Source: Corynebacterium minutissimum
Lineage (GTDB): Bacteria > Actinomycetota > Actinomycetes > Mycobacteriales > Mycobacteriaceae
Direction: 5' to 3'
Length of the DNA: 64,000 nt
NCBI RefSeq assembly: GCF_016889765.1
Contig: NZ_CP069533.1
Location: 758,504-822,503 of the forward strand
Under the pieces are notes generated by a model. The model made no database searches, was not told the DNA's origin, and saw nothing but the letters and a program-made list of their open reading frames with translations. Positions 1-64,000 of this stretch are shown here, one piece after another. A program made the translations under genes and the position numbers. How positions within the stretch are numbered: the stretch's first letter is position 1; the number at the start of each line of letters is the position of its first letter.

Positions 1-597
1 GACCATGACCTCCTCCGGCTCTGAAATCTCTTCCGCGGAGCTCTGCGCCTGTTGGCGGTCAGCGGCCGTGTCCTGCGGGGTATCTTCGGTGGCCCGTAGC
101 GCCTCAGGCATGGGGTCCGTCGGTTCCGACGACGATGCCGCGCTGTCCGACGCCGTATGGTCCACGTCCGGCACCGGCGGGTTCTCCCCCAACCACAACT
201 GCTCCGCGCCGTCTTCTCCATAAGGGGTGCCGATCTTTACCGATGTAATAATGAAACGGTTAAGGTCTAAGCCCACATGGCCGGCCTTAATGTACGTCTT
301 GGAACGATTGCCACCCTGCGGGTCCTTCCATTGGTCGGTGACGATAGAGCCCATGACAAAGATGGGCATACCTTTGCTCAGTGACTTCTTGACGTTGATG
401 GCACACTGGCCCCAGACTTCGGCATCGATAAAGTTGAGGTCGAGCTCGCGCCAGATGGTCTTGCCCTCCTCGGTGGTCTCAGGAACGCTGCGGGAGGAGG
501 CGATGCGGAAACGGGTTTTGTACATCGTCTCGCTGATTTTGGTCAGGTGTGGATCGCTTGTCAGGCGTCCGGTCAGTGAAATGGGATATTGCGACAT
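1..597 (-). CDS. Single-stranded DNA-binding protein family paralog (OB-fold). Partial: the C-terminus runs off the window start.
   Basis: Manual reverse-strand translation from the ATG (complement of 595-597) gives MSQYPISLTGRLTSDPHLTKISETMYKTRFRIASSRSVPETTEEGKTIWRELDLNFIDAEVWGQCAINVKKSLSKGMPIFVMGSIVTDQWKDP..., which is SSB-like. An AAAGGA ribosome-binding site lies 8 nt upstream. There is no stop before position 1, which is why the ORF track omits it. A long acidic Ser/Asp/Glu-rich tail follows. Confidence 0.6.
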   Translation of the reverse strand, partial: MSQYPISLTGRLTSDPHLTKISETMYKTRFRIASSRSVPETTEEGKTIWRELDLNFIDAEVWGQCAINVKKSLSKGMPIFVMGSIVTDQWKDPQGGNRSKTYIKAGHVGLDLNRFIITSVKIGTPYGEDGAEQLWLGENPPVPDVDHTASDSAASSSEPTDPMPEALRATEDTPQDTAADRQQAQSSAEEISEPEEVMV

Positions 598-781
598 TGC
601 GGGATCCTTTACGTGGTTCGTGATGGTGTGTGTAAGGAGGCGTTAAAGGCCTCCCTTGATTCGCATCATTGCCACGTCCCACAGCGCCCGCAATACCCTC
701 GCCGAAAACCTGTGGATAACTTGTTGTAAACGTCAACAAAGTAGGGGTTTTAGGCCCCAAAACTCACAGGCCGCTACACCA

Positions 782-2866
782 TTAGTGCGGGCGGAAACCC
801 GCGTCATCCCCTTCGCTCATCTGCTTGAGCATGGCATTGTAGCTCTCCAGGTCAGCATCGCCATCGACGTCGGCCTTCGCATCATATCGGCGGGCCTGGG
901 CACGGTCCTCACGGAGCCAGTCGATAAACAGCTTGCCAAACACCACCACCAGCGGGAACTGGCCGAAGCCCCATGAAATACCGCCACCGGAGCGCTGATC
1001 CTTGACAAGGTCCGGGTTCCACGGCAGGTTCAACGACTCATAGAACTCCAAGCCCAGGATGGACTGCATCTGCATGAGGTAGACACCGGCAAAAAGGTGC
1101 AGCGGCATCGAGAAGAAAAGGATGGCCAGACGAATCCTCGTCGGCGCGCGCCACGGCAGTGGGTCGGGGCCGATAACCTCCCAGTAGTAGATGTAGCCGG
1201 AAATCAGAAAGACCCAGTTCATGATGACGTGCCCGGCATGTTCTGAGATGGCAACCTCATAGAAGCTCGGGAAAAGGTAGAGCACGTAGAGGAACGTCAG
1301 GAACTGCAGAACATTGACTGCTGGGTGCGTGAGAAAACGCAGGGTACGGGACTTGGTGAGGGCTACAGCGGCGTCGTGAAGCGTTGGCTTGCCAGGCGCC
1401 CCCGGCTCAAAAGCCTCCATCATGAGCGTCACCGGTGCGCCCAGGACTAGGCACAATGGGATGGCCATGGAAAGGATCATGTGCACGAGCATGTGCATGG
1501 AATACAGCGCAGGCATGTACAGGCCAATGCCGTTGCTCAGGATGAGCGTCATCCCCAGCGAACCCAACAGGAACCAGGCGGTCCGCTCGGCCGACCACGT
1601 GAGGCCGCGGCGTTTGAGACGCCACAGCGCATAAAGGTAAAAGCCCGCGAGGACGAGACCCAGTGAGCCAAACATGAGGTCAAAGCGGAACATGGTCCAC
1701 ACGTTGGAGAAAGTGGGGGCGTCGAAAAGCTCATAGCCCACCAGAATCTGCATGGCATTCAAATTCGGGTCACGTGGAGGCGGTGGCGGGGTGCGGCCCA
1801 TGGAAATGGCCACGCCCACGGTGGCGGCCATGATGGCGACCTCCACGATGGACACCCGAATGAACAGGCGCGGGGAACTCTTAAGCTGCGGAATGGTGAT
1901 GCTGCGATGCACGTAACCGACCGCCGCAAGCACCACGGTGAGCACAGCTTTGCTCAACACCAGCAGGCCGTAGCGCGTGGAGAAAAGATCGCTCAGCTCA
2001 ACGCGAATGAAGGCATTGACCACTCCTGTCGCGGCAAGGGCCACGATGGAAAACAGCGCCACAGAGGAGTAGCGGCGCACTGCCACATCCATGTCGGGAC
2101 CGAGGCGGCGGCCGTGGGCAATAAGTCCCATGAGCCCACCGACCCACAACATAATGAAGAAGAGGTGGAGAAGCAGTGAATTCGTGCCATAGTCGTGGTC
2201 ACCGCCGGCCGCGGAGTGGCCTTCCAACCCGAGCGGAACAGTAAGGAGCAACGACAGGAAGAACACGCCTACCTGCCCCGCCCATGTGCGGGCAAGGAAG
2301 CCGACGAGGGACACAAGAGCGGCAATACCAGCGGTAAGCAGCCAGACTTGCGACGCCGCAATCTGCCCCACCGCCATGCCCATCAACTCCGGGTTGAGCA
2401 CCTGGGCAATAGGCGTGCCTGTCAGGTCCGACATCACGAGGGGAACCTCAAGCAAAGACACCCCAGCGGTGCCGACGGCAGCCCAGGCGCCGGTGCGGGC
2501 GGCAATGTGGCCGTCAACGGTAAGGCCGGCCCGAATGAGCTGATCATTGTCCTTTCCCGGGACCGCCGGGTAGATGAAGAAAGCACTGGCCATGAACGAG
2601 CCAATAGAAAGCGCCATCAACATCCACGCGGCTGCACGGAAGAAGGGAAGGCCGAAGGTGGTGATGCGGCCTGGGTCAGGGATGCCCAACGCCGCGAGCG
2701 AGTCCGCGAGGAAAAATAGCGAAATAATTCCGCCGACAAGACCCGCAAAAACGACAAAAGAAAGATTGAGAAGGCGAGAAGATTGGGCCCGTGGACCTGA
2801 TTGTGCGACCGCCGTCACAGGCGCGTGTTGGCCCTGTGAGCTGGCGTTATCTTTCTCTTCGTGCAT
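782..2866 (-). CDS. Copper resistance CopD-like N-terminal domain fused to a cytochrome oxidase assembly CtaG-like (Caa3_CtaG) C-terminal domain. Polytopic membrane protein.
   Basis: The 694-aa ORF has many transmembrane segments. The N-terminal half resembles CopD and the C-terminal half resembles CtaG (e.g. HMLVHMILSMAIPLCLVLGAP). A PPPPP linker sits mid-protein. Confidence 0.55.
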   Translation of the reverse strand: MHEEKDNASSQGQHAPVTAVAQSGPRAQSSRLLNLSFVVFAGLVGGIISLFFLADSLAALGIPDPGRITTFGLPFFRAAAWMLMALSIGSFMASAFFIYPAVPGKDNDQLIRAGLTVDGHIAARTGAWAAVGTAGVSLLEVPLVMSDLTGTPIAQVLNPELMGMAVGQIAASQVWLLTAGIAALVSLVGFLARTWAGQVGVFFLSLLLTVPLGLEGHSAAGGDHDYGTNSLLLHLFFIMLWVGGLMGLIAHGRRLGPDMDVAVRRYSSVALFSIVALAATGVVNAFIRVELSDLFSTRYGLLVLSKAVLTVVLAAVGYVHRSITIPQLKSSPRLFIRVSIVEVAIMAATVGVAISMGRTPPPPPRDPNLNAMQILVGYELFDAPTFSNVWTMFRFDLMFGSLGLVLAGFYLYALWRLKRRGLTWSAERTAWFLLGSLGMTLILSNGIGLYMPALYSMHMLVHMILSMAIPLCLVLGAPVTLMMEAFEPGAPGKPTLHDAAVALTKSRTLRFLTHPAVNVLQFLTFLYVLYLFPSFYEVAISEHAGHVIMNWVFLISGYIYYWEVIGPDPLPWRAPTRIRLAILFFSMPLHLFAGVYLMQMQSILGLEFYESLNLPWNPDLVKDQRSGGGISWGFGQFPLVVVFGKLFIDWLREDRAQARRYDAKADVDGDADLESYNAMLKQMSEGDDAGFRPH

Positions 2867-2942
2867 AGTGGGCAGTGTACCGCCCGCTCTTCTCTCTTAC
2901 CTAAAAGGCAGCAAAGTCTCAGCAATAGGGTAGTCTGCACTC

Positions 2943-3869
2943 ATGGACTCTCGTCAGCTTCACCATTTTCGCACCATCGTGGACCATGGATCGTTCACGC
3001 AGGCTGCGGAGACGCTGCGGCTTACGCAGCCGTCCTTGAGTCTGACCGTTCGCAGGCTCGAGGAAGACCTTAATGTCAAATTACTTTCCCGTGGTCGCAG
3101 TGGTGTTAAGACTACGGAGGCTGGTGAGTTCCTCTATGGAGTCGCTACCTCGATCGACACGCTACTGACCACAGCCACCACGCGGCTAGCGGAAATTGCA
3201 GCGGGAAACGCAGGTTCAGTGACCTTGTGCTCAGCGCCCGAGTTTAACTGGTTGTTTATGCCCACGGTATTGCGGCGTATGCGCGAGCGCGCGCCGCAAG
3301 TCAACGTGTCCTTAAGTGACGTGGAGCCCACCGAGACACTCAAGCGCGTGCTGGAGGGTACCGCAGAGATTGGCATCATCCCCAGCACCAATCCACAACG
3401 CTTCCAGCACATTTACGGCGAGCAGCTGACGATTAACCGCGCGGCGGATATGGAATTCCTCGTAGCTCTCCCCCAGCGCTTGTCCCACCTGCCGGACCCG
3501 GTGCGCTTGTCTGCGCTAACGACAGAAACGTGGCTTCTGCCGCAGCGTTGGACGGAGCTGAGCGGGCTGCCGGAGCTGCTAGACCACCTGTGGTCCACTG
3601 CCCCTGAGTGCAAGCCTGCCACCGTGCAAGAGGTCTCGACTCTGCAGACGGGCCTGCCGCTCGTGGCGGGCGACTACGGCATCAGCCTCATGCCCCACAC
3701 CGCCCAGGCTTTGGGCCAGCGGGGAGTGCACTTCCGGCGCATCGAGGAGCACCTGCCGTCGATGCAGGCCCTGCTCATCCACCGCGCAGACCGGGCGCTG
3801 ACCCCGGCGGCGCAGACGCTTCTCGACGTCCTCCTGGACACCTCCTCCGAGCTTCCCCCAGCGAGCTAG
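2943..3869 (+). CDS. LysR-family transcriptional regulator
   Basis: N-terminal HTH MDSRQLHHFRTIVDHGSFTQAAETLRLTQPSLSLTVRRLEEDLNVKLLSRGRSGVKTTEAG is a classic LysR signature. It is divergent from the CopD-like gene. Confidence 0.8.
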   Translation: MDSRQLHHFRTIVDHGSFTQAAETLRLTQPSLSLTVRRLEEDLNVKLLSRGRSGVKTTEAGEFLYGVATSIDTLLTTATTRLAEIAAGNAGSVTLCSAPEFNWLFMPTVLRRMRERAPQVNVSLSDVEPTETLKRVLEGTAEIGIIPSTNPQRFQHIYGEQLTINRAADMEFLVALPQRLSHLPDPVRLSALTTETWLLPQRWTELSGLPELLDHLWSTAPECKPATVQEVSTLQTGLPLVAGDYGISLMPHTAQALGQRGVHFRRIEEHLPSMQALLIHRADRALTPAAQTLLDVLLDTSSELPPAS

Positions 3870-3911
3870 GTTTCCGGCTCAGTGACGTGCTGCGTTATGA
3901 TGTCTCGGTAC

Positions 3912-3985
3912 GCCTCCATAGCTCAGCGGATTAGAGCAGTGGGTTTCTACCCCATGTGTCGCGGGTTCGAGTCCTGCTGGGGGCA
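3912..3985 (+). tRNA. tRNA-Arg (anticodon TCT)
   Basis: Cloverleaf read by eye: acceptor stem GCCTCCA/TGGGGGC, D-arm TAGCTCAGCGGATTAGAGC, anticodon stem GTGGG/CCCAT with loop TTTCTAC (anticodon TCT), T-arm GCGGGTTCGAGTCCTGC, discriminator A. Confidence 0.8.
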
Positions 3986-3993
3986 CGCAGGTC

Positions 3994-4040
3994 AGAGCCA
4001 CTTTTTGCCGCTTTAATGGGCGGTTAGAAGTGGCTCTTTC
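3994..4040 (+). terminator. Hairpin terminator after tRNA-Arg
   Basis: AGAGCCACTT ... AAGTGGCTCT forms a 10-bp stem with an internal GCCGC/GCGGT sub-stem, followed by TTTCTC. Confidence 0.45.
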
Positions 4041-4052
4041 TCGCTCTCACTT

Positions 4053-4712
4053 ATGCTGAGAAGTATGGATATCACTCTCGCCACGTTTGACCATGCCCCT
4101 GACACTGCACTGAGGGGGAAGCGCTTTCGGAATGCATGGGCGCCGTCGGAAAGCTATGCCCAGTCGCGCCGAGGAGTACTCACCGGCCAATATCCGCAAC
4201 GCGGCGCAACTACACGCATCACGGAGGTCTTCGAGGAAGCGGGCTATGAGATTCGGCAGGACACCGACGAGGTTTCTGCCGCGCAGAACGTGTTCCGGCT
4301 CCTCGAACAACCGGACCCCGCCGCGGTGGCATCACTCGACGGTGTCGTGGCAGTGTGTTCGCTGCAGACCAGCGAGGACGGCACGGCGCCGATGTCGCTG
4401 TTGTGGCCTGGTGTAGCGGAGGACGGCGAGAGCATCGAGCTAGTATCCCCGTTGGACCTTGCGCCGACGCTGGCGGCCATCGCTGGCCTTGACGTGCGTC
4501 CGAACGCCGCACTGTCCTTTGACGGAATCAACCTCGTGCCCTTGCTGCGCTACGGTGCGGCGGGGCATGCGGCGCTCTTCTTCGACAACGGCGTGCGCAT
4601 GATGGACGCCACGCTTATCGACGGCACCTCTACCCCACCCTCCGCCCTCCCGCGATTGCAGGAGGAGTGGGGGCTGTGGAAGAGCTTTATGGACATGGGG
4701 CCGCTTCAGTAA
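4053..4712 (+). CDS. Miniaturised sulfatase-like protein. Only N-terminal and C-terminal sulfatase motifs are retained and the catalytic C/S-x-P-x-R core is not intact. Possible degenerate gene.
   Basis: GKRFRNAWAPSESYAQSRRGVLTGQYPQRG resembles the sulfatase motif GVRFTNAY..SPSRAALLTGRYPHR. LDLAPTLAAIAGLDVRPNAALSFDGINLVPLL resembles the C-terminal sulfatase motif. At 219 aa it is far shorter than the usual 450-500 aa. Confidence 0.45.
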   Translation: MLRSMDITLATFDHAPDTALRGKRFRNAWAPSESYAQSRRGVLTGQYPQRGATTRITEVFEEAGYEIRQDTDEVSAAQNVFRLLEQPDPAAVASLDGVVAVCSLQTSEDGTAPMSLLWPGVAEDGESIELVSPLDLAPTLAAIAGLDVRPNAALSFDGINLVPLLRYGAAGHAALFFDNGVRMMDATLIDGTSTPPSALPRLQEEWGLWKSFMDMGPLQ

Positions 4713-4898
4713 TTACTGGATGGGGATAACAATCCACAAAATGAGGTAGAGCACGACCCCGGAGAAGCCCAAGAGCGTGGCTACAACGAAGAGCACGCGC
4801 ACCAGAGTCGGGTCAAGGTCGTAGGTTTCTGCGATGCCACCGCAGACACCTCCGATCATCGTGTCGGTAGTGGAACGAGTTAGACGCTTGTTATTCAT
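4713..4898 (-). CDS. PspC-domain membrane protein
   Basis: GGVCGGIAETYDLDPTLVRVLFVVATLLGFSGVVLYLILWIVIP matches the PspC domain. Start set at the ATG at 4898, which has an AAAGGAG ribosome-binding site 6 nt upstream. The track's longer form begins at a TTG. Confidence 0.7.
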   Translation of the reverse strand: MNNKRLTRSTTDTMIGGVCGGIAETYDLDPTLVRVLFVVATLLGFSGVVLYLILWIVIPIQ

Positions 4899-5017
4899 GA
4901 TGTCTCCTTTCAACTTCCATTATTCAGAACGAGTGCGGGAAAGGCATCGGGAAAAACCCTGATTTTCCTCTACTCTGGGTGGAAACCTTGACCCCAGAGA
5001 AAGGACGCCGTTTCACC

Positions 5018-5830
5018 ATGGCTCATTCACCCGGACTGCCTGCCCCTACCCGCACGTCCTATGCCCTGCTTACTGGCGCTAGCCAAGGCATCGGTGCCGC
5101 AATGGCCAAGGATTTAGCGGCACGCGGCTACAACGTCATTCTTGTTGCCCGCCGCAAGGACGTCTTGGAGTCCATCGCTGCGGAGCTGCGTTCCCGCCAC
5201 GAGGTCGACGCCATCGCGCTGGCCGCCGACCTCTCCGAGGCTGCCGACGTCTCCCGGGTCATCGACTTCATGTCCGGCAAGGAAATCTCCATCATCGTCA
5301 ACTCGGCGGGCATCGCCAGCTTTGGCAAGTTCATGGACCAAGACTGGGACTACGAGACGCGCCAATTCGACCTCAATGCAAAAGCCGTGCACCGGTTGAC
5401 CCGCGCAGCACTTGATCAGATGCTGCCACGACGAAACGGCGCTATCTGCAACGTTGGTTCGGCCGCAGGAAACGTCTCCATTCCCAATAACGCCACCTAT
5501 GTGTTCACCAAAGCCGGCGTCAATGCTTTCACGGAGGCGCTGCACTACGAGCTGAAGGGCACGGGCGTTAGTTGCACGCTGCTCGCCCCTGGGCCGGTTC
5601 GCGACGCCGTCATTCCGGAGGAAGAGCAATCCATCGTGGACAAGGTGGTACCAGACTTCCTGTGGACCACCTACGAGTCCTGTTCGGAGGAGACTCTCGA
5701 GGCCATGGCTCGCAACCAGCGCCGAGTAGTTCCTGGACCGCTGTCGAAGGCCATGAATGCACTGGGCAAGATCGTCCCTACGCCGATTGCCGCACCGCTC
5801 ATCGGCAGCTTCTATTCCAAGATGGCCTAA
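5018..5830 (+). CDS. SDR-family short-chain dehydrogenase/reductase
   Basis: TGASQGIGAAMAKDLAARGYNVILVARR is a Rossmann motif. Further SDR features are NSAG, S...YxxxK-like (YVFTKAG). Start taken at the ATG at 5018 rather than the upstream GTG. Confidence 0.8.
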   Translation: MAHSPGLPAPTRTSYALLTGASQGIGAAMAKDLAARGYNVILVARRKDVLESIAAELRSRHEVDAIALAADLSEAADVSRVIDFMSGKEISIIVNSAGIASFGKFMDQDWDYETRQFDLNAKAVHRLTRAALDQMLPRRNGAICNVGSAAGNVSIPNNATYVFTKAGVNAFTEALHYELKGTGVSCTLLAPGPVRDAVIPEEEQSIVDKVVPDFLWTTYESCSEETLEAMARNQRRVVPGPLSKAMNALGKIVPTPIAAPLIGSFYSKMA

Positions 5831-5840
5831 ACGCACCACA

Positions 5841-5872
5841 GGCGCCCCTCTCAATTGCCGAGAGTGGGCGCC
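5841..5872. terminator. Bidirectional hairpin between convergent genes (SDR and AGCS symporter)
   Basis: GGCGCCCCTCTC-aattgcc-GAGAGTGGGCGCC forms an imperfect 12-13 bp stem. Confidence 0.4.
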
Positions 5873-5886
5873 TTAATGGTTGAGTC

Positions 5887-7491
5887 TTACTTACCCTGCA
5901 ACGGGGCGTCCTGTGCGATGGCCTTCTGCGCGGCCTCCTCGCGAGCGAGCTTGCGCTCTACCCAGAACTCGGCGTTCTTGATTCCGAGTGCTTCGGGGTC
6001 GAACTGCGGGTCCTTGCCGGCCTTCTTCTGCGCGCTGTAGTCCTTGAGGCACTTGAGTGCCGGGATTTGCAGGAAGAGAATCGCGATGATGTTAAGCCAA
6101 GCAGTTGCGCCCACACCGATGTCACCCAGAGCCCAGGCAGCACCCGGAGTAGAAGTAGCGCCGATAACCACGGAACCCACGAGCAGCACGCGCAGTACCC
6201 ACACCAGAGTTCGACGGGCGACCTTGCTCTTGATCCAGCGGTTGAAGTAGGTCAGGTTAACTTCCGCCATGTAGTAGTAAGCCAGCACCGTGGTGAAGGC
6301 GAAGAACGCAATAGCAATGGCAATGAAGGTTGGACCGAAACCAGAGAGCAGAGTGTCGAGGCCGTGCTGAACATAGCCCGGGCCGACCGCAATATCGTCC
6401 GGAATCGCACCGGCGTAGCGCACCGGACCGTCCTCGGATTCGTTCTCAAAGACCTTGTACATGTCAGTGGAGATGATGATGAACGCGGTAGCGGAACACA
6501 CGAAGAGGGTATCGATGTACACCGCGAAGGCCTGAACGAAGCCCTGCTTCGCCGGGTGGGACACTTCGGCAGCAGCTGCGGACTGCGGGCCCGTACCCTG
6601 GCCGGCCTCGTTGGAGTAAATACCGCGCTTCACACCCCACATGATGGCAGAGCCTAAAAGGCCGGAGAAAGCTTGCTCTGCACCGAAGGCGGACTTGAAG
6701 ATCATGCCGAAGACCTCGGGGATCTGGCTGAAGTTCACAAAGAGAATGATGATGGCGAAGAGGATGTAGGCACCAGCCATGAACGGAACAACGAGGGAAG
6801 CGAAGTTGGCGATGCGCTTGACGCCACCCACGATGATGATGGCGAGCACGCCTGCGAGGACGACGGCGGACCAACCAACGCTAATACCCCATGCATTATC
6901 GACGGCCGCGGCTACACCGTTGGCCTGAATAGCCGGCAGGAAGTAGCTGGTGGCCAGAATCATGGCGACGGCGAACACGCAGCCGTAGACCAACATGAAA
7001 GGGCCTGCCTTGGTGTGCTTGTAGGCCTTCTCGATGTAGTAGGCTGGGCCGCCGCGGTACTCGCCGGTGTCCTGGTCCTTCTCCTTGTAGACCTGCGCCA
7101 ACGTACATTCAACGAAGGACGTCGCAGAGCCCAGCAGCGCCACAGCCCACATCCAGAACACCGCGCCCGGGCCGCCGAAGGCGATAGCGGTGGCGACACC
7201 GGAGATGTTACCCACGCCGACTCGGCCGGCCAGGGAAATCATGAGGGATTGGAAGGAGGAAACTCCGGATTCAGAGCTTTCGCCGTCCTTGAGCTGCTTG
7301 ATCATGTCGGGGATGCAGCGGATTTGGAGAAACTTGGTCACCACGGTGAAGTAGATGCCTGCGCCAAGGCACAGGAAAACCAACACGGGCGACCAAATTA
7401 CTGTGTTGAGTGTGTCGATAAAGCCTGACATCGGAGGAAACCGTCCTTCGGGATTTGTGAGTGCCGTCACTTTTCGGGCTGGATTCATCAT
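5887..7491 (-). CDS. Alanine/glycine:cation symporter (AGCS family, sodium:alanine symporter)
   Basis: A 534-aa polytopic protein. FIDTLNTVIWSPVLVFLCLGAGIYFT and GGPGAVFWMWAVALLG are typical of AGCS. An AGGTGA ribosome-binding site lies upstream of the ATG at 7491. Confidence 0.85.
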   Translation of the reverse strand: MMNPARKVTALTNPEGRFPPMSGFIDTLNTVIWSPVLVFLCLGAGIYFTVVTKFLQIRCIPDMIKQLKDGESSESGVSSFQSLMISLAGRVGVGNISGVATAIAFGGPGAVFWMWAVALLGSATSFVECTLAQVYKEKDQDTGEYRGGPAYYIEKAYKHTKAGPFMLVYGCVFAVAMILATSYFLPAIQANGVAAAVDNAWGISVGWSAVVLAGVLAIIIVGGVKRIANFASLVVPFMAGAYILFAIIILFVNFSQIPEVFGMIFKSAFGAEQAFSGLLGSAIMWGVKRGIYSNEAGQGTGPQSAAAAEVSHPAKQGFVQAFAVYIDTLFVCSATAFIIISTDMYKVFENESEDGPVRYAGAIPDDIAVGPGYVQHGLDTLLSGFGPTFIAIAIAFFAFTTVLAYYYMAEVNLTYFNRWIKSKVARRTLVWVLRVLLVGSVVIGATSTPGAAWALGDIGVGATAWLNIIAILFLQIPALKCLKDYSAQKKAGKDPQFDPEALGIKNAEFWVERKLAREEAAQKAIAQDAPLQGK

Positions 7492-7723
7492 GGCCCATCA
7501 CCTAAGGCCTTCGTGAGTAGAATCATGAAAAAGTTCGGACCCTCTGCTGCATCCACCCACCTCCACACAGCAAACCCCCAGCTCACATCGATTAAGGTGA
7601 CCTACCCCACCGCCTTGAGAAAACCTAAACATGCGGCCACTAGTCACCCCCTTAGGCACCCCCGATAGCGCCCTGAGCCCTGCCAAGAAGGCCGCTACAA
7701 GGGAGGAAACTAAGGTGGGAGCC

Positions 7724-8356
7724 ATGAGTGAAATCCCTACCAAGAATGACCGCCTTGTCTGGATTGACTTGGAGATGACCGGACTCGACCCCAAGCGCCA
7801 CGTCATCGTGGAGGTCGCTGCCGTAGTTACCGACGCCGAGCTCACCATCCTGGACGAAGGCCTCGACCTCGTAGTCCACGCCACCGAGGACGAGTTGGAC
7901 CAGATGGATAACTTCGTCGCCACGATGCACGCCAAGTCTGGGCTCGACAAGGAGATTCGCGAATCCACCGTGACGATTGAAGAGGCAGAGGAAGCGGTAC
8001 TGAGGCTCGTCGAGAAGCACTGCGACCCCAACCACCCCGCTCCGCTCGCCGGAAATTCCATCGCCACCGACCGCATGTTCATCCGCACCTACATGCCGCG
8101 CTTGGATAAAGCCCTGCACTACCGCATGATTGACGTCTCGACGATTAAGGAGCTTGCGCGGCGCTGGCACCCGCGGGCCTATTTCAACCAGCCCGATAAG
8201 GGCATGGCGCATCGAGCCTTGCAGGACATCATCGAGTCCATCCGCGAGCTCGACTTTTACCGCCGTAGTGTCTTCCGCACCGATGAAGGCCCTACGAGCG
8301 AGGAAGCGGAGCAACTGAAGGCTGACACGACCACGGATTACCAGGCGTTTTTGTAA
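7724..8356 (+). CDS. orn: Oligoribonuclease
   Basis: [13 protein letters not shown] is the DEDDh exonuclease motif. A further motif is the second-to-last H, HRALQDI. Start placed at the internal ATG, which has AAGGTGGG upstream. Confidence 0.85.
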
Positions 8357-8404
8357 AATCCCCGGTGTGGGTTAACCTGTATCTCGTTGCTTTCAGGCAA
8401 CGAT

Positions 8405-8481
8405 GGTGGCTGTAGTTCAGCTGGTAGAGCACCAGGTTGTGATCCTGGGTGTCGCGGGTTCGAGCCCCGTCAGCCACCCCA
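8405..8481 (+). tRNA. tRNA-His (anticodon GTG) with encoded G-1 and CCA
   Basis: G-1 followed by acceptor GTGGCTG/CAGCCAC. Anticodon stem CCAGG/CCTGG with loop TTGTGAT. T-arm GCGGGTTCGAGCCCCGT. Discriminator C, then CCA. Confidence 0.85.
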
Positions 8482-8490
8482 AAGTCGCCC

Positions 8491-8527
8491 ACACCGCACG
8501 ATGAAACTCGTGCGGTGTTTGCGTTTT
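8491..8527 (+). terminator. Rho-independent-like terminator after tRNA-His
   Basis: Perfect 11-bp stem ACACCGCACGA/TCGTGCGGTGT with loop tgaaac, followed by TTGCGTTTTCC. Confidence 0.55.
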
Positions 8528-8528
8528 C

Positions 8529-8603
8529 CGGTTGCGGGGTTGGTGAACCTGTTTTAAGCTTCGTGGCCATGGGGGTATTAGAAACCTACTTCCACTACCG
8601 CAA
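8529..8603 (+). repeat. Conserved leader plus 5' coding end of the DUF222/HNH gene family. A second copy lies at 63926-64000.
   Basis: The two copies align directly. About 40 nt upstream of the ATG are roughly 85% identical (CGGTTGCGGGGTTGGTG..CCTGTTTTA..TGG.CATG). The first 35 nt of coding sequence, ATGGGGGTATTAGAAACCTACTTCCACTACCGCAA, are 100% identical. Confidence 0.75.
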
Positions 8604-9678
8604 CTCGGGGATCGCGCTAGTGGAACAAGCATCCAGCTCACCCGACGAGCTTCGCGCGCTCGGCGCCGACCCAGCCGACGCCACAGAACTCGCCCACCTT
8701 CACCGCACCTACTTCGGGCAAACCCGCTTTAGCGGCAAACAACGCAAAGCACGCGCCGCCGCGATGGCACAACAACATAGTCTTAGCGTTCTCACCCTGA
8801 TCGAGTCCTACACCGCCAAAGTCAACAAAGACCTCGATGCCTGGAACCTACGCATCAAGCTTGCCAGCACCCCCGCCCACCGTATCCGCCAGGTTGCCAC
8901 CAAGCGCCTAAAAGAACTTCAGTCCAAGCGCCAAGCCAAACCTGGAGTCAGGTTCACCTACCGAGCCACAGGCCCCAACTCCATGACCATTACCGATGAC
9001 GCACAAGTCATCGCCGATATCCGCGGCACCCTCGAATCCGTCAACAAACACAACCTCCTCGACGCCGCACGCACCGTCATTGTCACCGGTGGTATTGGCA
9101 CTAAACCTGCCGTACATGCTCAAGTCGTTGTCACCCTCAACGAACTCGACCAAATCATCAACGGTGATGGGGAGGAAATAGAACTTAACCTCACCAACGG
9201 CGGGCGCATGAGCGGGGCAGACTTTTTGGCCTACAAGTTTGCTGAGATTGGCTACGCCACCATCATCCACCCCCTTGAAGGCCCGGTGAACTCCTACCGG
9301 ATTAAGCGGCATGCCAGCTGGAAACAACGCATCAGCCTGGCAGCTGAATTCCAAACCTGCTCTAGGCCCGGCTGCAACAAACCAGCCGATTACTGCGAAG
9401 TCCACCACCTCATCCCCTGGCAAGCAGGAGGTTTTACCAACATTAAAAACCTCACCTTCCTATGCGCCTACCACAACGGCATTAACGACGATGACCCCAA
9501 ACGCCCCACCGGCAGGGGCTACATGTTCCGGCTGAACACCGGGGTGAGCTACATCCCACCCTGGGGTACACCGATAACCGCCACACCCGAATACCAAGAA
9601 GCCACAACCAGACTCGCTTCTGAGAAAGCAACAGGACAAGCCACAGGCCAACCACCCGACCCACCGGGTGCAGGCTAA
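8569..9678 (+). CDS. DUF222 plus HNH endonuclease domain protein (REP13E12-like repetitive gene family)
   Basis: The C-terminus has the HNH motif CSRPGCNKPADYCEVHHLIPWQAGGFTNIKNLTFLCAYHN. The N-terminal region resembles DUF222. Start set at the ATG at 8569, because the track's start at 8449 overlaps tRNA-His. Confidence 0.7.
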   Translation: MGVLETYFHYRNSGIALVEQASSSPDELRALGADPADATELAHLHRTYFGQTRFSGKQRKARAAAMAQQHSLSVLTLIESYTAKVNKDLDAWNLRIKLASTPAHRIRQVATKRLKELQSKRQAKPGVRFTYRATGPNSMTITDDAQVIADIRGTLESVNKHNLLDAARTVIVTGGIGTKPAVHAQVVVTLNELDQIINGDGEEIELNLTNGGRMSGADFLAYKFAEIGYATIIHPLEGPVNSYRIKRHASWKQRISLAAEFQTCSRPGCNKPADYCEVHHLIPWQAGGFTNIKNLTFLCAYHNGINDDDPKRPTGRGYMFRLNTGVSYIPPWGTPITATPEYQEATTRLASEKATGQATGQPPDPPGAG

Positions 9679-9778
9679 ACGCCCGCGATTAGGCAACGCG
9701 AGCGCCGAGACGATGAAACCCGCCGACCACACCACGGCCAGCGGGCACCTTGGTGATCCCACACGTTAGACTGCAGCA

Positions 9779-10324
9779 ATGATTGATTTCACCGCCTCCG
9801 CAGATGTTGTCGCGCCCCAACTGCTAGGTGCGGTGTTAACCCACAACGGGGTCTCCATACGCATCACTGAGGTCGAGGCCTACCTTGGTTCTTACGATGA
9901 GGCCTCCCATACTTTTAATGGCCGCACCCCACGCAACGCAGCGATGTTTGGCCCACCAGGCCGCCTCTACGTGTATATGTCCTACGGCATTCATCGCAAC
10001 GGCAATATTGTCTGTGCACCGGAAGGCCGCGGCGAGGGCTGCCTGCTGCGCAGCGGGGAGGTCATTAAGGGGACAGACCTCGCTTACGAGCGACGCGGAA
10101 ACACCGATTTTCACAATTTGGCCCGTGGTCCCGGAAACCTAGGGAAAGCCCTCGGTTTCACCCTCGACGACAACGGGACCATCATCAACTTGAACGAACG
10201 CACCGAGGAACCCGAGTGGGTATGTGGACCGCGCATCGGGATTTCCAAAAATACAGAGGCAGCCCTGCGCTTCTGGATCCCCTTCGACAAAACTGTATCC
10301 CGGCGTCGCGGCATGCCCGCGTAA
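9779..10324 (+). CDS. mpg: DNA-3-methyladenine glycosylase (Mpg/AAG family)
   Basis: LLGAVLTHNGVSIRITEVEAYLGSYDEASHTFNGRTPRNAAMFGPPGRLYVYMSYGIH matches the AAG-family signature. Confidence 0.8.
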   Translation: MIDFTASADVVAPQLLGAVLTHNGVSIRITEVEAYLGSYDEASHTFNGRTPRNAAMFGPPGRLYVYMSYGIHRNGNIVCAPEGRGEGCLLRSGEVIKGTDLAYERRGNTDFHNLARGPGNLGKALGFTLDDNGTIINLNERTEEPEWVCGPRIGISKNTEAALRFWIPFDKTVSRRRGMPA

Positions 10325-10350
10325 GGTATCCAGACACCAGCGCTTGGCCG

Positions 10351-11013
10351 CTAGCTATCAGCCAACCCCGGCCCTACAGGAACTTGGTCAATAATCGCCG
10401 CCAACTCCGACGATGCCTGCTTCATGTCTTCAACGTCTTCTGCATCGCCTTTGGAGTGCCGGAACATATAATTCAGTACGCCCACGTTTCCCACGCTGGT
10501 AGCACAGAAGAATTGCCGAAGATCCGCCGCTGGGTTCTTCGCACAGGCAAAATAGCGGCCCCCAGCTTCAAAGTCTAGTTCCTCAAAGGGAAGTACTTCT
10601 TGGCCATGTTCTTCCTGCTGGCGCTGGTAATCTTTTGCAGCGAATGTACGCAGCTCTTGCGCTGCACGTTGAGGATTCTCAGGGCACACATCGTAGATGT
10701 CCCCTTCCTCGTAATAGAAGCTATCGACTGAGAACTGATAAAGATCGGCTTGATAAAAGCGGCTCCAACCGCGATCCGCAATGGCGTCGTACGCGGGGTC
10801 ATGCTGAAGCCCGGCAAATTCCTCCGGCATCGCCTCCAGAAACGTTTGCAGGCTCACCTCAGTACTGCATGCTGCAGAATCACCCGTTTCGCCCGTTGGC
10901 GGCACTGTACTGTCGCGTTCCCCTTCAGCTTGCTGCGCATCCTCTGTCGTACACGCCGCAAACAAAAAAGACACCATCACCAAAGGAAGGACAACGAATT
11001 TCAGCCTAGACAT
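10351..11013 (-). CDS. Hypothetical secreted lipoprotein
   Basis: Signal peptide MSRLKFVVLPLVMVSFLFAAC includes a lipobox. The rest is acidic with no recognisable domain. Confidence 0.5.
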   Translation of the reverse strand: MSRLKFVVLPLVMVSFLFAACTTEDAQQAEGERDSTVPPTGETGDSAACSTEVSLQTFLEAMPEEFAGLQHDPAYDAIADRGWSRFYQADLYQFSVDSFYYEEGDIYDVCPENPQRAAQELRTFAAKDYQRQQEEHGQEVLPFEELDFEAGGRYFACAKNPAADLRQFFCATSVGNVGVLNYMFRHSKGDAEDVEDMKQASSELAAIIDQVPVGPGLADS

Positions 11014-11075
11014 GTGATCACCCATACGACGTCGAAAGGATTATGGTGCAACCCTAACCTTTGCATCGAGGTGAG

Positions 11076-12347
11076 CTATTGATTCGCGGTAGCGTTCCCC
11101 GCAGACCAGGTGGCCCAATCCATGTTCCAGTCCCCCAAACCATCAAGCGGGCTGAGCACCCCGCCGCCAGTGTTGGAGACCCTGACCACGTCACCGCGTT
11201 TGACGGTGTTCTGGAACCACTGGGCGTCCTCGGTCGTGACATTGATACAGCCATGAGACTGGTTGTAGCTACCCAACGCCCCCACCGCCCACGGAGCAGC
11301 ATGAATGTAGATACCGGAGTAGGACATCTGCGTTGCCCATTTGACGTCGGTCTTGTATCCGCCGGCATCGAGTGCCAGTCCGAAGGTGGTGGAATCCATG
11401 GTCAGCTCCGGATACTGGTCACCGATGACATACACGCCGTTCGGGGTATCCCACTTTCCATCCGTGCCCATGGAAATCGGAATCCGGCGCAGAACCTCAC
11501 CGTTTTTGAATACCGACATCATCTTGGAGTTGTTATCCACCAACGTGATGACGCGGTCACCGATGGTGAAGTTCGTTGAGGCATCCTCGCCGCCATAGAC
11601 ACCACCGCCGAGGTTGCGGCCGTAGAGGTCGACGTCGACAGTCACGCTCGTTCCTGGCTCCCAATACTTCGCCGGGCGCCAGCGTACTTCCTGGTTATTC
11701 ACCCAGTAGAAAGCACCCTCCACCGCCGGTTCAGTCTTGACCGTGATGGCCTCTTCGGCGGCCTTGCGGTCGGTGACGTAATTGCCAAAGCGCACGCCAA
11801 TAACCTGGCCCACGCCCACTTCAGACTCAGGAAGGGGGCTCAAGGCAACTTCAGAAACGGCCGCCGCCTGTGGCGTGGTGAAGGTAATGGCTTTATGGTT
11901 GCCGTCCTTGTCTTTCGCATCGATGGTGTAGGTGCGGTTATAACCCAGCACCTCGGTGTTCTTCCACGTTTTCGAATCCGAGGAAAGCTCATCTTCCACC
12001 ACCTTGCCAGACTCGTTGGTCATGGTGACCTCTTTGAGCCCCGCAGTGGAGGTAACTTCAATCGGTTTAGAAGGGTCAACATCTTCTGCCCCATCCTTGA
12101 GCGAGAACTTGAGCTGCTTCGCCTTTGCGGCTGCCGACGCCGATGCTTCCGCCGCCGCGCTCTCCTGCGCCTCTTCGGCCGACATCTTCGCTGCTTCTTC
12201 CCCCGACTCTGGAGAACCAATAGTGCAGGCAGCCATCAGGGACGCGGCCGCCACGAGACCAGTGAGAAAACCTGTGGGACGTGCCTTAGGGAATAGAGAA
12301 TGCACACAAACCCCTAGATAGATGAGACGCTGATAAAGACAATGCAC
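11076..12347 (-). CDS. L,D-transpeptidase (YkuD domain) lipoprotein
   Basis: Catalytic motif [32 protein letters not shown] (His-Gly-Cys). N-terminal lipobox LMAACT. Size fits LdtMt2-type enzymes. Exact start uncertain. Confidence 0.75.
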
Positions 12348-12587
12348 CTAGCCTAGTCCGCACAACCGCCGTCAAACTAGATGACCCCGCCGCCTTTAAC
12401 CGTTTCGTTATCGATCCGCGGATTATGGAAGGAAGCGCCGCCAGGTATGCGTTGAGTGATGGCGTTCTAACACACTCAAAACCGCTGACTACCTGGCGAT
12501 TTTACCTTTTTCAAGCCAGGGTGTTAAAGTTACTTCTCGTTGCACGGCAGGCGCTGAGGAAATCAGGAGCCCGCTAAGACAACGAAT

Positions 12588-12660
<73 letters not shown>

Positions 12661-12666
12661 CAGTGC

Positions 12667-12702
12667 ATCCCCTTCATCAACTCAGTTGGTGGAGGGGATT
12701 TC
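12667..12702 (+). terminator. Hairpin after tRNA-Lys
   Basis: ATCCCCTTCATCAAC-tcag-TTGGTGGAGGGGAT forms a stem with G-U pairs. Confidence 0.4.
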
Positions 12703-12741
12703 GCATTCCCCGGTAGCAAAAGAGGGAGCTTGTGCTTGCCC

Positions 12742-13242
12742 TTAAAACACCTCGAGTTGCTCCAGCTTGGGCCGCCACCAGGCTGCGGTCGTGGCGAGGA
12801 ATTTCTTGTGCTCCGTCCCAGATATCTCATTGAGGGCCCGCAGGTACTCGGGCACCATGGCGCGCGGCAGACGCAGCCCCATAGTCAGATGGGGTGTCCA
12901 GCGCGGACCGCGTCCATCCGGGTTTGCGGCACTCAATTGGCGCGCCGCGGTCTCCAATTCATCGGTGGTTTCCAACATCCATGCCACCGTCTGTTTGCTC
13001 TTGGTGCCGAAAACAACGGTCCCTACGCGGCGAAATACGGCAGGAATAAGCGGCGGCAACACGTCGCGGGCCAAATCCACCACAGTCTGGTCCATCGTTG
13101 GCGCAAAGGTCACCGTGATGTGCGGGCGCTGGCGCTGGAGGGGAAAGCCCCGCTCCGCTAGCGCAGAAAAGACCTCCCGCACAGACTCTTCGTCCTCCGG
13201 AGTGAGGTACAACAGGAGGTTCTCAGGCGAATTGCGGCTCAC
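12742..13242 (-). CDS. 2H phosphoesterase superfamily protein (LigT/2'-5' RNA ligase-like)
   Basis: Two H-x-T/S-x motifs, HITVTF and HLTMGL, about 80 residues apart in a 166-aa protein. Confidence 0.6.
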   Translation of the reverse strand: MSRNSPENLLLYLTPEDEESVREVFSALAERGFPLQRQRPHITVTFAPTMDQTVVDLARDVLPPLIPAVFRRVGTVVFGTKSKQTVAWMLETTDELETAARQLSAANPDGRGPRWTPHLTMGLRLPRAMVPEYLRALNEISGTEHKKFLATTAAWWRPKLEQLEVF

Positions 13243-13253
13243 GCCGCCTAAGT

Positions 13254-14015
13254 CTAACTAACCGCCTGCAGCGCCACCACGGGATGTCCGCGGTGCTCGA
13301 CGATATCTGCCTCCACGCGATACACCTCGCGCAGAAGCCCAGGACTCAACACGTCCGCCGGGGCACCGTGAGCATGGACCTGCCCGTCCTTCATCACAAC
13401 GAGCTGGTCACACATCCGGGCTGCCAGATTGATGTCGTGAATCGCCACAAGCGCAAGACTGCCTTCCTCCTGGGTTTTCGCCCGCACGCGGCTCAAGACG
13501 AAGAGCTGGCGGTGGAGGTCGAGGGCGGAGGTGGGTTCGTCGAGAAGCATGAGGCCTGGGTGCCCCACGAGCATCTGCGCCACGGCGACGAGCTGGCGTT
13601 GACCGCCAGAAAGCTCGTTGAGGTAGCGTTGCGCAATCGCATCGAGCCCCAGGGAGTGCAGCACTTCGGCAGTGCGAGTGACGGGGTCCTCGTATAGTTC
13701 CCGGCGGGCCGCAATAAGAACGGCCTCAAAGGCCGACAACGCCGCGCTGTTCGGCAGGTCCTGCGGGACGTATCCGATGAGCTGGCGGCGCCGCTTCCCG
13801 CGCGGAGCCTCGCCATCAACACGGAAATCCACCGTGCCGCCGCGAGCGCGGTGAACGCCGGCCAGCGTCGTGATGGTCGTCGTCTTGCCGGACGCATTCG
13901 GCCCCAGTAACCCCACCACCTGCCCGCCGCGCAGCGTGGGAAGGCTTAATCCATCCACCACCATGTGTGAGCCGTACCCGGCTGACAGGTCAGAAACGGT
14001 GAGTTCTACGTCCAC
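13254..14015 (-). CDS. Iron-siderophore ABC transporter ATP-binding protein (FecE/FepC-like)
   Basis: Walker A GPNASGKTT, ABC signature LSGGQRQ, Walker B LLLDEPTSALD. Confidence 0.85.
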   Translation of the reverse strand: MDVELTVSDLSAGYGSHMVVDGLSLPTLRGGQVVGLLGPNASGKTTTITTLAGVHRARGGTVDFRVDGEAPRGKRRRQLIGYVPQDLPNSAALSAFEAVLIAARRELYEDPVTRTAEVLHSLGLDAIAQRYLNELSGGQRQLVAVAQMLVGHPGLMLLDEPTSALDLHRQLFVLSRVRAKTQEEGSLALVAIHDINLAARMCDQLVVMKDGQVHAHGAPADVLSPGLLREVYRVEADIVEHRGHPVVALQAVS

Positions 14016-15190
14016 AGTGCCCTCCTCCGGGTCATGACGATGGCGATGAACAACGGCGCCCCCAAGAGCGAGGTGACGATGCCGATGGGGATGGCCACGC
14101 CGGGCTTGATGACGAGACTAAGCGCGTGGGCGGCGCACATGACCGCCGCGCCCGCGGCCATGGAGGCCGGCATGAAGTAACGCTGGTCCTCACCCACCAG
14201 CATGCGCGCGATGTGCGGGCCAACCAGGCCGATAAAGCCAATGATGCCGGCGAAGGCCACGGTGGTGGCCGCGACGAGCGAGACCACGATAAGCACGATG
14301 ATGCGTAGGCGGGAGGTGTTGATGCCGAGGGCGGTGGCGCGGGCGTCGCCAAGCCGCAGCGCCGTAAGCCGCCACGAGAGTGCACCCAAGATGGGCAGAG
14401 CCACCGCCAGCACACCTGCCAGTACTGCGTTGGCCTGCCACGTGGCGCGGGTCAGCGAACCCATGGACCAGAAGACGATTTGCTGGAGGGCCTCGCTGGA
14501 GGAGCGGTACTGAATGAGCGCCAACATGGCTTGGAAGAAGAAGACGAGGCCGATGCCGAGCAGCACCATCGTCTCCGACTTCGCGCCGCGAAGAACGGCC
14601 GCCACAACGATGATCGCCGTGGCGATGGCCGCGGACAGCCACGCGATAAGCGCGAGGTTGAACTGCGGCTGGGCCAGCAGCTGCCAGCGCAGAACGATGG
14701 CACTGGCCCCGCCGAAGGCCGCGGCGGCGGAGATGCCGAGGGTAAAAGGCTCGGCTAGAGGGTTGTCCAGGATGGTCTGCATGTGCGCGCCGGCTACCGA
14801 CAGGCTGGCTCCGATAAGCAGGGCCATGACCGCCATGGGCAGACGCAGGTGCCAGAGGACTGTACGCGTTTGCTTTTCGGTGCCTGCCGGGTCCACCAGA
14901 CCCCGCAGCACCTCACCTGGAGTGAGGTCGATGGCGCCGACGATGACGCTAAGTAGGAAAGCAGCGAGGGCTACGGCGGCAAGAGCGAGGACGATGGCGA
15001 TGCGGCGGCGTGTCACACGGGCGTGCTCCCGCGCGAGTGCCGCGGCGGCCGCCGCTGGGTTCGGCGCAAGGCTCGACGCAGCGTTCGGCGCTGGGTCTGA
15101 CACTGGGTCTGGCACTGTGTTCGGCTCGGTGTCGGCGCTCGTGGTGCGCTGGGTGCTGCCCGAGCACGCAGTAGATGCGGTAATACTCAT
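14006..15190 (-). CDS. FecCD-family iron-siderophore ABC permease
   Basis: About 10 transmembrane segments with FecCD-like motifs. Start moved to the ATG at 15190, directly after the stop of the binding-protein gene, because the track's start at 15361 would overlap that gene. A long Ala/Pro-rich N-terminus remains. Confidence 0.75.
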   Translation of the reverse strand: MSITASTACSGSTQRTTSADTEPNTVPDPVSDPAPNAASSLAPNPAAAAAALAREHARVTRRRIAIVLALAAVALAAFLLSVIVGAIDLTPGEVLRGLVDPAGTEKQTRTVLWHLRLPMAVMALLIGASLSVAGAHMQTILDNPLAEPFTLGISAAAAFGGASAIVLRWQLLAQPQFNLALIAWLSAAIATAIIVVAAVLRGAKSETMVLLGIGLVFFFQAMLALIQYRSSSEALQQIVFWSMGSLTRATWQANAVLAGVLAVALPILGALSWRLTALRLGDARATALGINTSRLRIIVLIVVSLVAATTVAFAGIIGFIGLVGPHIARMLVGEDQRYFMPASMAAGAAVMCAAHALSLVIKPGVAIPIGIVTSLLGAPLFIAIVMTRRRALWT

Positions 15191-15192
15191 GA

Positions 15193-16419
15193 TTAGTTGG
15201 TGCTGAAGAAGGTTCCGTCGCCAGAGACAGGCGAGTATTTCTCTTGGGCGTCGGCCCATTCCTGCTGCACGTCGATGTCGGCGTAGTCCTCTGGGTGGAG
15301 CCAGGCAGCGATCTGGAGAAGTGCCAGGTAGTTGAAAGGCGAATTGTAGAACTGGTGCCACAAGCCGTGGAGTTGGTGCTCCTTCACGGCGGTGAGATCA
15401 GGAAAGCCGGGTTGGACGTCGGCAAGCATGGCGGCGCTGTTGTGCGCGTCCTTCTCGCTGATGCCGTACCCTGCAGCCGCGAAGCCGGTGTGGCCCGTGG
15501 AGCTATCAACCTTGGCGGACCAGTCGCCGCCGGTGGCGATGATCATGTCAGGGTCAGCGTCGATGACCTTTTCGGGGGTAAGGGCGCCGGACTCGCCATC
15601 GATGAGGCCATCAGCCACGTTCTTACCGCCGGCAACGTTGACTAGCTGGGAGATGTTGGAGTCATTCCAGGAGCCACAGCAGTCCGACACACCTGCCGCG
15701 CGCCACACGAAGGTGGATGGTTTGTCTTTCACCTTCGCTGCGCGTTCTTTCACTAGGTCAACGTTCTTCTGCCAGTCCGCGATGAATTCCTCGGCGCGAT
15801 CCTCGTGGCCAAAGATATCGGCGAAGATTTCCATGGTGGGGACGGTGTTCTCCAGCGGCTTGGCGCGGAAGTCGGTGACGGCGTAGGTGAGTCCAGCCTG
15901 GTCCAGTTTGTCGGTAAGTCCTGCGGTTTGGGAGGCCTCGTATTGGTCTTTGGAGAGAACAATAAGGTCTGGGTCGAGCTTGATGAGTTCCTCCACGGTG
16001 ACATCACCCTTGGTAAAGCCTCCGATTTCGGGCAGCTCATTCACCTTGGGGACGGTCTTTTCCAACTCGCGATAGTAGTCGGGCACGTTCTGCTTGAGAT
16101 CTGAACCGATGGCTACGACCTTGTCGAGGGGGTCGTCAGCATTAAGGACGCCGGTGGCGAATACTGCGCGCCCCTCGCCCAGGATGACGCGCTCTGGCTC
16201 CTGGTCCAGCTCCACGTGGCGGCCGGCTAGGTCCGTGAAACTCACGGCAGCGGTGCCGTCTGCAGATGCAGACTGCGTAGCGTTTTCAGCCGTTGTTCCG
16301 GCGGCACAGCCTGCCACGGTACTGGCAAATGCTGCCACAAGGGCGAAGGCGCCAACTCGTCGCCGTGCTGTCAGGTGCTGTGTGGGGCGTAGAACCACTG
16401 TGCTTCCTCGTTCTTTCAT
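15193..16419 (-). CDS. Iron-siderophore ABC transporter substrate-binding lipoprotein
   Basis: Lipobox VAGCAAG. Periplasmic binding-protein fold typical of siderophore-binding proteins. First gene of a three-gene operon. Confidence 0.8.
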   Translation of the reverse strand: MKERGSTVVLRPTQHLTARRRVGAFALVAAFASTVAGCAAGTTAENATQSASADGTAAVSFTDLAGRHVELDQEPERVILGEGRAVFATGVLNADDPLDKVVAIGSDLKQNVPDYYRELEKTVPKVNELPEIGGFTKGDVTVEELIKLDPDLIVLSKDQYEASQTAGLTDKLDQAGLTYAVTDFRAKPLENTVPTMEIFADIFGHEDRAEEFIADWQKNVDLVKERAAKVKDKPSTFVWRAAGVSDCCGSWNDSNISQLVNVAGGKNVADGLIDGESGALTPEKVIDADPDMIIATGGDWSAKVDSSTGHTGFAAAGYGISEKDAHNSAAMLADVQPGFPDLTAVKEHQLHGLWHQFYNSPFNYLALLQIAAWLHPEDYADIDVQQEWADAQEKYSPVSGDGTFFSTN

Positions 16420-16472
16420 GTTCGCGTGCAGTATCGCACTCCAATAAGGACGAGTTCATAGTACACATTCAG

Positions 16473-16506
16473 CTTAGGCTACCCAAAGCTTAGATAGGGT
16501 AGCCTT
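16473..16506. promoter_or_regulatory. Iron-box-like inverted repeat in the promoter region of the siderophore ABC operon. Candidate DtxR/IdeR operator.
   Basis: TTAGGCTACCC-aaagcttagata-GGGTAGCCT is a 9-bp inverted repeat. The left half matches the DtxR consensus TTAGGTTAGCCTAACCTAA at 13 of 19 positions. It lies 55-90 nt upstream of the operon start. Confidence 0.25.
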
Positions 16507-16528
16507 TGCTTCTCTTGGAGAAGGCGGG

Positions 16529-16567
16529 GTAAAAAGAAACCCTGCCTTGGACATTTCCAAGACAGGG
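16529..16567 (-). terminator. Rho-independent terminator of the DUF3618 gene
   Basis: On the minus strand: CCCTGTCTTGG-aaatgt-CCAAGGCAGGG followed by TTTCTTTTTAC. Confidence 0.55.
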
Positions 16568-16610
16568 ATCTCACGCGTGCGCCGTCGGCGCAGCGTCCGT
16601 AAAGGGGTGC

Positions 16611-16889
16611 TTAGCGGCGCTCAGCCAGCAGGCGCTGCAGCTCCTTGATGTCGGACTTGCGGCGCTTGGAGCGGAAGACGGAGAAAGCGATGAGGCCAAC
16701 GACAGCAGCGCCGATGCCAGCGAGGGTCATCTGCACGTTGCGGTCCTGCAGCTTCTGGGTGGCAGCCCCCTTGGCGTCGTCCACGAAGTTCTGCGGCTTG
16801 CTGCGGTAAGCCAGCTCATCCAAGGTGCTAGCCAGCTGACGGCGGGTGCGCTCGATGTCGCGCTGGATATCATCAATGTTGCGTGCCAC
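16611..16889 (-). CDS. DUF3618-like small membrane-anchored protein
   Basis: VARNIDDIQRDIERTRRQLASTLDELAYRS, a coiled helix, plus one C-terminal transmembrane segment. GTG start at 16889 has an AGGAG ribosome-binding site 7 nt upstream. The track's ATG start has none. Confidence 0.6.
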   Translation of the reverse strand: MARNIDDIQRDIERTRRQLASTLDELAYRSKPQNFVDDAKGAATQKLQDRNVQMTLAGIGAAVVGLIAFSVFRSKRRKSDIKELQRLLAERR

Positions 16890-17013
16890 GGGAAATCTCC
16901 TGAGATTTTGACTGTGTTTTTGTTCTAACGTCGACATTCTACATTGACCCCAGCGTTGCCCGCATGTCTACTCGCGGGGTGGGTAGGACCGCGATCACGG
17001 TAGGGTGGGGACC

Positions 17014-17484
17014 ATGACTGAAGCACAACGACTGTCCGTGGGAGACACAGCACCGGCTTTTTCCTTGAGCGACGATGCCGGCAACACCGTGAGCCTGAGC
17101 GACTTTGCCGGCCAGCGCGTCGTGGTCTACTTCTACCCGCGCGCTAACACCCCTGGCTGCACCAAGGAGGCCTGCGATTTCCGCGATAGCCTCGAGCAGC
17201 TCAACGGAATGAATATCGCCGTCGTGGGCATTTCGCCCGATAAGCCGGAGGCCTTAAAAAAGTTCCGTGAGGACCACGAACTGAACTTCCCCCTTCTGTC
17301 TGACCCCACCAAGGAAGTCATGACCGCTTATGGCGCTTTCGGGGAGAAGAAGAACTACGGCAAGGTCGTCCAAGGCGTTATCCGTTCTACCTTCCTCGTG
17401 GAGGAAGACGGCACCATTGGTCAGGCCATGTACAACGTCAAGGCCACTGGCCACGTTGCCCGCGTGCTTAAGGGGCTCAACTAG
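17014..17484 (+). CDS. bcp: Thiol peroxidase Bcp (peroxiredoxin Q)
   Basis: YFYPRANTPGCTKEACDFRD has the peroxidatic Cys in the T-P-G-C motif. Confidence 0.85.
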   Translation: MTEAQRLSVGDTAPAFSLSDDAGNTVSLSDFAGQRVVVYFYPRANTPGCTKEACDFRDSLEQLNGMNIAVVGISPDKPEALKKFREDHELNFPLLSDPTKEVMTAYGAFGEKKNYGKVVQGVIRSTFLVEEDGTIGQAMYNVKATGHVARVLKGLN

Positions 17485-17487
17485 ATC

Positions 17488-18126
17488 GTGGAATCCAGTT
17501 CAAAGTCACCGGAGATACTGGTCCCGAGGCGTCGGCCAGCGCAAGCGCGCAGCCGCGCCAAATATGACCGGATTTTGTCCTGCGCGCGTCAGACGCTCGT
17601 GGACCATGGCTTTGAGTCTTTCACCTTCGACGAGGTCTCGCGCCGCGCGGAGGTACCCATCGGCACGCTGTACCAATACTTTGCCAACAAGTATGTGCTG
17701 ATGTGCGAGCTTGACCGCCAGGACACGGCGGAAATGTTGGCGGAAGTCGAGCGTTTCTCGCACCGCGTCCCGGCGCTTCAATGGCCGGACTTTCTTGAGG
17801 AATTCATCGACCGTATGGCGCGAGTGTGGCGCAATGACCCCTCGCGCCGCGCGGTGTGGCATGCCGTGCAATCGACGCCGGCGACCCGTGCCACGGCCGC
17901 GGACACGGAGTTGTCCCTGCTCAAGCCCATCGCGGAGATCCTCGAACCCCTAGCTCCCGGTATGGACGATGCCGCCCGGGTAGAAATAGCGGCCTTCCTC
18001 GTCCACACCGTTGTGTCCTTGCTCAACTACAGCATCATGCGCTCCGAGGACAGCGTCGATGGCGTGGTGGAAGAGATTAAGCGCATGCTCATTGCCTACC
18101 TCTTCGCTATTGCGACGGGCGGCTGA
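17488..18126 (+). CDS. TetR-family transcriptional regulator
   Basis: HTH FESFTFDEVSRRAEVPIGTLYQYFANKYVLM. Confidence 0.8.
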   Translation: MESSSKSPEILVPRRRPAQARSRAKYDRILSCARQTLVDHGFESFTFDEVSRRAEVPIGTLYQYFANKYVLMCELDRQDTAEMLAEVERFSHRVPALQWPDFLEEFIDRMARVWRNDPSRRAVWHAVQSTPATRATAADTELSLLKPIAEILEPLAPGMDDAARVEIAAFLVHTVVSLLNYSIMRSEDSVDGVVEEIKRMLIAYLFAIATGG

Positions 18127-18538
18127 GAATCACCGTCGCGGTAGCGTAGTCGCCGTCGTGGCTGACGGAGAGCGCCGTGGTGTACGCCCCCAAGGATTCG
18201 TGGGCCTGGCGGGCCATCTCCCCGCGCAGCGCTAGGGCCACGCGGCCCCATGCGTCAGGGTGGACCTCAATCTCTGCCCAGTCCACGGCCTCCTCCGCCA
18301 TCAGCGGTGCACCGCCGTAGCGCGCCTGGGACCATGCCTTGATGAAGGCTTCCTTGGCGGCCCAGCGCCCAGCGAGGTGTTGCGCGCGGGCAGCGCCCGT
18401 ATACCCCCGGGCCTGGGCCACGCGCAGCTCGAAGGCGCTAAAGACCCGCTCAAAACTCGTTCCCGGGGTATCCAGCTGCTGAGCAAAGGAGGGAATGTGC
18501 ACTAGGTCGGTGCCCACGCTCACGCCGCTTACTGTCAT
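18107..18538 (-). CDS. acpS: Holo-[acyl-carrier-protein] synthase (4'-phosphopantetheinyl transferase)
   Basis: MTVSGVSVGTDLVHI and AAKEAFIKAW are AcpS motifs. It lies downstream of fas, as in mycobacteria and corynebacteria. Confidence 0.8.
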   Translation of the reverse strand: MTVSGVSVGTDLVHIPSFAQQLDTPGTSFERVFSAFELRVAQARGYTGAARAQHLAGRWAAKEAFIKAWSQARYGGAPLMAEEAVDWAEIEVHPDAWGRVALALRGEMARQAHESLGAYTTALSVSHDGDYATATVILSRPSQ

Positions 18539-18548
18539 GCGGGCCAGC

Positions 18549-19301
18549 TTAGCGCGCCAGCTCCTGCTTGAGTTCCTCCAGCTCATCGCCGCCGGCCATC
18601 CACTGGGTCAACTCCGGCAAGGTGACCTCATCCTTGGAGGCATCCAAGGACATCTCTCCAACGGTCAAGACCACGAAGTGGTCCCCCACCAGATAGGCGT
18701 GCTGCGGGTTGTGGGTAATAAACACCACGCCCATGCCGCGCTCGCGGGCAGCGTTAATGAATCGCAGCACCATGCCGGACTGCTTTACGCCGAGTGCGGC
18801 GGTGGGCTCGTCCAGGATGATGTAGCGCGCGCCGAAGTAGATGGCACGCGCGATGGCGACCACCTGGCGCTGGCCGCCGGAGAGTGCGGAGAGTTCCACG
18901 GAGACGTCGCCAAGCACAATGCCCATCTCGGCCAGCTGGTCGTACGTAATGCGCTTCATCTCCGCCTCCCGCAGGCCCCCCAGTGCTCCGGTGAGTTCCT
19001 GGCCTAAGAAGAAGTTGCGCCACACCGACAGCGAGGGCACCAAGGCCAAATCCTGGTACACGGTGGCGATACCGGCATCGAGGGAATCGCGCGGGCTATC
19101 GAAACGAACCTCGTTTCCATCGACAGTGATAGTGCCACCGGTGGGCTGGTTGAGGCCCGCGAGAATCTTGATCAGCGTGGACTTACCCGCGCCGTTGTCT
19201 CCCAGAACGCAGGTCACCGCGCCTTTCTGCACGGTGAGGTTGATGCCGCGCAGGGCATGGAAGTTGCCGAAGGTCTGAGAAATATCGTGCAGCTCAATCA
19301 T
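18549..19301 (-). CDS. Sugar ABC transporter ATP-binding protein, single ABC domain (FrcA-like)
   Basis: Walker A GDNGAGKST, signature LSGGQRQ, Walker B ILDEPTAAL. Confidence 0.8.
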   Translation of the reverse strand: MIELHDISQTFGNFHALRGINLTVQKGAVTCVLGDNGAGKSTLIKILAGLNQPTGGTITVDGNEVRFDSPRDSLDAGIATVYQDLALVPSLSVWRNFFLGQELTGALGGLREAEMKRITYDQLAEMGIVLGDVSVELSALSGGQRQVVAIARAIYFGARYIILDEPTAALGVKQSGMVLRFINAARERGMGVVFITHNPQHAYLVGDHFVVLTVGEMSLDASKDEVTLPELTQWMAGGDELEELKQELAR

Positions 19302-19304
19302 GGT

Positions 19305-20369
19305 TTATCGCCTCTTGGTGAAGTTAGCTACCGACGTATTTGTGAGCACAGCAAAAAGCAGCATCGCGCCGAGGAAGAACTTGAACCAGTCTGGGTTCCA
19401 GCCGGCATACACGATGCCCTGATTGGTCATGCCGAAGATGAGCGCGCCGATGGCCGTGCCCACCGCGGTACCGCGCCCGCCGGTCATGGAACAGCCACCA
19501 ATAACGGCGGCGATGATGTAAAGGAACTCGTTACCAATGCCCTGACCTGCCTGGATGGAATCGAAAGCAAACAGCGTATGCATGCCCACAAACCACGCGG
19601 CAAAACCGACGAACATAAACAGCGCCACCTTGACGCGGCGCACGGGCACGCCGACGGCACGGGCGGCAGCATCGTCGCCACCGACGGCGAAAATCCAGTT
19701 TCCCCAGCGTGTTTTGTACAGCACCCACGAGGCAATCGCCACGAAGAGGATCCACCACAGGACCGTGGCACGGATACTCAACGAGCCCACGTGCAGGGTG
19801 CCAGCGAACACCACACGTGCGGAGGGAAAACCTTCCATATCCGCGATGGTGGGTGTGGCGACCTGGCCGGTGACCAGCTTGGTAATGGCCAGGTTGAGGC
19901 CCTGCAGCATGAGGAAGGCCGCCAAGGTAATGAGGAAGGAATCAATCTTGGTGCGCGTGACCAACAAGCCGTTGAGCGCACCGATGGCCAGCGCGGTGAG
20001 CAAGGACAACCCCACACCTACCCAGGAGTTGAGGTGGAAATTGTAATTGAGCATCGTGGCCACGAGTGCCGCCGAGGTCACGGCCACACCGGAAGACAGG
20101 TCGAACTCGTTGCCAATCATGAGCAGGCCCACCGCGAGGGCTACAATGCCCAGCGTAGAGCTGGCATACAGCACCGTGGAGAAAGCCTCCAGGGAACGGA
20201 AAGCGGGGGCGACAATCATGAACAGGGCAAAGATGACCACCGCGCCGAGCAGGCTAGCCAACTCGGGGCGGCGGATAAGACGGGAGAATCCGCTGCGACG
20301 GGCCAGGCGGGTATCGCCTGTGCTTGCCGACGTCTCCCCGTCCCCCCTCACCGGCACCGCCTCACTCAT
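19305..20369 (-). CDS. Sugar ABC transporter permease (CUT2/ribose-type, FrcC/RbsC-like)
   Basis: 354-aa polytopic protein with an RbsC-like topology. Confidence 0.8.
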   Translation of the reverse strand: MSEAVPVRGDGETSASTGDTRLARRSGFSRLIRRPELASLLGAVVIFALFMIVAPAFRSLEAFSTVLYASSTLGIVALAVGLLMIGNEFDLSSGVAVTSAALVATMLNYNFHLNSWVGVGLSLLTALAIGALNGLLVTRTKIDSFLITLAAFLMLQGLNLAITKLVTGQVATPTIADMEGFPSARVVFAGTLHVGSLSIRATVLWWILFVAIASWVLYKTRWGNWIFAVGGDDAAARAVGVPVRRVKVALFMFVGFAAWFVGMHTLFAFDSIQAGQGIGNEFLYIIAAVIGGCSMTGGRGTAVGTAIGALIFGMTNQGIVYAGWNPDWFKFFLGAMLLFAVLTNTSVANFTKRR

Positions 20370-21397
20370 CGCAGGCCCTCCTTGGCAGACTCAGAGATTA
20401 TGTCCACGTTGGTGGAATCCACGAAGGACGGACCGGTGTAGACCGGGCGACCGCCGCCCAGAGTGGAGCCGTTACGGTGCGCTAGCCACAGGGCGTCGAC
20501 AGCGAGGTAGCCCTGCATGTAGGGCTGCTGGTCCACGGCCCATTGGACTGTGCCGTCCGCGATGGCGTCGACAAGCTCAGCGTTGGTATCGAAGGTGGCG
20601 ACCTTCGCTTCCGAACCAGCATCCGCCACCGCGGCGGTCGAGCGCATGGCCACCGACGCCTGCAGGGCCATGACCCAGTCGATGGACTTATCCTGCGCCA
20701 GCTTGGCGTTGATGGTGGACTGCGCCGCAGTGAGGTCCTTGCCGTTGACGTAAAGGATCTCCACCTTTCCGCCAGCCATGCCCTCCTTGAGGCCGGCACA
20801 GCGCGCCTCCTGGGAGGAGTTGCCCTGCTCGTGGATGACGCACAGCGCGTGTTTGGCGCCATCGTCCTTGAGGCGCTCACCAGCCTTGGTGCCCGCGACC
20901 TTTTCCTCTTGGCCGAAGAAAGCACTCATGCCGTACTTTTGGTAGTCATCCATGCCGGCATTCAGCCCCACGGTGGGGATTCCAGCGTCAGCTGCCTTCT
21001 TAGCCACAGGGCCAATAGCGCCCGCATTCGGCATGGTCACGGCGATGCCGTCCACTCCCGAGTCAATGGCGGATTGCACCAGGTTGGCCTGGTTGGGAGC
21101 CTCCGGGTCTGAGGAATAGCGCAGCTCGATATTGTCCTTGCGCGCCGCATCCTCCGCGCCCTTGCGCACGAGGTCCCAGTACGTGTCACCGGGCGCGCCG
21201 TGGGAGACCATGGCGACAACGAGGCGTTCGGTATCAACGCCTCCGGCAAGATCACCGTCGGCGCTGGGCCGGGGTGCGCCACCTGTGGCGGAGCATCCCC
21301 CAATCGTGGCGGCGAGGACAACAGTAATTACACCAAGTAAAGGTTTTGTGCTGATTTTCACCCTTGCATGGTGCCCCAGCCCACACCTCGGGTTCAA
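20366..21397 (-). CDS. Sugar ABC transporter substrate-binding lipoprotein (periplasmic-binding-protein type I)
   Basis: Lipobox TIGGCSATGG. LacI/RbsB-like binding fold. Confidence 0.8.
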   Translation of the reverse strand: MNPRCGLGHHARVKISTKPLLGVITVVLAATIGGCSATGGAPRPSADGDLAGGVDTERLVVAMVSHGAPGDTYWDLVRKGAEDAARKDNIELRYSSDPEAPNQANLVQSAIDSGVDGIAVTMPNAGAIGPVAKKAADAGIPTVGLNAGMDDYQKYGMSAFFGQEEKVAGTKAGERLKDDGAKHALCVIHEQGNSSQEARCAGLKEGMAGGKVEILYVNGKDLTAAQSTINAKLAQDKSIDWVMALQASVAMRSTAAVADAGSEAKVATFDTNAELVDAIADGTVQWAVDQQPYMQGYLAVDALWLAHRNGSTLGGGRPVYTGPSFVDSTNVDIISESAKEGLR

Positions 21398-21458
21398 CCC
21401 GTCTGACCTGCTTCTTTATCGTTTCAGACGGTGCACGCTGGGGGTATCCGGCAGCTTT

Positions 21459-24400
21459 CTACCCCCGCTCGGCGTCGGGTTCGAGTACTCCGTTGCGCAT
21501 TCGCGCGCCTTCACTGAGCAGCACGGCCGCCTCGCGTTCCTTGACCTCCGCGGCGGGTCCGCCGCCCAGGTTGCGATCCACCGGCCTCTGGTAGAGCGCC
21601 GAACCGCCTCGCATGGCGTCCTCGAGGCGGCGCAAGCCAGAGCGCTCTCTCGCCTCGGCTCTCTCGCGCCATGCCAGTGCAGTGTCGTCGCCGCATTCAG
21701 CCACGAGTGCTGACACGAAGGCCTCTGGGTGCACGACCGCAATGAGCGCGGAGACATGGCCGAAGCCCAAGGACGTCACCAGCCCCGCTTTGGGCGGGGT
21801 CCGGCGCAGGTCCAGCGGCTGGCGCAGCCACACCAGGTGTTCGTGCCGGCGCAGCTCAGGATCCACGCAGTCCAACGAGCGGTTCGGCGGGACGATACCT
21901 CCGCGCAGCACCTGGCACAGCCCGATGAGCTGAAAGGCGGCGGCTCCGCCTTTGGCGTGGCCGGTCAGGGTCTTTTGTGAAATAACGTAGAGCGGGTTCC
22001 CGTCGCTGCGCCCGAGGGCACGCGCGATGCGCTCATGTAGGTCGGACTCGTTGGGGTCATTGGCGCTCGTGGAGGTGTCGTGCTTGGACACTACCGCGAT
22101 GTCGTCCGGCGAAACCCCGAGTTCTGTGAGGGAACGCGCCAGGCGAGAGTCGGCTCCCCCGCGCGCCGCAGACAGCGCGCCGAGGCCCGGCGCGGGGATG
22201 GAGGTGTGCGCGCCGTCAGCGAAGGACTCGGCAAAGCCCACCACGCCGAGGACCGGCAGGCCCAGCTCCGCGGCTAGACTTCCACGCGCAAGCAGCAGCG
22301 TGCCGCCACCTTCAGACTCGACAAAGCCGCCGCGGCGGCGGTCGTTGGCCCGGGAGAAGAAGCGGTGCTCGATGCCCTTGGCCTCCATTTCTGAGCTATC
22401 GGCAGTAGCCGCCATGTCGCCGAAGCCTGTAATCCCCTCGACGGAGAGTGCATCAATCCCGCCGGCGACAACGACATCTGCCTTGTGCAGGCGCAGCTTG
22501 TCCACGGCTTCCTCGACGGAGACCGCCGCCGTTGCGCATGCCGCTACTGGATGCACCATCTGGCCGTAGCCGCCGACGTAAGACTGCATCACGTGCGCGG
22601 CAATGACGTTGGGCAGGGCTTCCTGCAGGATGTCGTGCTGTCGGGGGTGGGCGAGGAGCTTGTCGACGTACAAGGAGCGCAACGCCTCCTGCCCCGCCAT
22701 CCCGGTTCCCTGGGTGGAGCTCACCCGCGCCGGGTGGACGTGGGCAAGCAGCTCGGCCGGGCTAAAGCCGGCGGTGAGGAATGCCTCGACGGTGCACACA
22801 AGGTTCCATAGCGCCAGGCGGTCCACGCTATCCAGCATGTCCGCCGGGATGCCGTAGACCGCAGGATCGAAGCCTTCCGGAATCTGGCCGCCGACGAATC
22901 GTGTCATGGCTACGCGCCGCGGCACGCGTACAGCGGATCCGGCAGGGCGGGTCACCTGCCACTCGGCCTCACCGCCAGGGCTCGTGAGCACTCGCCGCAT
23001 CGTGGCACCTTCGCAGCTATCCACGAAGGACCGTGCGGTGGCTTCATCTTCAACGGCGAAGGTAAGCGGTTTCTCCAGGTAAATGGTGGTGAGCTCAGGT
23101 GCGAGGTTATCCACCATGGGCAGGTGCGGGCCAAAGTCATCGTGGAAGCGGCGCACGCCGATTCCGGCGAGAACCTCATCGTGAAAGCGGTCGTAGATGT
23201 CCTCTTCTGCGATTGTTTCACCCTCCGGCGTGGTCCACGCTGCGGTGGCGTCATCCCACGCCACGAGGCCTCGACTCCACGCCAGTTCCAGCACGCCCGC
23301 GGCGGAGAGATCTCCGCCGACTTCCACCTCGAAGCGCGTGCGCGCCGTGCCCAGCGGGCCCAGCTCCCCTGCTCCGACGATGACGACCATGTCCTCCAGG
23401 GACTGGGTAACCCCATCGAAGCTGGGTGTTGTCCAGTCCAGCGGTGCGAGTACGTTCGGCAGAGCCTTGACGGTGCGCGGCGCTGGGCTGGGGGACTTGG
23501 TGGGGGTCGGGGGGACGTCGCCAAGCACGGCGTCGCGAGAGAGCTTAGCCAAGTCTAGGTCGGCCCCAGCCAAACCACCGGTGAAGTCCATGACCACCGG
23601 TCCTTCGGCAGCCTGGATGAGGATGTCCTCGTTCGCGGCGTTATCCACAAGGCACATCGCCATGTCCTTCGCCGAATACGTGCTCACGCCGCGGGCCTCA
23701 ACCTGGTCGACGAGTGGATCGTTGGCCGCCATGAGCCCCGTGCCGCGCACCCAGCCAATGAGTGCGTGGACAAGCGAGGTCCGCGCGCCCCAGGTGTTCT
23801 GCTCGGAGTACCAGCGCTGCACCAGGGCGTCGAACGCCGCCTTGGCCTCGCCATAAGCGCCGTCGCCACCGAAGCGCCCGCGATTGGGCGAGCCTGGAAG
23901 CACCACGTGCAGGCGATGCCCCAGGTGGGTATCCGCGCCCAGCGCGGACAGGCCCGCGATGAGCTTTTCTACTGACCACAGCAGCAGGCGCATCTGGGCT
24001 TCTGATTCAGGACCAGCCTCCGCCACGGTGCCGCTCACGCGCGGGGCAGCAAAGGGGAAGAGCAGGTCGGGAACGAAAGCTGGCTTGCGCAGCGTGGTCT
24101 TTCCTCCCACGGTATCCGCCTGCTCTGAGCCGATCCACTCCACCAGCGCGTCGATGTCGGCGAAGGAGTTGAGGTTGGCCGGGACTACCCACAGCGCCGC
24201 GGTGCCGACGGCACGAGTGCGGTATAACTCCTTGAAAAACTCCAGCCGGTCCGGAGTAAGCTGCGAGGTCGTCGCGATAACCGTGGCGCCTTCGACGAGC
24301 AGCTCGGAGATGATTTCCGCGCCAATCGAACCCGGCGAGCTACCCGTCACCACGGCCACCTGCCCAGAGTGAAGAAGGAATTCACCGGGTACCTCAGCAT

Positions 24401-27400
24401 CCACCGCTTGATGGTGATAGCCCAGGTACTCGGCCATACGCGCAACCTCTGCGCCAGCACCAAGGACATCAAGGGGCGGATCTTCTACGCCCGCCGCCGC
24501 AGCGCGGACAAGGCCCTCGCGGGCATAAGCCCAGCAATCATCAAACAGGACAGCCTTCTTCGCGTCGAAGGCCGGCGCTACGCGCTGCGCCCAGTCCGGG
24601 CCCACTTCCCTGGCCACGAGTTCAGCAAGGTGCTCGTCATGCCCCGCCGCCTCACCGCGCACCGCATCATCACCGTGCTCAGTGCCGTCACGGCCGAGGG
24701 CCTCGAGCAGCGAGCGTGCGGAATCCTCGAGTGCGGATTCGAGTCGTTCCGTGTACGCAGCCAGCGCCGCTGGATCCACAACGGTGTCAGCGCTGGCGTG
24801 CGGCACCCGGGCCACCGTGACGTCGGCGCGGGTCGCGGTGGCTACAAGGGAGGCGTCGATAAGCTCATCCAGCTCCTGTGCGGTGCTGGCAGCGCTGACG
24901 GGTAATGTGGCCAGCTCCCCGCCGCGCAGGGACGCGCCCTCCCGGCTGCCCAGCACAAGCTCCGCCAGGGTGCGGTCGACCCACCCCGGGCCCAGACCCC
25001 ACTCATTGTTCACACGCTCGGCAATGTAACCCGGCTTCTTCCCCGCCGGTCCGGTCACACGACGCACAGCCTGCGCTACCTGCTCGGTAAGCACTGGGCC
25101 AAATGCGTGATAGCCCGGCGCGCGCTGCGCCACGGTCTGCGCCAGCTCGCTCACCGGCATATCCGCTGCACCATCGATGGCGGCGATGCCGAACTCTACG
25201 CCTAGGTCCAACAGCAGCTGGTTGCGGCGGGAGGATACGCCCTCCACCAAACCTTCAATCGTGTCGGTGGCCGCAATCTGATCAGGACGCACCTTCGTCC
25301 ATAGCGCGATAAGCATCTCAACCGCCTGCTGTGAGCTCAGCGGCTGGTCAGTAACCTTTTCGGTCGCGGCAACGGGGGTGGCTGTGTGGGTAGCCGACAG
25401 CTCATCGGCCGCGAGCTGTGGTGTGGGCTGTGACGGCTGAGAGTGCTCATCCGTCGGCACGGTCTCACGCGCCGGTGCCGGCTCTGTGTCCTCGGCGAAG
25501 ACCCGGGCATGGTCGCGCTCGGTGTTGAGGACCTCGACCTGAACGCCGTCGTACTCCGGCAAGCTAAGTGTCTGCCCCATCATGTTGGCCACGGTGGGGG
25601 CGTGCCCCACGCCGATCTCGACGAAGCGCTCTATTCCTAAGCCCGGAAGCCCGGCGGCAGTGTGCGCACCGCGCGGGGTCAGCAACAGGTCCTGCGTTTC
25701 GATCCACCGCACCGGGGAGGCAAACTGCCAGGCCAGCAGCTCCACTAGCAGTGTGCGGCCAAGCTTGTGCGGGTGCGCTGCGGCTGCTGCGAAGTCCTCC
25801 AGAATGGCCGCGATACGCGGCGAATCAACAACGTCTGCGATGGCCTCCACAAAGTCACGGTCCACGGCGAATGGCCGGGCAACGAGGTTGGGGACGTAGC
25901 GCCCCACCAGCACGTCGAGGTCGATATCCTGCGGGATGAGCTCATCTAAGTGCGCACGGAAATCATCTACCCCGTCCACTAAGCGTGAGGAGTGGAAGGG
26001 CACATCAATGCCGGGAATGGGGACAAAAGCGCGCTCGCCGGGCGCCCAGTGCTCGGCGTTTTCCTCGATGGCAATAAGGCCATCCACCGTGCCGGCAATG
26101 GCGTACTGGCGCCCGGCCACGTTGTAGTTGACCACCTCGAGGAACTCCCCGGTGACCTCAATGGTCTCGGCGATGTAGTCCGTGACCTCATCGGCGCGCA
26201 TCCCCATCTTGTGGGGCCTTAGCGCGCCCAGTCCGTAGCGCGAATAGCCCTCGGCATCACGCTCCACGAGCCGGTCCATGGTGAGGCCACGCACATAGAC
26301 GATCTCCAACACGGCCTCGAGCGAAAGCACCTCGGCGTAGGCAGCCAGCGCGTTGTACTCGCCTACGGAATGCCCGCCAAAGGCCGCAGTGCTATCCAGT
26401 ACCCTGGCCTCCTTCAGCGCAGCAATCTGCGCGCAGCCCAGCGTAGCCATGGCTACCTGCGTGAACTGGGTAAGGTACAGGACACCATCGGGATGGGAAT
26501 ACGTCGTGCCGCGCACGACCACGATGTCCGGGTTATTCCGCACAATCTCCAGAATGGAAAAGCCCAGGTGTTGTCTCGTGTGGGCGTCGGCGCGTTCCCA
26601 CACCGCGCGTGCCGCGGGCGAGGTCCCGTACTCCTGCATCCCCATCCCCGGGGCCTGAATGCCCTGGCCGGGAAAAGCATAGAAGGTGCGTGGTGCGCTC
26701 ATCACAGCGCGCGCTTCCAACACCACCACGCCAGCACTCGTCGCGGTGACGGAGCGGACTTCGCCGTGGCCGCCGCGCTTGTCGACGCCCACCCGGTCCA
26801 CCACCAGCTCCACCTCACTGCCCGGGCGTACCGGCGCGAGCATGGTCGCGGACCACTGCAGGACTCGGGCCCCGTCGAAGGCGGCAGCAGTCTGCGCCAG
26901 CACTGACGTCCACATGCCATGCACGATAGGGCCATCCTCGAGCCCCGCCAGTGCTGCGGCGTTCGCAGACACGTGTATGGGGTTATGGTCCCCCGTCACT
27001 ACCGCGAAAGGACGCAGGGATTCCGGCGCCGTAACGGTGCGGCGGTGACGGAAAGACCGCGGGGTCTCTCGAATGAACTCCGAGGAGTCCTCAGCGGAAT
27101 CATCCGTGGCCGGCGCAACGCGAGTGCCGACGCGGCCAGGGATGAGGAAACGTTCGCGCAGCCGGGCGAGGTTGCCGTCGTGATCGATGCGTACCGCAAT
27201 CTCCACCACGCGGCCCGAGGCTGTATCCCACACGCCGCGCAGTCGGGCGGTGGCCTGCACCTGTAGGGGATCTGCGCCCGGCTCCGCCGCAGCAGCGAGA
27301 AGCCCTGCAGCCCCTTCGGTCAGTTCCACCGAGTGTGCAAGGTGCACAAGGTTGAGCAGGCCCTCAACCACGGGCTCCCCCACCACGACGTGCTCTCCGG

Positions 27401-30400
27401 CCGTGCGGGCCACTGAAATGACGGCAAAAATGGCCGGCCACGCGGTACCTACTAACACGTCGGGCACGACTGGGCCATCGGCGCTACCGGCACTGGTCAC
27501 AGAAACATAGTTCGCCATGTCCGCCGCATCGAGGGTGGCCGTAACCGTGGCGCTACCGCCATCTACCTCCGGCAGTGTTCCCCCAGCAGCCACTCGGGCT
27601 AGCTCCCGCATGGCGGAAGCAGCATCCTCTGCGCTGACGACGGGCGAAGCACCCGGCACACGCGGTGCAGCGATGCGCACGCGCAGCGTGGAGTCAGCAT
27701 TCGCAGCACTGCGGGCGCCGACACCAAGAGGAACGGTGAACCAGAAGTCCGCGGGGTCTGTGCTCACCGGTTCGAGGGTCGCGCCGGGCAGGTTGAGGCG
27801 TAGCGGGTTCGCCTGCTCGCGGCCAGCCCAGTTGAGGCACGGCGCCCGGCGAAGGAGTTCCTCAGCGGTGGGCGCGGGGGCATCCAGGTGTGGAGTGGGG
27901 GCTGCTGAAAGCAGGTCGATAGTGGCCTGCTCGAAGCGCTTCAGCAACTGCGCAACCGGTTCGTTGGCGTATTCAATGCCCTCGACGCCCGCTGTACCTG
28001 GGATGATGCAGACACTGTCGGCATCGAAGTGCTCGTCGTGGGCCTGCCACAAGGAATCCTGGCGGAAGCGGCGGCGCACGGCAGCATCGATAATCGGCAC
28101 AAACCCCGGTGGCTTACCGGGGCCGTCAAGGAGGGACACGAACCACGCAGCATCCGTCGGGTGAAGGGCAGCGTCACCGTAAAGCTCAACAAGCTCATCA
28201 ATTGCGGCCGCAGGGTCGGCGGCATCGACTGTGACCTGCAGGGCTATCTCACCGTGGTCAACGTCGTGCAGTCGGGCTTCGGCGCGCGCCACTATCTTCT
28301 CGAAGCGAGTACACCACGATTCATCTGTCCAGCCGTCGTGGAAGGATAACTCCACATAACGTCGCAGCCACTCGGCGTAGCTCATGGCGTCAAGGTCCCC
28401 AAAGTAGGGTTTGCACGTCTGCGCTAGGGCAGCAGCGATCTCCTCGCGGTGAGCGGACACCAGCTCCTCATCACCCGCAACCGCATCGAGCAGACGCCCG
28501 GCGTGGGCGAAGGAATTATCCAGCTCGTGGATGCTGGCGCCGAGGTCGGAACGGCCCGAAGTGACATCGTCTTCCGTGGCAGCAACGAGTGCCTGCTTCA
28601 CCGACGCCGACGCCGTGGACTCGGCAGTGGCCATCGCGGCAGTGCCGATCATGATGGCGTCGACAGGTGCTGCGGGCAGGCCACGACGCCGCGACCACTC
28701 GCCGGTGAGGTACTCCGCGCCCTGAGTCGGGGTGGCGATGCCGCCGCCAACGGCAAGCAGAACGTTGGGGTGCCGACGGATATCGTCATAGGTGGCGGCA
28801 AGGAGCTCGTCGAGGTCCTCAGCGGAGTGGTGGCCGCCGGCTTTGCCACCTTCTACCTGCATTATGAGCGTGGTAGACACGGCACGGGCGATGGCCAGCA
28901 CCTGCTTGATTTGTTCCACCGTGCCGGGTTTGAAAGCTACCCACGGGATGTTCTCTGCGTGGAGGCGCCGTACCAGGTCACATGCTTCCTCGTGCGGCGG
29001 GATTCCGGCGGAGATGACTACGCCGTTGAGCGGTGCCCCCGCTGCACGCGATCGTGGGATGGCACGCTGGCCTTCAATCTGGCGCCGCCACTGCGAAGCA
29101 GATAAGTACAGAGCATTGAACTGGGCATTAACCCCCGGCGCGAGGAGACGCGCGAGTCTCTCCAGGTTCTGGTCCAGAATGTCCTCGGTATGTTGGCCGC
29201 CGCCAGCGAGCTCCGCCCAGTGCCCAGCATTGGCAGCCGCGGCAACGATTTCCGGATCCACTGTGGTTGGTGTCATGCCAGGCAGCATGACCGGGGAATA
29301 GCCGGTCACTTCAGTAAAACGCGAAGAGAGGCGTCCGCCGACGAGGCGCGGCGCGAAATCAGACCAGGCTGCCGGCACGGCAGAGGCACGGCCGGGCGCG
29401 AAGAGCTGCGCTTGGCCCTCAGCAGTACCCACGGCTAGGGTTCCCACGCCACGTCCGGCCACCGCCTCTCGGGTTAGCGGCTCAACACCGCGGGAGGGGC
29501 CTATCTCCAGAATCCAGCGCGCGCCGGCGGCAACCGCCTCGTCAACGCGGGCAGGCCAGTCAACGGTATCTGTCAGCACTGCGCGGGCAAGCTCGCCGGC
29601 AAGGACTAAATCGAGTTCGAGGTCGGCGGCCCAGCGCTCCACCTGTTCCACAGCTGGAGCTAGGGCCGGATGGTGGAAGGCGGCATCAACATCAAGGTCC
29701 GTGAAGGTCACCTGTTCGCCTGCCATGGTGCGACGCACGCGGGCAAGCTCCTCCGGGGTGCCCACGATGACGCTGCGTTCGCGGCCATTGATGAGACCGA
29801 TATGGGCACCTAACTCGTGGAGTTGTTCCTGCGTAGCTCCGTCAACCGCCACCATGGGCGCTCCCTGGGCGGTGCGCACAAACCCGTGGATGCGGGCAGT
29901 CGTCGTCAACGCAGCACCAATGAGCCGGGCTATGGCCAGGGCCTCGCCTGGGGTCGCGCGACCAGTCGTCACAGCGGCGGCAAGAACGCCTTGGGAATGA
30001 CCAAGACTCAACACGGCATTAGATATATCTAGGCCCTGTGCCCGCACAGACTCCATGACCGCAAGCTGAGCGCACAAGATACCCGGAGTGGACACAGCAG
30101 GGGCGGATAGCGCGAACCCAGGCTCGGACTCCGCCCACGTTAGTGGTGCGAAGCCGTGCGGGGAGGCGGGAAGGAGGGCGTCGCTGAGCGGAGCGAGTAT
30201 CTCTTCCGCGTCGGCGAGGTACGCGGCAATCTGCGGCCGCACCCCCGCAGCGAGTGCCTCCCGGAGGGTAGGCAACCAGGTATAACCTTGGCCGGAAAAG
30301 GACAGCGCATAAGGCGCCGCGCTTACTCCCGGCGCAGCAATGTTAGGGATATCCACGCGCGCTATTCCCCCAAGACACGCGCTACGCGTTGAACTGCTTC

Positions 30401-30440
30401 GTCGAGGGAGGGCTGCGTTTGGGGCTTGGGCAGGCCGCAA
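21459..30440 (-). CDS. fas: Type I fatty acid synthase (FAS-I), actinobacterial multidomain enzyme
   Basis: A 2993-aa ORF. The N-terminus aligns to M. tuberculosis Fas (YALSFSGQGYTW vs YAVAFGGQGSAW). Domains are acyltransferase (GHSQG), enoyl reductase, dehydratase, MPT, ACP, KR and C-terminal KS (active-site ATACSS-like). Confidence 0.9.
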   Translation of the reverse strand: MRPAQAPNAALPRRSSSTRSACLGGIARVDIPNIAAPGVSAAPYALSFSGQGYTWLPTLREALAAGVRPQIAAYLADAEEILAPLSDALLPASPHGFAPLTWAESEPGFALSAPAVSTPGILCAQLAVMESVRAQGLDISNAVLSLGHSQGVLAAAVTTGRATPGEALAIARLIGAALTTTARIHGFVRTAQGAPMVAVDGATQEQLHELGAHIGLINGRERSVIVGTPEELARVRRTMAGEQVTFTDLDVDAAFHHPALAPAVEQVERWAADLELDLVLAGELARAVLTDTVDWPARVDEAVAAGARWILEIGPSRGVEPLTREAVAGRGVGTLAVGTAEGQAQLFAPGRASAVPAAWSDFAPRLVGGRLSSRFTEVTGYSPVMLPGMTPTTVDPEIVAAAANAGHWAELAGGGQHTEDILDQNLERLARLLAPGVNAQFNALYLSASQWRRQIEGQRAIPRSRAAGAPLNGVVISAGIPPHEEACDLVRRLHAENIPWVAFKPGTVEQIKQVLAIARAVSTTLIMQVEGGKAGGHHSAEDLDELLAATYDDIRRHPNVLLAVGGGIATPTQGAEYLTGEWSRRRGLPAAPVDAIMIGTAAMATAESTASASVKQALVAATEDDVTSGRSDLGASIHELDNSFAHAGRLLDAVAGDEELVSAHREEIAAALAQTCKPYFGDLDAMSYAEWLRRYVELSFHDGWTDESWCTRFEKIVARAEARLHDVDHGEIALQVTVDAADPAAAIDELVELYGDAALHPTDAAWFVSLLDGPGKPPGFVPIIDAAVRRRFRQDSLWQAHDEHFDADSVCIIPGTAGVEGIEYANEPVAQLLKRFEQATIDLLSAAPTPHLDAPAPTAEELLRRAPCLNWAGREQANPLRLNLPGATLEPVSTDPADFWFTVPLGVGARSAANADSTLRVRIAAPRVPGASPVVSAEDAASAMRELARVAAGGTLPEVDGGSATVTATLDAADMANYVSVTSAGSADGPVVPDVLVGTAWPAIFAVISVARTAGEHVVVGEPVVEGLLNLVHLAHSVELTEGAAGLLAAAAEPGADPLQVQATARLRGVWDTASGRVVEIAVRIDHDGNLARLRERFLIPGRVGTRVAPATDDSAEDSSEFIRETPRSFRHRRTVTAPESLRPFAVVTGDHNPIHVSANAAALAGLEDGPIVHGMWTSVLAQTAAAFDGARVLQWSATMLAPVRPGSEVELVVDRVGVDKRGGHGEVRSVTATSAGVVVLEARAVMSAPRTFYAFPGQGIQAPGMGMQEYGTSPAARAVWERADAHTRQHLGFSILEIVRNNPDIVVVRGTTYSHPDGVLYLTQFTQVAMATLGCAQIAALKEARVLDSTAAFGGHSVGEYNALAAYAEVLSLEAVLEIVYVRGLTMDRLVERDAEGYSRYGLGALRPHKMGMRADEVTDYIAETIEVTGEFLEVVNYNVAGRQYAIAGTVDGLIAIEENAEHWAPGERAFVPIPGIDVPFHSSRLVDGVDDFRAHLDELIPQDIDLDVLVGRYVPNLVARPFAVDRDFVEAIADVVDSPRIAAILEDFAAAAAHPHKLGRTLLVELLAWQFASPVRWIETQDLLLTPRGAHTAAGLPGLGIERFVEIGVGHAPTVANMMGQTLSLPEYDGVQVEVLNTERDHARVFAEDTEPAPARETVPTDEHSQPSQPTPQLAADELSATHTATPVAATEKVTDQPLSSQQAVEMLIALWTKVRPDQIAATDTIEGLVEGVSSRRNQLLLDLGVEFGIAAIDGAADMPVSELAQTVAQRAPGYHAFGPVLTEQVAQAVRRVTGPAGKKPGYIAERVNNEWGLGPGWVDRTLAELVLGSREGASLRGGELATLPVSAASTAQELDELIDASLVATATRADVTVARVPHASADTVVDPAALAAYTERLESALEDSARSLLEALGRDGTEHGDDAVRGEAAGHDEHLAELVAREVGPDWAQRVAPAFDAKKAVLFDDCWAYAREGLVRAAAAGVEDPPLDVLGAGAEVARMAEYLGYHHQAVDAEVPGEFLLHSGQVAVVTGSSPGSIGAEIISELLVEGATVIATTSQLTPDRLEFFKELYRTRAVGTAALWVVPANLNSFADIDALVEWIGSEQADTVGGKTTLRKPAFVPDLLFPFAAPRVSGTVAEAGPESEAQMRLLLWSVEKLIAGLSALGADTHLGHRLHVVLPGSPNRGRFGGDGAYGEAKAAFDALVQRWYSEQNTWGARTSLVHALIGWVRGTGLMAANDPLVDQVEARGVSTYSAKDMAMCLVDNAANEDILIQAAEGPVVMDFTGGLAGADLDLAKLSRDAVLGDVPPTPTKSPSPAPRTVKALPNVLAPLDWTTPSFDGVTQSLEDMVVIVGAGELGPLGTARTRFEVEVGGDLSAAGVLELAWSRGLVAWDDATAAWTTPEGETIAEEDIYDRFHDEVLAGIGVRRFHDDFGPHLPMVDNLAPELTTIYLEKPLTFAVEDEATARSFVDSCEGATMRRVLTSPGGEAEWQVTRPAGSAVRVPRRVAMTRFVGGQIPEGFDPAVYGIPADMLDSVDRLALWNLVCTVEAFLTAGFSPAELLAHVHPARVSSTQGTGMAGQEALRSLYVDKLLAHPRQHDILQEALPNVIAAHVMQSYVGGYGQMVHPVAACATAAVSVEEAVDKLRLHKADVVVAGGIDALSVEGITGFGDMAATADSSEMEAKGIEHRFFSRANDRRRGGFVESEGGGTLLLARGSLAAELGLPVLGVVGFAESFADGAHTSIPAPGLGALSAARGGADSRLARSLTELGVSPDDIAVVSKHDTSTSANDPNESDLHERIARALGRSDGNPLYVISQKTLTGHAKGGAAAFQLIGLCQVLRGGIVPPNRSLDCVDPELRRHEHLVWLRQPLDLRRTPPKAGLVTSLGFGHVSALIAVVHPEAFVSALVAECGDDTALAWRERAEARERSGLRRLEDAMRGGSALYQRPVDRNLGGGPAAEVKEREAAVLLSEGARMRNGVLEPDAERG

Positions 30441-30569
30441 AAGACCTGGCAGGCGTGGTCCGGAACTACCTCGGCGGAGCGGGACAGGCCACGCTCGGCG
30501 AGGTACTCGTCAAAGAACATATCGATACTCATACCGACATCAGATTCTACCCACTAGGATCAATGCGTC

Positions 30570-31337
30570 ATGGCCTCTCGCACCCCCTTCTTTCTCGCTG
30601 CTCAACTCAACGTCCTCGTTGCTGCATTGGTGGTGTGCGGCCTGCTACTTCCCTCCCCTGCCGAGCAACCAGACACTGCGCAGGGCAACGCGCCCTCATC
30701 TACGCGCGAGCACCCTACGCACGCCCCTTCCCCGGACAGCCCTGAGGTTGACACAGACAGTCCCGCGGCGGCCGACGCCCTGGCTGCGCTGGATTCCTTG
30801 GAAGTCAAAGGCCGCGCGCCGATGACGGGTTACGATCGCGCGCACTTTGGGCAGGCGTGGTCCGACGATGTCACCGTCGAGTTTGGCCATAACGGCTGCG
30901 ATACTCGCAACGACATCCTCCGCCGTGACCTGGACAATCTTGTCATCAAAGAGGGCACCTTTGACTGTGTAGCGATGTCCGGCACGCTGCATGACCCGTA
31001 CTCTGGGCAGGTCATCGACTTTCAGCGCGGGGCGGGGACATCCGAGGCTGTACAGATTGACCACGTTGTCGCGCTGGCCGACGCCTGGCAGAAAGGCGCC
31101 CAGCACTGGTCACCCGAGCAGCGCCGCAATTTTGCTAATGATCCACGCAACCTCCTCGCCGTCGACGGGCCACTCAACCAGCACAAAGGCGCCGGCGATG
31201 CCGCCACGTGGCTACCTCCCCATCGGGCCTTCCGCTGCGAGTACGCGCAGCGCATCGTCGACGTGAAGGCGGCGTATGGCGTGTGGGTAACCGAAGCAGA
31301 GAAAGAAGCGCTCAGCCGCCTGCTGCAGGAGTGCTAA
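30570..31337 (+). CDS. Secreted DUF1524/HNH-like nuclease-domain protein (GmrSD C-terminal-domain family)
   Basis: N-terminal signal/transmembrane segment. TGYDRAHFGQAWSDDVTVEFGHNGCDTRNDIL ... IDHVVALADAW resembles DUF1524. Confidence 0.55.
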   Translation: MASRTPFFLAAQLNVLVAALVVCGLLLPSPAEQPDTAQGNAPSSTREHPTHAPSPDSPEVDTDSPAAADALAALDSLEVKGRAPMTGYDRAHFGQAWSDDVTVEFGHNGCDTRNDILRRDLDNLVIKEGTFDCVAMSGTLHDPYSGQVIDFQRGAGTSEAVQIDHVVALADAWQKGAQHWSPEQRRNFANDPRNLLAVDGPLNQHKGAGDAATWLPPHRAFRCEYAQRIVDVKAAYGVWVTEAEKEALSRLLQEC

Positions 31338-31343
31338 AGACAG

Positions 31344-31378
31344 TAAAAGGGCCTTCCCGGTATATCGGGAAGGCCTTT
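31344..31378. terminator. Bidirectional hairpin between convergent genes
   Basis: AAAGGGCCTTCCCG-gtatat-CGGGAAGGCCTTT. Confidence 0.5.
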
Positions 31379-31399
31379 CATCATTGCTACGAGCAGTGT

Positions 31400-32602
31400 T
31401 TAGTTGCCGTTGTTGTTCTGGTTGAGCTGGTTGCGCAACTGGTTGAAATAATCACGCGCGGACTGCGGCTGGGCGTTGCCCTGCGGAGGCGTGGGGAAGC
31501 CCGGCATGTTACCGAAGCCCTGCTGCTGTGCATTCTGGACATGTTCTTGGGCCTGCTGCTGAGCGCGCTTAGCTTGTTCCATGACTTCAGCGTCACGGCT
31601 GGCGCGCTCGTCTCGTTCACGCCGCTCCTTCTCCTCTCGCCGGCGGCGCGCTTCGGCGAAGTCCTCGCGGCTGCGCTTCGCCTCCCCGGCGGGCACGGAC
31701 GGCTTCGGAGCGGAGTTGATGGCGTCGGTCGACAGGAGCGTGTCGCGCATGCCGCTGAAGAGGTCCTGCATGCCGCCCGGGTTAGACGGCATGTAGAGCA
31801 CGTTGGTGTGCGCACGGTCCGCCACATCCACCATGGCGTCAAGGTACTGAGATACCAGCATGAGGGTCTCTGGGTTCTCCTCCACACCGGCGGCACGCAG
31901 CAGCTCGTACTGCTGAGCGATACCTTCGACAATTTCCTTACGCTGGTCAGCCACACCGCGACCCTGTAGCTTCTTGGCCTCGGCCGCACCTTCGGCTTCC
32001 TTGACCACGCGAATCTTCTCAGCCTCTGCCTGGGCTACGGCAGCCTCGCGTTCACGCTGTGCTGCGTTAATGGAGTTCATGGACTCACGCACACGGGCAT
32101 CCGGGCGAATATCGGTGACAAGGGTGTTGACGAAGTTCCAGCCGTAGGCAGCCATGTTGTCGCGCAGGGACATAGCCACGTTGCGGGCAATGGTGTCCTT
32201 GGAAGAGAAGGAATCATCCAGGTTCATGTTCGCCACAGACGAGCGAACGTTGTCCTGCACATAAGCCACAATCTGCTGCTCATGGTTGGACAAGGTGTAG
32301 AAAGCCTGACGCTCGCTGCCTTGGACCACCTCATACTGCACGGCCACAGGAATCTGGACGAAGACGTTGTCCTTGGTCTTAGTCTCCACCATGACGTCAA
32401 GCTGGCGAATCTGCAGACTGATCTTGGCGCGGACGCGGTCGACCAACGGCACCTTGAGGTGCAAGCCCGCGTGGGCAACGTTGACGAACTTACCCATCCG
32501 CTCAATGATGGCAGCTTCCTTCGTACGGACGATGAAGAAGCCGTCGAAGGCGAGGGCGGCGAGAAGCAGGACTATCACGCCAAAGACAATGAGGGGACCC
32601 AT
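31400..32602 (-). CDS. SPFH/band-7 (stomatin/prohibitin-like) membrane protein with a Q/N-rich C-terminal tail
   Basis: N-terminal transmembrane segment, then SPFH core (IVRTKEAAIIERMGKF...). A coiled-coil region follows, then a low-complexity QQQAQ...NQNNNGN tail. Confidence 0.8.
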   Translation of the reverse strand: MGPLIVFGVIVLLLAALAFDGFFIVRTKEAAIIERMGKFVNVAHAGLHLKVPLVDRVRAKISLQIRQLDVMVETKTKDNVFVQIPVAVQYEVVQGSERQAFYTLSNHEQQIVAYVQDNVRSSVANMNLDDSFSSKDTIARNVAMSLRDNMAAYGWNFVNTLVTDIRPDARVRESMNSINAAQREREAAVAQAEAEKIRVVKEAEGAAEAKKLQGRGVADQRKEIVEGIAQQYELLRAAGVEENPETLMLVSQYLDAMVDVADRAHTNVLYMPSNPGGMQDLFSGMRDTLLSTDAINSAPKPSVPAGEAKRSREDFAEARRRREEKERRERDERASRDAEVMEQAKRAQQQAQEHVQNAQQQGFGNMPGFPTPPQGNAQPQSARDYFNQLRNQLNQNNNGN

Positions 32603-32765
32603 GGATTAGCCTTTCTAGGATCAGTTCACTTTTCGCAACTATTTTGCCATAACGTGACACCCGCCACGAGGCGGTGCGGAGCACTCCCCAGCAATCGTTG
32701 CTAACTATTAATACTTAATACTGCTGTGCCCAGAGTGCCCTAGCCGTTCACCCTAGCGCTCGTCC

Positions 32766-34016
32766 TTAATGCTCGTCGGCCAACCGGAAGAGCTCGCCCA
32801 GAATCCCCGAACCGTCCTCAGCAATCCCATTGTGCTGGAAGCGATTCGTCACCATCGGGCGCAGGTCACGGTAGGTCTCCCCCGTAGCCATTGAATCCTC
32901 GAAGGGGACGAAGATGTCGTCCAGGTAGATGGCGGCAGCGGCTACCAGGGGGCCGTCGGCAAGCACTGCGTCATCGTACGGCGAGCTGGTCCACTCATGC
33001 GCAGCCAGCTCCTCCGCGCCTTCTTTGAAAGGGCGTAACGCCGGGTCCTCGTCGAATTGCCAGGGGAAGATGTGTTCGCCGGTAAGGTACGTGCCGTCCT
33101 CGGCAAACTCGGGAAACTCCTCGCGCATGCGGTGCGCCGCCCAGCCGGTGACGGCCTGGCCGCCGACGCCACCGTAGATGGATTCATGGATCGCCGCGTA
33201 CAGCGGCCCGGCCTGGAAGCTCACGCGGCTGCCGACGTTGTTGAGGAAGTCTGAACGCAAGCGCTTCTCCCCGCCCACGGTGCGGAACGGTTCCTCCAGC
33301 AGGTAGGCCAGAGAATCGAAGCCAGTGCCGCGCCCCAATTCAATACCGATGGTGCGGAAGCGGCGCGCAGACAGGCGCTCACCCGTGGGCAGGAGTTCTT
33401 CCGAGTTGTCCAGGTGGTGGATAATCTCTTCGATGCGTTTTTGAGCCCACGGAAATTGGTTGTAAAAGCGCTCGTGACGGACCTTGAGCTTGGCAAAGGT
33501 CGTGCGGTAGAGATCGTCCGCGCCCTTGGTCAGGGTAGGAAGGCCACCAGTAAGGAAGGCCCGGCCGATAGACTCCGTGAACATCGAAGCATAGGCCGTA
33601 ATGATGAAGCCGCCGAAGGACTGGCCGAAGAGATCCCAGGACTCCTCCCCCAGGTGCTCACGTAGGCGTTCGGCATCACGCACGATGTTGTCCTGGCGCA
33701 ACTGCGCCAAGCGCTGCGCGGTGCGGTCCTCGGCAGGGCTCAGTTCATCAATGCGGTGGCTGCGCCCAGTGCCGCGCTGGTCCATGAGGATCCAACGGTA
33801 GCGCTCCAGGCCCTTCCCGATGAGCCCGGTGGCGCCAACCGGCCGCGGAGACGGGAAACCCGGCCCGCCCTGGTTATAGAGCAGTGCCGGGTAGTTCTCA
33901 CCGCCCGGTGGGATGATCTCGCGCGCGTAGAGTTCGAAAGAACCGGCGGCGGGATTGTCATAATCCCAGGGGACGGTAAGGATGTGTTCCTTGATGGTGT
34001 GGCCGAAGCGTTTCAT
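32766..34016 (-). CDS. Alpha/beta hydrolase, S33 proline-iminopeptidase-like
   Basis: LYNQGGPGFPS, and the nucleophile elbow GQSFGG. Start set at the ATG at 34016, immediately after the pflA stop. An upstream alternative exists. Confidence 0.6.
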   Translation of the reverse strand: MKRFGHTIKEHILTVPWDYDNPAAGSFELYAREIIPPGGENYPALLYNQGGPGFPSPRPVGATGLIGKGLERYRWILMDQRGTGRSHRIDELSPAEDRTAQRLAQLRQDNIVRDAERLREHLGEESWDLFGQSFGGFIITAYASMFTESIGRAFLTGGLPTLTKGADDLYRTTFAKLKVRHERFYNQFPWAQKRIEEIIHHLDNSEELLPTGERLSARRFRTIGIELGRGTGFDSLAYLLEEPFRTVGGEKRLRSDFLNNVGSRVSFQAGPLYAAIHESIYGGVGGQAVTGWAAHRMREEFPEFAEDGTYLTGEHIFPWQFDEDPALRPFKEGAEELAAHEWTSSPYDDAVLADGPLVAAAAIYLDDIFVPFEDSMATGETYRDLRPMVTNRFQHNGIAEDGSGILGELFRLADEH

Positions 34017-34020
34017 GCTT

Positions 34021-34890
34021 CTAGTAGACCACGAAACCCTCCTTACGGAACGCATCTCGGACAGATTCAACGTCTTCCGGTTTAGGCGGCTTGGTGTCCT
34101 CCAAAGTGTAGGGCATGTTGAGCTCACGCCACTTATCTGCGCCCATGTTGTGGAAAGGCAGCACCTCGACTCGCTCGACGTTGCTCTTCCAGCGGGAGGC
34201 AATCTTGACCACGTTGGCGACATTCTCCGGGGAATCCGTCAGGCCAGGGACGAGCACGAAACGAATCCACACCGGCTTGCCCATCTCATTGAGACGGTCA
34301 CCGAAGTCGATGGTGGGTTGCAGCTCGCGGCGCGTGACTTCCTTGTAAGTCTCCTCGTCACCAGCCTTGACGTCCAAGAGAACGAGGTCAATGTTGTCCA
34401 AGTCCTCGTCGCGCAGGCGCGCGCCCAAGTATCCCGACGTGTCAATCGTCGTATGGATACCCGCGTCGTGGACCTCCTTGAGCAAGCGCCGGGCAAACGC
34501 AATCTGGAACAGCGCTTCGCCGCCAGACATAGTCAGACCACCTCCGGAGGAGTTGAAGACAGGCTTATAGCGCTTGATGCGCTTCACCACGTCTTCAATG
34601 CGCTCCAGAGTGCCGACCTTCATTTCCATCGTGTCAGGGTTGTGGCAGTACTGGCAGCGCAGCGGGCATCCCGACATGAACAAAGTCATGCGGGTTCCAG
34701 GGCCATCAACGGCGGTCACCAGCTCCCAAGAGTGAACGAGGGCAATGTCGCCAGAACGGCGTGCCTGCATCAACTCCGGGCGGCTGAACTCGTCGAGGTC
34801 ATTATCTGTGCCCAAACCGGCGGCGGCGCCGCGCACCTTGTCACCCTCTTCAGGGGACAGGTGGACGACGCCGGTAATGCCATCTGCCAT
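34021..34890 (-). CDS. pflA: Pyruvate formate-lyase activating enzyme (glycyl-radical activase, radical SAM)
   Basis: CPLRCQYCHNPDT is the CxxxCxxC radical-SAM motif found near the N-terminus of glycyl-radical activases. Confidence 0.85.
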   Translation of the reverse strand: MADGITGVVHLSPEEGDKVRGAAAGLGTDNDLDEFSRPELMQARRSGDIALVHSWELVTAVDGPGTRMTLFMSGCPLRCQYCHNPDTMEMKVGTLERIEDVVKRIKRYKPVFNSSGGGLTMSGGEALFQIAFARRLLKEVHDAGIHTTIDTSGYLGARLRDEDLDNIDLVLLDVKAGDEETYKEVTRRELQPTIDFGDRLNEMGKPVWIRFVLVPGLTDSPENVANVVKIASRWKSNVERVEVLPFHNMGADKWRELNMPYTLEDTKPPKPEDVESVRDAFRKEGFVVY

Positions 34891-35142
34891 CTAGGAGCCC
34901 TGGTGGAAGGTACGGGAGATGACGTCGAGCTGCTGCTCGCGGGTCAGCTTGACGAAGTTCACTGCGTAGCCAGACACGCGGACAGTGAGGTTCGGGTACT
35001 TCTCCGGGTGCTCAACAGCGTCCTCCAGGGTGGACTTGTCCAGGACGTTGATGTTGGCGTGGTACAGGCCCGAGTCCATGTTGTTGGCGGTGCGGTTTGC
35101 CTTCATGGTTGCGAGACGCTCGTCGAAAGTTGGGGTAGCCAT
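34891..35142 (-). CDS. Stand-alone glycyl-radical domain protein (GrcA/YfiD-like). Appears to be the detached C-terminal domain of PflB.
   Basis: [28 protein letters not shown] is the PFL glycine-radical signature RVSGY. Start at ATG 35142 with an AAAGGAG ribosome-binding site 8 nt upstream. 83 aa. Confidence 0.7.
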
Positions 35143-35179
35143 GATGTTTTCTCCTTTTCGGAAGTGGTGTGAAAGTGGT

Positions 35180-37273
35180 TTACTTGGAATCCATGATGAA
35201 GCCGGCGTCGAGGACACCCACCAGGTTGGTGATGCGTTCCTCAGGCGTGCGGCCCAAACCGGACGGGGTGATGGTGTTCGTCAGCGAGATGCCGTCGAGC
35301 GCATCCTTGTAGTCCAGCTTGCCCACCGACAGCATGGAAGCGACCATGCCGTGGTTGTCTGCGCCGTTCTCCGGGTTTGCGCCCGGGGCGAACGGAGTAC
35401 CTGCCTCGTGGCCAGACGGGAAGGAACCAGTAGCCTTGCCGTAGACCACGTTGGAGGTAATGGTCAGCACAGACTGGGTCGGGATGGCGTTGCGGTACAT
35501 CGGGATGGCCTTAATCTTCGCCATCACGGTGTGGACGATGGTGGCGGCGATGTCATCGGCGCGGTCATCATCGTTGCCATAGAACGGGAAGTCACCTTCC
35601 GTCTTGTAGTCCACGATGAGACCAGTCTCATCGCGCACCGGGTAGACCTTGGCGTACTTGATGGCGGAGAGGGAGTCAGCCACGATGGACAGACCCGCGA
35701 TACCGCAGCCCATGGAGCGCACAATGTCGGAATCGTGCAGTGCCATCTCGATGGACTCGTAGGCGTACTTGTCGTGGCAGTAGTGGATGATGTTGAGGGC
35801 CTCAACGTAGGTGCCCACAACCCAGTCCAGCATCTCCTCGTACTTCTGCCAGACCTCGTCGAAGTCCAGCGGGCCATCGCCCTGGATAGCCTCGTAGCCG
35901 TCCACGACTTGCTTTCCGCTGACCTCGTCGCGGCCTCCGTTGATGGCGTAGAGCAGGGCCTTAGCGGCGTTCACGCGGGCGCCGAAGAACTGCATCTGCT
36001 TGCCGACGGCCATCGGGGACACGCAGCAGGCAATCGCGGCGTCATCGCCCCACTGTTCACGAATCTGCTTATCGGACTCGTACTGGATGGACGAGGTCTC
36101 AATCGAGATGTGGGCACAGAATTCCTTGTAGCCCTCCGGCAGCTGCGGATCCCAGAAAATGGTGATGTTCGGCTCCGGTGACGGGCCAAGGTTGACCAGG
36201 GTCTGCAGCAAACGGAAGGAGGTCTTGGTGACTAGGTGGCGGCCGTCAGAACCGAAACCAGCATCGGTCCAGGTTGCCCAGTAGGGGTCACCGGAGAAGA
36301 TCTGGTCGTAATCCTCGGTACGCAGGAAGCGCACGATACGCAGCTTGAGGACCAGCTGGTCGATGATCTCCTGAGCGTCTTCCTCAGTGATGATGCCAGC
36401 GGCAAGGTCGCGCTCGAAGTAGCAATCGAAGAAGGCGGAGAGGCGGCCGATGGACATGGCGGCGCCGTCCTGGGACTTAATGGAAGCCAAGTAGCCAAAG
36501 TAGGTCCACTGAACAGCTTCGTGAGCGGTCTTAGCCGGCTTGGAGATGTCAAAGCCGTAGGACTCAGCCATGACCTTAAGCTTCTTCAGAGCCTTGATCT
36601 GCTCGGCGTGCTCCTCACGGTAGCGAGCCCAGTGCTCGGAGAATCCGACATCGCCCACTGCATGCTTGGACGCTTCCTTCTCAGCGATGAGGTAGTCCAC
36701 ACCGTAGAGAGCCACACGGCGGTAGTCGCCAATGATGCGGCCACGGCCATAAGCATCCGGCAGACCGGTAATGATGTGGGAAGAACGAGCAGCGCGGATG
36801 CGCGGGGTGTAGATATCGAAGACGGCATCATTGTGCGTCTTGCGGTAGCGGGTGAAGATCTTCTCCACCTCGGGGTCGGTTTCCTTACCGGCCTCCTTGA
36901 TAGCCTGCTTGACCATGCGCCAGCCACCATTCGGCATCATGGCGCGCTTCAGCGGGGTATCCGTTTGCAGGCCAACAATGACGTCGTCCTCTTCGCAAAT
37001 GTAGCCAGCCGGGAAAGCGTCAATATCAGTTGGGGTGTGGGTGTCGACATCGAAGATGCGCTTCTTGCGCTCGATGGACAGGTAGTTTTCTTCCAGGTGC
37101 TCCCAGACGCGCTTGGTCTTTTCGGTCGGGCCCTCCAAGAAGGAAGCATCTCCGTCATAGGGGGTGTAGTTGCGCTGGATGAAATCGCGGACGTCGATGT
37201 TCTCGGTCCACGGGCCTTCTTCAAAGCCCTTCCATCCCTCAAACTGGACGGATTGCTCAGTTGCGGTGGTCAC
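35180..37273 (-). CDS. pflB: Formate C-acetyltransferase (pyruvate formate-lyase) catalytic protein, lacking the C-terminal glycyl-radical domain
   Basis: Collinear with E. coli PflB throughout, including the Cys-Cys active site AIACCVSPM. Ends at ...[15 protein letters not shown], just before the glycyl-radical domain. GTG start with a GAAGGGAG ribosome-binding site. Confidence 0.8.
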
Positions 37274-37304
37274 TATAATGACTCCCTTCGTACTTCATAC
37301 GACG

Positions 37305-37322
37305 TGTGGAAAATCTGCCACA
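37305..37322. promoter_or_regulatory. CRP/FNR-family-like palindrome in the pflB leader
   Basis: TGTGG-aaaatctg-CCACA, 30-50 nt upstream of the pflB start. The spacing is non-canonical for GlxR (TGTGA-N6-TCACA). Confidence 0.2.
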
Positions 37323-37663
37323 GAAGGGTTTTGGTGACTCCAGTTCACGGGCAATTCGGTCATCACGGTTGTCACCGAACCCCTCTCTGCAGCCCATAGT
37401 AAGGGCAAAGCCGTTTTAACTCATATCGTGCGTTTTATGAGGTAAATCACTAAAAACACCGCACAGTGGCCACCCCGCAGGTCGCCGGATCCATAGGTAA
37501 CGACCGTACTGTTGACTCGCGGGGGTGGACCACCCCCTAAAGTGGCATTCACCACAGTTTTTCGCGTTCATTGGGCGAGCTGAATCCGCTTCTTGGTGTG
37601 TATCCACACCGCGCTCTATTGTTATGCGCAGTATCCTCGTCTCGCCCTCAAGGAGCTCTTCGC

Positions 37664-39586
37664 GTGTCTGACACCGCCGCTACTGCTAGCCCCGCCACTG
37701 CCCCAACTCACCCCGTGGACGTTGTCCCGCCAGCGCCCAAGCTGGCGGCTCTCGGCCTCCAGCACGTTCTCGCGTTCTACGCCGGCGCAGTGATCGTTCC
37801 GCTACTCATCGCTGGTTCCCTGGGCCTCGATGAGGCCACCACAATCCACCTCATCAACGCCGACCTGTTGACCTGTGGTCTGGCAACGTTGATCCAAGCG
37901 GTGGGCGTCGGCAAGCACATTGGCGTCCGTCTCCCCATCATCCAGGGCGTGACCACCACAGCGGTGAGCCCCATCATTGCCATTGGTATGAGCGCAGGTG
38001 ACCAGCCGCTACCCACAATCTATGGCGCGATTATTGCCGCCGGTATCTTTACGTTCTTCGCCGCGCCGGTTTTTGGACGCGTGCTCAAATACTTCCCACC
38101 CATCGTGACCGGCACCGTGCTTCTGGTCATGGGTACCTCACTGCTCGCGGTGTCCGCCAATGACTTCGTGAACTACGCCGACGCCGCCCCCGCCTCGCGC
38201 GACCTTCTCTATGGTTTCGGCACGCTCACCATCATTATCATCGTGCAGCGTTTCTTCCGCGGCTTCCTGGGCACACTCTCTGTACTCCTCGGCCTCGTCA
38301 TCGGCACTGGCGTGGCCTTGGCACTAGGTGATACGTCCTTTGACGGCGTGCGCGAGGCCGACGCCATCGGTATAACCACGCCTTTCTACTTCGGTATGCC
38401 GAAGTTCGACATCATGGCGATTCTTTCCCTCATCATCGTCATGATCATCACCATGGTGGAAACTACCGGCGATGTCTTTGCTACCGGTGAGATTGTCAAG
38501 AAGCGCATCAAGCGCGATGACGTCGTGCGCGCCATTCGCGCCGATGGTCTCTCAACCACCCTTGGTGGCGTGATGAACTCCTTCCCCTACACCTGCTTCG
38601 CGCAGAATGTCGGTCTCGTACGTCTTACTGGTGTGAAGTCCCGCTGGGTAGCCGTGTCCGCCGCCGGCTTCATGATTATTCTGGGCCTGCTGCCCAAGGC
38701 TGCCGCCATCGTCGCCGCCATCCCCTCCCCGGTCCTCGGCGGCGCCTCCTTGGCGCTCTTTGCCAACGTCGCTTGGGCCGGCCTGCAGACCATTGCCAAG
38801 GAAGATATCACCGACGGCCGCAACGCCGCCATTGTCACCACCGCACTGGGACTGGCCATGCTCGTCACCTTCAAGCCGGACGTGGCAGCGGCCTTCCCAG
38901 AATGGGCACAGATCTTCGTCTCCTCCGGTATGTCCATCGGTGCGATTACCGCCATCCTGCTCAACCTGCTGTTCTTCCACGTCGGTACGCAATCCGGTGA
39001 CGATATCAGCCGCATCGACGGCGAAGGGGTGTCTCTCACCGAGCTCAACGCCATGGAGCGCGAGGAATTTGTCAGCGCGCTGCGCCCGCTCTTCAACAAC
39101 GAAACGTGGCCTCTGGAGGCAGCTTGGGAGTCCCGTCCCTTCGACGACGTCAGCCGCCTGCGTGAGGCCATCCAGGTCGCCGTGCTGACCGCCCCGCGTG
39201 AGCAGCGCCGTGCGCTCATCCACGATTACCCGGCCATGGATGAGCTGCTGCTTGCCGACGCTACCGAGGCCGCCACCATCTCCGCCGACCGCGGGTCGCT
39301 TGCCCTCGATGACTTGGATGATGTCCAAACACAGCAGCTTATCGACGTCTCCCGGGCCTACCGCGAGCGATTCGACATGCCCTTCGTGGCTTACCTAGAC
39401 ACCAACGATTCTGCCGACCGCGTCATCGACGGAGGCGTGCGCCGCCTCGCCAACTCCGACGAGCTGGAGCAGCGCGTCATCTTGAGCGAAATCATCGAGA
39501 TTGCCAACGACCGCTTCGACATCCTGCTCGCCGATGCCAACCCGGTGCGCGCTTACTGGGACCGCAAGTTCACCGAGGTGGAGTGA
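37664..39586 (+). CDS. NCS2-family nucleobase (xanthine/uric acid-type) permease fused to a C-terminal OHCU-decarboxylase-like (UraD-like) domain
   Basis: The N-terminal ~460 aa form a polytopic NCS2 permease. The C-terminal ~180 aa (LNAMEREEFVSALRPLFNNETW...RPF...LIHDYPAMD...RFDMPFVAYL) resembles the OHCU decarboxylase family. GTG start at 37664 with an AAGGAG ribosome-binding site. Confidence 0.65.
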   Translation: MSDTAATASPATAPTHPVDVVPPAPKLAALGLQHVLAFYAGAVIVPLLIAGSLGLDEATTIHLINADLLTCGLATLIQAVGVGKHIGVRLPIIQGVTTTAVSPIIAIGMSAGDQPLPTIYGAIIAAGIFTFFAAPVFGRVLKYFPPIVTGTVLLVMGTSLLAVSANDFVNYADAAPASRDLLYGFGTLTIIIIVQRFFRGFLGTLSVLLGLVIGTGVALALGDTSFDGVREADAIGITTPFYFGMPKFDIMAILSLIIVMIITMVETTGDVFATGEIVKKRIKRDDVVRAIRADGLSTTLGGVMNSFPYTCFAQNVGLVRLTGVKSRWVAVSAAGFMIILGLLPKAAAIVAAIPSPVLGGASLALFANVAWAGLQTIAKEDITDGRNAAIVTTALGLAMLVTFKPDVAAAFPEWAQIFVSSGMSIGAITAILLNLLFFHVGTQSGDDISRIDGEGVSLTELNAMEREEFVSALRPLFNNETWPLEAAWESRPFDDVSRLREAIQVAVLTAPREQRRALIHDYPAMDELLLADATEAATISADRGSLALDDLDDVQTQQLIDVSRAYRERFDMPFVAYLDTNDSADRVIDGGVRRLANSDELEQRVILSEIIEIANDRFDILLADANPVRAYWDRKFTEVE

Positions 39587-39602
39587 CCAGAGGTCACTCC
39601 AC
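39578..39602. terminator. Short hairpin over the permease stop codon, containing a 9-bp inverted repeat
   Basis: GGAGTGACC-aga-GGTCACTCC is a 9-bp inverted repeat with a 3-nt loop. The flanking GT...AC positions do not pair, so the stem is 9 bp. Its right arm is the first unit of the downstream tandem repeat. Confidence 0.4.
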
Positions 39603-39697
39603 GTAGATTCGGGTCACTCCACGTTCGATCGGGTCACTCCACGTTCGATCGGGTCATTCCACGTTCGATCTGGTCATTCCACGTAGACTCGGGTCAC
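39591..39697. repeat. 20-bp tandem direct repeat, about 5.4 copies, in the convergent intergenic region
   Basis: Units: aggtcactccacgtagattc, gggtcactccacgttcgatc (twice), gggtcattccacgttcgatc, tggtcattccacgtagactc, then partial gggtcac. The last unit overlaps the 3' end of the DUF4230 gene on the opposite strand. Confidence 0.8.
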
Positions 39698-40299
39698 TGG
39701 AATTCCATGGTGACCTGGGCCTGTGGGTCGACGCCGCGGATGATGCCCTCATAGAAACTGCGAGCTTGGTCCTGCAAGAGGTCGCGGTTATCGTTGATGT
39801 CCTTGCGCTTCTTATCAGCGCTGAGGACATCAGACACCGTGGAGGCAGCATCGAGTGGCTGCGTGGTCCAACTCAGCACGCCGTTGTCCTCCACCGCAGT
39901 CTTGAACTCCTCGTCGGTATGACCGATGAAGATAAATTCCGGGATGCTGACGGTATAGGCGTGCTCACCGGTCTCCGTGACGCGAACATCCTTGCCTTCA
40001 ATTCCCAGCTTCGCCTTGTAGGAGTACTGCACGAACTGTGTGCGATCGGTCCACGGGACCCGCACGCCAAAGACTTCGCCCGCGGAGGACTTCTCTGCCA
40101 GTCCCTGGATTCCGAGACTGAGCAGCACCACCTGTTCTTGGCGCTCCACCGCAGTGACTATCTGCGAATTCGTGGACTCCACTGGTGCGCTATACACATC
40201 GCGCGGCTGACGCACGATATACATACCCAAACCGGCGCAGACGAGAGAAAGAAGCACTACGACGGCAATAAGCGTGGTGCTGAGCTTGCGGTTAGACAT
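39694..40299 (-). CDS. DUF4230-like membrane-anchored protein
   Basis: Start at ATG 40299, directly after the upstream gene's stop. N-terminal transmembrane segment STTLIAVVVLLSLVCAGLGMYIV. Confidence 0.55.
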   Translation of the reverse strand: MSNRKLSTTLIAVVVLLSLVCAGLGMYIVRQPRDVYSAPVESTNSQIVTAVERQEQVVLLSLGIQGLAEKSSAGEVFGVRVPWTDRTQFVQYSYKAKLGIEGKDVRVTETGEHAYTVSIPEFIFIGHTDEEFKTAVEDNGVLSWTTQPLDAASTVSDVLSADKKRKDINDNRDLLQDQARSFYEGIIRGVDPQAQVTMEFQ

Positions 40300-40303
40300 G
40301 AGC

Positions 40304-40660
40304 TTAAAGCTGGAACTGCTCGGTAACCTCAACGCGGCGCTTGTGCTCCATCCAGAAGGACAGGAACGGCACCACACCGGCCAAAGCAGTAGTGATGAGC
40401 TTGCCCACCGGCCACAGCGCACGCGGACCCAGAATCAGAATCGACACGAGGTACACCATGTAAGCCACACCATGCGCCTGGGCGATGAGCGTGGCCCAGG
40501 ACGGCATTTCCATGCCCACGCCGTACTGCAGAATCATGCGCACGACCAGAATGAGCAAGAAGATACCCGTAACCGTGGCCGCAATGGAGAAGAACTTCAG
40601 CGGTCCGCGAATGCGCTCCTTGCGGTCTGGGTGCACGGCATTGTTCGCTGGGTTGGTCAT
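40304..40660 (-). CDS. DUF3817-like small membrane protein
   Basis: 118 aa with about 3 transmembrane segments. Sits next to rdgB as M. tuberculosis Rv1342c does. Confidence 0.55.
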   Translation of the reverse strand: MTNPANNAVHPDRKERIRGPLKFFSIAATVTGIFLLILVVRMILQYGVGMEMPSWATLIAQAHGVAYMVYLVSILILGPRALWPVGKLITTALAGVVPFLSFWMEHKRRVEVTEQFQL

Positions 40661-41055
40661 GAGTTCTCCTCTTCGGTGCCGCGACGGCGGCGCTGCTTAT
40701 TCATGGCATTAAAGGTCTCGACGTCCACCTGCGGGCGCGGCGGCAAAAAGTCTTCGTCGATTTTAGTCACCTGTTGTTCCTTGGCTACATCCTTGGACGT
40801 GGCTTCATACCGGGCCGGCTCCTGCCCCAACTCGAGGGCTTCATTCTCCGCATCAATGCGCTCGTTCTCATAGCGCAGTGCGGTGCGGTAAGCATAGACC
40901 ACGAAGACAGCAAACAGCGGCCACTGGAAGGCATAGCCCAAGTTCTGGAAGGTTCCTGAACCGGACTTGAAGCGGGTCCACTGCCAATAGGCAAGGAACA
41001 AAAAGAGCACGACGAAAAACGCGATGAGGACGATGTGCCACCATCGAACCTTCAT
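40657..41055 (-). CDS. Hypothetical membrane protein (LprD-position homolog)
   Basis: Two transmembrane segments (WWHIVLIAFFVVLFLFLAYW and WPLFAVFVVYAY) then an acidic tail. Start at the internal ATG at 41055. Confidence 0.5.
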   Translation of the reverse strand: MKVRWWHIVLIAFFVVLFLFLAYWQWTRFKSGSGTFQNLGYAFQWPLFAVFVVYAYRTALRYENERIDAENEALELGQEPARYEATSKDVAKEQQVTKIDEDFLPPRPQVDVETFNAMNKQRRRRGTEEENS

Positions 41056-41199
41056 CTTCTTTCTCGGGGCTTGGTTGGTGCTCACGCGTATCAGCCTACC
41101 CACCATGGTTCGAAAAGTGGATTTCCATCGTAGGCCTGCCGCCCTGTAAGCTATTCAGCGTTGCTCCGAACACAGTATGTTTCGCGGCTACGTCTTTCA

Positions 41200-41281
41200 G
41201 CGCCCGTGGCGGAATTGGCAGACGCGCTAGATTTAGGTTCTAGTGTCTTATGACGTGTGAGTTCAAGTCTCACCGGGCGCA
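41200..41281 (+). tRNA. tRNA-Leu (anticodon TAG)
   Basis: Acceptor GCGCCCG/CGGGCGC. Anticodon stem CTAGA/TCTAG with loop TTTAGGT. Long variable arm. T-arm GTGAGTTCAAGTCTCAC. Discriminator A. Confidence 0.85.
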
Positions 41282-41293
41282 CACCGTCAAGGT

Positions 41294-41338
41294 CTGCGTT
41301 GAAGCTTCTTACTTCAACGCAGGCCTTGTTTTTTCTTG
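41294..41338 (+). terminator. Rho-independent terminator after tRNA-Leu
   Basis: CTGCGTTGAAG-cttcttac-TTCAACGCAG followed by GCCTTGTTTTTTCTTG. Confidence 0.65.
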
Positions 41339-41434
41339 AAGGCTATAGTGCCCGTGCCTGGTTCTAGTTTGGTCCCCCACCTCGCTAGCCCAGCTGGTGG
41401 ATGCCGGGGCTAGCGGTAAAGGTGGGGCGGCTGC

Positions 41435-42046
41435 TTAGACCTGGCGGGCGAGGGCTGCTAGGGGCTCGCGCAGTTGGGCTAGGGCGCGGCCACGGTGTGA
41501 GACCGCGTTTTTCTCCTCAGGCGTCATCTCCGCAGCAGAGCGCTGCTCGCCCTCGGGCTGAAAGAGGGGGTCGTAACCAAAACCATTCTCGCCCTGCGGT
41601 GCTCCAAGCAGCGAACCGGGCCAGCGGCCCTCCACCACGTGTTCCTCGCCATCAGGAGTGACCAGTGCACAGACGGAGACGAAGGCCGCCGCGCGGCGCT
41701 CAGCAGGAACGTGCGCCATCTGCCCCAGCAAGAGGCGGTTATTCGCCTCATCATCGCCGTGACCACCGGACCAGCGGGCAGAAAGCACTCCCGGCATGCC
41801 GTTGAGTTCCTCGACGGCGAGGCCGGAGTCATCCGCAATCGTGGCAAGCCCAGTGTGCTGTACCCCGGCGCGGGCCTTGATCAGAGCGTTGTCAGCAAAG
41901 GTGCGGCCATCCTCGACGGGCTCCGGATAGGGCTCCACGGCCGACAATGGGAGAAGCTCGATACCTTCAATTCCGGCATCGGCCAGGATCTTCTCCAACT
42001 CTTTTAGCTTCTTCGCGTTATTGGAAGCAACGAGAAGCTTTACCAT
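41435..42046 (-). CDS. rdgB: Non-canonical purine NTP pyrophosphatase (dITP/XTP pyrophosphatase, Ham1 family)
   Basis: [18 protein letters not shown] and [11 protein letters not shown] ... [11 protein letters not shown] are Ham1 motifs. Confidence 0.85.
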
Positions 42047-42768
42047 CCCAGTGCCGCCTTCTGTGCCTCAATGAGCTGAGCACAACCAGCCTGGGCCACA
42101 TCGAGCATGTCGTTAAGCTCCTGACGGCCGAACAGTCCGTGCTCGCCGGTGCCCTGAATCTCGACGAAGTCGCCGCCCTCCTGCATCACGACGTTGAGAT
42201 CGACCTCTGCGCGAGAATCCTCCTCATAAGGCAGGTCCAAGCACACGTGGCCGTCGATGATGCCGACGGAGACCGCCGCGATGGGGTCGAGCAGTGGCTC
42301 GCCCGGCACAACGCCTTCCTCCTTGAGGTAGGCAATCGCATCAGCCAAAGCCACATACGCACCGGTAATGGACGCGGTACGAGTACCGCCGTCTGCCTGC
42401 AGCACATCGCAGTCCAACTGGATGGTGTTCTCCCCCAGCTCAGACAGGTCCACCGCCGCACGCAAAGAGCGGCCCACAAGGCGAGAGATCTCGTGGGTGC
42501 GACCCTTGACCTTGCCCTTCATGGACTCACGCGGCATGCGCTCATGCGTCGCAGACGGAAGCATGGAGTACTCAGCAGTGAGCCAGCCTTCGCCGGAATC
42601 CTTCTTAAAGCGCGGGACACCAAACTCCACGGAGGCGGTGCACATGACGCGGGTATTGCCGAACTCCACGAGCACCGATCCAGCCGGGTTGGTGGTGAAG
42701 TTGCGGGTAATGCGGACGCTACGGAGCTGGTCGAGCGCGCGACCATCAGCACGAGTGAAATCAGTCAT
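42040..42768 (-). CDS. rph: Ribonuclease PH
   Basis: [19 protein letters not shown] and [23 protein letters not shown] are RNase PH signatures. Confidence 0.9.
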
Positions 42769-42791
42769 GCCCCCTACCCTACCGCGCGGGT

Positions 42792-43628
42792 TTAGAGCTC
42801 GAATTCCATCCCCGAGGCGCCCAGAACGATCTCGCCATCAAACTCGCGCGTGGCAGCTGCATACGTCGCTGCGGCGTCACCCCACGGCTGCAGGTGAATG
42901 AGCACGAGCTTCTTCACCCCAGCTTCGCGGGCCAAGCGGCCGGCTTCGGCACCGGACATGTGCATGTTAGGAGCTTTACCCTCCGAGGTTTCGCCCCAAG
43001 CGGCCTCGCACAAGAAGATATCGGCGCCTGATGCAGCCTCGATAAGCGCCGGCGTGTACGCCGAGTCCGCGGAGTAGCACAGCGTGGCACCGCTCTTAGC
43101 GTGTTCCATGCGTAGCGCATAGGTTTCTACTGGATGCACGGTGCGGAAAGGAGTGATGTAGACATCGTCGACCAACTGGCGTTCGCGGTCGACCCACGGG
43201 CTAAACGCGAATGTATCACTCATATCATCCACGCCGTTGGGCTCATCCGAGGACAAACGGCCCAAATGGGACTCAGTGGATGACGGCCCAAGGCAGAAGT
43301 TGCGGGAGGCAGCCGGCGCAGTGGGGTGGAAACGGCGCCACACCATCAGTGACGGGAAGTCCAAGCAGTGGTCCGCATGCAGGTGGGTCAACGCCACGTG
43401 GGCATCGCACGGATCTTGGTGTTCTTGCAAGCGGGCGAGGGTCCCGGGGCCCAGGTCCATAACAATGGACGGGGCAGAGTCGAAAGACACGAGGTAGCCA
43501 GAGGCCGGGTTACCAATAGTGGGCACCGAGCCTGAACAGCCGAGGATGGTCAACTTCATGCGTTCAATAGTTCCACGAAACAATGAGGATTGCTGGATTT
43601 GAATCGATTGTACCTGTTCATCCGCCAT
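42792..43628 (-). CDS. MBL-fold metallo-hydrolase (Rv1339-like, putative cyclic-nucleotide phosphodiesterase)
   Basis: HLHADH zinc-binding motif. Sits between murI and rph exactly as M. tuberculosis Rv1339 does. TAATG overlap with the murI stop suggests translational coupling. Confidence 0.7.
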
Positions 43629-44404
43629 TAAATCTGGGGCCCGAGAAAGCGGGCCGCCAGTCGTGAGAAGGACTCATGGTCACCAGTGCACTCAAAACTG
43701 CGAGTGGGGGTATGCCCTTCCGGCGCGAGCATGTCGGTGGTGGTGAGGATGCGCATGACATCCTTCGCGGTCTCTTCAGCCGAGGACACCAGTGCGACAT
43801 TGTCACCAATAGCAAGCTGAATGACACCGGTGAGCAGCGGGTAGTGCGTGCAGCCCAGCACGAGGGTATCCACGCCCGCCGACTGCAACGGAGCGAGGTA
43901 TCCTTCCGCCACACCGAGGATCTGGCGGCCGGCGGTAATACCGCGCTCCACAAAGCTCACGAAATCCGGGCAGGCCACAGCGAAGGATTCGACGTTCGGG
44001 TTCACCGCGAAAAGATCCTGGTAAGCACCAGAGGTGATGGTACCTTCGGTGCCGATAACGCCAATCTTGCCGTTGCGCGTCGTGGCGATAGCGCGGCGCA
44101 CTGCCGGACGGATAACTTCGACGACGGGGATGCTGTAGCGCTCACGGGCGTCGTGAAGAAAGGCCGCCGTAGCGGTATTGCAGGCGATGACAAGCATCTT
44201 GCAGCCGCGCTCCACCAGCTCGTCTGCAATCGCCGTGGACAACTCACGTACTTGGGCGATTGAGCGTGGGCCATACGGCGCGTGGGCGGTATCGCCGATA
44301 TAGATGATGGACTCATCCGGCAGCTGCTCCATGATGGTGCGCGCAACGGTCAACCCGCCCACACCGGAATCAAAAATGCCGATGGGAGAAGAGGCGTCAG
44401 GCAT
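43628..44404 (-). CDS. murI: Glutamate racemase
   Basis: [21 protein letters not shown] and GCTHYPLL are MurI motifs. Confidence 0.9.
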
Positions 44405-45126
44405 CAGCGCATCCCTGCCTGCGGTTGCGGTTTTACCTTCTTAATCGGGTCATCGGAGGTAATCACCATGCCCGCCACAATGCCGCCAATAGCGCCAAAG
44501 AGATGACCCTGCCAGCTCACGCCTTCATAGATCGGCAGCACGCCCCAGATGAGACCGGAGTAGGCAAAGCCCAAGCCAACGCCCACAAGGAACTGACTAA
44601 GCGAGCGGTTAAAAATGCCGCGCACGATGAGGTAGGCCAACCAGCCGTAGACCATGCCCGAGGCACCAATGTGGGAGGTACCCGGCCCGCCGAGGAGCCA
44701 TGTGCCCACGCCGGCGATGAGCACGACGATAATGGTGACTTCCCACCACGCCTTGCGGCCAGACAGTCCAATGAGGAAGCAGAAAATAGCTCCTGGCAGG
44801 GAGTTTCCGATGAGGTGCTCAAAGTTGGCGTGCAGCAGCGGCGCAGTGAAAATTCCCCAAATGCCGTTGAAGTCCAGCGGGTGAATGCCATACTGCCCCA
44901 GGTCATTGCCAAAGAAGAGGAAGTTAATGATGTGGATAATCCACTCGATGGCCAAGAAGCCTACGGTGAGCTTCAAGGCCGTTGTGAGGCGCCCCTTACG
45001 CGTGTAGTTCTTCGAATCGCCCGCATTAACGGTGCGCTTCTGACCTACCCCGGCACTATCCGGAGCGGGCTGGAAGGGGTTAGGCTGATAGGAATTCTGC
45101 TGGCCAAACGGTCCACTGCTCGTCAT
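44404..45126 (-). CDS. Rhomboid-family intramembrane serine protease
   Basis: [14 protein letters not shown] is the GxSG motif with catalytic Ser. HLFGAIGG has the catalytic His. About 6 transmembrane segments. Confidence 0.8.
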
Positions 45127-45138
45127 AATGCCCCAACT

Positions 45139-46110
45139 TTAGCAAGAGAGCAACGAGGAGTACGCCTCCAAGCCCAAGCCTGGGGCGGCATTGACCACGG
45201 CATCTACGATGGCAGCCTCCACGGCATCGGCCGCCGCGGCACTGAGGGAGGCGAGAACCTCAGCATCGACTCCGGGCGCGGTTCCCGCCGTGCTTGCCGA
45301 CGTCTCCCCCACCTTGCCCGTCGCCGCGGCAAAGAGCGTGTCGCCGTCCAGCGGCGAGTGGGCCGGGCGCACCGCACGGGCAATGCCATCATGTCCAGCC
45401 AAGGCGAGGCGCTTGGCCTGCGCCTTGGTGAGAGGAGCATCCGTGAGTACAGCACCAATGGTGGTGTTGAGGTGCGCCTCCGCGAGGCTCTTCGCGGCGG
45501 CGAAGCGACCCACGTCGACGGCTGGTTTGTCAGGTGCGCCAAAGAGACGGCCGGTCTCTCCATCGATCACTTGGCCCACGGGGTTGGCAACGACGACGGC
45601 GGCGAGGGTGTAGAGGGAGGCGTCGACAAGCGCACTGCCCTCCCCTCCCCGAATCTTTCCTGCACAGGCGCCCACGCCGGCGCCGACGCTACCGGTGGTG
45701 TCATCGTGTCCCGCCAATGCGGAACGCAGTGCCTGCGCGCCATCCTCTGCGGAGGGACGCTGGGGACCGGCAAGCAGGTCAAAGATGACGGCTCCGGGCA
45801 CGATGGGAACGCGCGGGCCCGGTTTATCTTCGCCGAAGACCGGAAACCCGATGCCGGCTTCCTCAAGTCCTCGCATAACGCCATCGGCCGCGGCCAAACC
45901 AAAAGCCGAGCCGCCCGCGAGGACAATCGCGTGGACGCGCTCGACGGTGTTGTGTGGCTCTAGCAGATCAGTTTCGCGCGTACCGGGACCGCCGCCGCGT
46001 ACATCAACGCTGGCGACGGCTCCGCGCTCACCGCAATAGATAACGGTGACACCAGTATCCTCACGCGTGGCGTGACCGACGGAAAAGCCAAGCTCAGGAA
46101 CAGTTCGCAT
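45139..46110 (-). CDS. P1/DmpA-family (S58) peptidase
   Basis: Fold resembles DmpA/L-aminopeptidase-D-Ala-esterase (GPGTRETDLL..., AIVLAGGSAFGL). Sits at the position of the Rv1333 homolog. Confidence 0.7.
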   Translation of the reverse strand: MRTVPELGFSVGHATREDTGVTVIYCGERGAVASVDVRGGGPGTRETDLLEPHNTVERVHAIVLAGGSAFGLAAADGVMRGLEEAGIGFPVFGEDKPGPRVPIVPGAVIFDLLAGPQRPSAEDGAQALRSALAGHDDTTGSVGAGVGACAGKIRGGEGSALVDASLYTLAAVVVANPVGQVIDGETGRLFGAPDKPAVDVGRFAAAKSLAEAHLNTTIGAVLTDAPLTKAQAKRLALAGHDGIARAVRPAHSPLDGDTLFAAATGKVGETSASTAGTAPGVDAEVLASLSAAAADAVEAAIVDAVVNAAPGLGLEAYSSLLSC

Positions 46111-46114
46111 GGTC

Positions 46115-46651
46115 TTAGTCCATGATGACGTTGAGCAGGGAGTCCTGACAGAAGGCTAACCACTCCACGAGGGTGTCGCGGTCCGCTCCCTGGGAGCTGT
46201 GCTCGACATCGCCTGCTGCCACGAACAAACGCAGATCATTGAGCCCCGCGAGGAAGGCATGGGCTTCCTCCTCGCTGATGGTGACCTCAACCCCGCCGGT
46301 TGGGCCAAGCGCGGTGTTGATGACTTGGAGATTCTCCAGCTTGGCGCGGGCAATATCGTTTTCGTGCAAGGAGCGCAGCAGTGCATTATCGCCATCGAAC
46401 TCTTCATCGCCGGGCTTCTGAAAATCCGGGAAGAGGCGGGCAAGCGATGGGTCCTCCGGCGCCTCCGTGTGACCGGTAGGAATATCCACCATGTCCGCCA
46501 ATTCATCCTTCGGTGCCGATTGGGCGCGGGCAATGATGGCTTCCGAGACCGTCGCGGTGAGGTCCCCGATCACCTCGCGCTCCATGGGCTCAAAAACAGC
46601 GGTGTACTTAGCACCGCGCATGAAGGACTTTTTCTTCTTCCAGGCCTGCAT
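46115..46651 (-). CDS. DUF2017-like protein (conserved clpS-neighbour)
   Basis: Acidic 178-aa protein immediately downstream of clpS, as in mycobacteria (Rv1332-like). Confidence 0.55.
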   Translation of the reverse strand: MQAWKKKKSFMRGAKYTAVFEPMEREVIGDLTATVSEAIIARAQSAPKDELADMVDIPTGHTEAPEDPSLARLFPDFQKPGDEEFDGDNALLRSLHENDIARAKLENLQVINTALGPTGGVEVTISEEEAHAFLAGLNDLRLFVAAGDVEHSSQGADRDTLVEWLAFCQDSLLNVIMD

Positions 46652-46663
46652 ACTGTCCTCTCC

Positions 46664-47017
46664 TTAGCCTGCCTGCTGCATCGTGGCCCACAGACCCGCA
46701 ACCTGCAGCTTCTTCACATCGGCCTCGACCTTGTCACGCTCACCGCTGGAGACGGCGGCCTTACCTTCGGTGTGAACCTGCATCATGAGCTCGTTGGCTC
46801 GCTTCTTGTCATAGCCTAGGACCGTCTGGAAGACATAGGAGACGTAGCTCATGAGGTTGACGGGGTCATCCCAAACGATGCACATCCACGGCAGGTTTTC
46901 GCTCGTGGCGACGTCGACCTCAATGGCCTCATCCAATTCCGGGGTGGCCATGGGCGAACTCATCACCACGCCCGCGGACGTTTCTCGGTGCGCATTCATG
47001 CCCTCTACACTAGCCAA
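46664..47017 (-). CDS. clpS: ATP-dependent Clp protease adaptor ClpS
   Basis: [44 protein letters not shown] is the ClpS core. Confidence 0.8.
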
Positions 47018-47060
47018 AACTGTGGCGCTGTGAGCGGCTATACTGACGGGGACTCAATGT

Positions 47061-47675
47061 GTGATTATCGTTTCCAGGTGGCTGCCGTCGATGAATTCCT
47101 TTACTCTCCCCACCGCCCTGGCGGACATTCTTGCTGGCCGTGCTCCATCCCGCGAGGATCTTGCTCGCCTTCTCCAAGGCATCCTCACTACCCTCGTGCT
47201 GGGAGGCACACTCGTAGCCGCCGTGATCAGCCTGACGTCACCTTCACGGGGCGGAAGCTCGGATGACAGGCCAGCCCCCGAACCCGCGCCGGCCTCCTGC
47301 GACTATGAGCTGCCCGCACCCCACATCCAGCGCACATTGGAGACTATCCAAAACGAACTTATCGAGGCCCTCAATACCTGGCGCGCGGAAGACAACCAAG
47401 GCCCACTCGTGCCGTTGATTGACCGCCAGACCGCGGCCCGCGAAAAGGCCGAGTGCAACGCGGTGACGAAGACCGAAAAGCCAGCGGACGAGAATATTCA
47501 GATGGTGCAGCATCACCTGCCTCTGGACCAGGCCAGCGCCTATGAATTCGTGGAGGCCTTCCGCCAGTCGCCATCTCACGTCGCAGCTCTCCGGGACCGC
47601 CGCATGTCCACCGCCGCCGTCGGCGCGGCCTATAACGATGGTCAGGTTTACGTAGTCATCCAGCTGGAAGAATAG
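47061..47675 (+). CDS. Hypothetical protein, possibly membrane-anchored
   Basis: ORF with one hydrophobic segment (ILTTLVLGGTLVAAVISL) and no recognisable motif. Start uncertain. Confidence 0.4.
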   Translation: MIIVSRWLPSMNSFTLPTALADILAGRAPSREDLARLLQGILTTLVLGGTLVAAVISLTSPSRGGSSDDRPAPEPAPASCDYELPAPHIQRTLETIQNELIEALNTWRAEDNQGPLVPLIDRQTAAREKAECNAVTKTEKPADENIQMVQHHLPLDQASAYEFVEAFRQSPSHVAALRDRRMSTAAVGAAYNDGQVYVVIQLEE

Positions 47676-47695
47676 ATTGGCTGAATTTTTGCTGC

Positions 47696-49069
47696 ATGCT
47701 GAGTAGCATCTTCGATGTGACTAATACCTCAGACAACGTCGTGAACGCCGGAAATGTCCCTTCCGACCGATCCACGGCCCTGCTCACCGATAAATACGAG
47801 CTCACCATGCTGCAGGCAGCCCTGCGCGATGGTTCAGCTCACCGCCAGGTAACCTGCGAGGTTTTCGCCCGTCGCCTGCCCAACGAGCGCCGCTATGGTG
47901 TCGTCGCCGGCACCGAACGCGTGCTGCGAGCCGTTCGGGATTTCCGCTTTACCGCGCGCCAGCTGGCGGAGATGGACTTCCTCGATGAGGAGACTAAGAA
48001 TTTCCTCGCTCACTACCGGTTCTCTGGCCAGATTGATGGCTACCGCGAAGGTGAGATTTACTTCCCATATTCTCCGCTGTTGACCGTGCGCGGTACCTTC
48101 GGCGAGTGCCTCATCTTGGAGACGGTCATTCTCTCCATCATGAATTCCGACTCTGCGGTGGCCTCGGCCGCCTCACGTATGGTCGTGGCTGCTGATGGCC
48201 GCCCGATTATTGAGATGGGCTCACGCCGAGCGCACGAATACGCCGCGGTAACGTCTGCGCGCGCCGCCTACTTGGCAGGCTTTGAGGCCACCTCCAACCT
48301 CGAGGCAGGCTACCGCTACGACATTCCGGTCTCTGGCACGGCGGCGCACTCCTGGACTCTGGCGCACGTCAACGAGGACGGCACCCCGAACGAGGAAGCT
48401 GCATTCCGCGGCCAGATCGAAACCCTCGGCGTAGGCACCACGCTGCTGGTCGATACCTATGACATCACCAAGGGTGTGGAGACCGCCGTGAAGGTTGCTG
48501 GCCCGGAACTCGGCGGCGTGCGCATCGACTCAGGCGATTTGGCTGCGGTAACGCGCCGCGTGCGTAAGCAGCTCGATGACCTGGGTAACCACAACACCAA
48601 GATCGTGGTTTCCTCCGACCTCGACGAGTTTGCCATCGCCGGCCTGCGCGGAGACCCCGTCGATGTCTATGGCGTGGGCACCTCGGTGGTGACTGGTTCG
48701 GGCGCGCCGACTGCCGGCATGGTGTACAAGGTCGTGGAAGTCGATGGTCATCCGGTGGCCAAACGCTCCTCCTCCAAGAAATCCCACGGAGGAGCCAAAC
48801 GTGCGCTGCGCACATACCGCTCTTCCGGGGTGGCCGTCGAGGAGCTCGTGCTGCCTTTCGACGCCGAGGATCCAGACACCGGCACCCTCACTGCCCGCGC
48901 CATGACCGTGCCGCTCATGCGCGATGGGGAAATTGTTGACGGACTGCCCTCCCTCTACGAGTCCCGTGACTACCTCGCCACCGCCATCACGACTCTGCCG
49001 TGGGAAGGCCTGGCGCTCACTCGCGATGAACCGGCGGTGCCGACGCGTTTCATCGGCTTCACCTCCTAA
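47696..49069 (+). CDS. pncB: Nicotinate phosphoribosyltransferase
   Basis: LLTDKYELTMLQAAL... and HEYAAVTSARAAYLAGFEATSN are NAPRTase family motifs. Neighbours clpS as pncB1 does in mycobacteria. Confidence 0.85.
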   Translation: MLSSIFDVTNTSDNVVNAGNVPSDRSTALLTDKYELTMLQAALRDGSAHRQVTCEVFARRLPNERRYGVVAGTERVLRAVRDFRFTARQLAEMDFLDEETKNFLAHYRFSGQIDGYREGEIYFPYSPLLTVRGTFGECLILETVILSIMNSDSAVASAASRMVVAADGRPIIEMGSRRAHEYAAVTSARAAYLAGFEATSNLEAGYRYDIPVSGTAAHSWTLAHVNEDGTPNEEAAFRGQIETLGVGTTLLVDTYDITKGVETAVKVAGPELGGVRIDSGDLAAVTRRVRKQLDDLGNHNTKIVVSSDLDEFAIAGLRGDPVDVYGVGTSVVTGSGAPTAGMVYKVVEVDGHPVAKRSSSKKSHGGAKRALRTYRSSGVAVEELVLPFDAEDPDTGTLTARAMTVPLMRDGEIVDGLPSLYESRDYLATAITTLPWEGLALTRDEPAVPTRFIGFTS

Positions 49070-49117
49070 AGACACACCGGCTCCGCCCGGCGTTAGCCGG
49101 GCACTACACTGGGGCAA

Positions 49118-51088
49118 ATGGACGAGCACTCAGCAACGGTTGATCTTCTCGACGCCGCCGTCGCCGCCCTCGGCGGTGCCCGGCGCGATGGCCAAGTGCG
49201 CATGGCCGAAGCGGTCACTTCCGCCCTAGAGAAGGAGCGCCACCTCGCGGTACAGGCAGGCACCGGTACCGGTAAATCGTTGGCTTACCTCGTGCCGGCG
49301 TTCCAGCATGCCCAGGAAACCGGCAGCACCGTTATCGTGTCGACCGCTACCTTGGCCTTGCAGCGTCAGCTGGTGGAACGCGATCTTCCACGCTTGGCCG
49401 AGGCCCTCGAGCCCCACCTGGAGAAGAAGCCGACCTTCGCCATCATGAAGGGCCGTTCCAATTATGTCTGCCTCAATAAGGTTGCCCGCGCCTCCGAACT
49501 GGAAGATGAAGAGGCCCTGCTCGATGCCGCCGATTCGCCCTCCCACCTGGGCCGCCACGTCCAGCGCGTCTACGAGTGGGCTGAGGATACGGATACTGGT
49601 GACCGCGAGGACCTCGAGCCGGGCGTGCCGGATCTAGCCTGGCGGCAAGTCTCAGTAACCTCTGCTGAGTGTGTTGGGGCAACACGCTGTCCGCACGGTG
49701 AGGACTGCTTCGCGGAGCTGGCGCGGCGCCGCGCTGCTGACGTCGACGTGGTAGTCACCAACCATGCGCTGCTGGCTATCGACGCCGTTGCAGACGTGAA
49801 TATCCTGCCGGATCACGACGTTGTCATCATCGATGAGGCCCACGAGCTTGACGGCCGCATCACCTCAGTGTCAACCTCAGAAATTACCGGCCGTGCCCTC
49901 AAGATGGCTGCAACCCGCGCCAAGGCCCTGGGTGCCAATGGCAAAGACCAGCGCTTGAGCGAACAAGCAGCCGAGCTTACCCAGCTCCTAGGGGAATTCC
50001 TGCCCGGCCGCTGGACCGACCTTCCAGATGAAGCCAAAAACCAGCTCATGGCGCTGGCAGATACACTTTCCTCCTGCCGGGAGACCATCGCCCGCACCCC
50101 AGAGGGAGAGCAGGCCAACGACCCTGAGAAATTTGCCGAGCGCCAAAACCTGGCCAACCACCTCAATACTCTCGTTGAAGCTATCGCCCGCATTCTCGAT
50201 GTCTTCGCCACCGGGGATCCGGCCGCGCACGCGGATGTGGTGTGGCTGGAGCGCGACGAACGCACGCTTACCGATACCCTCGCCGTCGCACCGCTATCCA
50301 TCGCTGGCATGTTGCACGAGAAACTCTTCGGCGAGCAGACCGTGGTTCTCACCTCCGCGACCCTCGCCCTAGGGGGTCGCTTCGATGCCATGGCTGCGCA
50401 GTGGGGCCTGCCAAAAGGAACGTGGGATTCCCTCGACGTGGGCTATCCTTTCAACCCCGCGCGCAGCGGCATCCTGTACACCGCGAGCCACTTGCCGCAG
50501 CCGGGCCGCGACGGGCTAAGTCCGGACACCATCGAGGAAATACGCGAGCTCATCATGGCCGCGGGCGGGCGCACCCTGGGGTTATTCTCTTCGCGCCGCG
50601 CTGCCCAGCAGGCCGCTGAGGAGCTCAAGCCACAGATTCCCTTCGATATTTTCCTCCAAGGTGAGGACTCTATCGGTGCGCTGGTGGAAAAATTCACCAA
50701 GAACGAGAATTCCTGCCTCTTTGGCACGTTGAGCTTGTGGCAGGGAGTCGACGTGCCCGGCCCTTCCTGCTCGCTTGTGCTCATTGATCGCATCCCCTTC
50801 CCCCGCCCGGATAACCCCCTCATGCAAGCCCGCACCGAGGCCGCGAAGGCAGCGGGCCGGAACGGTTTCATGGAGGTCTCCGCCACGCATGCAGCGCTGC
50901 TCATGGCGCAGGGTGCGGGCAGGCTTCTGCGCTCTGTCGATGACCGCGGTGTTGTCGCTGTGCTTGATAACCGCCTCGTGACCAAGCGCTATGGCTCATA
51001 CCTGTGTGATTCCATGCCGCAGATGTGGCACACCACCGACCCGGAAGTCGTCCGCGGCGCGCTCAAGCGACTCATCGAAGCACGTTAA
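49118..51088 (+). CDS. dinG: ATP-dependent DNA helicase, DinG/Rad3-like
   Basis: Walker A AGTGTGKS, DEAH box IIDEAHEL, and C-terminal helicase motifs (QGAGRLLR). Confidence 0.8.
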   Translation: MDEHSATVDLLDAAVAALGGARRDGQVRMAEAVTSALEKERHLAVQAGTGTGKSLAYLVPAFQHAQETGSTVIVSTATLALQRQLVERDLPRLAEALEPHLEKKPTFAIMKGRSNYVCLNKVARASELEDEEALLDAADSPSHLGRHVQRVYEWAEDTDTGDREDLEPGVPDLAWRQVSVTSAECVGATRCPHGEDCFAELARRRAADVDVVVTNHALLAIDAVADVNILPDHDVVIIDEAHELDGRITSVSTSEITGRALKMAATRAKALGANGKDQRLSEQAAELTQLLGEFLPGRWTDLPDEAKNQLMALADTLSSCRETIARTPEGEQANDPEKFAERQNLANHLNTLVEAIARILDVFATGDPAAHADVVWLERDERTLTDTLAVAPLSIAGMLHEKLFGEQTVVLTSATLALGGRFDAMAAQWGLPKGTWDSLDVGYPFNPARSGILYTASHLPQPGRDGLSPDTIEEIRELIMAAGGRTLGLFSSRRAAQQAAEELKPQIPFDIFLQGEDSIGALVEKFTKNENSCLFGTLSLWQGVDVPGPSCSLVLIDRIPFPRPDNPLMQARTEAAKAAGRNGFMEVSATHAALLMAQGAGRLLRSVDDRGVVAVLDNRLVTKRYGSYLCDSMPQMWHTTDPEVVRGALKRLIEAR

Positions 51089-51705
51089 GGACGGCGCAAC
51101 GCGCACACCGTGGCGGAGTCCGGTGCCACTTCGGTAAAACCCGCGTCTCGGACCACCACGGCGTTTTGCCGGCCGCAGGCCTCAACGAAGTCCTCGGGAT
51201 CTACCTCTCGCACGCACAGCGCAAAGTCCTGTGCTGCCCACTTTTCCACCTCGTCAAAGCTCATCGCCGCGGCCAACAGCATGGAGCCATGCCCCACCTG
51301 GGCTGCGGCCTTGCCTGCGCTCATCTCGAGGGAGGCATCGATGAGGATGAGGGGGACGTCGCAAAGCGCCGGCTGCGGTGCATCCTTCGGCAGATCTGTG
51401 TGACCGATCTGCAGCTTGGCCACGAGCGGATCCACCTCGGAGACCGCAGAAGGCACGAAGGCTCGGGCGCGATCTGCCACCGTCACGCCGGGCAAGCCCT
51501 GCACGTCGCGCCATGCCTTGTTGCGAGCGCGTCGCGCGACCTTGCGGATGCGATGCCCGTACCACTGTCCCAGTGCTTCAGCGAAGGCGCCCTCTTGGCC
51601 GGCGCGTTCATCCAAGCAGAGCTTGACGACGGCCCTCGCCGCCGCCTCCAGCACCTCCGTGCGGCTCGGCGGATCCTGCTTGGGCAGGTTCAGCGCAATC
51701 TGCAT
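51085..51705 (-). CDS. PTH2-family (peptidyl-tRNA hydrolase 2-like) domain protein. Start uncertain.
   Basis: The C-terminal 115 aa (LILIDASLEMSAGKAAAQVGHGSMLLAA ... VVVRDAGFTEVAPDSATVCAL) match the PTH2 fold signatures GKxAAQxxHA and DAGxTxxxPGSxTVL. Longer alternative starts (TTG at 51810) would overlap serB. Confidence 0.45.
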   Translation of the reverse strand: MQIALNLPKQDPPSRTEVLEAAARAVVKLCLDERAGQEGAFAEALGQWYGHRIRKVARRARNKAWRDVQGLPGVTVADRARAFVPSAVSEVDPLVAKLQIGHTDLPKDAPQPALCDVPLILIDASLEMSAGKAAAQVGHGSMLLAAAMSFDEVEKWAAQDFALCVREVDPEDFVEACGRQNAVVVRDAGFTEVAPDSATVCALRRP

Positions 51706-51802
51706 GGCCTGGACGGTCTCTGGCTTGTCAGGGTCCTCAGGATCATCGCGCCAGCTGCGCTCACTGCAGGCTTCGACGAGCCGGCGGTGAGCCTCGCGAA
51801 GA

Positions 51803-52999
51803 CTAGTCAACGACGACCTCTTCCATGGGAATGCCCAGAATTTGCAGGATTTCATCCATATACGGATGGTTAACGGAGGTGTCCGCAACCTCACGCAGCG
51901 CAGGTTTGGCGTTAAAGGCAATGCCAAGGCCCGCGGCAGAAATCATGTCAATGTCATTGGCACCATCGCCTACTGCAACCGTTTGTCGCATGCTCAAACC
52001 AGAATCGGCGGCGAACTCACGAAGGAAGTTTTCCTTAGCCTTGCGGTCGACAACGTCCCCGATGACCCGGCCAGTAAGCTTGCCATCTTCAATTTCCAAG
52101 GTATTGGCGCGAACGTAGTCAAGGTCGAGCTCCGCTGCTAGACCCTCAAGGACTTGGATAAAGCCGCCGGATACGACCGCCACGCGGTAGCCCATGCGCT
52201 TCAGCGTACGGATGGTGGTGCGCACACCCGGAGTGAGCTCAATATCGGCGGCGGTCTGCGCGATTACGGATTCCGGAAGACCAGCCAAGGCGGCTACGCG
52301 CTCACGGAGGGATTCTTCGAAATCCAACTCTCCGCGCATAGCGCGCTCGGTCACCGCAGCCACCTCTGCCTCTTTACCGGCATGGGAGGCGAGCATTTCG
52401 ATGACCTCGCCCTGAATAAGCGTGGAATCGCAATCGAAGCAGATCAGGCGCTTGGAGCGGCGCTGAAGGCCGGAGCGCTCAATGGCAATGTCGACGCCCT
52501 GCGCGGTGGCGAGACGGGCTAACGCGGCGCGCACGGGGTCGGCAGAACCATCAACGGTGATGTAAAGCTCGAGGCCGTTAAGCGGGGATGTCGAGAGCCC
52601 GCGAATGCGGTCAATGTTGGCGTTAAAGTTGGCCAGCTCCTGCGCAATCGCAGAGACGTGGCTGGCATTGAGTTGGCGGCCGAGCACCACGACCACGTGC
52701 GTGGACCGCGGGCGAGAAGTGGCTTCATCCGCGCGTAGCTCCACGGTGAGCGACTGAGCATAGATGCTGAGGGTATTGCGTAGTCCCTTCTCCATCGCCT
52801 CCACGCGCGACCTATCAACGCGCACGTAGGCCGACAAGGAGATGCGCCCGGAGAAGATGGCCTGCTCGACGTCGACAAGCTCAACGTTATAGGAACCAAG
52901 GACGCGGAAGAAGGCCGCAGAGACACCTGGCTTGTCCGGACCGGACGTTGTCACAACGGCGAAGGCAGTCTGGTTAGGGTGATCGTTCTGGTTATCCAC
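51803..52999 (-). CDS. serB: Phosphoserine phosphatase with N-terminal ACT domains (SerB2-type)
   Basis: HAD motif I LICFDCDSTLI, motif III GDGANDIDM, and tandem ACT-like N-terminal domains. Confidence 0.85.
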   Translation of the reverse strand: MDNQNDHPNQTAFAVVTTSGPDKPGVSAAFFRVLGSYNVELVDVEQAIFSGRISLSAYVRVDRSRVEAMEKGLRNTLSIYAQSLTVELRADEATSRPRSTHVVVVLGRQLNASHVSAIAQELANFNANIDRIRGLSTSPLNGLELYITVDGSADPVRAALARLATAQGVDIAIERSGLQRRSKRLICFDCDSTLIQGEVIEMLASHAGKEAEVAAVTERAMRGELDFEESLRERVAALAGLPESVIAQTAADIELTPGVRTTIRTLKRMGYRVAVVSGGFIQVLEGLAAELDLDYVRANTLEIEDGKLTGRVIGDVVDRKAKENFLREFAADSGLSMRQTVAVGDGANDIDMISAAGLGIAFNAKPALREVADTSVNHPYMDEILQILGIPMEEVVVD

Positions 53000-53067
53000 G
53001 CTGTCATTATCGCATGTCCCTTTCGTCCGCAGACGACCCCCTAATCATTACAGACGGCACACACGAC

Positions 53068-53108
53068 AAACGCCGCCTCCCCATCGCGGTGATGGGGAGG
53101 CGGCGTTT
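53068..53108 (-). terminator. Long perfect hairpin downstream of ctaD
   Basis: AAACGCCGCCTCCCCATC-gcggt-GATGGGGAGGCGGCGTTT is an 18-bp perfect stem. The U-tract is weak (TTTTC on the plus strand). Confidence 0.4.
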
Positions 53109-53185
53109 TCAGGAGTTCGCGTATTTCTTCGCACCTGTCCGGGCTAGCGAGTGGCTAGCTGGACTGAAGCGCGGGGCCCGCAGGA

Positions 53186-54877
53186 TTAGTGGCCGTAGTG
53201 TGCTTCCTCACGGATGCGCTTAACCATGTGCGGGTAGTGCAGCTCGAAGGCCGGACGCTCAGAGCGGATACGCGGCAGGGAGACGAAGTTGTGGCGCGGC
53301 GGCGGGCAGGAGGTAGCCCACTCCAGGGAGTTGCCGTAGCCCCACGGGTCGTCCACGGTAACAATTTCACCGTAGCGCCAGGACTTGAAGACGTTCCAGA
53401 TGAGCGGGATAACCGAAGCACCCAGGACGAAGGAGAAGATGGTGGAAATCTGGTTGAAGACCGTGAAGCCGTCCGACTCCAGGTAGTCGGCGTAACGACG
53501 CGGCATACCCATGTTGCCGACCCAGTGCTGAATCAGGAAGGTGCCGTGGAAGCCGATGAAGGTCAGCCAGAAGTGAATCTTGCCCAGACGCTCATCCAGC
53601 ATGCGGCCGGTCATCTTCGGGAACCAGAAGTAGAGGCCAGCGAAGGCGGAGAACACCACGGTACCGAACAGGGTGTAGTGGAAGTGAGCGATAAGGAAGT
53701 AGGACTCAGCCAGGTGGAAGTCCAGAGCCGGGGAAGCCAGCATAATACCGGTCATACCGCCGAAGAGGAAGGTAGACAGGAAGCCCATGGCGAAGATCAT
53801 CGGGGTATCCCAGGTGATGTGTCCCTTCCACATGGTGCCGACCCAGTTGAAGAACTTCACACCGGTCGGAACCGCAATCAGGAAGGTCATGAAGGAGAAG
53901 AACGGCAGCAGAATGGCGCCGGTCACGAACATGTGGTGAGCCCACACAGCCATGGAGAGTGCACCGATGGCAAGAACGGCGAAGACTAGGCCGATGTAGC
54001 CGAAGACCGGCTTACGGGAGAAGACCGGGACGACCTCAGAAATAACACCGAAGAACGGGATAGCGAGGACGTAGACCTCTGGGTGGCCGAAGAACCAGAA
54101 CAGGTGCTGCCACAGGATGGCACCGCCGTTAGCGGAGTCGTAGATGTGGCCGCCCAGCTTGCGGTCATACAGAACACCGAGGGCAGCGGCGGTCAGCAGC
54201 GGGAAGATCATCAGAACGATGACGGACGCGGTGAATACACACCAGCTGAAGACCGGCAGGCGGAACATAGTCATGCCCGGCGCACGCAGAGTCAGGATGG
54301 TGGTGATCATGTTGACCGCGGAGGCAATGGTGCCGACACCGGTAGCGCCAACGCCAACAATCCACATGTCAGCGCCGATGCCCGGGGTGTGCACGGAGTC
54401 AGCCAGCGGCATGTACATGGTCCAGCCGAAGTCAGCCGCACCGCCCGGGGTAACGAAGCCGAGCAGCATGACAACACCACCGGTCAGGGTGATCCAGAAA
54501 CCGAAAGCGTTCAGACGTGGGAAGGCCACATCCGGCGCACCAATCTGCAGGGGCAGAACGTAGTTGGAAAAGCCCCACACAACCGGCGTTGCAAACAGCA
54601 GCAGCATCACGGTGCCGTGCATGGTGAACAGCTGGTTGAACTGCTCGTTGGACAGGAACTGCAGACCCGGGGTGAACAACTCAGCACGGAGCAGCAGGGC
54701 CATGAAGCCACCGAGGAAGAAAAAGCTGAAGGACATGATCAAGTACATGATGCCCAGCTGCTTGTGGTCAGTGGTGGTCAGTAGCGTCCAAGCCTTGGAA
54801 CCAGTCTTAGCGTTACCAGTCGGCTCTGGACGTGTGGGCGCGACGTAATCGTCGAGCCGTGGCGCCACAGCGGTCAT
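53186..54877 (-). CDS. ctaD: Cytochrome c oxidase subunit I
   Basis: Canonical CtaD sequence with histidine ligands. ATG at 54877 has an AGGAGG ribosome-binding site. The track's longer N-terminus lacks one. Confidence 0.9.
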
Positions 54878-55310
54878 AAAATCCTCCTGAAGAACAAGTG
54901 CCTCACCACGTGATGCGCAGCGCAAGATCTCGCGCAACGATCCACATGATCAAACACCTAGGTTTACCTGCCTTATATTAGGGCACCGCGCAGGCAAATT
55001 TCCAGCGCTCCCTAAACTTCTACCAACGTTGCTAGCCCCGTTTGGAGCAGGAGATGTCCACGAACTGCCTGCACGATGGCAGCCGCTGCGACGACGCCCA
55101 CTCCAGAACGCACATGCCCGGTGATCCAGAACACAGCAGAGGGGGTGCAGTCGGCTAAAAACGCGGAAAACGCACCCCCTGAAAGAATCAACCTTTCGAT
55201 TGATCCTTCCGGTAGGTGCGTGTCATGCCCGCAGCCGGGATGCGCGCTGTTGCGGAAGTGACTAGCGTCCTATCGCGGCGGACATTGTCGTATCAGACTG
55301 TAGGTTTTCT

Positions 55311-56318
<1,008 letters not shown>

Positions 56319-56373
56319 CTAGTCTGAGTGTTCCTGTGACCATCGTACCCACTTGGCCTGCATTCCGGTAAGT

Positions 56374-56403
56374 GTCGCTACTCCCCATGCATCCAGTAGC
56401 GAC
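56374..56403. promoter_or_regulatory. Inverted repeat in the divergent nrdF/gntR promoter region
   Basis: GTCGCTACT-ccccatgcatcc-AGTAGCGAC is a 9-bp perfect inverted repeat. It lies about 75 nt upstream of both divergent genes. Confidence 0.25.
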
Positions 56404-56476
56404 AACGGGCTAATTTATACTGGCGTTTTATGTGTTCCGAGTTCGCGTTACCCACGCAGGGGGAGGTATTGGCATC

Positions 56477-57184
56477 GTGGCGACTACGCAAGAGCCCCAC
56501 ACTCCGCTGCTAAGCACCGTGCTGGACACCATGGGATCAGACATCGTCAGCGGCACCCTCCCCGCTGGTGAACGTTTTACCCTGAACGATATTTGTCAGC
56601 GCTTTGATATCTCACGCACGGTTGCCCGCGAAGCGATGCGCGCTCTTGAGCAACTGGGCATGGTGGCGTCCTCGCGGCGCGTCGGCATTACGGTGCTGCC
56701 GATTAGCGAGTGGGCCGTCTACGATTCCTCCATCATCACGTGGCGCCTGAACTCGGAGAAGTCGCGGGACGGGCAGCGCAGTTCCCTCAATGAGCTGCGC
56801 CTGGCCATCGAACCTACTGCAGCGTCCCTTGCAGCTCAGCATGGTTCACAGGCAGACAAGGAGGAGATCCTCGAGCTGGCACAGCGCTTGCATGCTTTTG
56901 AGGACACGCCCGCGCGGCGAGTCGGCGAGCAACTCGCAACCGACCTGCGCTTCCACACCATGGTGCTGCATGCATCGGGCAATGAGATGTTTGCGGCATT
57001 AAGCCCGTTCCTTTTATCCATGGTGCGCGGACGCTCGGTGTTTGGCTCGCGCAAGCGCAACCCCACTGCGGGAACGGCCCGCCTCCACCTGGATTTAGCG
57101 CACGCAATCCATAGTGGTGACGCGAACGAGGCAGAAAAAATCGCACGCGCCATCCTCACGGAGGCACGTGCGAAAGAGACCTAA
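56477..57184 (+). CDS. GntR-family (FadR/FCD subfamily) transcriptional regulator
   Basis: HTH ICQRFDISRTVAREAMRALEQLGMV, and an FCD-like C-terminal domain. GTG start with a GGAGG ribosome-binding site. Confidence 0.75.
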   Translation: MATTQEPHTPLLSTVLDTMGSDIVSGTLPAGERFTLNDICQRFDISRTVAREAMRALEQLGMVASSRRVGITVLPISEWAVYDSSIITWRLNSEKSRDGQRSSLNELRLAIEPTAASLAAQHGSQADKEEILELAQRLHAFEDTPARRVGEQLATDLRFHTMVLHASGNEMFAALSPFLLSMVRGRSVFGSRKRNPTAGTARLHLDLAHAIHSGDANEAEKIARAILTEARAKET

Positions 57185-57193
57185 CTCAAAGGT

Positions 57194-59365
57194 CTACAGC
57201 ATGCAGGATACGCAGCCCTCAACCTCAGTTCCCTCCAACGCCATCTGGCGCAGGCGGATGTAGTAGAGGGTCTTAATGCCCTTACGCCAGGCATAAATCT
57301 GGGCGCGGTTGATGTCACGGGTGGTGGCGGTGTCCTTGAAGAACAAGGTCAGCGACAAACCCTGGTCCACGTACTTGGTGGCAACGGCGTAGGTGTCGAT
57401 GATCTTCTCGTAACCGATCTCGTAGGAATCCTTGAAGTACTCAAGGTTGTCGTTATCCATGTGCGGCGCCGGGTAGTAGACGCGGCCAATCTTGCCTTCC
57501 TTACGGATTTCGATCTTGGAGGCAATCGGGTGGATAGACGAGGTCGAGTTGTTGATGTAGGAAATCGAACCAGTCGGCGGCACCGCCTGCAGGTTACGGT
57601 TGTAGATGCCGTGCTTGGCGACGTCCTCCTTCAACTGCGCCCACTCCTCCGCCGTCGGCGTGTGAATGGAGGAAGCCGCGAACAGCTCCTTGACGCGCTC
57701 GGTGCGGGGCACGAAATCAGCCGGGTCATAGCGGTCGAAGAATTCACCACTTGCATACTCGGACTGGGGGAACTCCGTGAAGTACTCGCCGCGCTCACGA
57801 GCCAGTTTGTTGGATGCTCGCAGTGCGGCGTACATGATGGCCGCGAAGTAAGCGTTGGTGAAGTCCAAGCCTTCCTCGGAGCCATACTCGATGTGCTCGC
57901 GACCGAGGTAGCCGTGCAGGTTCATCTGGCCCAAGCCGATGGCATGGGAATCATCGTTGCCCTTGCGCACCGACGGCACGGAGTTAATGGACGTCTTATC
58001 CGCCACTGCAGTCAGGCCACGGATGGCGGTTTCCACAGTCAGCGCGAAGTCAGGGGAATCCATGGTGGCCGCAATGTTGAGCGATCCCAGGTTGCAGGAG
58101 ATGTCACTGCCCAAGGTCTTGTAGGTCAGGTCTTCATTGAGCTCGGAAGGAGCATTCACCTGCAGAATCTCAGAGCACAGGTTCGACATGTTGATACGGC
58201 CGGTCTTGACCGGGTTCGCGCGGTTTACGGTGTCCTCAAACATGATGTACGGGTAGCCGGACTCGAACTGCAGCTCTGCGATGGTCTGGAAGAAGTGACG
58301 GGCGTTGATCTTCTTCTTGCGGATCCGCGGATCCTCCACCATCTCTTCGTAGTGCTCAGTGACAGAGATATCTGCGAAAGGCTTGCCGTAGACGCGCTCG
58401 ACGTCATACGGGCTAAATAGGTACATGTCATCGTTCTTGCGGGCCAGCTCGAAGGTGATGTCCGGAACGACGATTCCCAGCGACAAGGTCTTGATACGGA
58501 TCTTTTCATCCGCGTTTTCACGCTTGGTATCAAGGAAGTTCATGATGTCTGGGTGGTGTGCGTTGAGGTACACCGCACCAGCGCCCTGGCGTGCGCCCAG
58601 CTGGTTGGCATAGGAGAAGGAATCCTCCAGAAGCTTCATCACCGGAATGACGCCGGACGACTGGTTTTCGATGTGCTTGATCGGTGCGCCCGATTCGCGG
58701 ATGTTGGTCAGCAGCAGTGCTACGCCACCACCGCGCTTGGACAGCTGCAGTGCGGAGTTGATGGAGCGACCGATGGACTCCATGTTGTCTTCGATGCGCA
58801 GCAGGAAGCAGGATACGAGCTCGCCACGCTGGGCCTTGCCAGCATTGAGGAAGGTCGGGGTCGCCGGCTGGAAACGGCCGGTCATGATTTCATCCACGAG
58901 GTGCTCAGCCACCTCGGTATCGCCGTCTGCAAGGAAAAGTGCCGTCATGGACACGCGATCTTCGAAGCGCTCGAGGTAGCGGCGGCCGTCAAAGGTCTTC
59001 AGCGTGTAAGAGGTGTAGTACTTGTAGGCACCCAGGAAGGACTTGAAGCGGAACTTGTAGGAGTATGCACGCTTGAAGAGGGACTTAATGAAGTCGAAAT
59101 CGTACTGCTCGAGCAGCTCCGGCTCGTAGTACTTGTTTTCCACCAGGTAGTGCATCTTTTCTTCCAGGTCATGGAAGTAGACGGTGTTCTGGTTGACGTG
59201 CTGGAGGAAGAATTGGTTCGCGGCCTCACGGTCCTTGTCGAACTGAATCTTGCCGTTCTCGTCATACAGATTGAGCAGTGCGTTCAGCGCGTGATAGTCC
59301 AGCTGCTCTTCAGGCTTCACAGGTTCGGCGACGGTCTTACCCAGTTGCGTGGTCACGACGTTCAC
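57194..59365 (-). CDS. nrdE: Class Ib ribonucleoside-diphosphate reductase alpha subunit
   Basis: Catalytic core with the conserved cysteines and the C-terminal redox CxxC (EGCVSCML). GTG start at 59365 chosen after an AAAGAAAGG ribosome-binding site. Confidence 0.85.
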
Positions 59366-59430
59366 GGGCCTTTCTTTGTTATGGCGAAATTGGAGAGACG
59401 AAAATCTACAGGGAATACATAGGAGAAGCC

Positions 59431-59856
59431 CTAGGCTGCAAGGCCTAAGGCTGCGGCGTTGGCCAGCAGGCCTTCGCGGCAAATTGTGACATCTTCCTCG
59501 GTACCAAGAAGTTCGAAACGGTACACATAAGGCACCTTACACTTGGCGGCGATGACATCGCCGGCCTTGCCAAAGTCGGTACCGAAATTGCTGTTTCCTC
59601 CGGCCACGACCGCACGGATAAAGCTGCGGTTGTGCTCGTTATTAAGGAAACGTATGACCTGCTTGGGTACAGGCCTCGTGTTCTGCTTGCTTATCGACGC
59701 CCCTCCCCCATACGTCGGACACACCAAGACGTAGGGTTCGTTGACGATAAGCGGCTCATCAGTCAGGCGCAGCGGGATGCGGACGCTAGGAAGGCCGAGC
59801 TTCTCAACGAAGCGGTGGGTATTTTCCGTGGCGGAAGAGAAATACACGACCAACAT
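59431..59856 (-). CDS. nrdI: NrdI flavodoxin-like protein
   Basis: [20 protein letters not shown] is the NrdI N-terminus. Confidence 0.85.
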
Positions 59857-59865
59857 AACGAAATT

Positions 59866-60105
59866 TTATGCAGTTGCCGCCAAGGAGCTCAGGCTCTTGA
59901 TGCGGTCAGGACGGAAGCCAGACCAGTGCTCGCCGTTGGCCTCGACGACCGGTGCCTGGACGTAGCCCAGAGCCATGACGTAGTCGCGAGCCTCGTCGTC
60001 CATGGAGATGTCCACCATGTCGTACTCAAGACCGGCGCGGTCGAGAGCCTTCTTGGTGGCGTTGCACTGAACGCAGGCGGGCTTGGTGTAGAGAGTGATG
60101 CTCAT
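59866..60105 (-). CDS. nrdH: NrdH glutaredoxin-like redoxin
   Basis: MSITLYTKPACVQCNATK, with CVQC active site and WSGFRP motif. ATG at 60105 has an AAAGGAAA ribosome-binding site. The track's 45-aa N-terminal extension overlaps the operator sites. Confidence 0.8.
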   Translation of the reverse strand: MSITLYTKPACVQCNATKKALDRAGLEYDMVDISMDDEARDYVMALGYVQAPVVEANGEHWSGFRPDRIKSLSSLAATA

Positions 60106-60211
60106 GTGACGGTTTCCTTTGACGCTGCACACGTAGTGACTAATGAATTCTGCTGAGTGACTTTTAGCTCTGGCTACGCGGTGTAGGGCCGCCGCCTGAG
60201 CAACATCAACG

Positions 60212-60259
60212 ACACTATACTTTGTGCCGAAACCCCGCAACTGACACTACATGTAGTAG
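60212..60259. promoter_or_regulatory. Tandem NrdR-box-like operators upstream of nrdHIE
   Basis: ACACTATACTTTGTGC (60212-60227) and ACACTACATGTAGTAG (60244-60259) are centred 32 bp apart. The second contains the 12-bp palindrome ACTACATGTAGT. They match the NrdR consensus acaCwAtATaTwGtgt at 14/16 and 12/16 positions. Confidence 0.45.
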
Positions 60260-60465
60260 TTACAACGATGATATTCCCAGGACGTAAGCCCCCCAGCCCC
60301 CACATGTTGACCTTGCACACCCCACTTCATCACCAACGCCGTAACTACACGGGTGGTATTTCCCGCAAGTTAACCAAACGTTCACCAGTTTTGTGGCAAA
60401 CACCACAAACGGGCGCGGCCCGCGCCGCGCCCGGTAAGTCTGATTCACGAAGCAGTCAGGAGACC

Positions 60466-61350
60466 TCAGCCCCTCGTACACGTTGACGGGTCCGGCCCCT
60501 GCCCCTCTTCGCGGGTCAAACCGAAAAGCACTTGGCTCATCACCGTGGTGTCTCGAGGCAAATCTGGATGTAGCGGCTCTGCCCCACACAGCTCACCGAG
60601 GTCGATATTAACCACGTCAGCGCCGCCCACAGCTTCCAGCACAGAGGTCGAGTTGGGCGTCACGGTGACATCAGCAGGCGAGTAAATCGAGGTATACAAC
60701 GGGCCCGGCGCTGTATCCGGCAAGGCATTGAGATTCTCCATAAACTCAGACCCCACCACCTGCTGAATACCAGCGCTGCTTGCAAAGAAGCGCGCCAAGT
60801 TCGGCATGGCCGCAATCATCTTCGCCAACACCGTCCCCATACCGTCGAGCGTGGTGCCGTGGAAATTGCCGCCTAGTGCCACCGCATGGGAAACATGTTC
60901 CGGCGAGCCATACATCTGGGTGTAGGTCTTAATGTGCAACCCGCCCTGCGAGTGCCCCACGAGGTTCACCTTCTCGCTTCCGGTTACTTCCCGTACATAG
61001 TCAATCTGTTCTGCGACCTCACGCGCCGACTCGTCGAGGTCGGCGATCCCCTTCGTGCGTGCACTTGCGTTCTGCAGCGTCACATCATAAGCCCCGTAGT
61101 CAAACGCCCACACGCACATCCCTCGGTCTTGCAGAACTGGGATGAGTTCGTCCCACGTAGAAGCATTGTCAGATGTTCCATGTATGAGCACAACCGGCTC
61201 ACGTACCTCACCGCTCGCTACGCAAGAGGGATCATTGATGCCCAGTGACGGGTCAGCCGTACTGACCAAATCAATGTCTACAGCGTGGGCCACCGGTGCC
61301 GAGAACCCAACGACGGCAGCACACATCGCCGCCGCGATACGCCTTTTCAT
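60466..61350 (-). CDS. Secreted lipase/esterase (alpha/beta hydrolase)
   Basis: Signal peptide MKRRIAAAMCAAVVGFSAPVAHA. Nucleophile elbow GHSQGG. Confidence 0.75.
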   Translation of the reverse strand: MKRRIAAAMCAAVVGFSAPVAHAVDIDLVSTADPSLGINDPSCVASGEVREPVVLIHGTSDNASTWDELIPVLQDRGMCVWAFDYGAYDVTLQNASARTKGIADLDESAREVAEQIDYVREVTGSEKVNLVGHSQGGLHIKTYTQMYGSPEHVSHAVALGGNFHGTTLDGMGTVLAKMIAAMPNLARFFASSAGIQQVVGSEFMENLNALPDTAPGPLYTSIYSPADVTVTPNSTSVLEAVGGADVVNIDLGELCGAEPLHPDLPRDTTVMSQVLFGLTREEGQGPDPSTCTRG

Positions 61351-61444
61351 ACGCTATTTCTTCTTTCTATTGTCCGCTGGGGAATGTTCTAACCCCACCC
61401 GATAATTATATTCATCGGAGCTAATTTGGCGAGGCAGACGGGCA

Positions 61445-61488
61445 TAAAAAAATTCCGCCTCCCCCAAATTAAGTGGAGGAGGCGGAAT
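61445..61488 (-). terminator. Rho-independent terminator of the L36 paralog gene
   Basis: On the minus strand: ATTCCGCCTCC-loop-GGAGGCGGAAT, an 11-bp perfect stem, followed by TTTTTTTAT. Confidence 0.65.
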
Positions 61489-61504
61489 GAGAATCCCTCG
61501 ATTC

Positions 61505-61627
61505 TTAGCCCTGGCGAGCCTTGAAGCGCGGATCCTTCTTGTTGATCACGAAGACCTTACCGTGGCGGCGAATAACCTGGGCGCCCGGCTTCTTCTTCAG
61601 CGACCGAAGCGACTTGCGAACCTTCAT
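61505..61627 (-). CDS. rpmJ: 50S ribosomal protein L36, type B (zinc-ribbon-less YkgO-like paralog)
   Basis: Manual translation gives [40 protein letters not shown], 40 aa. It is absent from the track because it is under 60 aa. An AAAGGAG ribosome-binding site lies upstream. It has no CxxC...CxxH zinc ligands, so it is the C-minus form. Confidence 0.8.
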
Positions 61628-61751
61628 CGGGCGCTCCTTTCGTTATGCGCAAACTTCATGCGAGTGGTTAGTTCAAAGCATAGCCGGGCGAAGGGCCCAG
61701 CAATGACACGAGGAAAAATGTTACCGCACAAGCGCGTCATTACCAAAACAC

Positions 61752-63071
61752 TCACGCTTGAGAGTATTTCGACCGCAATTCCTCGGAGACCTCACCCAGC
61801 GTCTTGCCCATCGTTTCCGGTACGAGCGCGCGCGTATAGCCCAGCGCTACCACGCCCAACACCGCAAAGACGCCAAACGCTAGTGAACCGCCAAGCCACT
61901 CCACCACCGGCAGGAAGAACTGCGCTACCACCCAGTTGCTCACCCACAGGGCCAAGCCCGCAATGCCCATTCCCAAACCGCGTACCTGCGCCGGCACGAT
62001 CTCAGAAATAAGGAGCCACGTTGCCGGTGACACCGCCGCTTGTTGGCACGCGATGAACGCCGCCATGCAGGCCAACGACACCATAGCCAGCGGTGTCGAA
62101 TCCTGCGCGAAGTGGTACACCACTGCAAGCACCACGAGCGATACTACGTTGCCACCCAGCCCAACCATGAGCAGGCGACGCCGCCCCACGCGGTCTACAA
62201 CGCGCATACCGACCACGCAGGCAATAACCGACACCACGCCGATCACCATGGACGTGTACACCGAGCTTGTCGTCGACAAGCCCACCTGATTCATCATGGT
62301 CGGCGCGAAGTACACAATCGCATTAACGCCCGTAATCTGCTGCGTCAGCCCCATGAGCATGGCCAGCCCGACCGCCCAGCGCATCCACCTGTGCGCGGAC
62401 AGTGCGGCCCATTCGCCTGTGCTTGGCGACGCCCCCTTCTCCTCCCCCGCCCCTACCCGTGCGCGCACAGCGGCCGCGTCATCATGACGGCCCTGCGAGG
62501 CCAGCCATACCGGCGTATCAGGCAAGAAGAACATTCCAATGGCCAGCGCGGCACCCGGCACCGCCGCGAGTCCCAGCATCCACTGCCAGCTGCCCGTTGA
62601 GGCAAGCGCGGAGTTCACCCCATAAGCCACTAGCTGACCTACCACAATCATGAGCGTGTTCAGTGACACCATCCGCCCACGCACCGCGGCCGGAGTGATT
62701 TCTGAGATGTACATCGGCGACACTATGGACACTGCGCCTACTGCTAGCCCCAAGACTGCGCGGGCCGTGGCAAGTTCCGTCGTCGAACCCGCCAATGCGC
62801 ACCACACCGATCCCGCAAGGAAGATAAGGCCGCCGAGGATAAGCGCGCGACGTCGGCCCATCCTATCCGCAACACGCCCCGCAGCCAGCGCACCCACGGC
62901 AGCCCCGACGAGCAGCATTGAGGTCACCAACCCCTCCTGGTGTGCTGACATATCGAACTCTGAGCCCACAAAGAGCAGTGCGCCAGACATGACGCCGGTG
63001 TCATAGCCAAAGAGGAGACCCCCCAGCGCTGCCACGCCAGCGATGACCAACACGTAAGAATCTTTGTTCAC
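61752..63071 (-). CDS. MFS sugar-porter family transporter (IolT-like inositol/sugar:H+ symporter)
   Basis: [30 protein letters not shown] and [10 protein letters not shown] are sugar-porter signatures. 12 transmembrane segments. Confidence 0.8.
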
Positions 63072-63107
63072 GAGTGCATATTGTCGCAGGCGGCTACCAT
63101 GGTCGTC

Positions 63108-63917
63108 ATGTCACACGAATCCACAAACCTCCAGCAGGACATCATAAAAGCCCTGGGTACCAAGCCCTTGATCGATCCAGCGGAGGAGGTTGAGCGCCGC
63201 GTCACATTCCTCGCCGACTACCTTCGTACCACCGGCGCGAAAGGCTACGTCCTCGGCATTTCCGGCGGCCAGGATTCCACGCTAGCTGGCCGCTTGGCGC
63301 AGCTGGCCGTCGAACGCGTCGAGGGCGCGCATTTCTGGGCGCTTCGCCTCCCCCACGGCGTGCAGGCAGATGAGGAGGATGCCCAGGTAGCGCTCGACTT
63401 CATCCAGCCCGATTACCGCCTGACCATCAATATCGCTGAAGCCACAGCTGCCCTCAATAGCGCGGTTGCTACTGCTCTCGAGGCTTCCACACTCGGCGAT
63501 TTCAACCGCGGCAACCTCAAGGCCCGCCTCCGCATGGCTGCCCAGTACGCGGTGGCCGGGGAGGTCGGCGCCCTGGTAATTGGTAGTGACCATGCCGCCG
63601 AAAACGTCACTGCATTCTTCACCAAGTGGGGAGACGGCGCCGCCGATCTCATCCCGTTAGCCGGCCTCAACAAGCGCCAGGGCGCCCAGCTTCTTGAGCA
63701 CCTCGGTGCACCTGAATCCACGTGGACAAAGATCCCTACTGCGGACCTTGAGGATGATCGCCCGCTGCTTTCGGACGAAGAAGCCCTCGGCGTCACCTAT
63801 ACCCACATTGATGATTACCTCGAAGGCAAGGCCGTGCCTGCCGACGCCCAGGAACGCATCGAAACCCTCTGGCGCCAAGGCGCCCACAAGCGTGTCATGC
63901 CTCCCGGCCCTCAATAG
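63108..63917 (+). CDS. nadE: Ammonia-dependent NAD+ synthetase
   Basis: Aligns to E. coli NadE from [10 protein letters not shown] through the SGGQDSTL P-loop and DHAAE. Start chosen at the ATG aligned to the E. coli N-terminus. Confidence 0.85.
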
Positions 63918-63925
63918 CCGCCTTG

Positions 63926-64000
63926 CGGTTGCGGGGTTGGTGGGCCTGTTTTAGTCTCTGTGGTCATGGGGGTATTAGAAACCTACTTCCACTACCGCAA
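63926..64000 (+). repeat. Second copy of the DUF222/HNH family leader plus 5' coding end
   Basis: Same sequence as 8529-8603, identical from the ATG onward. Confidence 0.75.
63966..64000 (+). CDS. DUF222/HNH endonuclease family protein, second copy. Only the first 11 codons are in the window.
   Basis: ATGGGGGTATTAGAAACCTACTTCCACTACCGCAA encodes MGVLETYFHYR, identical to the copy at 8569. Confidence 0.55.
   Translation, partial: MGVLETYFHYR

Follow-up and report, generated by a model that had tools for sequence, protein, structure and literature searches.

The closest described relatives of the small protein reported here are GrcA/YfiD from Escherichia coli and the phage T4 protein Y06I, which repair oxygen-cleaved PflB, the pyruvate formate-lyase (PFL). 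Like GrcA2, the protein considered below, they are small separate copies of the PFL radical domain. Activation of E. coli GrcA is carried out by the PFL activase, and the protein functions within the active site of a PFL without a usable radical domain; the E. coli pflB gene itself is intact, and GrcA is a back-up that is encoded elsewhere and used after damage. An engineered E. coli pair, in which residues 1-695 of PFL were combined with residues 61-127 of YfiD (tPFL:truncYfiD), showed a kcat,app of 204/s per radical versus 105/s for the wild type (Andorfer et al. 2021, PMC8683613). Its activation was low (2.7 vs 15.9 µM radical), and binding was undetected by ITC (PMC8683613). In work from the Drennan laboratory, removal of residues 696-733 made binding and activation unexpectedly worse. 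In addition, a 2026 review of glycyl radical enzymes calls the role of the YfiD N-terminus enigmatic and leaves a natural split unmentioned.

In contrast to the E. coli GrcA system, the locus of Corynebacterium minutissimum described here carries a pflB gene without any radical domain, and a gene for a GrcA-type protein, grcA2, is located between pflB and pflA. The split layout is real and conserved, and the small protein already has a name in databases; nevertheless, it is apparently undescribed in the literature. Literature searches covering GrcA2, split or truncated PFL and the PFL of Corynebacterium or Actinomyces gave us no description of this architecture, and no published statement that the PflB partner of GrcA2 is devoid of a radical domain or that a two-subunit PFL exists. 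The original prediction, which called the architecture unusual, is therefore right with regard to published work but not with regard to occurrence, since the split is widespread in Actinomycetota.

Gene order and domain content of the locus

The ORFs and the sequence were read directly in the window, that is, the whole 64-kb stretch of C. minutissimum NZ_CP069533.1 that was analysed. The gene order on the minus strand is pflB, grcA2 and pflA (Table 1), as originally proposed, and no other PFL ORF is present in the 64-kb window. The AAAGGAG site and the ATG assigned to the 83-aa ORF were both recovered on re-reading, and the spacer, previously given as 35 nt, was corrected to 37 nt (35179..35143). 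The pflB and grcA2 genes lie in different frames (offset of 2131 nt, remainder 1). The grcA2 stop codon and the pflA start codon adjoin without a gap (TAG-ATG), suggesting translational coupling of these two genes. A terminator scan revealed no terminator-like site on the coding strand in the interior of the operon, and a promoter scan of the operon gave nothing informative.

Table 1. Features of the pflB-grcA2-pflA locus in the C. minutissimum window
Feature	Position	Strand	Basis
pflB-deltaC, PFL catalytic subunit, 697 aa, GTG start	35180..37273	-	ORF; Pfam, TIGR01255, E. coli alignment
Cys416-Cys417 codons (adjacent catalytic cysteines, AIACCVSPM)	36020..36025	-	motif
pflB-grcA2 intergenic spacer, 37 nt	35143..35179	-	sequence reading
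AAAGGAG ribosome-binding site in the pflB-grcA2 spacer	35151-35157	-	8 nt upstream of grcA2 ATG
grcA2, glycyl-radical subunit, 83 aa	34891..35142	-	NF008341, Pfam Gly_radical, alignments
grcA2 codons 1-24, N-terminal extension	35071..35142	-	per-position conservation, pN/pS
grcA2 Gly58 codon, predicted radical site (E. coli PflB Gly734)	34969..34971	-	alignment
pflA, radical-SAM PFL activase, 289 aa	34021..34890	-	TIGR02493; CPLRCQYC

The truncated catalytic protein, PflB-deltaC, comprises the whole PFL barrel except for strand beta10, the glycine loop and the C-terminal helix. It belongs to the PFL-like barrel family (Pfam PF02901, 677.6 bits, residues 24-612) and aligns with residues 10-693 of E. 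coli PflB. Its end corresponds to about E. coli residue 698, just short of barrel strand beta10. The catalytic motif AIAC416C417VSPM matches C418/C419 of E. coli, and the glycyl-radical motif RVxG[FWY] is absent from the protein and sits on the 83-aa ORF. Correspondingly, the Pfam Gly_radical profile is shared out over two proteins, with positions 1-65 of 106 on PflB-deltaC and positions 63-106 on the small ORF, which agrees with the prediction that PflB is collinear with its E. coli counterpart and ends before the radical domain. The protein lies marginally below the cut-off of the PFL equivalog model TIGR01255 (994.1 vs 994.2 bits); the matched region extends over profile positions 2-679 of 744, and the shortfall of 0.1 bit is due to the missing C-terminus. 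PflB-deltaC is 100% identical to C. minutissimum WP_115023368.1, and some copies are labelled only 'pyruvate formate lyase family protein' in RefSeq. Because of this label and the score just under the cut-off, reconstructions of metabolism in Corynebacterium, Actinomyces, Rothia and Varibaculum from skin, mouth and urogenital tract may overlook formate production. No PFL was reported in one genome paper on Varibaculum cambriense (PMC4177395); the split operon is present at the type-strain locus (L026).

The best sequence matches of PflB among PDB chains were 38la_A (687 aa) and 38lb_A (739 aa), both entitled 'Formate acetyltransferase'. Neither chain was matched by a 94-residue query taken from an intact C-terminus and running through the radical domain, and both are missing in the Foldseek copy of the PDB. 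They may be truncated constructs, or may already represent such a split enzyme.

The 83-aa protein opens with an N-terminal extension, after which come strand beta10 (GLYHANINV), a helix, the RVSG58YAV glycine loop and a helix at the C-terminus; its sequence closes with HQGS. It aligns with residues 701-757 of E. coli PflB, and its residues 25-81 align with GrcA 69-125. NCBIfam model NF008341 recognises it above the cut-off (167.6 vs 145 bits; residues 5-82 on profile positions 2-79 of 80), while the GrcA/YfiD model TIGR04365 (spare_glycyl) does not (86 bits vs a cut-off of 170; residues 22-81 on positions 65-124). RefSeq, following NF008341, labels this identical sequence 'autonomous glycyl radical cofactor GrcA2'. 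Meanwhile, PflA scores above the cut-off of TIGR02493 (PFLA; 304.4 vs 231.75 bits) and carries the radical-SAM motif CPLRCQYC at residues 75-82.

The N-terminal extension had been described as without counterpart in E. coli, and indeed none is statistically supported in PflB or GrcA. It is conserved among relatives as the motif T5-F/Y6-D/E7-E8-R9-L10-x-x-M13-K14-A-x-R17 (TFDERLxxMKAxR), with residues 18-24 forming a variable linker after it. The pN/pS ratio, 0.175 in the core and 0.52 in the extension, indicates that grcA2 is under purifying selection. We also considered whether the extension might be a duplicate of the PFL helix preceding beta10 (TxDER[IV]xNL vs TFDERLxxM), and keep this only as a weak idea. 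A column-permutation comparison gave p = 0.012, and phmmer and MAFFT alignments extend through the two regions; hhalign found no match between them, and with an HMM of GrcA2 residues 1-24 alone, PFLs scored no higher than reversed decoys.

Conservation in Actinomycetota and origin of the split

The comparison set comprised 80 loci of related species, one per species, in each of which pflB is the truncated copy adjoining grcA2. The split occurs in at least 80 related actinobacterial species of at least 15 genera, with loci in Corynebacterium, Actinomycetaceae, Rothia, Dermabacteraceae, Brachybacterium and Ornithinimicrobium. The three-gene arrangement is kept in 80/80 loci, with pflA after grcA2 in every case. 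PflB terminates 0-12 residues past LDAGF in all of them, and both ACCVS of PflB-deltaC and RVSGYAV of the small protein are invariably present. The small ORF has its own start throughout and a length of 82-84 aa (83 aa in 77/80), and an AAGGAG-like site usually precedes it. The pflB-grcA2 spacer ranges from 5 to 194 nt, and the relative frames 0, 1 and 2 are found in 36, 20 and 24 loci, respectively. As both spacer lengths and frames vary, no shared indel or recoding event explains the split. The alignment to related actinobacterial homologs that had been proposed as a check thus shows conservation of the break as well as of the N-terminal motif.

These data bear on the possibility that an ordinary pflB was broken by an indel from sequencing or assembly, or by a recent inactivating mutation, with the 83-aa ORF as the out-of-frame remainder. 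It was originally claimed that no single frameshift recreates a continuous PflB. For C. minutissimum this needs correction. Upstream of the grcA2 ATG, at least 25 codons are free of stops in its frame (a 108-aa ORF with a GTG start), and one indel near the end of pflB could join the ORFs into a long one, which would exceed intact PFLs by an insertion of more than 30 residues. Such a fusion is blocked in many relatives, however, where the frame of grcA2 meets a stop 0-5 codons ahead of its ATG. Moreover, identical proteins are found on hundreds of independent contigs (297 for the 83-aa protein), both parts are under purifying selection, and, compared with intact relatives, the split form has a conserved insertion forming the N-terminal extension, together with a start codon and a ribosome-binding site of its own. 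Close and distant relatives are all split, and among the close ones none carries an unbroken pflB between the same flanks. The comparative data have in practice already refuted an artefact or pseudogene, to which we assign practically no likelihood, and the prediction of a genuine split stands.

The same variation makes it very improbable that programmed frameshifting, readthrough of the stop codon or protein splicing joins the two ORFs in expression into a single-chain enzyme. In favour of such a joining, the two genes neighbour each other on one strand, separated by a short spacer, and in C. minutissimum the frame of grcA2 reaches into the end of pflB; however, spacers of such different lengths in all three frames, stops closely preceding the ATG in many loci, and a start and usually an AAGGAG-like site of its own for each small ORF argue for separate translation. 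In addition, an Rfam scan of the operon detected neither an Rfam match nor a structured-RNA signal, and no intein-like sequence is present, the small ORF containing only the radical domain and 24 further residues.

Alternatively, GrcA2 could, as in E. coli, be a mere spare part for an intact PFL, or for some other glycyl radical enzyme, whose gene lies elsewhere in the genome, with the truncated PflB inactive, decaying or otherwise employed. The small protein is indeed a member of the group of autonomous glycyl radical cofactors; a GrcA-like protein whose N-terminal motif is similar stands alone in a T4-like phage context (L088), and one divergent 83-aa relative has no pflB upstream on its short contig (L086). 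However, PflB-deltaC is 79-99% identical across orders and retains its Cys-Cys site in the whole comparison set, unlike a decaying gene. The linkage of the three genes is invariant, and the truncation point is the place where a GrcA-type domain completes the barrel. The small genomes (~2.4-2.8 Mb) would also make a redundant second PFL less likely. We therefore consider this explanation unlikely, and favour a PflB-deltaC that works together with GrcA2.

The closest intact actinobacterial relatives (groups P0254 and P0404; loci L081 and L085) are 74-79% identical over the common region. They share with the split form the Cys-Cys site, a pflA gene directly downstream and the sequence flanking the break, and the nearest ones read from LDAG[FM] across the break in one chain. 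Between LDAGF and GLYH, the split form has instead a short variable tail that ends in a stop codon, then the spacer with a ribosome-binding site, and finally an ATG plus about 23 codons. In a neighbour-joining tree, 101 split sequences form one clade nested among intact actinobacterial PFLs. Since the split sequences are essentially a single clade, a single origin of the split PFL appears likely.

Two further candidates were set aside. A PFL with a tandem duplication of the pre-beta10 helix (P0408) was considered as an intermediate and judged to be an assembly artefact, as it contains several other internal duplications. Meanwhile, 333-aa ORFs that start just after the Cys-Cys site in the nearest intact relatives might have pointed to selenocysteine or to a second type of split, and have another cause. 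Those of L081 and L085 are ordinary frameshifted or fragmented gene calls in MAGs (412+333 and 436+333 aa), and the short contigs with such ORFs simply begin at that point.

A putative two-subunit PFL

Taken together, the locus probably encodes a functional two-piece PFL, with pflB-deltaC, grcA2 and the activase gene pflA following each other in this order on one transcript. PflB-deltaC would serve as the catalytic barrel with Cys416 and Cys417, ending exactly where beta10 would start, and the three elements missing from it, beta10 (GLYHANINV), the RVSG58YAV loop and the C-terminal helix, would come from GrcA2 in trans. We infer that GrcA2 would dock by strand complementation, after which PflA would place the radical on Gly58; the radical would then move on to the cysteines of PflB-deltaC, and pyruvate and CoA would be converted to acetyl-CoA and formate. 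The N-terminal motif of GrcA2 would most likely act as a tether or activation handle and might offset the weak binding and poor activation of the artificially cut E. coli PFL. Because that engineered equivalent is poorly activated, efficient function of the natural pair would depend on adaptations of this kind.

The AF2 model of the two proteins as a fused chain, based on an alignment, had a pLDDT of 71.8 and a TM-score of 0.77-0.79 to E. coli PFL (2PFL), with a pLDDT of 66-84 in the GrcA2 core. This overlay is a weak test, since the alignment contained intact PFLs and a fused chain is uninformative on binding in trans. A helix was predicted at GrcA2 residues 7-19 with low confidence (pLDDT ~45 in the N-terminal extension); MAFFT placed the helix of homologues on the GrcA2 N-terminus, and the modelled junction region should not be over-read. 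The single-sequence model of the fused chain (pLDDT 35.9) was useless.

The advantage of the split might be an economy of damage. Oxygen cleavage at the radical glycine would cost only the 83-residue subunit, and GrcA2 could be swapped without prior displacement of a covalently attached stump. For aerobic or facultative host-associated actinobacteria we regard this advantage as likely, on purely inferential grounds. A further-reaching reading goes beyond the two-piece enzyme, namely that across a large clade within Actinomycetota the PFL forms an obligate heteromer, (PflB-deltaC:GrcA2)2, whose radical subunit is consumable, exchangeable and made in its own translational unit, and whose N-terminal helix is a new docking or activation element solving the problem of weak binding and poor activation. 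We lean slightly towards it. If it is true, the pair would show how a glycyl radical enzyme can be designed by nature for oxygen-tolerant turnover, and a truly replaceable radical subunit would offer a design for glycyl radical enzymes that are cheaper to run at oxic/anoxic interfaces.

Relation to known split and spare-part systems

Among the named families, NF008341 (GrcA2) and NF038360 (GrcA3), the 83-aa ORF is a full-length GrcA2 member; the 'autonomous cofactor' in the name of NF008341 was given by homology. GrcA2, with 83 aa and a 24-residue N-terminus bearing its own conserved motif, differs from GrcA, which has 127 aa and a disordered N-terminus of 60 residues.

A radical enzyme polypeptide that is naturally encoded as two adjacent genes has a parallel in the genes-in-pieces ribonucleotide reductase of Aeromonas phage Aeh1, where NrdA is split by a homing-endonuclease gene and the products reassemble into an active enzyme. 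However, NrdA belongs to another enzyme family and owes its split to a mobile endonuclease, whereas no mobile element was seen at the pfl locus.

A close match is the engineered tPFL:truncYfiD, which equals the wild type in catalysis once loaded with the radical and was cut at almost the same place; the C-terminus of the natural PflB falls at about E. coli residue 698, the start of the GrcA2 core at about residue 701. In contrast to the engineered pair, selection has preserved the natural one in at least 80 species, and its small subunit carries the additional conserved motif at the N-terminus. It might thus be seen as a natural, selected version of tPFL:truncYfiD, in which a short conserved N-terminal motif is open to mutational testing, and could serve as a model for the mechanistic question of how a GrcA/YfiD-type protein binds the PFL core and becomes activated.

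Organization of the pfl operon

The window holds three contiguous genes on the minus strand, pflB, a small ORF (grcA2) and pflA. Their coordinates, re-read from the sequence, agree with the gene layout and separate frame of the 83-aa ORF in the original prediction, and its ribosome-binding site and ATG were both located. The spacer between pflB and grcA2, previously put at 35 nt, is slightly longer. The claim that no single frameshift restores PflB holds in part. The small-ORF frame stays open for 25 codons or more ahead of its ATG, so a single frameshift could join the two into one long ORF, with more than 30 inserted residues that every intact PFL lacks.

Features of the pfl operon and neighbouring genes in the window
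Feature	Position	Strand	Description
pflB	37273..35180	-	GTG start, 697 aa
pflB-grcA2 spacer	35179..35143	-	37 nt
Ribosome-binding site AAAGGAG	35157..35151	-	8 nt ahead of the ATG
grcA2 (small ORF)	35142..34891	-	83 aa, ATG start, TAG stop
pflA	34890..34021	-	289 aa; ATG abuts grcA2 TAG
Alpha/beta-hydrolase gene	32766-34016	-	S33 aminopeptidase-like; starts 4 nt past pflA stop
Upstream ORF, divergent from pflB	37571-39586	+	671 aa; xanthine/uracil permease domain (57-437), OHCU decarboxylase domain (493-649)
Long ORF	21459-30440	-	2993 aa

Lying so close to pflA on the same strand, the alpha/beta-hydrolase gene may be co-transcribed with the operon; a longer 485-aa ORF call overlapping pflA is probably an over-extension of it. 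The domains of the 671-aa ORF join a transporter to a urate-degradation enzyme. The single 2993-aa ORF probably encodes a type I fatty-acid synthase. An ORF ('p2') identical to GrcA2 was found on a Trinity transcript among the eukprot eukaryote transcriptomes; it is presumably a bacterial contaminant, and gives incidental evidence that grcA2 is transcribed on a multi-ORF RNA.

The Pfam Gly_radical profile is shared out between the two products, with positions 1-65 of 106 on PflB and 63-106 on the small protein, and PflB carries a PFL-like domain (677.6 bits). Compared with solved structures, PflB is collinear with E. coli PflB residues 10-693, while residues 25-81 of the small protein align with E. 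coli PflB 701-757 and GrcA 69-125, which places the break just ahead of barrel strand beta10. The split, with PflB ending before the glycyl-radical domain and that domain on a separate ORF, is confirmed. The catalytic residues are retained: Cys416/Cys417 in PflB, Gly58 in the RVSGYAV motif of the small protein, and CPLRCQYC in PflA. In NCBIfam, PflB scores 994.1 bits on the PFL equivalog (cut-off 994.2), PflA exceeds the TIGR02493 cut-off, and the small protein belongs to the equivalog NF008341, 'autonomous glycyl radical cofactor GrcA2' (167.6 bits, cut-off 145), scoring 86 bits on the E. coli-type GrcA model against a cut-off of 170. PflB matches the C. minutissimum protein WP_115023368.1 at 100% identity, which marks the window as DNA of Corynebacterium minutissimum or of a very close relative. 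The 83-aa protein is found unchanged on 297 contigs; RefSeq calls it GrcA2, a family that curators thus already recognise. The best solved-structure sequence matches to PflB were 38la_A (687 aa) and 38lb_A (739 aa), both 'Formate acetyltransferase'; an intact C-terminal query of 94 residues, radical domain included, gave no match to either. The Foldseek PDB copy lacks both entries (released after April 2026).

Conservation and origin of the split

Among the best 120 database relatives of each protein, all PflB homologs have 697-703 aa and all small-ORF homologs 82-105 aa, mostly 83. One genome per species was scanned, giving at least 80 loci from Corynebacterium, Actinomyces, Schaalia, Pauljensenia, Varibaculum, Winkia, Arcanobacterium, Trueperella, Actinotignum, Actinobaculum, Rothia, Brachybacterium, Dermabacter, Helcobacillus and Ornithinimicrobium; Gulosibacter also appears among the small-ORF database relatives. 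The order pflB-grcA2-pflA is found in all 80 loci listed, as expected if the split is conserved in related actinobacteria. In each, PflB ends 0-12 residues past the conserved LDAGF, the next gene encodes a GrcA2 of 82-84 aa (83 aa in 77), and ACCVS and RVSGYAV are kept. In 74 of these loci grcA2 has ATG as its projected first codon, mostly with an AAGGAG-like site; in five the actual ATG is the next codon downstream, and one locus starts with GTG. Spacers range from 5 to 194 nt, grcA2 lies in frame 0, 1 or 2 relative to pflB in 36, 20 and 24 loci, and in many loci a stop closes the grcA2 frame no more than a few codons from the ATG. A sequencing error is excluded by the conserved three-gene pattern with its varied spacers and frames. 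The same 80-locus conservation, with both motifs kept throughout, excludes a recent pseudogene, and the spacers, the three frames and the stops near the grcA2 ATG exclude fusion by frameshift or readthrough. The conserved split supports the original reading of a two-subunit PFL, whose activity is predicted and which may be obligate should the genome have no intact paralogue.

The PflB tails past LDAGF often carry one or two cysteines (loci L020-L079), examples being IPQGCGC, NEPGTCCGR, DDPPCCGVSQ, VPDDSCCVDATKGY, DDSCPA, TSCPNG and PDGDC (L023, L024, L029, L060, L050, L058 and L079 among others); the window tail, IMDSK, is cysteine-free. Two split operons have unexpected organism labels, 'Staphylococcus chromogenes strain M79.2' (L028, 535-kb contig, PflB 85% identical) and a 'Clostridia bacterium' MAG (L007, PflB 91% identical), which likely reflect mislabelling or contamination. 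A published genome analysis of Varibaculum cambriense found no pyruvate formate-lyase (PMC4177395), yet the type-strain locus (L026, DSM 15806) does have the split operon; split or truncated PflB may thus escape annotation pipelines.

The closest intact relatives (P0254 group, P0404, P0405, L081, L085) carry ...GRTxxER[IV]xNLVGILDAG[FM]...RVSGYAV on one chain, with pflA directly downstream. As they are continuous across the break, the split form appears to have gained material between LDAGF and GLYH: a short variable tail, a stop, a spacer bearing the ribosome-binding site, then the ATG and some 23 codons. A neighbour-joining tree of the region common to 167 sequences gathers the 101 split ones into one clade, to which the intact P0404 and P0254 groups are closest. 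The intact P0405 is also placed within the clade, where the internal branches are very short. The simplest reading of this tree, which is without strong resolution, is that the split arose once. The window operon is a conserved two-gene PFL, probably of single origin.

Recurrent 333-aa ORFs beginning right after the Cys-Cys site were seen among the closest intact relatives in the protein database. The gene is frameshift-broken in two long MAG contigs (L081 3734-6002, 412+333 aa; L085 2733-5002, 436+333 aa), and short contigs begin exactly at the ATG of the 333-aa ORF. These ORFs probably reflect faulty assembly or gene calling at a strongly conserved stretch, pseudogenisation being the alternative.

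The GrcA2 N-terminal extension and structural modelling

Judged by its residues, the extension is not random filler. T5, F/Y6, E8, R9, M13, K14 and R17 are 70-99% conserved across genera, and residues 18-24 form a variable linker. The pN/pS ratio is 0.52 for residues 2-24 versus 0.175 for the core, both values being rough since synonymous sites are near-saturated. The spacing of the hydrophobic positions (6, 10 and 13) matches a single face of an amphipathic helix, and AF2 places a helix over residues 7-19, at low confidence. A permutation test against the PFL helix preceding beta10 (TxDER[IV]xNL) gave p = 0.012, and hhalign and stand-alone HMM comparisons of the two were negative; that the extension is a diverged duplicate of this helix is weakly suggested. 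By analogy with YfiD, whose N-terminus is important for binding and activation, the motif is the best candidate for a tether or activation handle. A 100-aa GrcA-like protein, P0246 (L088 4001-4303, also L089 and L090), lies amid T4-like phage genes (HNH, Phage_T4_Y00F, DHFR), and its N-terminal motif KTPTFEERRQSM resembles GrcA2 TFDERLxxMK.

Without an alignment, AF2 gave no usable model of fused PflB and GrcA2 (pLDDT 35.9); with a 148-row alignment the fused chain reached pLDDT 71.8 and pTM 0.73. From about residue 150 onward the barrel is modelled with confidence, the pre-beta10 helix of PflB (677-692) exceeds pLDDT 80, and the GrcA2 core reaches 66-84, the extension (fused-chain 698-720) about 45. 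The model matches E. coli PFL with TM 0.77-0.79 across 781 columns and, because the alignment includes intact PFLs and the chain is fused, shows compatibility, not binding.

Proposed mechanism and comparison with known PFL systems

We propose that GrcA2 donates beta10 and so completes the barrel of the truncated PflB, that PflA would place the radical on Gly58 of GrcA2, and that catalysis would then proceed via Cys417/Cys416 as in ordinary PFL. Oxygen would cleave only the small, replaceable subunit, at Gly58, a damage economy that plausibly benefits aerobic or facultative skin, oral and urogenital bacteria.

No paper on a naturally split PFL was found, nor anything relevant under 'GrcA2' in the literature, and for formate lyases a 2026 glycyl radical enzyme review covers spare-part proteins only. 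The split is annotated by name, yet its architecture has apparently gone undescribed. For glycyl-radical enzymologists its real interest is as a natural test case for the binding and activation of a detachable radical domain.

The large subunit departs from single-chain PFL in one defining feature, as the radical motif is on another polypeptide, and the small protein lies outside the E. coli GrcA equivalog, within GrcA2. The system is predicted to work like GrcA/YfiD-repaired PFL, and the closest counterpart is engineered. Andorfer et al. cut E. coli PFL at the position of the natural break, and the resulting core, tPFL(1-695), folds correctly; with the bare YfiD radical domain it matched wild-type turnover per radical (kcat,app 204 versus 105 per second for wild type), although binding was too weak for ITC and activation was poor (2.7 vs 15.9 uM radical) (PMC8683613). 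The operon encodes the same pair, kept by selection; unlike the engineered one, the natural pair also has a conserved motif at the N-terminus of GrcA2, and its activase gene is tightly coupled.

Follow-up and report, generated by a model that had tools for sequence, protein, structure and literature searches.

A UraD-like domain with exchanged catalytic residues fused to a purine permease in Corynebacterium minutissimum

Results

The fusion gene and its surroundings

The DNA analysed here is a stretch of 64 kb from C. minutissimum, referred to as the window. On its forward strand, a complete coding sequence at 37664..39586 encodes an NCS2 permease followed by a UraD-like domain that we call Tyr-type; it comprises 640 aa and ends in a TGA stop. 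The host frame is the forward-strand open reading frame 37571..39586 in the ORF listing of the window. Within it, the protein starts with a GTG at 37664, and the Shine-Dalgarno-like AAGGAG at 37650..37655 on the same strand, 8 nt upstream, supports this 640-aa start, which is also that of NCBI. The product is identical to the NCBI entry 'solute carrier family 23 protein [Corynebacterium minutissimum]' (P0001).

Upstream of the fusion gene lie pflA/pflB, and downstream follow membrane proteins, DUF3817, rdgB and rph. Tblastn searches with Xdh, uricase, allantoinase, PucR, Gcl and other representatives gave no match in the 64-kb window, and neither a uricase nor an HIU hydrolase was found there. 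This bears out the first-pass annotation of the locus, which had reported no adjacent purine-catabolism genes. At gathering thresholds, Rfam matches in the window are limited to four tRNAs; upstream of the gene, in 37200-37750, a search at E <= 1 gave no credible regulatory RNA. A promoter/terminator scan likewise found nothing.

The permease core

Residues 20-437 (37721..38974, forward strand) make up the 14-TM region of a complete NCS2/NAT permease core, which by profile falls into the xanthine/urate subfamily, just as had been read from the sequence at first pass. The Pfam model Xan_ur_permease (PF00860) covers aa 26-406 (E 2.8e-94, 316 bits vs a gathering score of 27), and TIGR03173 (pbuX, 'xanthine permease') and TIGR00801 score 477.9 and 359.8 bits, above their cutoffs of 414.15 and 291.8, respectively. 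In phmmer comparisons, the core matches UapA (5I6C) with E 2e-32, and aa 21-436 align with residues 11-405 of the 429 residues of UraA (3QE7). The AF2 full-length model is all helical between aa 24 and 438, with block pLDDT values mostly of 75-92.

The NAT signature motif FAQNVGLVRLTG at aa 312-323 (38597..38632, forward strand), which includes Gln314 and Asn315, aligns with FAQNNGVIALTR of UapA. The TM10 pattern [Q/E/P]-N-x-G-x-x-x-x-T-[R/K/G] is present as QNVGLVRLTG at aa 314-323, where UapA reads QNNGVIALTR. Its first position varies, with Gln314 here and Glu in the fusion consensus FAENVG, either of which the motif permits; F312, A313, N315 and G317 are invariant across 78 fusions. Glu266, Asp270 and Asp294 align with UapA E356, D360 and D388, and Glu266 together with Gln314 corresponds by alignment to the substrate-binding pair of purine-type NATs (UapA E356 in TM8 and Q408 in TM10).

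The core is followed by a variable linker, aa 438-460 (38975..39043, forward strand), which has pLDDT <50 in aa 441-454 and the lowest identity and highest dN/dS among the four protein segments. According to published structures, the termini of UraA/UapA-type NCS2 proteins are oriented to the cytoplasm. Because it is placed after TM14 of such a fold, the UraD-like domain must be cytoplasmic, as was also assumed at first pass.

The UraD-like domain and its tail

The domain spans aa 461-620 (39044..39523, forward strand), and its OHCU_decarbox fold is indicated by Pfam, AF2 and Foldseek alike. OHCU_decarbox (PF09349) matches aa 462-618 strongly (E 6.4e-30, 105 bits vs a gathering score of 24), so the roughly 180-aa UraD-family domain claimed in the first-pass annotation was recognised correctly. 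The motifs quoted for it are found as RPF at 491-493, HDYPAMD at 520-526 and RFDMPFVAYL at 569-578. An AF2 model of the domain alone reaches pLDDT 87.4 and pTM 0.83, and its Foldseek matches in the PDB with E <= 0.001 are all OHCU decarboxylase, allantoin synthase or Atu2327 chains. The probability is 1.0 to 3O7H, 2O70, 5Z5M, 2O8I and 2Q37, with TM(target) values of 0.76-0.84 where the chain has a single domain; the allantoin synthase 5Z5M, with its 272 residues, gives 0.48-0.49. No STAS domain was matched in the fusion C-terminus, neither in Pfam nor with Foldseek.

All three UraD equivalog cutoffs of NCBIfam are missed by the C. minutissimum protein: TIGR03164 scores 65.4 vs 96.25, TIGR03180 30.5 vs 139.4 and NF010372 53.1 vs 124. 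Fusions of the soil type clear that of TIGR03164 with 108-127 bits.

Beyond the Pfam domain, the protein ends in a conserved C-terminal tail, LLADANPVRAYWDRKFTEVE, at aa 621-640 (39524..39583, forward strand). Its ADANP motif is common to distant fusions, its pLDDT in the full-length model is <50, and the aligned sequences of zebrafish and Klebsiella UraD stop short of this region.

Exchanges in the active site

Residues were mapped with phmmer to zebrafish 2O70 and Klebsiella 3O7H and in a MAFFT alignment that takes in 150 representatives of the family, with the same outcome. We take His67, Glu87 and Arg161 (zebrafish numbering) to be catalytic or active-site positions of UraD, guided by the conservation table. 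In three independent alignments, His67 corresponds to Tyr522 (codon TAC, 39227..39229) and Glu87 to Asp542, and Arg161 is kept as Arg617 (39512..39514); Asp542-Arg543 (39287..39292) take the place of Glu87-Gln88, all on the forward strand. The replacement of the catalytic His by Tyr, proposed before, therefore stands, and no proper alignment restores a His. His520 of HDYPAMD was considered as a displaced catalytic residue and ruled out: its column holds Ser, Gly, Arg, Asp or His, and near relatives have Arg or Ala. A sequencing error at codon 522, where a single base separates TAC from CAC, was also ruled out, since independent sequences share the Tyr, 76 out of 78 in one set and 76 out of 79 in another.

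The motif S-x-x-E-Q (Ser84, Glu87, Gln88), in which canonical enzymes conserve Ser to 99%, Glu to 99% and Gln to 100%, reads I-S-A-D-R here. Besides the His/Glu pair, the exchanges in the C. minutissimum domain are Glu23 to Asn, Ser84 to Ile, Gln88 to Arg and Gly92 to Ala. Kept are Arg36-Pro37-Phe38, Pro68, Tyr111, Arg138, Glu146 and Arg161, and altogether 18 of 29 conserved positions of canonical UraD. The loop carrying Asp542 (aa 537-548) has pLDDT <50 in the full-length model.

A clade of Tyr-type fusions

One sequence pattern retrieves the NCS2-UraD fusion from at least 334 species genomes. Of these, 80 were inspected, and all belong to Actinomycetota; a survey of this kind had been proposed at first pass. 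These 80 loci stem from a search with a 7-sequence alignment biased to the soil FGFPL type, and Corynebacterium-type loci lie outside the set. At the His67 position, 78 full-length fusions have 76 Tyr, 2 Phe and no His. Called genes in the genome loci have Tyr in 76 of 79, and the three exceptions are mis-called ORFs, one of which (L075) is a triple fusion. Among 142 full-length family sequences compared, 107 have His at this position and 97% of the fusions have Tyr instead; the His-type comparison set (106 sequences) is all His by construction. The Glu87 position holds Asp in 77 of 78 fusions, and the equivalent of Arg161 is present in all 78, compared with 94% of canonical UraDs. The altered positions are fixed to new residues (E23Q 97%, H67Y 97%, E87D 99%, F119L 99%). 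Ser84, Gln88 and Gly92 are gone in the Corynebacterium clade and kept in other fusions; Gln543, for example, is found in 67 of 78 fusions and is Arg in the Corynebacterium clade.

An unrooted NJ tree, calculated with the two diagnostic columns left out, served as a bipartition test: 30 of 32 fused Tyr/Phe sequences fall on one side of a single bipartition. Judged by these sequence comparisons, permease-fused Tyr-type domains form a separate, so far unnamed clade, which we define by a domain after an NCS2 core, Tyr or Phe at His67, Asp at Glu87, a kept Arg161 and the ADANP tail. The C. minutissimum protein has all of these features and departs from the clade majority at Ser84, Gln88, Gly92 and Phe119. 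None of the papers covered by the literature search describes an NCS2-UraD fusion or a Tyr-type UraD.

Purifying selection acts on the domain within Corynebacterium (dN/dS about 0.09-0.10), and the domain is kept across species in two distinct genomic contexts. Its rate of evolution is 3-4 times that of the permease. The tail has a dN/dS of 0: compared with C. hesseae and with an aurimucosum-like strain, at a dS of 0.6-0.8, it shows no nonsynonymous change. The first-pass annotation had called the domain degenerate. This term is not appropriate, given the dN/dS, the number of canonical positions retained, and a Tyr and an Asp that are near-invariant throughout the clade.

Genomic context of relatives

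In soil relatives, the fusion gene is part of gene clusters for purine catabolism that include PucR, xdhABC, uricase and allantoinase, and an association with uricase and HIU hydrolase is seen there. A canonical His-type UraD gene is found within 10 kb of the fusion in 43 of the 80 loci, and in roughly ten its start overlaps or abuts the fusion stop, within about 100 bp (L004, L006, L010, L012, L013, L017, L018, L020, L021, L022, L036). Triple fusions carry NCS2, Tyr-type and His-type domains in one polypeptide (P0427, P0453, L075). Since a canonical UraD is often adjacent, and sometimes fused after the Tyr-type domain, the latter is probably not the decarboxylase of the pathway. Neither UraD nor uricase was found near the fusion at Corynebacterium, Arcanobacterium and C. 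vitaeruminis loci, and the Corynebacterium copy has lost the soil-type purine-cluster context and has diverged further in its substrate loop. Frameshift-split copies occur in Arcanobacterium and on one metagenome contig. The exchange at Glu87, the link to purine clusters elsewhere and the coexistence of Tyr-type domain and canonical UraD, even in one polypeptide, are observations that go beyond the first-pass annotation.

Discussion

Comparison with known systems

With canonical OHCU decarboxylases (UraD, HpxQ, the N-terminal domain of B. subtilis PucL; 2O70, 3O7H, 2Q37, 5Z5M), the domain shares PF09349, the all-alpha fold and the positions counted above. It differs from them in the replacement of His67, Glu87, Glu23, Ser84, Gln88 and Gly92, in its scores below the NCBIfam cutoffs, in the tether to a membrane transporter, in the extra conserved tail and in forming a separate clade. 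NCS2/NAT permeases such as E. coli XanQ/UacT, B. subtilis PbuX/PucJK and A. nidulans UapA share with the fusion the NAT motif and the Glu and Gln that bind the substrate, and in soil relatives the fusion gene stands beside PucR and xdh genes, like pbuX/puc transporters. In contrast to the fusion, the UraA and UapA structures have no folded enzyme-like domain after TM14, and we know of no other characterised NCS2/NAT member with a folded domain at this place, nor of a folded cytoplasmic regulatory domain described in the family so far. A review of NAT tails reports short motifs only (PMC6597760).

Other fusions also join a UraD-family domain to a partner from the purine pathway, namely uricase-UraD (PucL), UraD-HIU hydrolase (plant TTL/allantoin synthase, 5Z5M) and M20 amidohydrolase-UraD (PRK13799-type, such as P0255). 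PucL and plant TTL are reported to be active enzymes, and P0255, the example examined here, has its His/Glu pair intact, whereas here the pair is replaced and the partner is a transporter. SLC26, SLC4 and SLC23 have a common 7+7 elevator fold, and SulP/SLC26 proteins with a C-terminal STAS domain or a fused carbonic anhydrase, the latter reportedly described by Felce and Saier in 2004, show the same design of a cytoplasmic C-terminal domain on an elevator-type transporter. The domains are not homologous. OHCU decarboxylases alone were matched in the fold search, and the likeness is one of analogy and not of membership.

Possible roles of the fused domain

Two key catalytic residues are exchanged, and therefore the domain probably serves to bind a metabolite or to dock a partner. 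We consider a pseudoenzyme most likely, one that either binds a ligand for regulation or docks UraD, and the non-catalytic, ligand-sensing or channelling role suggested at first pass seems reasonable. The explanation that we favour, with a probability of roughly 0.4, is an NCS2 importer with a UraD-derived regulatory module for purine metabolites, in which we infer the binding of a ligand, its identity and its effect on transport. The permease part would be a working H+-coupled importer of xanthine/urate type. Its C-terminal paralogue would no longer perform the acid-base chemistry of the decarboxylase (His67 to Tyr, Glu87 to Asp, Glu23 to Asn/Gln), with most pocket and fold residues retained.

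Canonical OHCU decarboxylase active sites take purine-like ligands: Cendron et al. reportedly saw guanine in that of zebrafish 2O74 in 2007, and allopurinol is said by French and Ealick (2010) to inhibit the Klebsiella enzyme competitively. A planar compound of the purine or ureide kind, such as xanthine, urate or allantoin, may accordingly occupy the old active site, where, in a pocket drawn from the alignment, it would stack on Tyr/Phe and be gripped by Arg617. The occurrence of Phe in some clade members, and never of His, argues for stacking over proton transfer. Through the linker and the conserved tail, occupancy of the pocket could be relayed to the dimeric transporter and adjust uptake by feedback or trans-regulation. 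For soil actinomycetes, this would link import to the pathway from xanthine via urate to allantoin. In Corynebacterium, with the gene out of its cluster and the loop altered, the module would presumably serve purine salvage; what is deduced from soil relatives may not transfer, because three further substrate-loop residues have changed there. A bolder version, which we put forward only tentatively, sees an enzyme turned receptor for the metabolites of its own pathway: an allosteric sensor of purines or ureides by which an elevator-type NCS2 transporter is gated from the cytoplasmic side, and which in some species additionally recruits the real enzyme into a transport metabolon.

The adjacency and overlap of UraD genes and the tandem fusion would be explained by a docking or pseudo-dimer role no less well than by a sensor. 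The inactive paralogue might pair with the true UraD, and perhaps with uricase or HIU hydrolase, as a pseudo-subunit or metabolon anchor that holds the urate-to-allantoin enzymes at the importer and lets unstable intermediates be processed at their entry point. The canonical enzyme crystallises as a dimer (PMC2834698), which speaks for such pairing. We nevertheless regard docking as rather unlikely: a pure docking role leaves the invariance of Arg161, Arg138, Glu146 and Tyr111 unexplained, selection maintains the domain in Corynebacterium with no UraD or uricase nearby, and to anchor the last of three steps rather than uricase is no obvious design. The near-invariance of Tyr and Asp, next to the retained Arg161, Arg138 and Glu146, is equally expected of an altered catalytic site, in which Tyr522 and Asp542 would form a new catalytic pair acting on OHCU or another purine-derived substrate delivered by the permease. 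The scores of the soil orthologues above the TIGR03164 cutoff point the same way. Yet such an activity would be redundant beside an adjacent or fused canonical UraD, Phe is no proton donor, the C. minutissimum domain stays below every equivalog cutoff, and its window holds neither uricase nor HIU hydrolase to supply OHCU; we consider an active enzyme unlikely.

A purely structural role, in which the domain supports dimer stability or folding and has neither ligand nor partner, appears very improbable to us, and we judge no better the idea that the Corynebacterium domain is a leftover of an ancestral catabolic transporter. NCS2 transporters do function as dimers (PMC6597760), and the faster evolution of the domain, the loss of Ser84, Gln88 and Gly92 in the Corynebacterium clade and the frameshift-split copies would fit. 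A dN/dS of about 0.1, an unchanged tail and retention in two genomic contexts, however, are not how a vestige behaves.

Implications

Pipelines label many fusion transporters of 640-830 aa as 'OHCU decarboxylase' although near-universal canonical residues are absent, which presents an annotation problem. NCS2/NAT nucleobase transporters serve as models for elevator transport and are candidates for the uptake of drugs. If the sensor interpretation is true, the domain would be the first ligand-operated regulatory domain in SLC23/NAT, made from an enzyme of its own pathway. The fusions define a large and coherent actinobacterial clade in which an enzyme of the urate pathway has become a transporter domain, kept beside the true enzyme, and they offer a testable case of the conversion of an enzyme to a sensor or a scaffold. 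This suggests a way in which these bacteria, including Corynebacterium of the human skin, might couple uptake to the catabolism or salvage of purines.

Gene and permease core

The gene starts with a GTG at 37664 (+), 8 nt past an AAGGAG at 37650-37655, and ends at 39586 in the ORF list. Its 640-aa product is identical to P0001, the NCBI entry 'solute carrier family 23 protein [Corynebacterium minutissimum]'. Residues 26-406 match Xan_ur_permease in Pfam (E 2.8e-94). In NCBIfam, the N-terminal part scores above cutoff for both ncs2 (TIGR00801) and the xanthine permease pbuX (TIGR03173). Whole-core alignments were obtained with UraA (aa 21-436 on 11-405 of 429) and with UapA; the NAT motif QNVGLVRLTG is present at aa 314-323, and so are the aligned counterparts of UapA E356, D360, D388, Q408 and N409. 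In a full-length AF2 model (mean pLDDT 77, pTM 0.63) helices run across aa 24-438, with low confidence in the linker 441-454 and the final 18 residues. By its sequence, the permease looks complete and functional. The C-terminus of UraA and UapA is cytoplasmic, and thus the UraD-like domain must be cytoplasmic as well.

A UraD-fold domain with a retuned pocket

The OHCU_decarbox family matches aa 462-618 (E 6.4e-30, 105 bits vs a gathering score of 24), which bears out the family assignment of the first-pass annotation. The C-terminal part misses all three NCBIfam UraD cutoffs (65 vs 96, 30 vs 139, 53 vs 124). A domain-only AF2 model built from 100 family sequences (pLDDT 87.4, pTM 0.83) confirms the proposed fold: Foldseek against the PDB returned 13 chains at E <= 0.001, and 2Q37 at E 3e-3, exclusively OHCU decarboxylases, allantoin synthase or the UraD-family protein Atu2327, and no other fold was significant. 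As modelled, this is a true UraD-fold domain.

Alignment by phmmer with zebrafish 2O70 and Klebsiella 3O7H sets Tyr522 on His67 (zebrafish numbering), Asp542 on Glu87 and Arg617 on Arg161. Among 78 diverse full-length fusions, the His67 column holds Tyr in 76, Phe in two and His in none, so the suspected replacement of the catalytic His by Tyr is real; the Glu87 column holds Asp in 77 and Glu in one, and Arg161 is invariant. Genes called in genome loci, an independent set of 79, concur; the three exceptions are mis-called ORFs. We considered His520 as a stand-in for the lost His and rejected it because its column is variable.

An exhaustive search gave 843 hits at E <= 1e-3. In a MAFFT alignment that included the 150 best representatives, canonical members carry 'HP', 'SxxEQ', 'FPF' and 'RL', and all permease-linked sequences carry Tyr/Phe, Asp (seldom Glu), mainly 'FPL', and 'RF'. 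Pfam searches confirmed as NCS2 fusions both the long sequences and those fragments that overhang at the N-terminus. The domain had been called degenerate, a description that does not hold: 18 of the 29 positions conserved to at least 80% among 106 canonical UraDs are kept in all fusions, and others have switched to new conserved residues (E23->Q, H67->Y, E87->D, F119->L, L162->F). The Corynebacterium clade adds L70M, S84I, Q88R and G92A and retains F119. Judged by this conservation, the changes are re-tuning, not decay. One fusion subgroup (P0141, P0146, P0147, P0269) has Phe for Tyr and 'D/E-H' for 'D-Q' in the substrate loop, by its residues a third flavour of retuned pocket.

Clade, selection and C-terminal tail

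In a neighbour-joining tree (no bootstrap) computed after dropping the two diagnostic columns, one bipartition holds 30 of the 32 Tyr/Phe sequences and zero genuine His sequences. Two stand-alone proteins of ~165 aa, P0213 and P0256, have Tyr at His67, keep Glu87 and are placed among canonical UraDs; in them, His->Tyr seems to have arisen independently.

Within Corynebacterium, the domain is under purifying selection. Nei-Gojobori dN/dS versus C. hesseae and an aurimucosum-like strain is 0.024-0.031 for the permease, 0.09-0.10 for the domain and 0, at dS 0.6-0.8, for the 20-residue tail; protein identities to C. accolens are 84%, 76% and 85%, respectively. The tail, LLADANPVRAYWDRKFTEVE (aa 621-640, window 39524-39583, +), lies past the Pfam domain and lacks a counterpart in the aligned zebrafish and Klebsiella UraDs. 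Its core ADANP is common to distant fusions. With zero nonsynonymous change among close Corynebacterium species and low AF2 confidence, it may serve for interaction or as a plug.

Distribution and gene neighbourhood

For the phyletic survey proposed earlier, each GTDB species was represented by one genome; a pattern scan gave 334 loci. All 80 retrieved, a set leaning to the soil FGFPL type, are from Actinomycetota (Kribbella, Nocardioides, Pedococcus, Lapillicoccus, Nostocoides, Humibacillus, Pseudonocardia, Geodermatophilus, Microlunatus, Flexivirga and Nakamurella); the fusion also occurs in a Solirubrobacterales member. Neighbours were clustered and cluster representatives scanned with Pfam. 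Downstream on the same strand lies xdhA/xdhB (67/80 loci), and PucR regulators lie upstream (44/80). Further neighbours are a guanine-deaminase-like amidohydrolase (65/80), enzymes of the glyoxylate carboligase (TPP; 39/80), hydroxypyruvate isomerase (34/80) and tartronate semialdehyde reductase (33/80) types, an allantoinase-like protein (32/80), uricase (28/80) and glycerate kinase (25/80). Two further loci, L086 and L091, have a similar neighbourhood. The purine cluster of L086 contains two NCS2 permeases (8151-9749 and 10001-11935): the one without the domain comes after UraD-uricase and the fusion comes before xdh, an arrangement that suggests a division of labour, possibly urate versus xanthine uptake.

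By six-frame scanning, 43 of the 80 loci encode a canonical stand-alone UraD (HPxhG ... SxxEQ), 41 a uricase and 34 an HIU hydrolase; 33 of the 41 uricase loci also have canonical UraD. At about ten loci, the UraD gene starts within ~100 bp of the fusion stop or overlaps it. In P0427 (825 aa), P0453 (826 aa), P0138 and the ORFs at L075 (75-1202) and L091 (8381-10861), the permease, a Tyr-type domain and a His-type UraD form one polypeptide. Pfam finds two OHCU_decarbox stretches each in P0427 and P0453, and the motifs of P0427 run SFYPDLGS..KDQSS..FGFPLIV, then RHPRIGEK..SEQEQS..RVFLIRA. Since two side-by-side copies doing the same job would be pointless, the Tyr-type domain is, on this reasoning, not the pathway's decarboxylase. 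The triple fusions come from a Nakamurella MAG and soil metagenomes; the L091 gene has xdhABC downstream, as in other loci.

As the first-pass annotation stated, no purine-catabolism genes adjoin the fusion in the C. minutissimum window, nor do they in C. accolens, C. hesseae, the aurimucosum-like strain, C. vitaeruminis or Arcanobacterium. At L089 (Arcanobacterium hippocoleae, 7108-9020) and L090 (6890-8831), both without nearby purine genes, the gene falls into two ORFs that overlap; this reflects either pseudogene formation by frameshift or a faulty assembly.

The rest of the window is housekeeping (FAS-I, pflA/pflB, rdgB, racemase, NAPRTase, ctaD, nrdE). Directly downstream, two predicted proteins without Pfam match (39694-40422 and 40657-41106, both -) flank a DUF3817 gene; this DUF3817 neighbour is kept in C. 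accolens, C. hesseae and the aurimucosum-like strain. At 34021-37273 (-), pflA (radical SAM activase), a 108-aa ORF (34891-35217, -) and pflB form a row, an order shared with the C. accolens and C. hesseae loci. The small ORF has only a C-terminal Gly_radical motif and resembles a spare glycyl-radical domain of the GrcA type. The type I fatty acid synthase (2993 aa, 21459-30440, -) adjoins a GmrSD_C-domain (restriction-endonuclease-like) protein (30570-31337, +).

Possible function

What has to be explained is a functional-looking purine permease with a cytoplasmic UraD-fold domain whose acid-base residues are replaced and most pocket and fold residues kept; the domain is under purifying selection, and the gene is linked to the pathway and occurs alongside true UraD. 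We tentatively favour, at a probability of about 40%, that a purine or ureide would bind to the domain and that the domain, with its ligand, would modulate the permease. The canonical UraD site takes purine-like ligands: guanine is reported in 2O74, and allopurinol reportedly inhibits the Klebsiella enzyme competitively. That Phe sometimes replaces Tyr speaks for ring stacking over proton transfer.

Gene adjacency with UraD and the tandem Tyr-type/His-type fusions would also fit a docking pseudo-subunit for UraD, which we consider rather unlikely, and the invariance of Tyr/Asp would fit an enzyme with altered catalysis, which seems unlikely. A purely structural or vestigial domain is disfavoured by the dN/dS values and is quite improbable compared with ligand-dependent modulation of the transporter.

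Consequences for annotation

Precomputed Pfam annotations already display the domain architecture. In the literature searched, neither the fusion nor its Tyr/Asp signature nor its occurrence alongside UraD is described, and a review covering the termini of NAT proteins gives short motifs alone (PMC6597760). Source names vary between 'solute carrier family 23 protein', 'uric acid transporter' and 'OHCU decarboxylase', the last because the domain of soil-type fusions exceeds the TIGR03164 equivalog cutoff. P0413, P0417, P0391 and many others are transporter fusions of 640-660 aa that annotation pipelines named in this way. Their domains have Tyr and Asp; the corresponding canonical residues are His, by which the comparison set was defined, and Glu, at 99%. 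Without these defining catalytic features, the fusion is therefore not to be filed as EC 4.1.1.97; it belongs to NCS2 and to the PF09349 superfamily.
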